Assembly (NCBI RefSeq): GCF_000150275.1
Contig: NW_002060943.1
Span: 4,856,008 to 4,920,007 of the forward strand
Direction of reading: 5' to 3'
Source of the DNA: Trichoplax adhaerens
Taxonomy: Eukaryota > Animalia > Placozoa
DNA: 64,000 nt
Part shown: positions 1-64,000 of the stretch, one piece after another
How positions within the stretch are numbered: the stretch's first letter is position 1
Layout of the letters: every line of letters begins with the position of its first letter
Made by a program: the position numbers and the translations under genes
The notes under the pieces: generated by a model
What the model saw: only the letters and a program-made list of their open reading frames with translations
Told to the model about the DNA's origin: nothing
The model's database searches: none

Positions 1-1543
1 ATTATCGAATATCGCCGCTAACAAAAATAGAGCTCAATCAGCGCTTAGTGGCGGGTGGTCTAACCCAGACACTGAGATTGGTTCTTTCCCTGCTGGAGTA
101 GTTCAACCGACTGAGATTCCTCCACCACCACCACGTCCTATAACCCCTATACCTGATCAAAGCACGTATATGCGTGCTGCACAGTTTCTTCTTCGAGTTA
201 ATGCCTTTCAGGTATAACAGGTTTTATTCTTAAATTGTACATTTTCCTAGCATAACTTTATCAGGATCAGAAACACTGCTTCGGTAGCAAGATCCGCCAA
301 AACTAGTTATGACTCTTTAAATAATTTCATTCGATTTTCTATTGCAATGACTGTAGATGTGCGAAAAAGCCTTAGGAGCAGAATTAATTCAGTATCCTAA
401 AAGCGATCTTCCAACGCAGTATTACTTACATTTAGCTCAACTTAAGCTTCAAATGAAACAGTACGATGTGGCTGAAAGAAATATTGAAGAAGCTTTAATC
501 CATGACTATACTGTAGGCATATGGGAATAATAGTCCAACTGAAAATTGAATAATAAGTAAATTAACTATTTCTATAATAACATTTTTATAAATAGAACTC
601 CAATTGTTGGGCTATACTTGGCCATATCAAATACTTAACCAGCAATTATAAGGAGGCACGCAGCGCTTATGAACGAACTCTAGCTCTAATAGATACTGCA
701 GATAATATGCATATTATCTATCTAAGATTGGCATCAATATATCTGGGTGAAAAATTGGTTAGTAGCAACGCTATAGTATTAGCACCGTAATTTTTTTAGA
801 TAAATAGTATTGCGGATTTATTTTAATGAAATTAATTTCAAAACTTCGTAATGACCATCGTACAAACAGTATGAAAATGCCAAGAATACATTCTTGCTGG
901 CTTGTAAGCATTCGCCATCCTGCTTATCCTGGCTAGGCGTTGGGATTGCTTGTTACAGGGTTTGTATATTGCATTAGCGGTTTCGTACTATAATTCTTTT
1001 ATGGTAATTTAATTAAACCAAAACAAATGCTGTTATATTATATTTTACTACTATTAGATGGGAGATTTATCGGAAGCAGAAGAAGCTTTATCTGAAGCTA
1101 ATGTTTTAAACAATCATGATGCAGAAGTATGGGGCTATCTTTCATTGGTCTGCTTAAGGGTAAGCAAATTGCGTAGCACTAAGTTGCTAAAATTATTGAA
1201 TAGCATTTTGTTTCATACAAGCTAATTTCAACTGTTACTATGATGTATAGACCAATCGGGAAGAGGAAGCTGAACAGGCTTATAAATATGCGCTAAAGGT
1301 AAGTTTCTCAATTTTGTTTGCTAATGTAGGTATGCATCTACTAGCTTATGTTAGTACACGCATTTCGCTTATACGACGATTCCAAACAAAATGTCGAGGT
1401 GATAATTAATGTACTAATCCTAGACTGCTTAAAACGTAAATTAGGTTGGATTATCCAATAAAGAATTACTTCAAGAGATTAATGAACAGCAGAAAGTGAT
1501 CGGATTTGGAAATCCTCTTGTATCTACTATATTATCACAGTAA
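1..1543 (+). CDS. CFAP70: 3' part of a multi-exon TPR-repeat protein, cilia- and flagella-associated protein 70 (TTC18)-like; 5' end lies outside the window
   Basis: Spliced exons translate to TPR helices ([20 protein letters not shown]; [10 protein letters not shown]; [28 protein letters not shown]; [13 protein letters not shown]). Last exon 1445-1543 ends ..[13 protein letters not shown], resembling the CFAP70 C-terminus. Confidence 0.8.
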
Positions 1544-1911
1544 CATTATTTCAAATGGCACTATTTAACGATTGCATAAGATTACTAGTTCGAAAATGTT
1601 AATTAATTTTAAGGACATCGACTACGGAATGAACGACTAGTATATAATTTTTCTGTATGATACACATAATCTAACAATGATGATTGATAAATTTATAGTC
1701 AATGCTAAGATCGATATTTTACGAACTATAATTTTCGGTGAAATTTAACATTTCATATCATTTATTGTATAACATTCGACTGTACAATGTATTAAATATT
1801 GGTAGAGCATGACAACGTCGTTGCCAAATAAAAATCAATGATTTTAGAAATACGATATCCCCCACTTGTTCACTATTGCTTAAGTTAATGGCCATATAAA
1901 ACAAGGCGTAT

Positions 1912-4900
1912 TTATGGTGATTTTATTATCCCGAATTCGTCCCTTGAGCCAAGAAGCTTACAGATTCCGACGGATTCTATCTGTAATATTCCAATACAGT
2001 AAATAAAGCTTGTGAGTTCTTCAACATCTGCTATCTGTATCTTCTCTATTACATTGACACAACTTACCACAAGAATATAGGAACATGTACTTGGTTCAAG
2101 GAGATACATGGCAATAGCATTGGGTGTAGTGAGATCGTTTCGGCATCTATGTATATTATATAAATTAAAATTGTTACGCTATATTTTAATTCCAACCATT
2201 ACATGAACCATAGAAGGTATCTGCTACATAAGTTCACAGAAAATGTTGGAAACATATGATTTTCTTACCTTAATCTAACAACAACTTTTCTTGGCATAGC
2301 GGTAGCATCACAAACATCGCCTTTACCAAAGAATAATTCCATTGTGCTAATAAATAAATTACAATGGTTTAATTCCATGTAATTAATTCAATTTTTTATC
2401 GCCGTGGAGTGGACAAGTTTTTTCTTTTAAGTATACAGTTCCAGTCGAATAATTTAACTACAATACCTTTTATGAGCAGAGTCCTTTTTACTATTAATGA
2501 ACCATCTTTTATGTTCCTAATTGATAGTACAATAGAATAAGTTTAGTAAACGTAATATAAACAACAACTTAACCTTACACATGTGATAATAATATCTCAC
2601 ATTTACGTCCCAAGTTCCCAATAGAATGACGGTTTTACCAGATACTTGATCCTTAGATATTCCAACAATTAAAATGTTATATTAGATAGCGCATGACAAA
2701 ATAGTACGATATTCCCAACTGATTAAATTGTGTTAACCTCGTGGTACTGTTTTACATATCGTCCATAACAAAACTCGTATTTCCACCAGCCGCCTTCTCC
2801 CTTGAAAATGGCAATAACTATAAGCTTAACGCTAATGCATTGGAGTACGTTGAATAAATATATATCTTACGCCATTTAAACAAAAGGTGCCCTTCAGAAA
2901 GCTTTTCATCGGGTCTTCCCCTGAAACGGCACTAGCAACAGGATCTTTTTTTCCACTAACGCTAGGAATACCTTGCTTGCTCTAATTTAATGTCAATAAA
3001 AATAGTAAAGATTTAGCTAAAGTTTAATGAAATCTGTTGCTGATAGTTTAAAAATTTTTGCAAATACTTACTGAGACCTCGTACATAACGTTCCTATTTT
3101 GCAATTTTAGAATACTATCTTTGAGTTCTAATTCTGCTTTAGGAACACTAGCGGCCATTAATAGTTACAGAATATAAGTTTAGTCTTTAAACTCAAATAG
3201 TTACACTTAATAGAGATAACAATAACGTACAATCTTAGGACTTAAATTTACCTAGGAGAATCACTAACGCTGTGACAATGAATCTGATTGATAACTTCTT
3301 CCTTAGGCCTATTACAATAATTCATATGATACAAGGCCGTGATTATGCTATATTTGATATAATCGAATCATCTATCAACATTTTACATTACTATTTCTTC
3401 CTCTCGAACCTGTAGTTCTTATTTTTACACATTAAATGTGTTGCGACTACAATTTCGTATTCACATGTTATAACTTCCTTTAAAATTATAATCTGTAATA
3501 ACAGAGCGATTTATCAAGAATTAATTTACCCAAGTGCTTTAGCTTACATATAGATATTTCATTCTTTGTCGCATTAGTTATGCAACGTTAGTAGTACAGA
3601 ATACCTCGTCCTTGGCATTTTCATCACAAATATAGTAAACGCTTGTCTGACGTGGTTTATCATTAGCTAGGTCACAAGGTGTACCATCCGTCATAACTAA
3701 CTTATAGTATGGGAAATCTTTACTTGCGATGGTCTTTGTTGGAATCTAATTTAAGATTCAAAATTCTTAACAACTGACGCGAATACCGCAATAAAGGAGA
3801 ATCCAATTCTGATATCACTGAAAGTAATAGCAGTAAGGAATACTAAAGATCTTACTTTTTCATCATTTGGCGTAACTGGCAACTCTGAAATTAAAGATGT
3901 ATTCATTATTAGAGGTATTATGAATTACTGCATATCTCGATAAGTAAAGCTAAATTACGTACTGCTTTTCTTGTACGCGCCGAGTACGTAGTGATGATCG
4001 AAACTCTGCAAAGAGTAAAAAATTAGAGTACCGTATTCGCTTATATTGTAGTTCTTCTAGACATTCTACAACTGTGTCGATGAAGATAAGATTTTCATAG
4101 GTACTATTTCTAGAGTAATTACTCACCCCTTTACTATTTTCATGAAATTGATTTACATGTCGTCCATGACAAAGTTCATAACTCCAGTATCCTTCCATCT
4201 ATTCGTAAAAGATCGTTGATACGTTAATTATAAATTATTTATTTTTAAGCAAAGTACAAACTAATTCGACCGACTATCATTTCCTTACTAATGAAGAGTG
4301 ATGAGTATCATTTCTACCCAAGTATCTCATTCTTAAGATGAAAATATCATTGAAATATATAGCAAATTAGCTGCTATATTGCATAATCCTACATTTGGGA
4401 TGATGTCGTTACGTACTGTCCATTTACAAACTTACCCTGTAAGTGCAACGTTTCTTACTAAATAGCGTCGATAATAAAATTTCAGGTGGTTCAGTATCAC
4501 TTCTATCTGATTCTTTGGTTGCCTACCATCAAAATAGAAGTGATGACTTACAGCGTTACTGTCTGGCTTTACATGTTAATGGTCTGATAGCAATAATTTA
4601 GCAAACATGTTCTTACAACGATCTCGGTTCGACTATTGCCAACAATAACGACACGGTAAACCCTATATACAGTAATACACATATAAATATTCTCATTTTG
4701 ATATACCTTTTGGTTCTCCTTCTTCGGCAGAACACATTCGTATTGTTCATTATTCGATGTTATCATGGACATCTTTTCGATTTCATCATTTCCTTTCTAA
4801 TGGTAATAATGATAATAATAATTACGAACTAATATGACTTACTGAACAGAATGTTTATGACCTTTTAAGACGTTATATGCGTATTATATGCTGAACACGA

Positions 4901-5947
4901 GCACTGTCTATGTACAGCATCGAAGGCGTAATATGTGCTGTGTTTACTGCTTTGAACGCATAATATGATGTTGTGATTTTCAGCATCCCTATTCCTTTGC
5001 TATTCAACGTACTACAGTATATTAACATCATAAAATCCAGTTTATAAATGTAAGAGGAAAAATAATTTCAAAGACCGATCAAAAGTTGTAATCATTACTT
5101 TGCTCATAATCCACCTCCAATGTTGTTGTATAACACTGCGGTACAAAATTGGACAAACATTAATGCAATTTATTTTGCATGAAACTGCGATAGAAACCGA
5201 TGGACATATGACAAGTACCAGTCAACGAGTTTCAACTTTGAATCAATGTTAAACAAGTAGATCGCATCTATGGCGGTACTAGCGTATCTATGTTATAGTG
5301 GCGTATTATCAGGATACGTTTACTTAATCTACTCCATTTATTGATAGTAAATTATATGAAAGTACAGCTTCCAATACTTGATATCATTCATGGATTGCTA
5401 GCGAAAAGTTGACGGAAACGCTATCTTGACATCCATTGTAGTCAAAAACTTGTAATCGATTTTTCTTTGAAGTTTAATTTCTTCACGCCAAGTTAGGGTT
5501 AAAGGGAACGATAATCGAATAGATCGGTACAGTCATAGTCGAAATTTATGGAGATAAAAGTTTATCAGACATGAGAATTTACTAACGAGCAAACTGAAAT
5601 ATAGTATCGCAGTGACATGATCATGTTATGGTTTCATCCATATCCGGTCTTGTGGGTCTTCTACAGAAGTGTATAGCATAGTGCTGCACTGTACAGTACT
5701 GTACTATACTGTATTACTCTACATCAAGTAGCCTAGTCGTCAACTCAGAAGGTAGACTACTATTGTGATTGTAATGGCTTACTCCAATGGCGTCTGCAGG
5801 ATTTTCTGCGATCCATTTTCCAGGCCAATTGACAGAATATAATTTGGTGTCGCTAAAAGGATCAAAGTTACATTTGACATGGGATATATCAAAAAGAAGC
5901 AGCAGCAGTAGCGATACCCTCCAAATCCATGGAACTATTTGGCCCAT
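1912..5947 (-). CDS. ERLEC1: Endoplasmic reticulum lectin 1 (XTP3-B/erlectin; OS-9 family, two MRH domains), multi-exon
   Basis: ATG at 5947 starts a signal peptide (MGQIVPWIWRVSLLLLLLFDISH..LYSVNWPG). MRH1: EGYWSYELCHGRHVNQFHE, DGTPCDL..PRQT. MRH2: GWWKYEFCYGRYVKQYHE, GKGDVCDAT..PRKV, YLLEPSTCSYIL. Stop at 1912-1914. Confidence 0.9.
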
Positions 5948-5997
5948 AGCGGTTGTTTTGCTTCTTCCAATCGATTGCGCAGTGGCTTGTACACGAA

Positions 5998-6270
5998 TTA
6001 AAAGGGGAATTTTACTGTAATCATAATAATTACTGCATTCGATGGCTACAGTCACAATATCGTAGTCTACAGTACAGTACACTGTATTGAAAGAGGAATT
6101 TTACTGTAATCATAATACAGTACTGTAATTACTGTATTCGATGGCTACAGTCACAGTATCGTAGTCTACTGTACAGTACGTACACTGTATTAAAAGAGGA
6201 ATTTTACTGTACTGTAATTACTATATTCGATGGCTACAGTCACAGTATCGTAGTCTACAGTACACTGTAT
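5998..6270. repeat. Three-copy ~80-100 bp tandem repeat just upstream of the ERLEC1 start codon
   Basis: Unit aaagaggaattttactgta...attactgtattcgatggctacagtcacagtatcgtagtctacagtac...actgtatt starts at ~5998, ~6090 and ~6192, with small indels of CAGTA blocks. Confidence 0.9.
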
Positions 6271-6599
6271 TGTATTTACTGTACAGTACAGTACTGTAGA
6301 AATCTGTGCTCCGGACTTTAGTGACTTTTACCCTTTGAAAGGAAATACACTGTACTGTACACAACAGTTACAAGTAGCAAGAGAACTACACAAACCTCCT
6401 TTCAGTGAGTTGGCTAATATAATAAAAGTCCATGCTGGTTTGTTCATGGATTCTAAGCTAATACAGTTCTACAAGTCTCTGGCAAGGCCTAAACATTGGA
6501 GATGAAAAGCTTCTGATATACGTACAGCATACTACTGTATACTGTACTAGTGTACGTATTATGCTAAGTACAGAATAGTACAGTGCTCTGTAGTCACTA

Positions 6600-6852
6600 G
6601 GGAACGTGGCAAGTTGGATTTTGAAACTTCACGTGAACTTCATGTGGATTTCGCTAAGTGTACAATCTAGTACTACTAGCAGAAACTTCGGGTGTGCTGT
6701 ACTTCCCTGTATTGCGTCCGCGCAATTTTTAGCAACTTCACAATGTGAAATGTGGAGACTAGAGACCCTTAGTCAAGACCATTCAAAAATCTTCACATTT
6801 CACATTGAAATTCACGGTGGTGAAGTTCACCTGTGAAATTGCACACGTTCCC
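6600..6852. mobile_element. MITE-like non-autonomous DNA transposon (~253 bp)
   Basis: Terminal inverted repeats gggaacgtg-gcaagtt / aaattgcacacgttccc, flanked by TA on both sides (or CTAG if the ends are drawn one base inward). The interior carries many TTCAC/GTGAA motifs. Confidence 0.65.
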
Positions 6853-8120
6853 TAGACGAATTACTGCCATGCAAGAGTGCAGTACTCTGTGCATGACATC
6901 GGCTACGCATCAATCACCTTAATATAAAATTTTAATTCATACTGCGTACAAGATGCATCGTTGCAGCAATACATATTAGGCTCCGCTAGTTCCCCCATCC
7001 GTTGATGAAACTCTACTTCTACTACACCGCAAAACCAATATACCGGTCAGAACGTCATTGCTCATTTTCAACAGAAATAATCAAGATTATGGCAGAAGTC
7101 CAGTCGAGTTTCATCATCATAGTGAGGCAACTAGCGGGGCCTAAGGCACATGTCCTATCGTGTTCAAGCATGCGACGACAAATTGTCCAAAATGATCATT
7201 TGATATTGTTATTAACTTATTAACTTATTATCATCTTGTTTTGAAATAAATAAATTAATTAATGCTAGTTACAGACTGCGCAATACAGTGGATTCACGAA
7301 TTTGGGCAATCCATCAACAACAGCAATCCGAAATCTGGTCTACAGTAGTAGTACAAAACATCTTACTCTTGTCATGCGTGCATGTGTCATTCATTGCGAT
7401 TACTGTACCATATACAATAGTACATACTGTACTATACGTGTTACGTTACTATTGTACAGTACAATGTACAATGTACAGTACATTGGCCTCATGCTATTCC
7501 GTGGAATAATTGAAGTTACTCACGTGCTGCCAATAAGCAATCGCTGGGACTAGCTGAACGCTGAGTATTTATAATTCTTCCCTTCCCGGATAGAAAGCTC
7601 GAAAATAAAAACATTTTAGTCTACGCTGTGGTATGTAGCATATGACTTTTAATTGAATTCTTAAATTCCGGTTTAGATTAGCTAATTTAACCAATGCTTA
7701 TGGCGAGACATTTTCAATCATCCTTTTTAATAAAACATCATTTATTATCAACATAATCGAACATACAGTACGTACTAATGGTAATAAATTGGACTTTTGT
7801 TATTGTCCATCATCTTGTTGATGGCGGTCTATACGTGGTTCACTTGTACAATGACTACGACGATTTGACTGGATTTCTTCTTACTAAGGCTTCTATTAGT
7901 TTCATGTAGTGTGATCTCTCCAAGTTATTTCATTGAATTGCTGTACAGCGATTTGGTTTGTAGTTTTTATTACCGGTTAATCTTAACTGCTAAGTGCTGA
8001 TCAGTATAATATACGCGTATATTGTGAGTGTTTTCGGAATTTTGATGCTATCACAATTCTTTGTAGATTAGTGAACCACTGTGCTGGAGATTGGACAAGT
8101 TAACAAATTGGCCTTCATTC

Positions 8121-10673
8121 ATGAGTGACGAAGATAAGTACTTGGACGTCGATATTGACAGTGATGACGTGAGTACGACTCTACGCTTGAATTGCTTCCG
8201 CTAGTTTCTACATTTCGCTACAGTTGTGCCGTAAACTGTGGCCATACATTGAATGATTGTAATAATCAAACCTTTTGAACCTCGATTATACTCGTAATTA
8301 TGTACAGTATTGCTACTGCATGGTCATTATTAACATGCAATGCATGAATTGAGTGTTTAGAGAAAGATTTGATTCTATCGACCATGCACTGTGTACATTA
8401 AATTCCTTCCTCCATCAACAGCCAATAAACTTCGGTACTGTAAATACGAAGTTATCTTATTATCAAATTCATTTCTTTCCACAGTATGCCATACATGCGT
8501 TATCGTATAGTACGTAGGCACTATATCATCGCATCACTGACGTTTTCATAAATCGGCATAGTGAACACGCATTCACTAATGCACAATAGTATATCCCGAC
8601 TATTTTACCAGTTATAAATCAATAATTTCATTTCAATCGCTGATGGTTAGTGGACTAGCTGTAATAGTGCTAGCATTGTTGTAAGTGAAGATATATATTA
8701 TATATTTATAATAACCTATTTCATGATAATTGCAATATATGCAGTACAGGAGTACGTAATATCGGTCCAGCATGTATTTTCACGCTGGATCGTTATTTTA
8801 AATTCCAATAGCAAAACAGTAAGGCAGTGTATTATTATGAATGAAAACGTTGGACTAGGCACCCATTTAACAAGTACTGTCGATCATGAGAGAGATTCGA
8901 AACGAGCATCACACCTAGCACTTGGCCACTTTGCTATAAAATGTACTCTCACATACTATCATCCATGCGATAATAGAAGTTATAATACTATTTATAAAAC
9001 ACACCTTATAAACACCAATGCTCAGCTGCATAGTCGCGTTTGCAATGCGTAAAGGTAGCAATCTATTTGATACTTGTTCTTAATATGCCGAGAATAATCA
9101 GCTTAGTGTGTTAGTATTAATGAACTTTTCTCATGCCTGCAAACTATGTACGAATATATTGCATGTGTACAACTATGCTAAGGATGACTATGGCCTATTT
9201 CACTCTGAAAGGGAATGATTTTACCGTAAAATGCTTTAAGAAAGGTGGAGATCTTTACTCTAGCTTTTAATTTTCTGTTAGTATAAACAGTATAATTAAG
9301 ATCGGGTAAAGTTATGATCTATAAATCTAGCGATATACTGTATGTCGTAAGAAGGCAAAACCTCGATATCCCGTGTATAAGTTAGTTATCCTTATATATT
9401 AAAGGATTTCGATTCTTGCAAGTTTACATCGTTCCTTAGCGCTGACCGCTAATCATTAATGCCTCACGTGTGGCTCTTTAATAAGCTAGTATTCAAGGCT
9501 AGTCTAAAATATTTCGTGTCAAACCGAGCTAATAAAGCAGGTTAACACTATTATCGGGTGCATTGTCATTGCAATCGTACAAGTTATGTAGCTGATCTTG
9601 TAACAATGAGTGTTAATCCAAGTTGAAATCGTTTTATATTTGCCTTATTATAGAATGGAGATACTGATAAGTCAACATCCGGTCTAACTCAAGCGGATAA
9701 AAGAGCCCATCATAACGCTTTGGAGCGTAAGAGGCGTGATCACATTAAAGATTGTTTCTTTGGCTTACGCGATTCAGTTCCTACCTTACAAGGAGAAAAG
9801 GTTACGATTCTTTACAGCATTTGTAATTGCTTAAAGTCGTAAATGCTAGTGCTAGTTCTCTTTTACTTTGTATACAAACAGTAAGTGGAATGACATTATT
9901 CATACAACAACATCAAACTTTGCGGCTTTTCCAGTGATATAATATTCACTTATTCTACTATAAACTAGTACACAGACCTTGAGGGATAGATTTTTAAGAT
10001 TAAAATATATCGTAAACGTCTACAACTAGAAAGTGATAGCATATTGAATGAAAATTTGTCTAATATTTTTCGAATTTAAACGGTCTTTAGGCTTCACGTG
10101 CTCAAATACTGAATAAGGCAACTGATTACATTCAGTTTATGAAACAAAAAAATCAGAATCATCAGGTTTGCCTTTTTATACGAATATCCATAAATTTTTG
10201 ATTATGTGCTTTTAGGACAAATCTCATTTTGTAAGGTGCTTTGCTATTTAAGTTTACCTGTTTGGAATTTACTCCCTAATAGTCAGATATAGAAGATATC
10301 AGGAAAGAGAATTATCAGTTAGAATTACAATGTTAGTTACTGATTATATGGCAATCTGCTTTAATACGTACAAATTCACTTGTACCAGCATAGAATTTAT
10401 AGGCTTGTTCGTTACCCGCTTTAAGTGCAAGCCGACAGTAAAATCTAATTCTATAACATAATGCTTGTATGGCATCTTTTACACAATTTAGTGAAAACCT
10501 TAGAGAGGACGCGCAATAATTTAACTGGTACGGCGACATCTGAGAATATCGATAGTTCAACTACGACTACTACCAATAGTGGTAGAACAACAAGGAATAA
10601 AGCCAAACGAGAATTGCAATCGGACGGTAACGATGAACAAAAGACAGATACTAAAAAGGTCAAAGCAGAGTAG
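8121..10673 (+). CDS. MAX: Max, bHLH-leucine zipper partner of Myc; 5 coding exons (8121-8168, 9654-9800, 10091-10165, 10282-10331, 10492-10673, approximate)
   Basis: [16 protein letters not shown] / ..[37 protein letters not shown] / [25 protein letters not shown] / [17 protein letters not shown] / KTLER..KKVKAE*. This is the diagnostic Max basic-HLH-Zip; junctions are GT-AG. Confidence 0.97.
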
Positions 10674-12149
10674 AAATTTTTCAAATCCCTATTAATGAAT
10701 TGTTGGATAATTATCTAGCCTAGCATCGATAAATTAATTATAATTATCAGCAATTTTCCGAAATGAATTGTGAAGTGTGATGATGCGCATTTAGCTGTTG
10801 CGGTCGAGCGTGAGATATTCTTAAATGTGTGCCAGTATTTTATCAGTTTAGTTGTGTATTTGTAACGTCGATACTACTTAATTATAAGCATAATAATAAT
10901 AATCATAATTTAATCTTACAAACATAGATGCGAGTGCGTAGTCTTCCTATTTTATGTACAGCTATTACCGTGATGGCAGCTCAAACTATATAGTAGTACG
11001 CACACGAGATACATGTACTATTTCTTAGCTAATATATTTTAAAATATATGATGTTTGGTTATGTTAAGTTTTAATCTTAAAAGTACATTATGTATAAGGA
11101 ATAGCATCTGCTGGTACAGCAGTGATCGGAATATTTTTAAGCGATTTAGTAACTTTGTTGCTACTGGCATATTGTATTATTGTTACAGTAGATTTTCTTA
11201 GCTAGAGTGAATGCAATTTATTTTAAAGTTGAATTAATGGTTTGACTCTAATTTATTTGCAACTTTATAAATAATTAAATATTGCTATACGGTATTTTTG
11301 GTTTTAAAAACAATTTTTGGTAACTGATTGAGAATGTTACTAAGTTCATAAGGAGCCTATAAGTATCCTACTTGATGGCGTTATACTATTTTATGTAATG
11401 ATTGTTATCATTGTTGTAATTATCTTTTTCGGTTTATGATTATTTGAGACTTAAAGGTAGTCTAACCAGTTTCTGAATCACGACAGTGTTACTTCGTGTT
11501 ATATTATAATATAATTTATTTTATAAAAGCGTAATCCAGTGCATTATTTGTACTTTCAAACTATTCTATTATCGTACTACAGATCGTTTTAGATATTTAT
11601 TAGCTAATATTTTTATCGTATCCCAGATAATAAAATTTACGATTTACTTTTTAACAATACGCATTTTCGAGTGTATTTATACCTACTGCTATACGCTGAA
11701 ATAGCAATCATAGCATTGCATTACTATATTATATTTGCTAGGATTTTATGGATATACCGTCCTCGCATGGCTATTATTGGTATCGTAGTTTAAGTCGTAG
11801 TTTAAGTCATTGTTCACATTAACACCGGTTTTGTTTATGGTTAATTTTGTATCTCCATCATAGCGGTAATTAGTGCAACTTACACGACTCTACGTGATTC
11901 AATTTCTACAAAGTGCAGCACTATCGAGCCTATGGTACGAATGCTAGTAAGGGTAATAATCAGTAATACTACAATTGTACAGTGCCAATAGCTCTAAGAT
12001 CTATTTCTAGAAATGGCGTTTTAAAAGCAAAGCACTGGGATGACTTTATCTAAATTTTAGGAAATTAATTTGGTTACAGCTGGTGATTAATCGTAGAAGG
12101 ATAAAAATGAAAAGAAAAGTGTGTGCCCTATACCATTATACAGTACAAT

Positions 12150-13810
12150 TCGATATGGTTCAGTACAGTACGTAGGAGTGTAGTCAAGGACCACTGCAGA
12201 CGGTACAGGTAAAGTACGTATAGAAACCTTGTAAATAGACAAGTCTTCCAAGTGTGTCAATATGAGTGTCTCCAAGGCGTCACAGATATGCAGAAAACCT
12301 ACAGTACATGTACTGTACTGTGCAATAAGTAAACATTGTGCAATGTCGGTAGAGGTCTTCACGGTCTACAGTACAGTAGTCTGTTTTTAGTACTGAACAA
12401 TATACTTTAGTACAGTATACCGGTACAGTACCGTAGAGGTAAAAGAAATACTGTACAGTACTGTACTGTAGATCATGATTGTAGCAGTGTACTGTACTGT
12501 ACAGAACTGTACTGCGTGTGCGCGTACTGTAGACAGGCTCCGAGAAATTTTGGAGATTTATCGCACGTACGAGTCATACGACTGATACGACGCTGAACAT
12601 CATATTATAATCATTGATCTGTTTCTTTTCGAATTTGCTTTCAACATATCATCAATACACGTATTAAGTTGGACAAATTTGATCTGATTGGACTCGGTAA
12701 AATTGAATTATATCCGTTTTACAACGGTTATTATGTACTGTACTGTACAATGTACCTATATGCGTATACGCGTACAGTACTCGTATATGTTATACGTACA
12801 GTACTGTACAGTACAATGGACAATTGGACATACGCAGTGGATATATACTGTATATAACATATATGTATATATATATATACAGTATATAATTATATGCATA
12901 TATGACATATATATGTAAACGTACAGTATATGAGTATATTTAGCCAAATGTAACATATTGCATAACAAAATATATGCAGTTTCTTTTACTGCAACAATGC
13001 TGAAATGATCTCTAAAAATGGAATGAGCTGTTACTGCTGCACACTTCTGCATTACAAAACATCCGAGGAACGTCAAACTGACACTCGGTCACTCACAATC
13101 AAAGTGCAATTTTAGTCGCTGCTTTTATCCAGTGCAATACCGCACAGTATCACAATAAAAGTGAGCTTTAGGAGGTCGAAAACTTAACTCTTGACTTCAA
13201 TCATGAGTTGATGTTGTACTGTATATGATGCAAGTGTACTCTCTTATTTTTTTTTTATACTGTGTGCGTGCCAATCACACGAGAGAACGTAAGAGTCTTT
13301 CAGTACAGAAGTGAATTACATTTCCGCATTTTCATCAACCTTACACTCCCTACAGTTATTACCATTACTACAGTAAAGGTCAGTGGTCACTAGTTAGTAC
13401 AGTACTATACTGTACAGTACAGTACAGTACAGTACAGTACAGTACTTCCTTCATCACACTTCGGGCTTTGTACTGTACTGTACTGTCTCTATGAGCCAAA
13501 CCATAGAAACCGCGGCTTTGTTTTTCGATTCTACAGTACCGTGATACTGTACAGTGTACAGTGGACAGTATGGTAAAACGTGGTACTGTGCACTGTACAG
13601 TACTGTACCGTATGAAAGCGTACTGTACGCTTTCATAGTTTCTGGCTTTATCACGTGTGCAAATTGTTACGATGCACGGTAGTTTCTATACAAACGCAGG
13701 GTCAGATGCACGAACGTGAATTCTAGAAAGTAGTAAACTATTGTAAATCAAGCAACAAAATCTTTTCTTGTAGGCACCTAGTACAGTACCGTTCACTGTA
13801 CTAGAGTACA
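12150..13810. repeat. CAGTA/TACTG-rich low-complexity zone upstream of CoREST, with a (CAGTA)n run at ~13413-13445 and a (TA)n-rich patch at ~12840-12920
   Basis: Dense tacagtac/ctgtactgt motifs in both orientations, directly visible. Confidence 0.85.
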
Positions 13811-14142
13811 ATGCTGTTCACTGAACACTATTGTTTCCCTTGATATATTCCGCTGTAGTTTATTATTAGGCGTCAATCTTTATCGCTATTACCGTACGGC
13901 AAGTTTACGCATCTCGAAAATTTCCACTTTTATAAGTAGGATATATAAGCATCACGTATTCTGTCATAAGTGCCATATAACTGAGTTAATTGGCTTTTAA
14001 ATTCAATGAATGATTGACCAAAAATCTGCGTAAGAAGTTTTCAAAGATATATTCCATCACAGGTTGCATTGATTCACACTGGAGTCACATTAGCACGGTA
14101 AAATACGGTAAACGGAGAAGTTTCATCGTGTCAAAAGGCAGA

Positions 14143-17100
14143 ATGAGTCAGTATAGTAGGACCAGTATGGGATTACGTTCAATGATCAGGAACAAAGAAT
14201 CGATTCCGCAACCATCACCGCCGTTAACACATAACTCTTCCTCTGAAAATGAAAGCGACAGTGACTATGGTACATTTATCGATTTCGAGCAATATAAAGA
14301 TTATTATTGATGTTATTGATAAAAATGGTAAGGTAACGCTAATATTATCTACTAATTTTATAAATCAATGATTGAAAAATGTGGACAGAACCGGGCATGA
14401 GAGTTGGTAAAGAATACCAGGCTGTTATACCTGATGTTATCACCGGTATGTCATATTGATCGAAAACTTAATAATAAAAGGTCATATTGCTAAAATATCA
14501 ATACCATCCGATGGAACTGATCTAAATCTATCAATATATCATATTAAGTCGTTTATTTCTCGCCTTTGTACGACAGATATTGCTTTACTTCATTTATACA
14601 CTACTTCATATCTCGATGATCGGCCATTATACATCAGGCGTACGTTTGCTGTGTTGCACGTTGTGTACAGTACTATGTCCGCTACGAGCTTACTGTCTTC
14701 TAGTCAAATGTCAAAGCGTGCAGTACAGTCGGCTAAAATACACTGCACTCTTGGCCTGTACTAGACAGTGTACTCTTCGACACGGTTACGCTTTACCGTA
14801 TTTTCTGTTAGAGATGCATTATTTAATTTTAGTCCTTGCGTCCAAATGTCTGTATCAATGGAAACCAATCCAATAAGTAATACCATGACTGTTTGCCTTT
14901 ATTCATGGCGTCGTTTTTGATGCATGCAAGATGATCCTGCAATGTTTTTCCAGGCTTTCATTTGTCGGAAGTACATTCTAGATAAAAAAATTTCCTTCGT
15001 TACTTCAACCTCAATTAAGGCGATAAACATCATCCTTTAAAATGAATGATTGTAAACGTCAATTTCATATCTTATTAGCCAATAAATGGAGAATAAAAAG
15101 AATGTACTCTACTGTAAAGTATCGTAGTACTCAGATAAGAATACTTGTAGGTACGAATAGAATAAGATGGGACTTTTTTTAAGCTTTCGTCTACTCTACC
15201 GTGTAGTAACTGTATTGGATCCGCAAACAGTTTGGCACAATTGAAATTTGTGCCGTGTTTGAGTAGACACAGCAGATATAGTAGTGTATGAATTCATAGA
15301 CGGTAATGTCGCTGTCGTAAGTAATTGCATCGCCGACAAGAGAGTGATACTTTCGAATAATATTCAGTCCTCACGATAGGTCACTAGCGGTTGCCTAATT
15401 AATTTCGTTTTTTTACTTAAATGTACTCTGATGCCAAATATTGCTGAAATGCAATTTTTATTTATGATACGAAATAATCAGTACTTTAATTCATACTCAC
15501 AATTTGCAATTTCTATTTTCAATACAAATATCAACCTTGACATTAATTGCTACTTGGGAAATAAGCATCATGGTTGATGCTTATTTGGTATTGATAGCAA
15601 ACAATAACTACATAATTGTGTCATTTACCAAGTTATAATGGCAAGAAAATCTGTCCCGATTAAAACTGCTCTTTTGCTTACATCTCTTACGTCTCATTTT
15701 TGAGGTTAACTTTGTTTTAAAGCTTAATACCGGGTAAAGCAGACTACATGTACAATTTTTATAGTTTTTTCAATTAAGTAAACGCGTTAAATGATACCGT
15801 CAACACGATAGATTATGTAGTATATTAAATTATTAAAAACGCTCGATTGTATAATATACAGTAGATGATCCATACGCGTACCAATCTAATATTTTTGTTG
15901 TTGAGTTGAACTAGTCGGTTAGTACCGGCAAGGGATTTACGTGTGCGTAATCATGTGCTATCTCGTACCGTATAGCATAATACCTTCGTGGCGATTTGAT
16001 ATGATATACGCGAATATAGATTATGAACAATTTCTTCAAATGATTTAATTTTAGATATTTTACATCTTGGTACACTGCAGAAATTTTCATTAAGAATTAT
16101 TCTATACATACCCATACGCCTACGTATATTCATTATTTTTTAAAATTATTATATTACTATGTACTAATTAAGAGTAGACCCATTCGTGCCGTATTACTGT
16201 ATACAAGTATGGTTTTAATCGCTACATAGATGCGAAATAAAATATTACTCTACTATAACTAAGAAATGTTATCGAATCACTTACTAATGAACAGTGTGAT
16301 AATACTTATCGCTAAGAAAAAAACTAAGAATTGTAGACAATCCATTAATAAAACGTAATGCACGTGTAGTATACTGTAAGTGCGATAGCAAATGATTCAG
16401 TTTTTAAATATGGGTACCCGCCTATCGTTTTGTAATTATTCACATACGAATTATTACATATTTTGTCTAATAGGTGGTAAAGCAACACAGGATCGAGCGA
16501 CAACTAAAATTGCAGAAGAAACTAGAATTTGGGCCCCTGAAGTATCTATGTCCGATGCCAAAAGTCAGCGTGAAAATTATTATAATAAATTCTGAAACAT
16601 TTCTGCATTAATATTTCTAATAGCACAAAATAGTTATTAAAGTAATCTGTGTAGATATCACATCAATAAGCAACATGCAATATATGCTTTATTTTTTCTC
16701 ATGATATAGTTGATGAATTCATACACTATGCAAAAACAAATTTTGGATATTCCTTAGAACAAGTAAGTCCATAATTCATAATTCTTCATAAGGATATAGG
16801 AATAATTCTTCTATTGTACTTCATTTATTACTAATATAAAATTGTGTAAAATATGTATTTATATGTACATTATGTTTAAATACCATAAACGTATTGTTTA
16901 TGAATGCCGCGGTCCGTTTATCAAACGGTGGTGCTACATAATACGAGTATACATAATTGTATACGTTATTGTACTAATTTCTCTGACAAAGTTGTAGCAT
17001 AACTTTCACATCTTAATATGCAGCTACTATAGTAAAATTTAAATCATATCTTTATAAGTATATAGTAGAAAATTTGAATTTGTTATCAAGATTTGTATTG

Positions 17101-19221
17101 TAACTTTGAATTAATGTTTGTTTAGGCATTAGGTATGCTCTACTGGCATGAATATGACATAGAAAAGTCAAAGGAGGATTTGGCCAATTTTGCCCCTTAC
17201 CCAAGTAATGCACATAATTATTTATACATCTTTTAGGGCAATGTAATCAAGTTTTCATGATAATTATTGCTCATGAAGTAATCACCTATACAGAAAATTT
17301 TATTAGTTATGGTCAATATTTCGCTAATTGACTTACTTTCAAGTTGATACATCACGCATTTCTGGTTCTTTTTTTAATTTTTAATTACATAGATGAATGG
17401 AGTATGGAAGATGAAGTACTATTTGAGCAAGCATTTGATTTTCACGGCAAACATTTTCATCAGATAAAAGCGATGGTAAGAAATGCCTATTATTTGCTCA
17501 ATTATTAGATCTGATTTGAAATGAGCGCAATCTTGTTTCATGCCCGAAATTTGATATTTTCTTACATTAGTTACCTGATAAATCCGTTGGTAGCCTAGTT
17601 CGCTATTACTATTCGTGGAAGAAAAGGAAGAGTAGACTTAGCTTGCTAGATCGACAAGCAAGAAAACCCGCTGTTCCAAAAGATGCTACTTCGTGGTTAG
17701 TAATTTGTTTATATATCTATTCATATATCGATACGTTTTTAAGAAATTAAATAAACCGAACATTTTAATCAGTGAAAATTCGGCAGAAGAAAGTAGTGAT
17801 TCTGATTTTGAACCTTCCAAGGGAAGAAGTAACGGAGTAAGATTGCAAATACGCACTTCCGTATGACCACATTTCTGATTGTTGGTCAGTGTTATACCAG
17901 ACTTCTAGTATGACTTTTAATTGTTCTTATTTGATACAGATTTCTAGTGATAGCAGAGTTTGCTCCAATTGTGGATCGTGTGTAACTCATCTACACTCGA
18001 CACCAAAAGGCTCCATTTGTAATGCATGTTATCAGTACTGGAGGTGACACAAATTTTCTTGGTTTTTAATCTATTTTTCGGCGAAAATATATTAACGTTA
18101 TAGTAACTAAAAAATATGTGATATTCGTAGACGTACTGGAATGATGAGAAGCAACGTCAGGATACAAACCCGTACTGAGAATGAAAAAGGAAAATTGAAA
18201 AAACATAAAAGACGTCCTCCTAAGGTATGCAATTAAAATACTATTTTTTCGATACAGTCAATAAAATTTTGCTGTCTACTATCACTAGGGTATGAGAATA
18301 ACTAGAGAAGCCCTTATGGTAATAGTGAAAGGGAATCACGAAAATGATTCTAGAATATTTGAGAACGAAATTATAAAATTAAAAAGTCAGGTCCAGCGTA
18401 ACAAACAAGTACTGTCTGAACTTGATGAAGTATCTGTCAAAGATATTGAACGATATAGACTGCCAGAGGTCAATTTTGTGTATTTAATTATTATCATATA
18501 TATTATTGTCAATAGTACTAAGCTTTCTTCTAATAATAATAGAGTGGAGTTAGAAGTAACGCTCGATGGACCACTGAGGAGCTTAACATCGCTGTTGAAG
18601 GTAGATGTAACTTATAGCTATACGACTATATTGTCGCAACAAGTATTTATAACATAAGGAATGAATGCAGTTTAATGTCAAGATTACTTTGTTATATATT
18701 AGCTGTAAGAAGATATGGCAAAGATTACCATGCTATTGCTGAAGTTGTCGGCAACAAGACTGTTAATCAGTGTAGGAATTTTTTTGTAAATTATCGACGA
18801 CGTTTCAATCTCTTGCAAATTTTAGAAGAATTCGAAGCAACTCATGGAGTAAGACAAATCTGAAATATGAATATTTAGAATTGATCATATTGTTGAATTA
18901 CTGTATTATTGGCAATCTTTTTTTCAGAAAAAAGGAAGATCTGAATGGAAAGAAAACGGAACTGATGACGTATGTTATAGTAACGTAATTTATAGTTGAA
19001 AACACTGTACTTTAATGTATTTTGGTCCCATTAATCTATAGGATTTATCGAGATCTCCGACTAAACGCCGAAAATCAAGTCAAGATGATACCGATAAAGA
19101 CGATGTATCTGAGCTAATGCATGATAAGAGCGGTAATGGTTCTAATAATTCTGCTAGTTATTCTCCTGATGGTCAGCGAAGATCTGCCATGTCATCCTTG
19201 ATTAGAAATGGGGCTAGTTGA
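14143..19221 (+). CDS. RCOR1: REST corepressor (CoREST; ELM2-SANT1-linker-SANT2), multi-exon
   Basis: ELM2 ([14 protein letters not shown]; [48 protein letters not shown]). SANT1 ([45 protein letters not shown]). Linker KRRPPKGM. SANT2 ([43 protein letters not shown]). Start ATG is tentative; stop TGA at 19219-19221. Likely pro-orthologue of RCOR1/2/3. Confidence 0.93.
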
Positions 19222-21390
19222 ATGTATTAGATGGCATTATAATTGTAAAAATATAGACTGAAAAGCATTGATCATTGCGCTGTATTGTTGCCCATCTTTC
19301 TTTTTTATTTGTATTACTTCTGACTGTAAAATATTCATGCGAGAAGAGTGCATCGAAGCATGCCGGAATACATTTTAAATACAGGCCGACAGCCAACACA
19401 ATATATTCATATGCTTCATACAAACCAACAAAATGCAGTTCTACCCAAAATACTTATAAGATTCATCTAGGTTAAACATCTAGTTGTACAAGAAGTTGTA
19501 GATAGGCCGTAATGCCGTTATCTAGATTTATATAGCTTGATTTTTTACGTTAGACAAATACTTGTTGAGCACCTGCAATATCTTACATTTTGGAATAGCT
19601 TCTAATTTATTAGTAAGTTCTCGATTAACGATTAACAATCGGTTAGAATATTAATTGATTAAGACTGTACTAACAATTTTATACATTTTTGCTTATTGGA
19701 TCTATAAGAATTAACACGAAAATATTACTGTTATACCTACTGTACTGTACTTGACAACAGTTGATGATGCATCGTTTCGATTAACGCTACTGGAGCTCTG
19801 TGTTACGAAAAGCAATTAGTCTGACGATTTGCTTCGTAAAGGACAAGAGCTTAACATTTTAATTTGCTTCTAAAAAGCAACGGAAATGGTTTAATTTTAC
19901 AGTAGCTATTAAGGCACAGCTTTGTATTATCAACGGTAATTTTGATACTGCAGGAACATTAACTTTAACTCATAATCTATCAGAAATTTGTTCGTATGTA
20001 TGAAATTGGTTGTTAAGCGCGCTTTCTGATAGCATTAGCATCTGAGATACCAGACTAACTTTGTAAACAGACACCGTTAATATTTAAGTAATTAATTATA
20101 TTATGGACGTTACTAAGTTTTTTATAGGTACTAATAAAAGATTTCGGTACATTAACCGTATAGGCTGTTCCAACTGTTCTTTTTGCTGGTTGTAAAATAG
20201 CTAACTATTCCATTTTCAGGTATCTCGAACCTATCAAAAGTTTTTTGTAAGATGCAGTAGGGGGCATGTTATTGTCATATCTTATAACATTTCTGAGCAG
20301 CGATACAGTCAATTGTAAAATTAAAAGATATCGGGCAGATGACGTCTTAATTGTTGATCTTGTTAATGCATAATCTTACCTTGATTTCTAGTAATATTTG
20401 CAGTGACGGACTAATGTGATTTCGACAATTGGTACAGTATCTTATATACGAATATCGCACAACATTTGAAAGTTTTCTATATAATCACCTCACAAGATAT
20501 ACTGTAGAGCGTTGTTACGTAAACGCTTGAAAGAGAAAATTTTTAATATCTAGAGCTTCATTAAACTTAAAGCTTAAAAAATATAACACATTATACCGTA
20601 TTCAAATTTAAGAGTCTCAGTATTGCGATAGGACATTACCACACTCGTTCGACGCTTCAATATTTAATTTCTACAACATATAAATTAATTCATATGTAAT
20701 AGTAAGATCCGGTACTAGGTGAACACTGAAGAAAAGCAGTGTGATCCTTTTTCGGTAAGAGAAAGCTAGCTGAATTATAAGCATGTAAATAATAATATAT
20801 ATATCTCTATACTATTAAGTGTCATGGTGTAGCCTTAAACAGATTAAGAATTATAAATTTCAGAATTGCTCATTCAGAGAAACTTTATTGGAAATTGTGA
20901 TGAATGACTCGTATACTTGACCAATTTCCGCATGGTATTCTCTTTACCGCTATATAAATTGAATGCTGATCATTATTGGTAATTCATCATATCCTAGATA
21001 ACCATTGTATTATTTTCGTTGTAAACTACAACAGCTAACGTAATTGAGACGAATTCCATTGCACTGATGTACCTAAAGCTTGATAAATTTAAAACGAAAA
21101 ATTCTAGCCACAGAATAATAAAAATAATTTAAACATAAACTACACAATAAGACTGAAATTTCCAGCATTCACTTCTTTTTGTTATATTTTAATTCTGATT
21201 TTTCATTTATTAAGTACAATAACGAAAAATATTTAGATCAACAATGAATTGATATATAACTAGCGTATCGCGCCAGTCATTTTGCGATATAACAATTACG
21301 CTATTTTCTAATAAAACACGGTTTATGGAGGGAGAATTATATATTTCGTTAATCGGATACAATTCACCATAGTTTTCATTAATCACGATT

Positions 21391-24300
21391 TCAGAAAAAT
21401 CCAAAGATGGGATTGGCATACGCCATCGGCTTAACGTTCGGATGAGGCTGAAATAATAATGTTACCTTACTAACCGGTAGAATGAACTTAATCGGCATTC
21501 TAAAAGCTTTGCATGACAAACAGCTAAAATGACTCGGCTTGACTTACCACAGCTTCGTAAGAGGTATACTTGGGCTTAAGATTGGAGGTTAATGTTATGT
21601 ATGCTCCCTTATTGCCCATCTGGTCGCTATTAAGATAACATCAGGTTCAGTATCTTAATATTATATCAAATTTATAAGCGCAAGGACAAAACGTAATTCT
21701 TTACCAATAATTAGGAGCTGAAAATACTGTTATACACTGGCCATCATGAGCTATCTCATACCCATCGTTCTTGACCTCATGGCTTCTAATTATCATGTCT
21801 AATAGGGAAACACCTGAGTCTTAAAGATTGATAACGGTCAATGATTGGACTAATACGCATTACCCAAATTATTTCTTTCGCAAAAGTTTTTCGTAATGTC
21901 GGGTCCAAACTGAATGCCTACGCCTCTTTTACTTGGCGATCGACCAGGCTACAAACCAGTAGAAATAATTCAACATTTAATATTTCTCAATCAATGTAAG
22001 GTAAAATAAAGATATTCACCTGCGGCTGAGGATCAGACCAAAGTAATTCACACATAATACCTTAGTAATTAATAGTATGAGTTATTTCAAATCATTAAAA
22101 TAACCGATTGCAACACAAAAGATCAATAGGGTGAGCCTAATACATACCAGATTCTGGAGGTTCCCTTTTACGATCAACCTTTCGAATATCATTCAAGGTT
22201 ACATCATCATCACTAAAAAGTCCACCATGCATGCACTTTGTAAAAAAACATAAATAGAAAATTGTCTTTAAAGTAAGCAAAATTTACAATATCGAATATA
22301 TAACATCGCTCATATTTTGCGCACCATCTAAATATTGTACAGTGCATATCTAAATCAAGAAAATTTTCTAACCAAAATCTTATTGTTTATACAATGTGCC
22401 AAAGGCAAGTAGTTGAAAATTTCTGTAAATAGTTCACACATATTTGCTGAATATTTTTCCTTGACCTCTCCTTCAAAACCGTACATTTTATTCATCGTAG
22501 GGCTTTCATGATTACCTATTAAATAATGTATTCATAAGAGAATTTCCCAATATTACCCATGTCAGTATATAAACTGCAGGAGCACTCATTTAGTGTTAAA
22601 TATCATCGCTACACAGTATAATACGACCGCCGTAAATAGTCTTACCTCTTGATAAATGAACATGATTTGGATATAGCACTTTAAAGCCAAATAACGTAAA
22701 AACAACCTCAACGCAGAAAGATCCGCGGTCGACAAAGTCACCGTTAAACAGCTAGCAGGTAAGATTAGAAATTAGTGTATCGACTCTTCAGTTTAGTCAA
22801 TATTTTTGATGTGAACATTATACATGCCATAGACTATAGACGCTCGAACACGATATATATTCCTTACATAAGGGTTATCTTCAGATGGGAATCCGTTCAG
22901 ATTAAAAATATTTAATAAATCGTAAAATTGGCCATGAACATCACCGCAAACGGTTAATTTGCCATTCTATTAATAAATAATTCAGCAATCGCTTTGACTA
23001 TTTGCCTACAAGTAGTAACATTGATTCTTTTACGAGATATCCAAACCAGTCTTACCGATGGTATTGTTACATCTACCAAAGTAGGCAGACTTAAAAGTAT
23101 TTCTTTAATCTTAAGTAGTATAATATATGCAAACTTCTTATGTAATTTCTTTTGATTTCTAAAAGTTTCTACAAGTTCTTTCATAAATTCAAGGGTAACA
23201 TTGCCTTGAAAAGATGGCCCATCATAACCAGGTTCAATTTCTACAGTTTAATCCAAGTAATAGATAAATAAATATGATACATCGCACTTCAAGAACAACT
23301 TACTGAATGATAGTATTCAAATACTGTGGCTAAATTACATTGCTAAAGATTCAGTAAATACGTATAACGTTAACAAATGTTCACTCCGTATCTGTCCAAC
23401 TGTTCTTGCTCATCATCAGTTGGTCATATCTGAGTGATTGAATGATATTCACTTTAGGGAACTTAGTGATAGCAAACAGACAATTTCTGCAGCTATGTAA
23501 GTTATTCCCAAATTTGTTATTTTCATATAATACAAACTATAACCAAATGCACTAGACGACGATGATAGACATAATAATCTTGCAATAAGTTGTAACCTAT
23601 ATTAGTGATACTTCTGTATAGCTACTTTGCAATCATAATAATGTATCTTATACCAATATTCTCTCAATTTTGCACTGGACTGCAACGTTTATGACAATAA
23701 TGACGATTATTGGCTAACAATAATCTATAATATACCCATGCACTCGATATCTATCGACTCTGATGTCAAAACTTTGCTAGAATCTTGTACAGCAATAGCT
23801 TTTTCGAATGCCCGTCGTCGAACAATTTTGTTACATTCATTATACTTCTGCCTAGCATCTTTATCATTGGGTCTCGATTTGGTAACCTACGAGAAAATAA
23901 TTTGTGTTATGAATAGCATTAAAGCTGCTGTCAGTATACTTATTCTAGCCAATTTTAAAATTGGATACCTTTGATTTTTAAGTAACTTATAGTATAATAA
24001 TATCAAGTTAATTATTTTAAAAATTTGTAAGGAATTCTCGACTAACAAATTCGTAATCCTTCAGAGCCATTTTAAAATTGCCAAGAGCCATGTTGGCTGA
24101 GGCTCTTCTGTAATACCCCTACCCGAGCGCAAACAATACAAATTAGGGAAAACAGATTTGCCAATTATGCTGGAAAGATCCAACAGCTTTAGAGCCATAA
24201 TTTAACATTCAATATCATCTTTTAGTGGAATATTGGTTACTGATTTATTTACCTTGATGAAAGTTCTATCTAGCTCAATACATTTCGAGGCATCTGCTAA

Positions 24301-25875
24301 GGCATAACCAAAGCATTCGGTCTTGATAAAACTGAAGCTAATCAAAAAATTTTAATTTTCTTTACTCTACGTTGAGATATTGGCAATTTATCTATACATT
24401 GAAATGAATGAACTACAACGGGAAATTAGGCGATACTTTTCTACACTCAGTAAATCTATCATCTATTGATTAGGTAAGGATTAAAGTCATCAGCATAACT
24501 CAGATATAGCATCGAGAGTGAGGTAAGAATATATAATACGCGTATATCAATGCATTCTCGAATCAAAAGTTAGCCGTATCTTGTTCCATTTACCTTCTGT
24601 TGCTCCAGTAAGCTGGTACCGTTGGATTTAATTCAATGGCTTTGGTATAAAGTCGGATAGCATCTTCGTAATATTGCTCTTAGAAAAAGAAATTTTTATA
24701 ACCATTAGTTTTAAGAATTGTATGAAACTGTAGGAATGGACTACTGTCGACGACAGTCTATTGACTCAGAATAACGTCGAGAATATTGCAATGTTCACGA
24801 TGAATTTTTCCGGTTGTATTTCTATAGAAATCAATGCATGGCTTAGAAGACGGCAGCACAAGCCAACCTCTACAAGCATTATGATATTCATTGACTAGTT
24901 CGTTTCAAAGCTATCGAGGTTGATTATGACTCCTTTTAATGTAGAAATTTAACACTTGTATACTCAACGTTATGCTAGTCAGGTGAAAAGTCGTCAAGGT
25001 TAATATTCGATCACGTAGAAATAATGGCATTCAAGCTGGTTAGCTGAAAAGTCACAAAAGTGAAATATTATGACTATTACTGACCAACTAATCATAAAAT
25101 ATCGTATCTAGATTACGCTAGTCGGTACTGTAGCAATGAACTCTCTCATCTACAAGAGATCATCGGTGGATTTCTACCATTGACTACAGTTGTAATCGAC
25201 ACTACAGTAATAGTTTTACAGTAGACAAAGTTCCAAAGCATTTCTGTTCAAAAAGGTAAATGGATCTATTCATGGCAGTCTATTAATCGCCATTCCAATA
25301 ACGAATGGTTATCAGCAAAGAATGTTAATAGCAAGTTTCAACGATGCAACGTGTCTTGTCTGTGGTGACTACAGTACTACTAACTCAAAAGATCATCCTT
25401 GCATGGCCTAGTACTTTACTATTCTTACTGTCCACATTGACTGGTGATGTAAAGAAAGTGAATGATTGTTTACATTATAGCGTAGCGAAAAGAGAATATC
25501 GTGAGGAGAAGATTGGTATAGCAATGAAATTGAATCAACCAACTCGCCATGTCTGCTTGAAATAGGCCGCACGCACTAGTACTCCTACAACACGCGACTA
25601 TCATCAAGACATAACACTGAGGGAAAACTAGTAGACACTTGTCATGATTGATAGAGTAAGTAGCCGCCGAAAACGAATATAATCCGATCAGGACATCCAT
25701 CTTCTATCATGTTGTCAATTGAATAGAAAGATTGGAGCAATTAAATTCATTGAAATGTCTAACTTTTAAAATTTTCATTAGCTTGGGTCTTGAATTCTTC
25801 AGCTTTGAACTTGTCATCATCAGTGACCGCAATTTGAGGAACGCTTGATTGACTTTCACTCTGTACGTCGCCCAT
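21391..25875 (-). CDS. PPP5C: Serine/threonine protein phosphatase 5 (TPR + PPP catalytic domain), multi-exon
   Basis: N-terminal TPRs ([13 protein letters not shown]; [19 protein letters not shown]; [14 protein letters not shown]). PPP motifs [59 protein letters not shown]-terminus [18 protein letters not shown]. Confidence 0.97.
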
Positions 25876-27023
25876 TGCGGACGTCACTAGCTCGTTGGAG
25901 TCAGCTTGTGGGAATGAAATGAAACCACGATTGAGTTGTGGTGCGCGTCAACTGTACACTAGTGAGTGTACAGTAGGTTGAGTTCTACGTCAGTACCGTC
26001 ACTACAGTATCGTCAGTTCTATCGGCAGTGACAGGTGATACTAAAGTAGTACAGTAGTATTACTTTAGCACGTCACGGCTGCTGTTACTTTGCCTTGCTG
26101 TGCCAGCAGTACCAGTACAGTGCTGTATATGACCAACCACGCGTACAATGGACAGTGTACCGTCAATGTCGATTATACGCCTGCGTGTGCATGTGGTTGA
26201 CACAGCCACTGCCTGCGAAGTCTACAGTGTACAGTACACGACAGACTCTCTAGGGTCTCTACTGTACTGTACACTGTACGAAAGGCCAGACTGGTTAGTC
26301 TAGTTACAATGTCAAAAAGTTTATGAAGATGACTGTACTGCAGTATTGTATGAGTCATTGTACAGCACAGCAGGTCCTTGAAAATTTACTACTGTTCATT
26401 TGACTGAACAAGGAAAATGTAGTTGAATTGTATGCCACCAAGCGTCCGATACTGTAGCATATTGACGACAATGAGTTGGCCAAAATGGTGTATCGGAAAG
26501 AACCATCAATAGTGACATCAATTTTGCTCGTGTTCCTATGAAGTAAAACAAATTGCTTTTTCTTCTACCTCTATCATTGCAATGTACTGAATCATAGACT
26601 ACTAGAAGAAGAGTCGTATGATCAAAATGATTCATTATAAATTCATTATCTGCTTACTTGAATATCATGACTACGTTAAAACATACAGTACACGACAATA
26701 GTAAGCGTTAAAAGCGCCAGTTTGGGCTTCCCCACACCCAATATTTGCCCAATTTGCCTAAGCCCAATATTCGCTTTTAACAGACTGACGGACAGTGGAC
26801 AATGTTGAACATAACTACTAGCTCAACCTTGACTAGTCCTGGGAATTAATGATCCAAGACTTGGAATATTACTTCAGCAAGTAGACATTAACGATATTGG
26901 AAAGGGTTGCAAAAGCTAGGAAAGAGTGATAATACTAGGCCAAAATCTTCAACACGTTATCCTGTTGTACAGTAATGTTGGATTGTAACTGAAATAATAA
27001 AAAAAAATCATTGTAAATCAACA
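25876..27023. promoter_or_regulatory. Putative bidirectional promoter region between divergent PP5 and B3GAT3-like genes
   Basis: The two ATGs are head-to-head, 1.15 kb apart. The region has CAGTA-type palindromes and three clustered CCAAT motifs (~26737-26770). Confidence 0.55.
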
Positions 27024-29175
27024 ATGGCCGTCAACAAGAGGCGACTATGCAACACTCAATGGATCGTCGTCCTCCCTCTAATAGCTTTCATCTCTACCAT
27101 TTGGATTCTCCATAGTGGCAATAAGAATTGTGCAGAAGGTAATGCTAGAAATTAATTTTGACCTGTGTGACAACATGCTCTCTAAAGTATAACCTCTATC
27201 CACCATGACTCTATTCCATTGTCAACAATCGCTGACAATGTCTGCATACGTCTGAAAGTATTTCAACCTTGATATCAATCAACATCATCGCAAGATGCCG
27301 ATATTGAGCTTGGTACGAAGAAGAAGAAGAACCCGTATCCTACAGTATGCATTTTACTGTACTGTACACATGTTCTTTTTATCTGGTAATTTACGACATT
27401 AAGGAAATTCATAAGTACCCTGAGCATTTTATATGTTCAAAACATCAAACGATTTATCTACTGTACCATCTTTAAAACGACATGTGATGACTTGAATCTT
27501 CCTTGACGAACCTGAATTCATCTTTGTAACAACACTAGACGTCAATGTCCATTATCGAACTTGCACTAGCAATAACAGTCAAAATAGTATTGCTAAGAAG
27601 AAGAATAGTTCAAGGATTACATTCGCAATTCTAATACATCTATCAATACTTGCTATTTATTTAGGATTAAGAAGCGAAGATGAACGCATTGAAACGTTGG
27701 AATCAACAATTCAAGCGATTAAGAGACAAAAAGAAGTCTTGCTAAGTTCTTTAGCGAGTAAAGAGAGAGAGCTTCGCAATTTAAAATCTGAAATTTTAAG
27801 CCAAAAGTTAGCCATAGATGACCCTCAGTATACCCTTGCTCATAAGAAATTCAGTAAAAGCATGACTACAATCTATGTTATAACACCGACATACGCCAGA
27901 GCAACTCAAAAAGCGGACTTAATTCGGCTTTCACAAACATTACAACATATCACTGACGTCCATTGGATAGTAGTTGAGGTTACGAACTACTTTAATAAAC
28001 TTATGTAAAATAGCAACATTCAACGTTTAATTTATTAATTTTCTGCTTACAAGAAATTAGCGATACTGTATGTTATTGCCAGTAAGAAGACAACACTTGT
28101 TCTAGGATTTTATGCTATTTTACTTTGTAGCAGTTACAGTATCTAATTGGACTTGATTTATAATTATCCAGAATAGATAAGTACAGTACTATACAGTACA
28201 CTCTTCCTAGTCGTACGAAATGACGTTATAGATCCTATGTAGTACATATGATAAGTATTTTAATGATCCGGAGTGTTTAGCCTGATACAACATTCTTCTG
28301 CACCTCTATAGATTTACACCATAGATGTTTATTCTCTTGTCGCTCATGTCAATAAATAACATCATTTTTTTTTATCACAATATTGACTTTCACAGGATGC
28401 AAATGCAACTTCGAAATTAGTGACCAATGTGCTAAAACGCAGCAAATTACTTTACACACAGCTCAGCATTCGTACACCAGCTTTCTTATTACGTCAGAAA
28501 AAAGAACCCAAATGGAAAAAACCTCGAGGGGTTGCTCAGAGAAATCGTGCCTTATTATGGCTACGTGAAAATATACAACTAAAAAAATCGAATGGAGTTG
28601 TCTATTTTGCTGATGATGACAATACTTATGATAAAGACTTATTCAATAAGGTAAATCCAACTATCGAGTGTAGGATAGGTATTCTTGAAGAAGCCCATGC
28701 AGTAGAGAAGATATACTTCTATAATGATATCATCAATCTTGCACAAACTAGATGAGGTAACAAATTTATGTTTTCGTTGCAGTTTCGAAATACCAAGCGA
28801 GTGAGCGTATGGCCTGTTGGACTTGTAGGGGGATTACGATTCGAAGGGCCTCGCTGCAACAACGGCAAAATTACTGGATGGCGGGTTGTTTTCGATCCTA
28901 ATAGGCCCTTTCCATTTGATATGGCTGGATTTGCTATCAACTTGGAATTGATACTAGAAAATTATCAAGCACACTTTAGCTCATCCGTTGCACCGGGTTA
29001 TTTAGAATCGTCATTACTATCATCTTTAGTACAGGACAAAACTCAACTAGAGACAATAACGCCTAATTGTAGAGAAATATTAGTGTGGCATACGACAACC
29101 GCTCGTGCTCATTTAAACCGCGAGCCTTACGTTAAAGCTGCTAAAACATTAGAAGACGATAAAGTAGAAGTTTAA
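27024..29175 (+). CDS. B3GAT3: Galactosylgalactosylxylosylprotein 3-beta-glucuronosyltransferase (GT43, GlcAT-I-like), 4 exons
   Basis: Type II TM anchor ([17 protein letters not shown]), coiled stem, [96 protein letters not shown], terminal VEV*. Confidence 0.92.
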
Positions 29176-31284
29176 ATGAATCTTTGAAAAATTGCGGTAT
29201 AACTTTATCATATTCATTGCCTGCCACTTGCTCACCCTAATATGAGCCATAACGGTCAATTGAATATTCAAGATGTGAATTTTACTCAAACAAATTATTA
29301 GTTCCCAATTGTTGGATTATGTAATAATTGTTTTAATCTATTCCTACGATTAGCCATGATAGATCCTATTAAAATTTATCGCTTTCCATAATATTATCCT
29401 ATTTCGCTACATTAGAAATGACTAAAAATGAATCTATATTCAACTGGATTTCATTTGAATGAAAATTATTTGATGATATTCGCACAAACCTCCCTATAAT
29501 AGGTATAGTTTTATATGTTGCTGTTATCATATTTTTTTTAAGAATAACATATACTTCTACCTTGTATCTCGCCGAAGACGAAGCTTAAGCTGGTGAATCG
29601 TAAGTAGCTGCCATTCAATTCATTAATGCACGATTACTATCTAACTAATTATTGTACGATTTCAACTTCTGAGACAAAATAATTTAAGTTGATCCCTAGC
29701 CGTAAATAATGTACATACGCGTATATTCGAATATATATGTAGACGTTCATAACGATAGATCGGTACGACTCGTCATTGTTACTGATTTCATAAAGAGCAA
29801 AGTGTTTTTTACAGAAGTTCAGTCATTGCAAATTTTTTACGCTATTTACTGAAATTTTATATAACGTAGTTATATATATTTTTTTTACATCTTGTGGACT
29901 AATGATAAGTTGTCTATTTAAGCCATGTCGAAAGGTAACAGTAATGCAAGTTTATTGAAATCGTGAGAATATTTGTCACATTTCTAATAAAGATACCATT
30001 TTTCCGTTATTACTCTCTTGATATGGATATCGACTAAAAGTACCAATCGTAACTATTAATGAATAAACAATCTCGTTCTCAATAAATATTCTGAATGGTA
30101 AATTGTTCTCTGACGAACTTGGATCTAAAAAATTAAAATTTTGTCATATCGACTTAGCAATATCGCTATTATTGGCTCACATAGTATGGCCATACAAGTA
30201 CTGTAGTAGTACTATAAAGATTTTTACTTGTTGCTATGGAAGTTATAGAGGCATAGTACAGAAGAAAGAGTAAGTCTTTGTATCCATAACGGCGACAACA
30301 TCTTTACTGTACTACATTGCATTAATGTTCGTTATACTTCAAAGGTGCACGACTATCTTCCCATTCTTGCAATAATTGTAATGAAATCAAAAGATTCTAA
30401 ATCGCAAATCATTATAAAAAGAATTTAAATATTTCTGCATGGCATATCGGTAATCAGATTACTATTATTATTTTATCATTGGTGCAACTTTATGCACGTT
30501 AAGATTCGATCGACATTCATAGTAACTTGCCACCTGCTATTGCGTCCAATTCAATAATATTTAGTAATTCTAGTCATTAATTACCGATACTAAATGACAA
30601 ATTTTGAGCTTAAAATAATGGCAATATATAGATAAACTGGATTACTTGCTATATCATGATATCATTTTATTAAAAGTTTGCATACTAAAAATTTCTCATA
30701 TATAAGAATAGATAAGTGATTCAGTTATCTTGTCTTGAATAGGTTTATAGTTGTTACACATTACTATTATAAGGACGAAATTATCTATCCAACCAAACCA
30801 AACCATCTGTAGATTGCAAAAGTAATAACCGATGATAACAGTATAAGAGTCGATAATTGATCAATTTCTATCCAACATTAGATAAAGTTAAATGCACGAA
30901 ATTACAGATCGATACCTATAAAGACAATTCTGGCGCAATTTTACTACACCTAGCAAGATATGAAGCAATAACACGAATCTTACCCATTTACTACCTCTTT
31001 CTATTAAGGAGACTCTACGAGTTTAAGTTTATCTGACGTATATTACCTTTGCAATCTCCAATATCCTACCGATATCGCGGAATTATATTATTATTTAAGC
31101 TATTATCTAGTGTTATATAGAAACCGAAGCAAAACAGGACTCAACATTATAGCCAATTAAAAAATTTTATTATAAATCAGTATCACTTTACTAATAAAGA
31201 GTAACATTCTCAATCAGATAGAAGCATATAAATTATGAATTGTTACCATAACTAACTACTATTAAGTATTGCTTTTTTATCATT

Positions 31285-34200
31285 TTATAGTGGTGACAAT
31301 TCCTTAAATATAGTACTAAATGTCGGAAGAGAAGGTAGCCGTTTCGAACTTGCTGTGCTATAATCTTTGGATAACTTTTTATTCGTTCTCTGACTTCTAG
31401 TCATGCTAGTACTACCCGAGAATGTATACAAGTATGGATTAATGGATGAATTGAGGGGCAATACAAAGACAGCAATGAAAGGCAATGTATAGATTTGAAC
31501 TTCCGAATCGAGCATACTGCGCACCATAACAATATAGAAGGGCATCCAACAAGCTAAATTCGCTAATAATATTATTAACATCCTGCCAGCAATTCGTTTA
31601 TCATCTTCTCGAATATTACGACAATTTTCAACGGCCATTCTAGTACGCTGGATAGAGATAAACATTGCTAAGTATAATATACTAACAATTATCCATATTA
31701 AGACAGTGATAGCGATGGACGTTAAGATCCAAATACGAAAGAATGAATTATGAATATTCATAGGTAGGCAAACACTACTATATTGGTAGATACGATCATC
31801 AGCTGATTTACCAAAGCCAAACATTAGCGGGAAAGCTACATAAGATATGCTAACTAGCCAGAAGAAAGTAACAATTGCGCTTGCCGACTTAATAGTTAAT
31901 CGTTTACCAGATAATGGGTAAACCACGCAAATATAGCGATCTATGGTGATCACAAACATCATTAAGACCGACATAATACTGGATACGCAGGTAAGAAAAC
32001 ATGCAAAGACACAAAATGGATGCCGTAACCAGAATTCAGAATATTGTGCGTAGTTATGGTGATAGATTTGATCGGCAACAGCAATAATGATAAGGTAAAA
32101 GCCAGTCAACAAATCGGTGAAGGCTAAGTTGCTAATAAGAAATGTCGGCACTAAGTGACGATGAAATTTACGACGCCATATCCAATGCATAATTATGACC
32201 GACGTATTGCCAATAAGAGCTAAAATACCTACAATCCAAACAAAGATTTGTAACGATCTATGGGCTAATAAATTCTCACAAGTTGATAATTGCTCCTGAT
32301 TGGGTATAGGTTTGCATCTTTCCACAGTACCAGGTACAAGACAACATAAGTATTCGCGAGTAGATTGCCTAAAAGGAAGGGTCGAAATTTATTTGAAAAA
32401 GTTAATACACTCAACATTGTGGATAACCTTTAAAATTGCACCTATATGATGTAATAAATTCAGGGAAATTATGGATATCGTATCTAAGTGAAGCCCTGTT
32501 TGAGTAAATGTAGTTAAATATCAAAAGGTATCTGTTGTAGATAAATTTATTATATAAGTGAATGCGTGGTAATTTCTAATGAAATTAACTGCAATAGCAA
32601 ATTAATGTACTAAATTTTCTATAATAAAGAATGTTTGTGATAAATTTGAAGTAGGGATTTTAAATTGATTCCAAAAGATGAACAGCTAAAGCTGAAATTA
32701 TAATTTCCATACGGTTATTGATTTCGTAAAATCTTTAAAATAAGAATACAGACAGTACTATAAATAGAATTATCCATATACGCGTATTTAGCTATCATAG
32801 TAACATTTTTACAGTTCTAGAATAAGAATTAAAAAATAAAGTATCTAAGGTGTCAGTTTTACGCGATGCAATTGATTTCACTAATTTACAATAGGATAAT
32901 TACGTACAAATTCTGTAGCCTAATTAATCCATAAAATGGCTCCGAAGCTAGATCAACCAAAGGATTATTTTTTAATGACCTAGATATGAGATCCGGTGTT
33001 GTTAAATTTAGCAATTTATCTCATCAGCAAAACAAAATTTTTATCATCTAGACAAAGGAATTTGTAATTATGAATTATTGCGAACAATGTGAAGTCAATT
33101 AATGCTGCTAAACTTACAGTATTCTTAGTAAAGACATAGATGAAAAACAATTATGAGTAATAACCCGTACGTTATTTTCATCTAAGGTCCTAAAGCCCAA
33201 CAGAAATCATGGTATTAACATTCGAGAATAAATCGAATATATATTTTAAATTCTTAAAAGACATAATAACGCTAATCTATTTGTCTTACAAATTTTCAAG
33301 ATACTGATAACCATTAAAGAAGGAACCACAAACATTAGATATCCTATTATGAGCCAGATTCCTATAACGGGTAGGTACCCAAAAGTAAATAAATCAATCT
33401 ATTCATTAACAATGAATTAATAGTATTAATTTACATTGTAACCTCGACTAGTTTCCTATTAATAAGATTTTAGCCTTAAATTCAATGGTTACTCGTATAT
33501 CAAAATATTATAAACTAAGCATATGTCATTAGCTATGCAATCTACTAAAATCGAAAAACTTATTCCTCATTTTACTAATTCGATCAATTGAATAAACTTA
33601 CAAAATATGAATTCGATTAATATCTGATCGATTTTCATTATTAAAATACTCTATTTTATTTTTGGCTAGATGCCTAATGAAGAAAGTTTAATAATTAATT
33701 TAAAGCTTTATTTAAAATCATTTTTATTGCAAGATTTGCGTAGATATATGGAATAGTTTTAGCGTATACTTACAGTTCTCGCAATCGATAATGCCTCATC
33801 AAGTGATAGGTCTGAAATGATTGAAGATCGTTACCGTTTAGGATTCTATAATTAATAAAACATGGTAAAATAATATGGTAAGAAAACAGGAATCCAATCC
33901 ATATACAATTGCTCTATATTTTCAGCTTTAAATCTATGAAACAGAGGATGAATCACTTTGTTTGAGGAAGTCTTGTAAATTATCAGTTAAAAATATGAGT
34001 TTAATATCAGGTAATAAGAAAAGCAAATATCAATTGAAATAATAAATTTCAAAATTAAGAACTTATAAATTTCTTGGATTAAAATAAATACAGTTTCCAA
34101 GGGGCTTACAATGGTTACATGGCTTTTGAAATATGAATTTCTAATTTAAATTTACCGGTCAAAGATATTTTCTAGCTGCAATCTATGTGCCATTTAATTA

Positions 34201-37200
34201 GAAAAAGGTATCCCATTTTGTTGGAAGAAAAATTTAAGGAAATATTAATACTTACAGTGATATCAATGATTCTCCTTGATTGACCAAAACTTCCGGCAAA
34301 AATTCTTGGATATTATTTCGACTCAAATCCCTAATCAAGTATTAATTGTCACTTAATACTTCAACGAAATACTTGCAAATAAGAAAAGATATCAAATAAA
34401 TCTCCTTATTTAAACTATATCTTAAATGCGATCAGCTAACACATCACTACATATGTAATACAAATAGATTAGCGGCTAATATTTGCTCTACCGCTATAAA
34501 AATGTTATTAACAGTTAAAAATTTAAAAAGTCTAATAATGCATATTTACAGAATTTTTAGGTTATGTAGCGGACGTATGAGTTCTTTAGCGGAGATTAAA
34601 CTGAGATTGTTATCCGCTAAGTCTCTGTAATATTGGACAAATGAATTAATATGCCAACATCTTAACCTACAATGCTATAAATAAATTCAAATTTGTAACA
34701 AGTAAGACCAACAAACAGCTCTTACAAAATTTGCAATTTTTTAAAATGCTTAAACATGTGATCATCAGGTGTAGTCATGTTGCTATCAGCTAAGCCCCTA
34801 ATGTAGTATTAACAGAAATTAATTTAGTAATAAGTAAAAATTTGTGTAGGAAGATGCTTCCATACAATCTCTATAAAATCCAATCCTAAGAAATGATAAT
34901 TACTAACAAGGCCTTCAAATTGTTGAAATATCCTGAATGAACAATGTTATACCAATCTTCACCGAATATAACTTTAGTGTGACTGATATCTCTATTATTC
35001 AAATTGAAAAAATTATTTATTAGCTTAATCAAGACAAATGACTTTCATTTAAAAGTGCTCACTTAGAATAATATAGCTATCATTTTAAATTAGACACGTA
35101 CAATTGCATGAGCCGTGATAAAATAGAATAGCATCGATAATCAATGGTAATCGCATTATTCCAGCTGAAATCTCTAAAATACATATAATAATGTGCATAA
35201 GTTAGATTCAAAAGCCAAGACAGTATTCAAAGCGTATCTGTCACAGTAAAATTAATAGATGTATATAATTTGAATAACTATTTACCGTTACAAAATTAAA
35301 GGACTAGTATTTATCATTTTTATAGGTTATTAATATAGATAGACAGAGACATATATTTCGTCTATTAAAGAAGATTGAAAGCCTTTTCGTGCCATAAAAG
35401 CATTGTAAAACAGAAAGCTAGCATTTAGGCTTTTAGGCTGTTTGCTGTTATCATAAAATACGGTGTAGATAATATAGATAAAGAATGGCGCATATTTCAT
35501 ATCAGTAAAGAAATTATTAAACTACATAATTGAGCTATCTTTAGAGTATGTACTTTAACTTACAGCTTTGTTAAGACCAATAAATGACTAAGCAGGTGAC
35601 ATGGTAAATTCCATAGTCTATTCTTAGCTAAATTTCTGCATTATTTAAGGAACACATTACTCAAGTTATTTTGATTCTTCTAGTAAAAAGTTATTGCTCA
35701 GTAAGCAACAAAATTCTGGTGATGAAATACAACAATGAACAAGATTTAAATTCTTAGCTTTATCTATAATTTAAAATTATTATGAAATACTATTAGCAAT
35801 AATAGTCTAATGACGAAGATTGCAAAGAGACAACTTGATCTATGTAACTCTTGATATAAGGAATTTCGAGAAAATTAAAATATGATTCCAAACTGTATTT
35901 GCAATAAAATTCTTAAGTCAAAATCAAAGCTATAGTCAGTTAAATCTAAAGTACTAGACAATCTATCTAAATGTGAGACTTACAATTCGAAAAGGGAGAA
36001 TATATTTTTGAATAAGCCATCTTCCAAATAGTCTAACTTATTTTCAGCTAGTTTTCTGATAGAGAGATAGCATATTATGATATAAGGATAAATATTATTC
36101 AGGTAATATTATATGTAGCGGCTTAATAATTATCATCCAAACTGCTGGAGTATTCTACTTACAAAACTGTTAAAAATTTTAAATTACTAAAAGGTTTGGA
36201 CTGGTTAAATTTAATATTATTGTTACTAAGGTCCCTATAATTTCATGATGTGATAATAAAAGGACATTAGGGTGGGTACAAACACAATAACATCGTAACT
36301 GATATGAGTTATATAAAGGATTAAATCGTAAATGAATTTTTCATCAATTTCACTAATCTCCTCACAATTCCCATAATTTTGGCATTTCCTGATTGAATAT
36401 TCCATTAATACTTTGCAAATCGTTATTATTCAGCAAGCTAATAAATAAAAATGTTATAAATTAGCATTAATGTGACTTGGCTTAAAATTATTTTGCGTTT
36501 TCGATCATACTGTTTTGCAAATAAACTCGAAATTAACAGATGATATCGATAGCAGATCGATATCAACCAATACTAGTATGCTAGTGCTACAAATCTAAAA
36601 TTTGTAAATACTGTAAAGTATTGTTGATTTGCCCTCCTCGATGTCTACCTATAGTGCGACTCCAAATTCTGACGATCTACCATCGTCAGGAGGAAGGATA
36701 CTATCTCTAGTCGCTCTTAAGGTACATTTTCATTATGAACTTTTTCAAGACAAACTGAGCCCAAACTTTATTGAAAATCAGTCAATTCATAGTAAACTGA
36801 CAAAAAGATGAGTTATCGGCACCGAGACAATATTAGAAAACTATGTACTAATCTATTGAAAACATATCAAACGTCATAGATAAATTAATGTCATTATATT
36901 CCTAGATAAGCAATCTTAAGGAAACTATATTACAGCAGCTACGCTAAAGCTACTCCGTAAAAACTAGTTCTACTAGAAGCTACGTCAAAGATAAAATTAA
37001 TATCAATATATTACTAGATAAGTAATGTTAAGGAACCTATTTTACAGCAGCTATGCTCAAGCTACTCTATAAAAATTAGTTCTACTTGAAGCTACTTACA
37101 GGGTATGTAATTTTGTCATTCCATCAGTTAGGTTTTCACCAAGAGTTAGTAATTTATTATTGGATAAATCCCTATAATGTATACAGATATTAATAAAAAA

Positions 37201-40200
37201 TGATTAGTTATTGTTTTCTTTATAACTAGTTACATCTAGACCGACTGTAGTGCTATCAAATTACAATTATATCAAATAATATGTAACTATAATTTAATAC
37301 ATTAACGCAATCAAGCACGATTGCAATCTTTAGAGAAACAGCTTACAAAATTTTCAACTGCTTTAGGCCTTTAAATGTTCCAGTTTTTAACTCTCTAAGG
37401 GCATTATTACTTAAACGTCTGATATAAAAGGAAGAAAATTATATTAGCTTTAATTCATGGCTTATAAATATAATAATAATCTTCATTTTTAGTGTTAATA
37501 GGTGCTGCAAATGTAAAAGTTATAGGCATTTTAGGTTATAATAAATAATCCAGTCAGCAATTGCAACTAAAGTAAGATTGAACACTTTTGCTCGTGTTTG
37601 TTTATTTAAAAATTTTTTAGAATAGTATTAACTCTTTAAGATACAATATTTACAAAAAAATCATGCCTTTTAGAATTGATAAGCAATAATTAAACTCTAA
37701 CTTTAAGTTGCAATAAGTACGTCATTGAAATAAAGATTAACCATTGGACGATTTATAATAAAGGTTTTAGGGAAGTTTATAAAAGACTTAATTACTCTGA
37801 TCTTTCGAACTTGACAGCTGCTATGCGAATGGGAGCCGCTAAGTTATTCACTAAGGTTAACAGTATAGCTTACATTTCTGTCAAGTTATTTAAAGTGTAG
37901 AATTGGTCTATTTCCAACTTCCGTAATCCATTATTTTGGATAAATCTTGTGTGTTTAAAGTAAAGATGTTTATAATCAGTAATTTCTTATAAAGAAGATG
38001 TAACGGTCTTACGTACATCACAATTGAAAACAAATTCGAAATTTATAAAACCTATTCTTGAAGGCTACATACAGATTTTTTAAATGAATACAGCGATCAA
38101 AAGTTTTCGGTTTAATACGTTCAATGGCATTATCATTTAAATTTCTATTTGAAATAAAAGCAGAAGAATCAAATTTATCAACGGTTACACACTTAATTGA
38201 AGTAACTTGTGAGATATCTATTCTAAGCTTTCATTTTTAAGTTTTTATATTATTATTGAATGGATACTAACTTCTTTACTAGATCAATTTCGATTTATTA
38301 TTGTATAGCCAATATAACTAGTTACTTACAATTTCTCCAATCTTGAAAAGTTACAGATTTCTCCGTTAATAGATTTCAAGTTGTTCCGTGTGATAATCCT
38401 AATAAAGATTCAGTACCAATAGTGCTTCTTAACTCAAATCGTTAGTTGGAATTGTTAACTTATCATACCATTTTATAGCTTAAAATGGATTACAATTGTT
38501 TCACTTACAACTCTTTCAAAGATAATAAACCAGCAAATGCTTTATTGCTAATAATCCTCAATCGATTGCTACTTAAATCTCTACAATAATCAAAATGAGC
38601 TTATAACGTTACAATAGATCAAGTTGATGTAATTTTATCATGTTTCCTAGCAATCATCATTCCAGTAATTAAATTCTGCATTACAGTAGATGTTAAGGTA
38701 GTAACTTACAATTTCAGTAACGCTGATAAACCTAAAAAACTATTGTCCTGTATCTCACGCATCCTATTTCCTTCCAGGCTTCTGTGGGATAATTATCAGC
38801 TAATAAGCTATCATTTTATATACTTATGCATAATAGTTGTTGAACGCTAGTATGCAAGCAGAATCATATATTTCAATTCATTTCTCTTTTTGAAATCATG
38901 CGAAATGAAAATCATGGTATTTGAATTCAATTTAGAATATAAGTGTGAAAGTTCATTTTAGACATCGTAAAATGGTAATATATGGTATATTTCTCTAGAC
39001 CGATTATATAGTTATATATGGAGGGGCAGCATGCTTCTATTGCGACGGTAAATCATTGGCTTAGGAACAGTAAGCAAATAAATCCTGTGCGCATTCGGTT
39101 CCGTTAGGTAAAACTGAGGGCTCTAACAAGTAACATTCTGATAACAGAACTGTACAAATTTGCCACTGCTAATATTTCCCTACTAAATTAGTTTTCAGGA
39201 AGGAGTTTTTTGCATACTTACGGTATAGATGTACAATAAAATTAATATGTTTATCCAATGATATAATGTATCAAAAAGAAATTAATTTATGATCAAATAT
39301 GATAGTAAGATTTACCCCAAATTATTCGTGAATTTAATACCAAGAAAAGGCTACAATATTAGACTGTCATTTGCGAAAGAAAAGTAAAATCTCTACCTGA
39401 CATACGTCTTCTTAACAATCTAAGATATTAAATTTTTACTTTTATATATATAAGTTTAGGATAACTGCACGGCACGAAGTTGTCACGGTACGAACTACCG
39501 TGAAGAAATAGCTATCTAAATTTGGTTAATATAGTATAGTGATATTATATTACAACTAGTTACTTACAATAGGAGTTACTCTAATTATAAATGTGTTACA
39601 GTAAATTTATTGCTGTGCTGTAATATGTGCTGAAATGATTCTGTGAATGGACATATTGTAGTCCGACTGTGAAAAACTAGTTAGTAGATGTTCTCACCCA
39701 AGTGTTATTATAAGATGACTTGTGAATGTTAGCTGCTGTAGAAGGGTATATAAACCCGTCAGATAGTTGAATAAAGCAGTTCTCAATTGTATAGTTGTTT
39801 TAACGTAGAATCAAAGGCGTCTAAATTCTTGTAAGTAGGGATACTGAATCCCGGAGACTATAGTAATTTAGAGATTTGTTTTACGTTATACTTGTCACGA
39901 AGTTGGTTTGTGACAGAAGTATGCAATAGTAAATGGCTATCTTGACTTCGTTTTTAAACTGAAATAAACTCCGTAAATATAAATGCTTTAAAGGACAAAA
40001 AAAGACACAAGTGGAAATAGTTTTAGGACACTAGGATTATTTTCTTATTACAGATAAAACATTTAGACTTTAAAATGAAATACTAAAGAATAACTATCTA
40101 TAAATGTAGAGCAAATACTCATAAGCTGGATTGCCCAAAGTTGCTTCAATAAAAATTAATTTAATAAATCTATCTCAATAAATTATTGCTGATGAAATGA

Positions 40201-43200
40201 CTGGCACTGCTTCTAATATTGAAAGATTTTGACTTGGTCGGTTGATATTTCGCTCAGCATTTAAAAATTATCAACTGTTACTGATCCATCTCAAGTTAGA
40301 AATGACGCTATAAACCATCTGCGATAGAAGATACAGGTAAAAAATTTAAGGTATTTGCAATAGCTGGATAAGTTTCAACTTACAGTTCCGTTAAATTTTG
40401 TAAGAAGCTACAATCACTTGTTGGCAATCTATGTATTCGATTGTTTGAGAGCGATCTTATTTAGGATAAAGAGAAATTTTAGAAAGTGTTTGTGTAGACT
40501 AGTATAATTTTAGAGAAACTAAGAAAGCTTTTAGTCAATAAAGGTACTTACAAGGTTGTCAATGTAGGTAGTTTAGTAAAACATTTTACATTAAAATCTT
40601 GAATCTGATTATTGGAAAGCCGTCTAAATAGTTTTCCAGAAAATGTTTCTTATTATTTTGCTACAAATATTCATATTCGATTAAAATGTTAAGAATTGCA
40701 AATTTAGATAATGTCTATTCTTGCATATTAAAGCTATTACAGTAGGAAACAGCTAAAATTTTGTTATCCGACGCTATCATATTAACCCTGTAATATATAT
40801 CAGCACTGTAAGAATCATTTATTTCGTAATATTTGGCTGTATATTCCAAATTTGGTTAAAAATAGCCAGAAAATAGATTTTAATCTTCATCTTGTTGCGT
40901 GTTAGATAGTAATACATTTAGTAAGAGGGAGCTGACTTTACATCATTTTACTAGCATATATAATATGCATTTTAAATTGATCAGGTGCAAATTTGAGAAT
41001 CTAATGCACATGCCTATTAAGCTGTAATTTATCTAATCTGATGAAGCACCGTCTCCTATATTTTTCTAAGCTAACCATTGTTTTAAATGTAGATAAGATC
41101 GAATAATTACTATCTTATAGCCAACTACCAAATTGAATCAGAGTCTAAAATACGGTTAATTTGATGATATTTGAATATGGTGTTCGTACCATTGTGACTG
41201 ATTATTATCGTATAAATCAGTATTATTAATGTTTATCTTCACATATAGTGCCAATTCGTAATTAGTATATCATTGTAATGGTTACTGTATAACTTCAAAA
41301 TCATATGATTAACTGAATCGGGTAGTAAAAAATCCGATAGCTAAGTAATGATAGAATGTTGTATGTTATGGTTCATGTATTTTATGTTCAGCTCCAAACC
41401 AACAATTCAAGTACTTTCATAAGAAACTTTTCATAATCTTACAAACGCCGACGAATCGAACAGATTCTATAATTATGTCTACATCTTATCACTAGAATAT
41501 AGCGAGGTTTAATCAGCAAAGAAATTATATTTTTAGTAATCTTACAAAGTCGACAAACTGTGTAAGCCCTCAAAAAAAGTATCTTTTAAGGTAGTCAATT
41601 TATTCCTGGATAGATCCCTAATGGTAAGTAAAAATTAGACTTAATGTCAATACGTAACAAATCCAGGGTAAATTAAAAATCTAAAAGATAGCCAAGCTGT
41701 TTCAAATATTAAAGTCAAATTATTCTTCTATCCATGTGTCACAAACTTATGTTGCGAACTACTACACTAAACTAATAGATTACTTATGCCTTGCTCCTCT
41801 ACACCTGGAGATCTACTGTAGGTAGTTCTTTACTACTTTCGGTCACACAGGGATAAGTCTGTTCTAAAAGATTAGTATAGTTTTTATTAGTAGAGTAGCC
41901 GAGTACCTTCTCGTACACGATCTAATAAGGAACTCAGTAGCGGGTGCTAACGTATCGCCATTATTAATATCTATTGTATATAGGCTCTACTAATTAATTG
42001 CAAATACAATTATGCCTTTTGTCGTCTAGCAATCTAGACATTAATATTCTTAATTTCAATTATGCTTACCAGTATGATCCATTAGCTAAATACTGACAAA
42101 ATCTATTTAATTAGCAAGTACGGTGCTTTGCTCCGTAACACCATGCTACTACAGTTCACAATATATCTCGAACTAAAACGAAGGCAATTACATTCGACTA
42201 TTTTAAGCTGCCGACATTTTTCTATCGTTGCCGATGAATTAGCAACGTTATTAGATAATATCGATTAAATATTCTGTAGTTAAAGCCATTAATTGGCATT
42301 AAATTTCAGTAGATTGGATAGAAAATTAGAATATTTGTATTTAAAAGCATTTAGCATACAATCATAAATTTGTAAAAAATATTCAACAACCGCTAAGTTT
42401 GTAGTCTTACAATGTCGTTAGTTTTGGCAAATAATAGAATTGCTCCTGCTGCAATGTGCTCAATTGATTGGATGATAATATCCTTGATAATGACCGAAAA
42501 TGGATCTTGTTAACTGAGCTAAAAGTTGAATTTTAAAACAATTAATAGATCAAATTTCAATCTTACAATGAATGAAGACTATCTAAACCAAAAAAGGCAT
42601 TCTTATCCATGTAATTGATCCGATTGGAGAATAATTCCCTAAATGGATATGAAACCTTGTTATTCATTCGCGTTGTAGCCATATTGTACTCGTATGATGC
42701 AAATTAAGGTATTTCAATTATTGGGTAAAACAGGTTCGTTATCAGTATACAACGTTAGAGTTAATCTAAATTCTCAGTGTTTCATATCTTGTTTGCTATC
42801 TCGATATTACTCCAGTCTAAGATATCTGTTCGACATTAGTTTTTTGCACAAACGGGTAGGATAACTATATGATCATCATACGGTATACATGCAAACCACT
42901 AGAGATTGGCTACGGTGTTACATTCGTTGGGACAACAATTATAAAAATGTAAATACTAATATATCTTTTACTAAGAATGAATGGAAAAAATATCGGCAGA
43001 ACATTTTCTTTTATACTTACAATCTTTCAAGTGAGGATAATTCTTTAAATATATGTCCTTCTAGTTTTTCAATATAATTGTGAGGCAAGAAACTAAGAAA
43101 TAAATGCAATAATTAAATAAGCTCTTTTCGAGATCAATGTAATTTGTTTTCTTCACATAGGTAGCAAAAAACGAAAACCTTAATCACAACGGATCGTAAT

Positions 43201-46200
43201 TACTCTACTGTAATTGTCGTTGTGATGAAAAGATCAAACTATAGACAACCACATTTAATATTTATAGAAATTAATGATGATCAGATATTTCGATAATGAA
43301 AGATTTATAGTAAATCATCATTAAAGACAATAGCTTAAAAATGATTCCAGAACAATTTGGCTAGATGATCAAGTTCCAAAGTAATAGCTCTATTTGCAAT
43401 ATAAGAATTGCCTGTATTTCAGATTTGCAAGTCTGGGATAATGGAGTACTTTACAGGTGTTTTCGAACTGAATTCAATCAGTGAATAAGTAAACTAAGTA
43501 AATGATATTTTCCAGCCTAAGCTGAGTGTAACTTATCCTTCGATATTTTGTTCAATAACAGTTGCATGTACATTCGAAGTCAGCACTGTACTGTATATAA
43601 AGCTTGGTCTAAGCGATAATATTGTCGTCAGGCATATAAAAACTAAATTTCAGATCGAAGAAATTATCCTTAACTTGATTTATTTTTTAATTAAAGTAGT
43701 GTAACGTTGCAACCAATTATTGCATTGCACATTAAATTGTTTGTTTTTTTAAGAAATAATTATCGATGAGATTATCGACACTATTATTCAAATAAAATTT
43801 TAACTGAATACCAACTTATTTTGATTACGTGTACTTACAGCGTATTTAGTTGAGATAATCCTGTAAATGTCTCGTTTTTAATTTCCGTTAGATAGTTGTT
43901 GCTAAGAATTCTTATTAAAGAAGACATTTCTTACGAAAGTAATAGAATAAATTAAATAACATAGTCCTTAATAGCTGTCATCTAGGATCTTACAAAATTG
44001 ATAGTTTAGTCATATTGGCAAAATTGAATTTTTCTAGTTCTTTGATTTCGTTTGTGGTTAGTTCTCTGTTATAGCAAAGAATTGTATACTTTAACTAATG
44101 TTTATAGATAATGTAGAACACATCTATCTAAAAGCTTGGTACCACTACTGAATCTCGCTTATGGACTAAAGAGTATATAAACTTACAATGTTCTGATAGC
44201 TCCTGCTTGCCCTTTTAAAGCCATCAGGCTAGTTAAATTATTTAAAGAAACCTTTCTAGAAAGTTTAATGCCATATATATATGAATTTTATGCGCAGTTA
44301 GTAAAGTATAAGCTAAAACTGACATCACACATCGATATAAATTAGCTATTTTTACAAATTCAGTAAGCCTGACAAGCCATTTAAAAATCCTTCGCCAATT
44401 TCTCCAATTCGATTAGCATCTAAATGCCTTTGAAATTGATCAATTGGAACAAATAGTAACTATTTAATTAAATAATGTACCCATGTAAGGTAGTGTTATT
44501 AATTTTTTTCCATATTTCTCAAACTAACAGAAAATTCAATTGATGAAGATCTTCAAATAAATTGTCTGGTAAATATTGAATCTGGTTGTCTTGTAAATCT
44601 CTGTAACAGAATTTCGGATCAGAATGATGCTAATTATGGTGGCAAAAAATAATCAATCTATATTGTTTCTTGGAATGCTACTTGTATTGATTAAAATCTC
44701 GATTAATGAATAGCTATTGCAACTGTGCTCATTAAAGTCTATATTGTAGTATTTAGAGTTTTTTACAATATTACTAAATTTGTTCATGAAACTTTTCTCA
44801 ACAGATTATAGGACAAGGATCCGGTTATTATTTTTCAATAATTTGCTATTTCATATACGTCATGGTACGAATCACCGTAAAGAGTAAATGATTAAATTTA
44901 GTGGTAAACATTTATATATGGAGAAAACTAATAATGACTTACAGTAAGAACTACGATAGTTATTATTTTATTACAGTAAATTATACTGTACTGTAGTAAG
45001 AGTTCTTATACGGTAACTAATGTTAATTGATTATAATGTTATGCCATGTAACGTTTGTGATGAATATCCTGAAGATATTCAGTTACAGATGATACTATAA
45101 ATAATTCTGAGTATGGACATACTGTAATCTAATTATCTAGAATCGTTCAGTACATGTCTAAAATTATGAATAATTTCTGTACTAATTTAGCTATACAATA
45201 TGAACTAAATTTCAAGAACTACTGTTATGACTGATACATGATAGCTGCTGCTGAAGAGTATTTAAGCTCGGCAAATAGTTGAATAAAGAAGAGTTCTATA
45301 GTTGTTTAACGTAGAAGCAAAGGCGTCTAAATTCTTGTGAGATAGTTAAGGGATACTGAATTCCCAAGACTATAGTGATTTAGAGATTTGCTATACGTTA
45401 TCTTTGTCACGAAGCTGGTTTGTGACTGTATATTATCAAATGTTAAATTTGATATTTTGGCTTCAATAATGTATTCTTTGAATTGATACAGCTTTCAGAC
45501 ATGAGGAGTTTAAAAGATCAAAATATGAATAAATTGTTAAAGTTATGGACCCTGTGAAATGTGGAAATAAAATTTCTAATATAATTCTAGTACATGTGTA
45601 TTCTAAAGGAGTTTAGGTTATGCCGCTAATTAATCAATAACTATTTTCTATCAACGATCTGATTAACAATAATTTTTAAAATACATATGAGAATCTGAAT
45701 ATTTTATCAATCCGTAAAAGGTCTTGACTTAGTCCTATAAATCCTGCAGCGCTATCGCATTAATCAAAGTTCTAAATATATTTTAGTAAACGATTTTAAA
45801 TACGCTATTACTATCTTACAATGTTAAAAGCGACGATAATCCCTTGAAGTGTAGAGGTTCGACAGACTTTAAACGATTACTTAGCAAGAACCTAAGAAGC
45901 ATTGAAGTGAAGAATGACGCGGTCAATTAAGTGCATTACTATTTTTGTAAATAATGCGCTATTAATTCTTGGCAAGAACCTTCTGATAGTTAGAAGTAGG
46001 CATCATTAATGTAAGCTAATGCTATTCAAAATGAATCTAAGCAGTGCAGTAAATTAAAAAGTAGGTATGAATGCTAGAAAAAGCTATGAAACTTCCAGAT
46101 GAAATGCTAAGGATTCTTGGTAAGAATATAATTTATATGGTAAAATAAATAGCCTGTATGACTGATCAATAGGCCGGCTAAAACATCAAATGAAGTTTTA

Positions 46201-48632
46201 ATTAAATACATTTAGGTAAGCAACTATCCCAGACTATGAAGTAAGCAATACATAAACATGTACGTATATCAAATAAAAGCAATATCCTATAGTAAAATAT
46301 AGATATAACTGATTGAAATTGATACAATAACGTTACATAGAATGATAAAATTGCTTCAAACACGAATCGGTTGGCAATTTCATTATTGGAGTGTTACAGT
46401 GTTATTACTGTATTACAGTAGAAATATCAATGTTAGGATAATTCTGTTAGACTATCCTTATTTAGTTAACTTCTAATTTGGATATACTGTGTTTTAATAT
46501 AGCACTGACTTTTTTGACAGTGACACTTATACACATACTGAAATTAATAGTTATAGTAGGAAATGCAAATCATCTACTTACAGTTCGAATCATTGTAATT
46601 GTAATTTACTTATGGTAGACTGTAAATTATCATGGAAATGTTCCGTGATAGGACATATCGTAATCTGACTATTCTGTATTAGTCATTATATGTCTATGTT
46701 CGTAAATACTGTTGTCTGCATTAAGGGAGCAGTAGCTAAAATTAATATCTAATTCAGTAAATGATTCCAATGTTAATTGTATTAACTATGACTCATGAAC
46801 TATTGAGGAATAGTATATAAATGCAGTATATCGTGAAATAAAGTGAATTCTTAAACTTAGTGTTTAACGTAAAATACGAGGCGTTTAAGTCTTTGTATAG
46901 ACTGCTAGTAGAGCAAAAGTGTTTGTGATAGTGCAGATATCGTTCCTTGATACGTGGTTCAAGGAATTGACTTATTGATCGTACATTACGTTATCTTGTT
47001 GCAAAGCTGTTTTGTGGCATGGAGTAAGAAGTAATGCCTCAACTACATTATGTGCATATTTCGAAATATCAATTATAATAGGCTATATCTTCATCTTAGC
47101 TTCATAACTAAAGGAGCAGAACTGAATTTTGAAAAAGCTAATTAGTTTTTAAAAACTTACAAGAAATGTAGCTGGGTTAAATTAGCGAATTGATAATCAG
47201 CTAATTTAGAAATTCTGTTATATCCTAAATGTCTATAAAAATTGTAAAATTTTAAAGATCAGTTTTCGTCAATAAGTTATTTAATAGAAAAGATAAAAAA
47301 AATTCGTTTATTATTGCCATACATGTAGAAAAATTTACTATAATTAATTCAAGAACTTACAACAAATTCAGCTGTTTAAGATATCTAAATAAGCTAGGAT
47401 CCAGTTCTTCAATCGTATTTCTTTCTAGTGATCTATTTATATTAATAATATTAATGCAGATATATCATTACTTTTTATGCTACTATTAGTTTCTCTTCTT
47501 ATCGGTACATAAATGATGATTTACAATGTTGAGAGTTGAGTCAAATTGTTAAAGGAATCTGGAGCTATACGCTGAATTTTGTTGGAGCCAGCATCGCTGT
47601 AATATAGGGTAAGATAGTAAAAGTTAAAATTAACCATTTCATTAATTTAAACTATAATGATAGAATAAGATTAATCAAGCGGTTGAACACTTGGATATGA
47701 AAAGTGCTTAATGAAACACGAGGAATCATGTCCAAGCGACTACAAAAGTCCAATGGCAGTTGCCATGAAAATATTATTTTAGAAACATAAGTGTATACGA
47801 AAATGCTTTGCTGATACAGTAGAAGTATTGGCTTACAAAGTCCTCAGTCCAAAGAATGCTTTCAAATTTTCCGGCTTTAGTTCTTTGATCAAATTATCTT
47901 TTAACAAACTAGTGTGTAATTCAACAGAAATAATTAAATTAATATGATGCCTTGTTACTTCCCGATGATTATTCTTTAGAAAATAGAATTAAAGTATCCA
48001 AATATATCATAAGGTCATGAAAGTGTACATAATCTTGCTATGAATTTGATTCAATAATTCTAGGACACACAGAATCAATACAATATTGCTATCACTCTTG
48101 ATATCCTTTTCTGTATTAATGTACGGACATTGAATATTATTTTGCTAAGTTATCCCTTCAAAACTGACTGAAACTCTTTTCGTTATGAAGGTTACCCTAA
48201 TCGCCTACGTGTATTATAGATGATATACAAAGCGAATCCCACATGCAAGATATACAGCTGTATTTTAAGTAGATACGTGAATGGCTGGCAGATATTTTTT
48301 ATATGCATTTGTGACGATATATATCATGCAAGATTTTGTAACAAAATCGAACGACAAGGAGAAAATATGCTTATAGCGTAAACTATTATCGTTATCATTC
48401 TACAAAGCGCCAACGGTAAATTTAAAATGTTAAATTTAACAACTTACTAAATTTTCCAAATTGATAAATCGACTTTTGGTACGTTGATTAGTTCATGTAA
48501 TGAACAATCTATTTTTTCCGAATCACATTTACATACAGCCGGGCAAGTGATATTAACTGTGGATGAAGCAAAAATAGTTGTTACGAGTATATTAAAACCT
48601 ATCAAATTAATCTGATATTCCTTACCGCACAT
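31285..48632 (-). CDS. Very large leucine-rich-repeat GPCR (LGR; type C/GRL101-RXFP-like hinge and 7TM): signal+LRRNT exon, ~37 LRR exons, one hinge+7TM exon; roughly 1300 aa
   Basis: Terminal exon 32368-31285: YLCCLVP..RCKP..LSTCENLL hinge, 7TM with NLAFTDL, TIDRY, CWMP, NSSINPYLY. About 37 phase-2 exons of 69-84 nt (mostly 72) from 47908 to 32908, each xLxxNxIxxL..F..LxxLxxL. Exon 48632-48448: MCGKEYQINLIGFNILVTTIFASS..CPAVCKCDSEKIDCS. Start codon is tentative. The subset of exons I translated had no stops. Confidence 0.88.
36875..37097. repeat. Diverged two-copy tandem duplication (~111 bp unit) in a GPCR intron, abutting an LRR splice donor
   Basis: ctagataagcaatcttaaggaaactatattacagcagctacgctaaagctactccgtaaaaactagttctactagaagctac vs ctagataagtaatgttaaggaacctattttacagcagctatgctcaagctactctataaaaattagttctacttgaagctac. 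Confidence 0.85.
39481..39915 (+). mobile_element. Solo-LTR-like element, family A (435 bp), intronic
   Basis: TGTCAC...GTGACA ends; perfect 5-bp TSD GAAGT; TATATAAA (~39748) followed by AATAAA (~39770). 3' third is homologous to the family B copies. Confidence 0.85.
41737..42140 (-). mobile_element. Solo-LTR-like element, family E (404 bp), intronic
   Basis: Minus strand reads TGTTACGG...TTTGTGACA; perfect TSD CCATG; AATAAA on the minus strand at ~41883. Confidence 0.78.
44858..45427 (+). mobile_element. Solo-LTR-like element, family B (570 bp), intronic, with eroded termini
   Basis: Same length as, and nearly identical to, 55138-55707. Ends cGTCAt...GTGACt; TSD ATATA/GTATA (1 mismatch). 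Confidence 0.85.
46392..47019 (+). mobile_element. Solo-LTR-like element, family C (628 bp), intronic
   Basis: TGTTACA...TGTGGCA ends; perfect TSD TGGAG; TATATAAA (~46814) then AATAAA (~46837). Second copy at 54437-55066. Confidence 0.85.
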
Positions 48633-51600
48633 TTCAATATAGTTGTATATTGAACATCTGCGAACGACTGGATCAGTATTTATAAACAATGGCGACGAAA
48701 AGCAACAATTTACTTCTTTACAAATTTTTTTCTCTGGATAACCTATCAAATAATTTATTGCAGGACAATTTTCAAAATAAATCAATTATTATGACAACTC
48801 TGACCGATCTAGTTGCTTACTCAATAACAATCTAGTCTATTTAAAGTTATGGAACAGCTAAAAATATTTGTTACCCAGATCTTGAGACTCATTTACCCGT
48901 CGGTATTGCAACCATTTATAAGCTGGTTCATTGATAAAGAAAATAGGAAAATTAATTACTAGACATCTTAGCTGGAATAAATTATGATTATATATTTTTT
49001 ACTAATGAACAAAATCTATTAATACGTAAAATTGATTTATTACAACTTTTTATATATACCGCAATATTTTTCGTCTGAGCCATCATGACAATCATTCTTG
49101 TAATCGCACCAGTCTGTATAAGAAATACAAGCACCATCATCACACTCTAACAGCGCCTTAGGTATATCAGGTGCACCTGAAAGGAAATTAAAAAAGCTTA
49201 CAAATCAATTTCATCATCATTTAATCGGAATATATGATTACAATGATATTCGTGATCAGAATAAATTACAACTTGATGATAAACGTAAAACAATACTAAT
49301 TATATTAACATAGTTATATAGGCTTATTTCAAATGAGATAATTCACTAATTGATAGCTCAAATAGATTATATAATAAAATAAACAACAAAAATTTCATGA
49401 AGTATGGTATATAATGTGTAAGGTATAAAGTTTAAACCCAGATTAATAGTGACTTGTACGTGTCTATCTAAAAAGTCTTCAATATCTTACAATGGTTAAA
49501 TTTATTTCATATATTGAATGCATTACAGCCAAAATATCCTAAAAGATTTAGATATCAAAATAGTCAAATTATGACGTATCTAATTATGAAATCTTTAATA
49601 TCTTAAAATAATTTACTTTTTCATTTATTACAATCATTGGAGCTAAAGTATATTGCAAAGTTTACTTTTAAAAATAGTCAATTCTATGACACCCATACCA
49701 GTAGTATCGTCTGTCTACTTTCTGATTGATCAAGGATACTCGCTTACGCGGGCACTTATTTCGAAATAATAAATTCACGTCTTAATAGCTTCATAATAAA
49801 ATAGTCGAATCCATATAACAGATATATAGTATATAATGATACAAGTTTATTCATTTTTCGTTTACTTTATGGTTTAATGTAGTCATTTAATCTTAATATT
49901 TGGTTTATTAAATGTTCAGGATTTGATTTCATACTTCGCTTGTACCAGATATTTTGCCTCACTAAAAATTATTTCAGTTGAAAATGATGAAAAAATACGG
50001 GCTTAACTATTGGAAAAGAGCCTTAGCTTTGAAAACCTATCAATAGTTTTATTATTTTATCGTTCAGACTTTGTTATAGTTGCACTGTCAAATGTACGTA
50101 TGGACCGAAATTTTAAATACTGGGGTTAAGTAAGGCATTATGTGCTAGCATTAATCATATTAAGTATCATAATCATGCTTTTGTCATATCAATATTTAGA
50201 CATGTTACAGTAGCTAAAGAGATAGATATTGGGCGTACCGGTACGAGATTACCACTAAGAATACAAGTATACTGCAGAACTGGACTTTCTTTTAAGGTAT
50301 TACCCTAACTACATGGAATTTAATATCTGAAAAACAAATCTATAACGTACATAGACAAACAATAAAACGACGATCTTATTGAATATCTAATGCACTAAAA
50401 TTGCAGACGGCTATTATTAATATCTAAATATATAGATTAGGCTCTTATGCAATTACATTTTCTTGTAACCTCTTAACGAATTATCGGTAGTCGATTATAT
50501 TATGTGCGGGATTAAGCTAGTGACTACATACTGTAAATACTGACTGTGCAATAAATATTCTACCACTGCTATGACTAAATTAAAATTTGTTTAAGGTGCT
50601 CTAGATGACATTATGACGTAATATTGAAACAATATGCATAAATTGAATCTCTCAATAGGATAAGCAACGTAAGCAATGCAAAAATTTCTGTATACTTTTA
50701 GATCATAATGTTCGCATATAGTTAGCGATTTGAATATATAATGACATCTCTGCTAATAAAATCATTAGCCGCAGCCAATAATGCTAAATTCTGTCTAATC
50801 TATTGCAGAATGCCATCGATGTATGTAATGAAATCTAAGTATATGATAAATGCATCGTCATCAAATTGCGGTATTAGACTGAGCAGATTTGCGTACTATA
50901 ATACAAGGTAGAGTAAAAGTGAGACGAATAGCCTAAAAGATATTTATAAGCTTGTATCTCTTAACAAACTAATATAACCTTAAACCGTTTTCTGTCTATC
51001 TCATTAAGTAGATGACAACTTTAAGTGATATACTAAACTATAGATCGAACTATGCGAACAGCAACTTCTATAGTAAAATATAATTTATAAAATACGTATA
51101 CGTATAAAATGTGGCAGTAATTAAAAAGATATTCCGGTTATTTCTTTATGAAACACTACGAAAAGTTGTTTTAGATTTAAGTTAGGGAGACAAATTGTGA
51201 TCAGTGTAGGAATACTTTTAATTCATTCCAAATCTGTAATATAAATATTGGAAGGAATAACTTCAAGATCATAATCGGTAGCATAAAATTACGACTTTGT
51301 TCGAAATTTTTGACTACGCATAGCAGTCAGTAAATTCAAAATTAACTAATAGTAATTTGAGATAATTAAAAATATTTCGATTGCTTTTATTCTACTTAAG
51401 GATCCGGTAATCGTTGACTTTTTTCTATTTACGGAGCTAATGAATATTTCCTAGATACGTACATGCTTAGAAAGGTAGAAATAATTTTTACTATCTTCGA
51501 TATATTATATATCATTAATAGCTCTTGGCAATATTTTAGATTACGTACAGCTATGAAATTGAAAATGCAATAACATAAATTAGAAATAATTAAACGACTA

Positions 51601-53286
51601 TTGTGTCTTATTACTTTCAGGTGATGGGATGAAGTGTAAACGGTACTTCCTGTTTATTAATAAACACTTTCATTATACGCGGATATGAAAAATATTTAGG
51701 AATAATAGCAGACATTATCTCAGGTATTAGTTGAATGATAAAACACTGGGAGCAATATTCTAAATCATGCTAGTAGCAATGCTTTCAAGACAACAAATGG
51801 AAATTAGAAATAATTTAGACATTATCTCAACCCTTTTCATCAATTATAGATTAAGGAGCATAAAAATCCAAGCACAGAAATTACATAAAGTATTTCCTAA
51901 ATGGGTATCCATTTTCAGTACTATAAATAGCAGTAATTTCAAATTACATCATGTGCGACGTAATGCTTTGATAAATAAAAGTGGAGTTTTAAATTGTACA
52001 TATGGGTAATATTTTCTGAATAAAACAAAATAAATTATCAATAACTTTCAAGCTCTCCAACGTTACTATTGCGTGTATGGTTTGATAAACATTTCTATGA
52101 TACCAGTGTATTTAAAAATAAAATGGAACGGTCCCAAGACTATCTGCTGTTTAGTATAATTTTATAAAAGGTTTTTGAAAGGATGCTTTGATCAGATAGA
52201 CAGAAAATATTTCCATCACAAAATAAAAAGAGATTAAGCATAATTTTCAAATTAACTTAGTCATTGACATTTATCGCAGCCGATTTATTGGCATGATATA
52301 AGCTACGGTACCAAATATACAATAGTAAGTACCAGCAAGATATGCGTGAATGGAAAAAAGTTAAGGTATTATATTTGGCTCTGCATCGAATTCTGAAATT
52401 AAAGGCACTTTTTTATAACAGCATCTACAAATATATCGCGCCTGAGAACGAGGAAATTAATACAATCTAGTGATTTTCCCTGCTTTTATTTTAAAAGGGT
52501 TTTGGGTCATATTTGATGTTATCCTATAGATTTGCATAATTCAATCGTTGAAAAAACTATGGGTGTCATTGAAAGAGTATATTATTATTCGTCTACGGAA
52601 TTTAAATAGATTCTGAGCGAGTGATATATCCGTTGTAAATTTGTATTATATTATGAGTAGGCATTCTATAATATAATAGATTGTGTTGGCTGAGCACGGT
52701 ACAGTCTAATTATTACTTTATATCATAAATTTTCGATAGTAAAAGGATTTTATGAATAAGGATAGGATTTTAATAAGGCCGATTGTCTTTTATAGTACAG
52801 GAAGTCAGTATCCAACTATGCTATAAATATACTAAAAATTAAAAATCTTTCGTGATATATCTTTTGAGTCGCCTAAGTATAGAAATTGAAAATATGTAAG
52901 AGCAGTTAGATCTGCTAAATCTATTTGTGTTAGAAATCTTTCTATCATTTAATCACCATCCTCCATGATTTAGCTATAGTTTCTGTTAGCAATTTGAGCT
53001 TCAATAGCACAAATTTTAGCTGAATGGCTAATTAAGAGATATGTATTTGATATAATTCAAGCACAACTAGTTCCTCGGAATACTTTACAATCATTAATTA
53101 GTACATTTAAGAACTATATTTTCAGGAACGGAAGCACCACTTCAACTACTAATGGATTAGAAAATGAGAGCCGTCTTTCGACATGCCTAATTACTACAAG
53201 CCATTTTAGATTTTCATAATTTGGTTAGCTATTTCTTTCTCTATCGATTGAAACCGTATAGTTAACTTAACACCGTTTTATAATCT

Positions 53287-53873
53287 TGTCACGGTACACC
53301 GTTACTAATTAAGTAACTATAAATTAATGAATGCTTATGAATAGATAAAATAAGGTTATGTGCTATGTTTTAATGCGCTTGTAGCTGATAATAGGATGGT
53401 AGAATGAGATAAAAATAGAAGTTGTTAGCAGTTAATTTACTGTAGGTTTATAAGGTATGTTAATCTCTAAAAATTGAGCTGTATATGGACGAAGGTTAAG
53501 CGTCTTAACACCTGATAGCTTGTAGCTATCTAAGTCTGAGGATATCGACATGTATATTTAGTAATGGTATTATACTAATTAATGTAACTTGCAAAGCATG
53601 AATTCTCACTCGTTAATATTGGAATTCACTGTAGAAACCTATTTAAGCGCGTGTGTTTGTAGAATAAAGTAGGTAATTGCTCAAGAAACGGCAAGACTCA
53701 TATCGTGAAGAATAGTGTAATAATTAGTCAGTTGTCTGTGGAGATCAGCCGAGAAATCGAGTTCTCAAATACTTCTCTCATAGAAACTGAAAGTACTGGG
53801 AGAAATAGCCCAAGTTTTAAGTAACTACACTAGAGTTCTTTACTTTCCTTTGCCACAAGTGAGGGTTGTGACA
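53287..53873 (+). mobile_element. Solo-LTR-like element, family D (587 bp)
   Basis: TGTCAC...GTGACA ends; perfect TSD AATCT; TATTTAA (~53640) then AATAAA (~53663). Confidence 0.83.
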
Positions 53874-54436
53874 AATCTAGACATAATCATCCTAGCATAT
53901 TGAATTCTATTAATAAATTATAGCTATGCCCAGAATACGTTCTGCTAATGGATGAAAATCCTGCAAATTTTAAAGAATACTAAGCGAAATTGAAAATAAA
54001 GAACTTTTTCACCATTAGTAAAAATATATTTTACGTTCATAAATTATATCGTCTTAAAGAGAATGAAATAATTTAATTTTAGATTAGAATAAAGCGTGAA
54101 AACAATATCAATCTAACTACTATAGTAATAAATAACTAACATAAAAGTTAAAATGCGTTCAAAGTTGATCCATCATCGGATTGAAATGTTGTAAGTTGAA
54201 AAGGTAACGACTGATAGAAGATCAAACAATTCGGCCACAGTACCGTAGTTGGACAGCTCAGTTTGATTATTATTCAGAACAGTGCCGTAAGAAGTTGCGG
54301 ACCGAAACTAAAATTGTCAAATATCACGAGCATTGTACTAGTGATAGAGTTGTTATGAAAATCGCCATACTTGCTACTAATACATAGCCACAAGGAGAAA
54401 CTAAAGGTTGATAGTTACTAAATTTAATTATGATAT

Positions 54437-55066
54437 TGTGACAGAGTTATATACTGTATTAGAGTAGAATTATCTATGTTTGGATAATTCTGTTAGACTA
54501 TCCTTATTTAGTTAACTTCTAATTTGGATATACTGTGTTTTAATATAGCACTGACTTTTTATCACAGTGACACTTATACACATACTGAAATTAATAGTTA
54601 TAATAAGGAATGCAAATCATCTACTTACAGTTCGAATCATTGCGATTGTAACTTACTTATGGTAGATTGTAAGTTATCGAGGAAATGTTCCGTGATAGGA
54701 CATATCGTAATCTGACTATTCTGTATTAGTCATTACATGTCTATGTTCGTAAATACTGTTGTCTGCATTAAGGAAGCAATAGCTGTAATTAATATCTAAT
54801 TCAGTAAATGATTCCAAAGTTAATCGTACTAACTATGACTCATGAACTATTGAGGAATAGTATATAAATGCAGTATATCGTGTAATAAATAGAATTCTCA
54901 AACTTAGTGTTTAACGTAAAATACGAGTCGTTTAAGTTTTCGTGTAGTCTGCTAGTAGAGCAAAAGTGTTTGTGATAGTGCAGATATCGTTCCTTGATAC
55001 GTGGTTCAAGGAATTGACTTATTGATCGTACATTACGTTATCTTGTAGCAAAGCTGTTTTGTGACA
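54437..55066 (+). mobile_element. Solo-LTR-like element, family C (630 bp)
   Basis: TGTGACA...TGTGACA ends; perfect TSD GATAT; colinear with 46392-47019. Confidence 0.85.
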
Positions 55067-55137
55067 GATATAGAAATATCGCAATGAAATTAATTTTATG
55101 CTACGGACATGAATTGTTGTAGCTAGTCGTATGTCAA

Positions 55138-55707
55138 TGTCACGGTACGAACCGCCGTGAAGAGTAATTGATTAAATTTAGTGGTAAACATTTATATATG
55201 GAGAAAACTAATAATGACTTACAGTAAGAACTACGATAGTTATTATTTTATTACAGTAAATTATACTGTACTGTAGTAAGAGTTCTTATACGGTAACTAA
55301 TGTTAATTGATTATAATGTTATGCCATGTAACGTTTGTGATGAATATCCTGAAGATATTCAGTTACAGATGATACTATAAATAATTCTGAGTATGGACAT
55401 ACTGTAATCTAATTATCTAGAATCGTTCAGTACATGTCTAAGATTATGAATAATTTCTGTATTAATTTAGCTATACAATATGAACTAAATTTCAAGAACT
55501 GCTGTTATGACTGATACATGATAGCTGCTGCTGAAGAGTATTTAAGCTCGGCAAATAGTTGAATAAAGAAGAGTTCTATAGTTGTTTAACGTAGAAGCAA
55601 AGGCGTCTAAATTCTTGTGAGATAGTTAAGGGATACTGAATTCCCAAGACTATAGTGATTTAGAGATTTGCTATACGTTATCTTTGTCACGAAGCTGGTT
55701 TGTGACA
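55138..55707 (+). mobile_element. Solo-LTR-like element, family B (570 bp), intact termini
   Basis: TGTCAC...GTGACA ends; perfect TSD GTCAA; TATTTAA (~55539) then AATAAA (~55562). Confidence 0.88.
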
Positions 55708-58700
55708 GTCAAATAAAATTTGATAAAATTGGGCAATACTTAAAGTCCTTCAGCTACTGGGTATGTAATGGCAAATGTCATAAGAAAATATCGGAATCAT
55801 TCTATAAATCAACGCTTAACACCACGGTAGCTTGGGTGTTATCCATTAGGGAATATATCATAGGTTTCAATTTAATTAACATCTTGATAGCACACTATAA
55901 AGTTTCATTCTTAATTGGTTAAAGTATACCATGATCAATTTAGTTGACAACAAGAATTCTCTTAACATCATGCATACGATTAGGATATTCAATACATCAT
56001 TTTAGTTAGATTTAAATGCAGTAGTAACGAAGTGATACTTGGAAAATATAGTGATTTATTGAGCTAAAACCTCGTATTCTAGCTCTTCTAAAAGTTAAAA
56101 AATTCGAAGATATTGTGATTATCTTAGTTGAAGCTTTGATATTGCTGTAGCTATAAAGGTATTGGCTATAAATATCGTAATTAGAGTTGGTACTTAACAA
56201 GACAGCATCGACTTAAATTATCTATTCGGAAATATTGTAATCAAGTAGCAAAATCTTTGAAATCACCCTTGATTCATAAATTATCGATTAGAAATAGTCT
56301 GACTAATTGTTCCAAAGATTATAGTTAGATATCGTATCGCAATAATCTCTTAAAAGATATAAAGGTAATTTCAGTTAATTTTAATACTGTAGTCGACTTG
56401 AAGATATTGATTAAAAAAATCCATGACGATTTAGTTATCTCTTAGCATCCTTTTAACTTAGTAAGTAAAGTAGTAAACTATTTTGATCAAATTAAATAGA
56501 CTTCTATCCTTCCTTTAGCTTGATAATTTACCTTATCGATTAGAAAATCTTATGATTGATTTAGCTCCACATAGTAAATTGATAATAATCAATTACAAAT
56601 TATCATGATCATACATTGAAGACTTGGCATTCTATGATATAAAGATGGACTATATTGGATTAGGTTCGAAGAGAAAACAATTAAAATATTGATCACAAAC
56701 TTGTCATAAAGCTTTAATTTCTTACATGTCGTCAGACCTTGTTATCGGTACATTATCTCTTAGTATTTATGATTTATCGCTCTACAGATATTTGCTATTG
56801 TTTCAAGATGTTTAAAGGCGACATAAACTTAAACAACACTATAACTACTGATATGAAAACAATGATACCTTATACGTGAAAAGTTTTTATATGAAATGGC
56901 TTCATCTTAAATCATTTCAAACTAGAATCTAGTAGCAAAAATAATATATAACCAGTCGAAGAAAGAACTTCTTGCTAGATAATTATTATTTTTACTAGGA
57001 CCAGCATAATTTTAAAGTGACGGTATAAAGGAATGTCCGTATCAAATTTTCATCTGTTAAAATATCCATTACCAGAAGTTAGATTGCAAGAACTAGAATG
57101 ACACACCAACTTCGAGATATTACTACATCCTATTAATAATTGCTATAATACTGCAAATAGATTCCATCGTTTCACTTTAGATACATGCGTGATCAAATAA
57201 TAGCTGTCATGTTACGAATTGTCTAAAAATAAATAGAAAATTTTAATCAATCAAAATATCATTGCAAATCTGATCACTCCGCTTGAAAAAAAATCATGAA
57301 TACAAGACTAAGATTTTCCTAAATGAGTTAAGTTGGTGGAATGTAGAAACTAACAATATTAAAATTGAAGCATTCCTAAAGAATTAATTGTACCGTGCTG
57401 AACAAATTTATAAAACTGGTGATTATAAATCTGCTTGTTTTAAATCATAATCGGTGCGGGCTATCTCTAAAACTCATTTTCATTAGTAGTAATATGAACA
57501 TGAAGATCTACATCAATAGCGATGTAAGATGAAAAGAAGAATTCCCATATTGACCATAAGGAATTACGGCATAGGATCATTATAAGGATCAACAATTATA
57601 CTAAATTGAAAATGATAGAAAAAGAAAGTGTATTTCAAACCATACCACATAATATACAAGTGTAAATATGTTTTCTGAAGTCCAGATTGATATTATTTGA
57701 TAATAAGGCACAAAACTCCAATGAAAATAATAAAGACAGTAGTAAATTAAATATTAGATGGCGAAAGCTGTGAGGCCGAATGCAGAAAATCAAAGAAATA
57801 TCTAACCAGTAACTTGAGCCAAGTGCATGAGCAGGATATGGGTAAGTAAAATAGCTTTACAATAAGACTCTTTTTTCCCTATCATACTTCCAATAATACA
57901 AAACTTGCGCCAATCGATGAAACTACAATTTTTTTGTAGTTGATATTTCACCTTAATAAAGAATTAGAATAGAAAGTCAATTTAAATGTCCTGCATAAAG
58001 TACGTTCGTTACCTTCTATATTTATACTAATATTTCTATGAACCGGCTATTGTAATAACTGAGTCTACTGATACTACAAATAAGCTACTTTATAAAAATG
58101 AGAACAATAAGGACATCATCGGTGGAATATATAATAAATAGCTGGAAATAAACACGAGCCTATAAACTAGCATGCATTGGAATTATAAAATATCCTATTA
58201 TTCGCCAGCACTATTAATCTCAACAGCAACCGTAAATCAAATAGAAATTAATGATCAATTCATGATTAAAGTAAATTTAGATCATTAGATAGATGATGAA
58301 GTGAATCAAAGTCTCATTAACTAATATACCAGCTCCTAAAGATACGATGTAAAGTAATTGTGTAATGTCAAAATAAAGTACCAAAAGACGATTTTAGCAT
58401 AGAAAGTTGAAACAGGTCAAAATAAACCAAAATGAGTCATCGATTAATCGCCATAAATACCAAAAATTTGCATTGAAAATGATTAAAAAATTGAAATGGA
58501 GTAATTAAAATATAGCTCTTATCTTCCTACTACTCATTAGAATTTAGAGAGAGTTAAAAAATGATTCCGTTTGATGCTAACTTATTTCTTTTAATCTTAC
58601 CTATAGTATAAACTCTAATATCAAATCAAATGAGGATAATCGAATCGATCAGATGAAAGATAAAAAGTTATAAACTTATAAATTAAATTTTTCACGACTG

Positions 58701-61700
58701 GAAAACTGCGCAGAAAGTGAATTCGTTTATGATTATCTGTAAAAATGTACATAAGTTCGATAACACAAATTATGACTGTCGTCGATATTATGTTTAAATA
58801 TAAGTAATAAGGTCGCATGGGTGAGAATTAAATGCGCAAAATTTACACAGTCAAATTTTGACAATATATTTAATTAAAGATTGTATTAATACAGGCAAGC
58901 TAGATCATGTTGTGTAGCTATTGTTGTTCAACTACGGTAAATAATTGAATTAGATCTATTATTCATCCATTTATTCATCGAAATGACTACTCCTCCTTCC
59001 CTTCATAATTATTTTTGCCTTATTATCATCAATATTAATCTGTAGGGTTGTGCAGTTTCAATTTTCAGTCAATGCTATTCAATAATGGCCATTAAAATTA
59101 AAATTAAAATTAATGTTAACTGTGCACGCTTATTCCAAGGATTCTACCCCCCTCGTTATATTTTTAATCCCCTAGTAGATTAGCATATCGAAGATGATAC
59201 TATACCAACTTCAGATTAATACCCTCGAATAACAGCAATTAAATTGAAAATACATTAATTTTGTCTATAAACTATTGTCATGTGGACCATCTCATCTTGT
59301 TGAATATTGACATTTTTTTTAATTCAAGTACTTTAGTAGACCAGCTTACCGAGAAGTTTTACTGTTTGAACTTTATCGTAATATCATAAATAATAGCAAA
59401 TAAATTAAAATAGATTAATTTTGCGATTGCCCCTATTCAATACAGATTGTATATTCTCACGATATATTCTCTCATCGTATTCTACAAATTACACCAGATT
59501 AGTTTAGAAACGATTGTTGGCAGATCGAAAAAAAAAAACTAATTAACTGACCATTCTCTTTTAACGCACGTGATTCTAGCTCAACTGAGTTTTAAGATCC
59601 AAAGTATGATAAAAACTGAATATTTGAATGAAATAATAGTCATCAATTATAACGACTGGAAGCTTTAAAGGATTTTCTTCTCCTGAGCTATAAAATATAG
59701 TTGTCGGTAATAATTACGGTTGCTTGCTAATAGTCATCATTAAAATATCTTTGCATATGATCTACATCTTTATTGTTATTAGCTTATTTGCATCAATCAA
59801 AAGTAATTGTTCTATCACCGTGATCACCATCGTTTCAGATAATAAATTTTACTAACTCGAAACATATGTCTAATTAAGCACAACTTGTAAACTTCTCGCT
59901 ATTTACTTTATTCATAAAAATATTACATCTTAAAGTCAAAAGTGCCGATCGTCCCTATATATTTTATGAAGTAAAATTTATGATTACTTTACACCTTTAT
60001 GATCTTTACAGTAAAAAAAGAATGCTGTTTTATCTACAGAAGTTGTCATCCTACGATAAAGCACGTGCTAGAAGGTGAACAAAATCAGATATTTTTCATA
60101 TTTGAGAATTTCCATTGTGTTATATACTTTCCTTACATATCTAAAATCTGTGTATTAATACTTTATTTTTATATTGATTAATACCAGTTTTCTATCAATG
60201 CTTGTCTTCCAATAAATACGTGTTTGCTATTTGCTCTATTGCAGTTTTTGTCGAACATTAAATTAGAATGGCATACCATCGCTCGCATTGTAATATTTAT
60301 AGCCCTTAATAACAATATTTTCAGACAATGGATCTGATCTAGGATTAGATATCGCTATGTAGGCAACCAATTAACAACAGTATGGCATAGAATCGTATAT
60401 AAGATATTAGCAATAGCGACGATTATTTATGGTTAAATAACTTATAAGTCCATTGCGCAATATCATTAAATTATTACTGTTTTAGAGATCTTTAATAACT
60501 CTGAAAATTTAACCAATGGTAATGTGTAACTGAAAAATTATCATGAAATTTTAGGTACAAGTTCTATATAAGGAGATTTTTAATAGTATTTTAACAGATA
60601 TTTTAAGCTTCAATTGATTTTAAACAATTCATATCAGAGGTGATATAGTAGTTCCGTATCTAAACTTATAAACAGTCTTAAAAATTTGCAATAAAACTAC
60701 CGATGTAAATCTTTTCGAAGAATATCGGTGCATCGTAGCGGGTTGTTAAAGTATTAAAGCTCTATTTAGTTCCAAATTCTATAAGACTCGAAATGCCTGC
60801 TGAATGACGATAATTTATTTATATGTATTTGTCATTACATTCTAGAAGGAAATTAAGTATGGACAGATTATCAATACGTTGTAGTATTTCATTCGTATTA
60901 TACCGAATAAGAATTATCATTACGTTCAGATATTCCTGAAAGTAAATATAACAACTTCAGGAATAAATAAATTTATACCTATAGCGAGGATTTATCTGAA
61001 ATAGTCATTAAGGAAACGTTCTAAGAAATTGTATACGAGTAAATTTGTCAATAGACTATTAAATTTTCTTAAGCTTTATTTGAATTGCAAAAGTATTAGA
61101 AAGATTAAAGATAAACATTATCCTGATAATATTCTTAATGATAGAAAAATTGTTGGTAAAGGAATAGTAATATGCTATAGTACTCTATTTTATTTTTAGT
61201 TGAAAGCGATTTAATAATATTAGAAATGATGTGGTGTAATGTAACAAAGTAACAGCGAACGAATCATGAAGGTCTGAAATGAACTTAAGTATGGGCAGAT
61301 TGTCAATTTATCGTAGTATTTATTTTAAGCTTTGATTTTGGAAAGATTATAATAATTTTAAGTTTAAATAAATTATTAAAGTAATCTGTATCGAAATTGT
61401 GAGCAGACAGTCAATAGAAGAGCGTAATAGTAATTTGTTTGCATTATCATAAATAAAAATAGGAAAGTGCTATTTACGGTTGACAGTGCAAAAATCAGAA
61501 TATTTGCCTTGAAATTTTGTGATTCGAAGGGGCCAATTTGGACTTTAGACTCGTTGTGTGATCTCTTATTGTAGGCATCGATTTGTAATATTTTCGTAGA
61601 ATGTTAGTTTACATTTAATAGTTAAATTATCTAAGACAATTTTGTAAGCGGGTATTTTATCTTAAAAAGCTTATATCTAATATTGATCCAGTTAGAAACT

Positions 61701-64000
61701 CTAATAAATATACCGAAGACATTAATAAAATATGCAATACGAGTATTCTACAATTCGTGGACTTGTTCATGATTAGTTTCAAATTGATTATAGATATTCG
61801 ACTATATGAAATGATGTCCTATTTCATAAGAAGTATTAATGGACAGGTGTTAACAAATACAACGAAAATAATTTGAAGCAATGAAGGATTGCTATTCTGA
61901 TTGACTTCATCTGGATATTTCAATCAGAATGGTCCTAGTATGTACCAGCCAAAAATGCATAACTGTTGCTTACAAGGTATTTATAGCATTGTTGGATGTA
62001 GGATAAAACATACCATGCGCAGCTATAGTTACGACTGTGACTAAATTTCTACTTAATTATACACCATGTACCTCAAATCTCATATTTAACTACATCTATA
62101 ATTCAATAACTATTCTATAATGCAGCTAATCACATTTAAGACAAGGTATTATCTGAAACAATTATTTACTACTAGTTATCAGTCCAATTTCATATTCCAA
62201 ATCGAGACTAACCATCAACCAGCGAATCAATCTTAATCTACATTTGGTCACGCAGAAAATTTCGAAAGTATCATTTATGTATTACTCTTGAATCACCATA
62301 GTCCGTTAGAGGTTCCTTGGCAGGCACAAATGTTATAGCCTTATGCCTTAATTTATAAATTTATCTATTATTAAGATATGTTATATTAGTTCGATGTTAT
62401 CGATTATAGTCTCTAATATAAAAGAAAAGTTGTTGAATCGGTATATACATAGGGAAAACAAACTTTTGGAAAGACATGCTATTAATGGGTATCATTTAAA
62501 ATTATAATTATTGAGTCGGCGTAACATGATTACTTTATTTATTATTAAAGCGAAAGTAGCATTCTTTTTGTTTGTTAAAAATCTTTAATTCCTAGAATTT
62601 TATTGAAATGATATGATTGGACCCAATGCATAGCAATGACAATAAGGTTGTAATCACATAGATGCTATAGAAGTAACGCGATTACATATAGAGCATGCAT
62701 ATTTAGCTATAGACAAATATAATTTCAAATAGGGGGAATATGTATCATAACTAAATATATAATTACAATAAACTAGTAGTAATGTAGTATAATAGCAGAT
62801 AGCCTGCACAAGAAAGCTTGTTTGATCCTTGCATAAAGTTAGTTACCCTTAGCAACAGGCCATATCGATAAAACAACTCTGTGCTATGATCTTCGATATA
62901 AATTTACTGTACAAGTTTAAAATATGAGTACACCTATTACCGAATATCATTACTTAGTTAAGACTTAGTAAGGTATTTAATATTGCGTTCATAAGTCTGA
63001 TATACTGTATTGTCGTCAGCTATTAATTAAAATTTTATAAATCCTTTTTCCCTTCAAATTGAATATCTTTCTAAGTAGTAGCTCTTAGCAAATATGATTT
63101 AACTTTTTCAAATTCAATATCTTTGCAAGCCAAGATTAGCAAAATATCAATATAATTGCCAGGCTATGTATGATAACATAGCTTTTATTATCATTACCGA
63201 CCAGATCTTTGTGATATTGCGTCAAAAAATCGTCATGAGTACTCTTCTTGCTATATAGCTACAAGACTTATTCGATATTTATAGAAAGAATATGGTCCAG
63301 TAATATTTTTTAGTGAATTGAAGCATAAGATCGTGATCTAGATTACCTTGGTATCAGGTTACATATATAATCACTTCTACGGGAACAATGAGTATTTCAG
63401 TAGCAAAAAGAAATATTTATAAATCACACTATTGCCTTATACTTAAGGAATATGAATAATTAGCTGCTATGAAAACGACCAATTAGCTGTAATACTAGAC
63501 ATGGATAAATTGTTCTTAATGTTTCTGAATTAAAAGTTGCTAAGTAAGTAGTTTTTGATTTACCTGCAACTTTTAGTACTGAATTGAATGACATTGAAAG
63601 CACTACTAAGGATACTTAGTTATGCATGTTCATACAGAGATAGCTAAATTAGCTGCAATAATAGACTCGATAAAATTTTATTGTAGTTTAATTTAAGGAA
63701 ATATTGATAGCCAGTGTGATATATACCAATTACGAAATTCCAAATTTTAGAAAAATAAGGGCTTTATTGAATCTTATACAAAGATTAACTAGACACAGCT
63801 CTACTCTAGTCGAATACCACTACTAAAGACTTCTAGAACGAACTAACTGAATAATCTAAAGTTGTATACTTTTATACTTTTCGTAGTATTCGCAGCTACA
63901 ATCCGCATGGCAACCTTTTACCTTATATTACACATAGTTAAATTATTCTTAGAAAGACTATTCTACTGCGGACCATCATTAATCCAATATGGATACGACT

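Follow-up and report, generated by a model that had tools for sequence, protein, structure and literature searches.

A cluster of seven short interspersed elements, packed into one 16-kb stretch at a receptor locus of Trichoplax adhaerens, raises the question of what these elements are and how they reached their present sites. Trichoplax is the textbook example of an animal genome poor in transposable elements (TEs), with a published long terminal repeat (LTR) content of 0.04–0.16%. The window, i.e. the whole stretch of 64,000 nucleotides that was analysed, had been the subject of a sequence-only reading in which seven solo-LTR-like insertions were described, with TGT...ACA-type ends, target site duplications (TSDs) of their own and a membership of about five families. 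Exact boundaries were read off the sequence and are given in Table 1 with the other features of the window.

Table 1. Positions of the seven elements (E1 to E7), a further repeat and two host exons in the window.
Feature	Position	Strand	Assignment	Length	TSD or flanks	Remark
E1	39481-39915	+	probable solo LTR	435 bp	GAAGT	young family
E2	41737-42140	-	probable solo LTR	404 bp	CCATG	short form of its family
E3	44858-45427	+	probable solo LTR	570 bp	ATATA/GTATA	termini mutated to CGT...ACT
E4	46392-47019	+	probable solo LTR	628 bp	TGGAG	
E5	53287-53873	+	probable solo LTR	587 bp	AATCT	young family
E6	54437-55066	+	probable solo LTR	630 bp	GATAT	
E7	55138-55707	+	probable solo LTR	570 bp	GTCAA	
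Eighth repeat	63713-64000	-	interspersed repeat, start only			extends past window end; additional to the seven first described
Host gene	31288-32325	-	7tm_1 exon			
Host gene	49043-49198	-	LDLa exon			

The elements, their coordinates, ends and TSDs were borne out. The 5-bp TSD was perfect in six of seven elements and carried a single mismatch in E3; the chance of a perfect 5-mer is 1/1024 per element. Termini of the form TGT(C/T/G)AC...GT(G/A)ACA were likewise present in six of the seven, the ends of E3 being point-mutated. Terminal inverted repeats extended over only 6–7 bp. A TATA-like box, previously noticed shortly before AATAAA in the plus-strand copies, was located 21–23 bp 5' of AATAAA in six elements, while E2 contained AATAAA and lacked the TATA match. 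This spacing, and a conserved block 3' of AATAAA, were common to families otherwise about 50% identical. The count of about five families holds because pairwise identity was 98.2% between E3 and E7, 94.3% between E4 and E6, and approximately 74% between E1 and E3 or E7. Ten differences separated E3 from E7, six of them within the first 31 bp. In being small, non-coding and abundant and in having a 5-bp TSD the elements resemble TRIM, SMART and LARD elements; those consist of two terminal direct repeats around a core of primer-binding site (PBS) and polypurine tract (PPT), whereas the window elements are single units, and no direct repeat was found inside any one of them.

The pairs E3/E7 and E4/E6 are nested in the order A B ... 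B' A' within 11 kb, as a local segmental duplication might leave them. That duplication, or chance resemblance, produced the cluster is nevertheless hardly conceivable, since the TSDs are individual to each copy and the flanks unrelated, each family has hundreds of dispersed copies, and a precise empty site was found for one E1-family copy. The same pairs were considered as two nested full-length elements (E3...E7, 10.28 kb apart, 98%; E4...E6, 8.05 kb, 94%), and this was rejected because a separate TSD matched at the two ends of every member, the outer flanks differed, and the intervening DNA contained neither an ORF nor pol sequence.

Genomic copies were counted as first-look candidates, uncurated, and families were dated using pairwise identities alone. 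Candidates numbered approximately 90–670 in each family and add up to very roughly 1 Mb. All 50 sampled copies (E1, n=8; E6, n=12; E7, n=30) were solo; 35 had a perfect TSD and 10 more had one mismatch. The proportion of perfect TSDs followed family age (E1, 8/8; E6, 10/12; E7, 17/30), the E7 sample including 10 one-mismatch TSDs and having unrelated flanks. The best genomic copies of E1 were 99.5–100% identical. For E5, the best 40 copies were all full length at 98–99% identity, many being located on small contigs; two further copies had the flanks ATGTG/ATGTG and TAGTG/TGGTG, and one copy had a scaffold gap within the LTR. E6 gave 665 first-look candidates (best 40 full length, 94–95% identity) and E7 gave 502 (best 40 full length, 86–90%, E3 excepted); E3 was at most about 90% identical to every genomic copy other than E7. 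Copies of the E2 family measured 364–628 bp, most of them with approximately 135–225 additional bp between positions 204 and 205; their arms were 97–99% identical, and the TSD was perfect at four of the six other distinct loci examined. No same-orientation LTR pair within 10 kb was present among the top 40 matches of any family, and for none of the five window families did a single contig show a complete element with two LTRs.

Insertion was demonstrated directly for a sister copy of E1. The small contig C1115 holds an E1-family copy with the TSD ACGCT; its two flanks, judged by coordinates, are contiguous at C1413:8404664-8407023, where a single 5-mer (8405886-8405890) is shared, so that C1413, a main scaffold, contains the precise empty site for the C1115 copy. 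An empty site was what the sequence-only reading had proposed to look for, and with the sampled TSDs it upholds the insertion model. Near-identical copies and an insertion/empty-site pair in one assembly suggest recent retrotransposition in the past of the sequenced clone.

LTRs of two window families were found joined to retrotransposon interiors. LTRs of the E4/E6 family adjoin a PPT following a reverse transcriptase (RT)/RNase H remnant in C913, C1381 and C844. In C913 the tract AAAGTGGGGGAGGGGGAAAAGGAG stands directly 5' of the LTR, and the pol ORF ahead of it, ending ...ADTLSRLL*, terminates immediately past RNase H. For the E1 family, the pattern GGGG(N0-12)TGTCACGGTAC matched the genome at two places only, C1398 and C1413, both of them E1-family LTRs preceded by a common internal tail ending GCGAGGGGA(A/G); one of the two tails follows the end of a protease-like ORF. 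The family members at these two old loci were 90–91% identical. The copy at C1413:1381 kb, with its E1-family 3' LTR, is the best candidate for a full E1 element. The E2, E5 and E3/E7 families yielded no junction of a 3' LTR after a PPT.

Trichoplax sp. H2 (contig NOWV01000661.1) contains a sister LTR that begins and ends with the same motifs; after it come TA, the PBS TTGGTGGCAGCGGTGGGATTC, a complete gag-pol in the order gag-protease (PR), rve-RVT_1-RNase H, and a PPT. With one exact PBS pattern, six junctions of LTR end and PBS were found in the genome of the window itself, all belonging to sister families; thus none of the six genomic junctions and the one H2 junction involved E1 to E7. 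No tRNA gene matching the PBS was present in the window or in the other retrieved loci. The genome gave 13 RT and 11 integrase matches, and an LTR of the E1–E7 type was adjacent only at C913 (E4/E6 family). On C1162 the domains were ordered PR - Integrase_H2C2/rve - Integrase_p58_C - RVT_1, with integrase (IN) upstream of RT, and the H2 contig had the order rve - RVT_1 - RT_RNaseH. An integrase encoded upstream of RT is what defines Gmr1 (PMC8220671). Protein searches returned a single Trichoplax protein, from H2, all other matches being at most 50% identical and from other animals; a search with gag-PR led to the same H2 contig. The nearest proteins (45–50% identical, same domain set) came from sponges, amphioxus, a crinoid, a sea urchin and fishes.

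Taken with the ends, TSDs and empty site, the PPT-LTR junctions of the E4/E6 and E1 families and the sister LTR-PBS-gag-pol arrangement favor the solo-LTR alternative of the earlier reading, and the seven elements are very probably solo LTRs of Ty3/Gypsy retrotransposons of Gmr1-like type (PR-IN-RT-RH). The Gmr1-like label is a putative one, drawn from pol order and lists of best matches, and the families may be equivalent to the "Tag" clade named from RT fragments by Wang et al. (2010). Features in common with Gmr1 of Atlantic cod and its relatives in marine animals are the TG...CA ends, the 5-bp TSD, TATA and AATAAA within the LTR, a G-rich PPT, RT and RNase H of Gypsy type, an H2C2-rve integrase placed before RT and, in the sister families, a PBS that pairs with the 3' end of a tRNA. 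Unlike these relatives, the Trichoplax families have a small palindrome of their own at each LTR end and an extreme ratio of solo to internal sequence, with hundreds of LTR candidates versus interiors at two or three loci in either family tested (E4/E6 and E1).

A full element would comprise an LTR, a tRNA primer-binding site, gag (CCHC)-PR, IN-RT-RNase H, a G-rich polypurine tract and a second LTR, and would be reverse-transcribed. Its integrase would recognize the TGT...ACA ends and insert the DNA by a 5-bp staggered cut, giving the 5-bp duplication. Recombination between two identical LTRs would delete the interior and leave one LTR flanked by both duplications; the solo state of the copies probably arose in this manner. 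Promoter and poly(A) signal use are predicted from the motifs: with TATA about 22 bp before AATAAA, transcription in the 5' LTR would be expected to begin on the poly(A) signal or immediately beyond it, so that R would be very short and AATAAA would be used in the 3' LTR only.

Beside the lack of complete elements and of LTR-PBS junctions of the window families, the age pattern is contrary to solo LTRs formed by recombination. Young insertions are usually full length, and here the reverse was obtained: the youngest copies are all solo, among them a polymorphic one and the E1 copies that are 99.5–100% identical. The 400–630 bp units might therefore be mobile in themselves, by means of a Ginger-type DDE transposase or an integrase acting on LTR-only DNA, and full elements might never have existed here. 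The uniformly solo sample, the scarcity of interiors and the lack of any pair within 10 kb among the top 40 E1 or E5 matches fit such mobility, as does the masking of 936 "Ginger" pieces in the genome by Kamm et al. (2018; PMC6057997). Mobility of the units is considered improbable all the same: members of the E1 and E4/E6 families occupy the 3' LTR position behind a PPT and sequence of pol or protease, the inverted repeats are very short, the promoter/poly(A) layout and the block after AATAAA suit a transcribed LTR rather than a cut-and-paste element, and rapid recombination between LTRs could, in an animal that is mainly clonal, account for the solo state.

Ginger elements reportedly have TGT...ACA-type termini and short TSDs and are said to descend from a Gypsy integrase, a description attributed to Bao and co-workers in 2010. 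The window elements are similar to Ginger1 and Ginger2 in termini and short TSDs, but lack their long terminal inverted repeats, have a directional layout resembling U3-R-U5, and belong to LTRs that are physically joined to PPT, PBS and gag-pol. Seven of the 11 rve matches were examined for domains: Gypsy on C890 and C1162, bacterial IS3-like sequences (two on C1329), rve+Chromo+DUF5679 on C681 and C1366, and a BTB gene neighbor on C1389. None of the seven was a Ginger-like transposase, though a diverged one could escape such a search. A Ginger-like enzyme moving whole units is unlikely, with some small chance for the youngest families. There is similarly a slim chance that the E1- and E5-type families spread as LTR-only "solo-LTR transposon" units by means of a retrotransposon or other integrase, without full-length copies; this would account for the invariably solo state of the E1 copies that are 99.5–100% identical or polymorphic, and for the finding that the sole E1 interior detected in 105 Mb belongs to old copies of 90% identity.

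Recombined solo LTRs of Gypsy elements remain the preferred reading. In another reading, the solo state of some copies would be a product of assembly, in which full elements with two identical LTRs had been collapsed and their interiors had dropped out or ended up on small contigs without a place in the scaffolds. Intact-looking gag/pol sequences do occur on the tiny contigs C1162 (2.5 kb gap), C505, C613 and C890, young E1 and E5 copies are frequent on small contigs, and the scaffold gap noted above lies inside an E5-family LTR. An artefact of this kind for some of the copies is nonetheless very improbable. Neither the window copies nor the fully sampled copies contain gaps, and the sequence on either side of them is unique; collapse is not possible for old families (86–95% identity), which are solo to the same extent; and Sanger-type reads passing from flank through an LTR of 435–630 bp into an interior would be expected to contradict a solo path.

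Wang et al. (2010; PMC2871265) assigned 0.04% of the genome to LTR retrotransposons and reported neither solo LTRs nor active TEs. The values given by Kamm et al. (2018) are 0.16% for LTR, 3.8% for "Unknown" and 0.29% for "Ginger", and from the latter two classes it follows that de novo libraries probably contain these sequences already, unclassified or misclassified. The claim of an overlooked mobilome is fair, with one reservation: LTR content was put very low and solo LTRs went unreported, but the sequences have likely been filed under Unknown or Ginger. The element type is known, and the families are unlabelled in the published surveys; what is new, the abundance and recency, is modest. 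The five families from this one stretch may contribute in the order of 1 Mb, or about 1% of the genome (first-look, uncurated), which would explain part of the "Unknown" class. The very high ratio of solo to full copies is a usable gauge of the speed of retroelement purging in a compact, mostly clonal genome.

The positions of the host exons place E1 to E4 in introns, and E5 to E7 are located 5' of the LDLa exon, so that the cluster stands in and next to the receptor gene. The cluster is probably tolerated in the large introns and 5' region of this leucine-rich-repeat GPCR gene, mostly in antisense orientation; the TATA and AATAAA signals of LTRs inside such introns are of concern for gene annotation. 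In Trichoplax sp. H2 a search with the 7TM exon gave only an 85%-identical model of 301 aa, on contigs <3 kb. Two earlier negative statements also agreed with the present results: no ORF of at least 70 aa with gag/pol character was found in 36–60 kb of the window, and, where no such element had been seen in its first 30 kb, a BLAST comparison of the window with 90 other loci gave no match in the first 39 kb. A minus-strand match to the LTR start with one mismatch (13536-13546) was rejected as part of an (ACAGT)n-type repeat. The BLAST comparison returned the seven element intervals and the eighth repeat, which was 93–95% identical to pieces of six other loci, in two of which it lies approximately 1 kb downstream of weak RT remnants.

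The boundaries of E1 to E7, seven short insertions in and near the receptor gene, were read directly from the window sequence and then trimmed (see table). Perfect 5-bp target-site duplications (TSDs) flanked six of the seven, the exception being E3. The elements began with TGT(C/T/G)AC and ended with GT(G/A)ACA, apart from the mutated terminal bases of E3, and each carried a small local palindrome at either end. E3 and E7 were 98.2% identical, E4 and E6 94.3%, and E1 was 74% identical to E3/E7; the remaining pairs were just 36–54% identical, yet shared the end motifs. Families at this low identity also had in common a TATA box 21–23 bp before AATAAA (six of seven elements) and a conserved block 3' of AATAAA. 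The insertions, TGT...ACA-type ends, individual TSDs and TATA-like box about 20–25 bp before AATAAA described in the sequence-only reading were all borne out.

Short insertions of the window and genome-wide copies of their families (best copies are the best 40 of the candidates)
Element	Position	Strand	TSD or flanks	First-look family candidates	Best family copies
E1	39481-39915	+	GAAGT, perfect	484, some being E7 cross-matches	95–100% identical, top copies 99.5–100%
E2	41737-42140	-	CCATG, perfect	88	central segment variable, copies 364–628 bp
E3	44858-45427	+	ATATA/GTATA, terminal bases mutated
E4	46392-47019	+	TGGAG, perfect
E5	53287-53873	+	AATCT, perfect	186	full length, 98–99% identical
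E6	54437-55066	+	GATAT, perfect	665	full length, 94–95% identical
E7	55138-55707	+	GTCAA, perfect	502	full length, 86–90% identical (E3 apart)

The minus strand carries a rhodopsin-type 7TM exon at 31288-32325 and an LDLa exon at 49043-49198. E1–E4 are therefore intronic, and E5–E7 lie beyond the LDLa exon on its 5' side. All but one of the seven elements run antisense to the host gene (n=7, not significant), an excess expected if selection acts against sense-oriented poly(A) signals. E3 and E7 were each at most ~90% identical to every other genomic copy, and six of their 10 differences fell within the first 31 bp (p ~6e-6 if spread evenly); haplotig pairs of this family were 98.9% identical. 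The pattern suggests that gene conversion, over a tract covering positions 32–569, has acted on two independent insertions separated by 10 kb.

The genome searched comprised 105.6 Mb in 1414 contigs (designated C plus a number), the window being C1414:4856008-4920007. TSDs were perfect over 5 bp in 35 of 50 sampled copies and had one mismatch in 10, the score declining with family age; every sampled copy was solo, since the flanks were unrelated. Provided that the first-look counts are approximately correct, the five families together amount to ~1 Mb, or ~1% of the genome, as an uncurated estimate. Eleven additional LTR pieces were found in 124 kb around 46 unrelated LTR loci; LTRs therefore cluster generally, but even so the seven within 16 kb are an extreme case. 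Nested solo LTRs, with one E6-family LTR within another, occurred at C1404:2040376-2041640 and C1409:4657522-4659018, the host LTR being split at about position 140–143.

An empty site, as expected of the proposed insertions, was found opposite an E1-family copy on the small contig C1115 (99.8% identical to E1, TSD ACGCT). By alignment coordinates, its left flank matched C1413:8404664-8405888 and its right flank C1413:8405886-8407023, at 98–99% identity. Because the flanks meet on C1413 and share a single copy of the 5-mer, the main scaffold represents the allele that lacks the insertion; the aligned pair points to an insertion that is polymorphic in the material sequenced. Of the youngest copies in the E1 and E5 families, about half were on contigs of 1–8 kb, versus ~15–20% in the older families E6 and E7; this is consistent with heterozygosity of many young insertions and their assembly as separate haplotigs, as at C1115.

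Reverse transcriptase (RT) and integrase searches gave 13 and 11 matches, respectively, in the whole genome. On C913, an RT/RNase H remnant ending ...ADTLSRLL* was followed ~130 bp later by the tract AAAGTGGGGGAGGGGGAAAAGGAG, directly adjoining an LTR of the E4/E6 family (91% identical); this internal tail with its LTR recurred at C1381 and C844 and at no other genomic locus. The pattern GGGG(N0-12)TGTCACGGTAC had two matches in 105 Mb, both at E1-family LTRs (90–91% identical to E1). The tail common to both ended GCGAGGGGA(A/G) directly before the LTR, stood in one case after a protease-like ORF end, and was confined to those two loci in a genome search. Six junctions of an LTR end with a primer-binding site (PBS) were also found, on LTRs of further families (~580–600 bp).

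A complete element plan was provided by contig NOWV01000661.1 of Trichoplax sp. H2. Its partial 5' LTR, ending ...GTGGTTGTGACA, had the end motif of the window LTRs, and was followed by TA, the PBS TTGGTGGCAGCGGTGGGATTC, gag(CCHC)-protease, rve-RVT_1-RNase H, and a polypurine tract (PPT) at the contig end. C1162 encodes gag, protease, H2C2-rve integrase and then RT; a C505 fragment was 99.6% identical to it. Integrase upstream of RT separates the Gmr1 clade from other Gypsy elements (PMC8220671), and this order is shared by C1162 and the H2 element. The closest proteins, 45–50% identical with the same domain set, were from sponges, amphioxus, echinoderms and fishes. C1162 also carries a 620-bp LTR (368-988, minus strand) starting TGTCACGGTACC, 99% identical to the H2 LTR; its gag-pol was just 71–73% identical to the H2 interior, and a 2.5-kb gap plus ~800 bp of AT-rich sequence separate LTR from pol. 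The two parts probably belong to different elements.

The sequence-only reading had offered two alternatives, solo LTRs or short non-autonomous units moved whole, for example by a Ginger-like integrase. The PPT and pol links, the TSDs and the empty site support the first, and the seven elements are very probably solo LTRs. Mobilisation of whole units is disfavoured by the ties of the E4/E6 and E1 families to PPT and pol, by terminal inverted repeats of only 6–7 bp and by the conserved promoter and poly(A) layout; it is unlikely but conceivable for E1 and E5, whose youngest copies are all solo, without a matching interior in the assembly. Also against it, no Ginger-like transposase was present among seven rve matches examined for domains (of the 11 integrase matches), which included Gypsy (C890, C1162), bacterial IS3-like (C1329) and rve+Chromo+DUF5679 (C681, C1366) proteins. 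Collapse of full elements into apparent solos during assembly accounts neither for old, diverged families nor for the gap-free window copies, but some full-length elements of young age on small contigs could still be concealed in this way.

Intact ORFs at C1329:9911-16940 encode an integrase of IS3 type (HTH_21 + rve) and a transposase of the IS256/Mutator family. Both belong to bacterial insertion sequences, which makes a symbiont or a contaminant the probable source of this contig. C681 and C1366 had intact ORFs of 370–382 aa with DUF5679, rve and a chromodomain; this integrase is unlike the Gypsy ones and possibly belongs to a Maverick/Polinton-type element.

The tblastx survey of Wang et al. 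2010 (PMC2871265) recovered 139 TE fragments, put LTR elements at 0.04% of the genome, gave a clade known from RT fragments the name 'Tag', and reported no active TEs and no solo LTRs. A RepeatModeler library masked 6.7% of the genome in Kamm et al. 2018 (PMC6057997; Unknown 3.78%, 'Ginger' 0.29% in 936 pieces, LTR 0.16%), whose conclusion was that TEs have no current part in shaping these genomes. Kim et al. 2025 (PMC12221973) annotated TEs with EDTA and limited discussion to Mutator elements. A search of the published literature found no description of placozoan solo LTRs. The overlooked LTR-type mobilome of the sequence-only reading thus holds in part: the abundance, solo state and recent activity of the families appear unreported, but judging by the published masking classes the families most likely sit unclassified within existing repeat libraries. 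The element type is ordinary and already known.

An interspersed repeat running from 63713 past the window end (64000) was 93–95% identical to pieces at six other loci; at two of these (C1397, C1399), weak RT remnants lie ~1 kb upstream of it, and it probably belongs to another retroelement family. At 5660-6260 and 12470-13450 the window has stretches of (ACAGT)n-type microsatellite and tandem units of 90–100 bp; Wang et al. 2010 (PMC2871265) reported an unusual abundance of this motif in Trichoplax.
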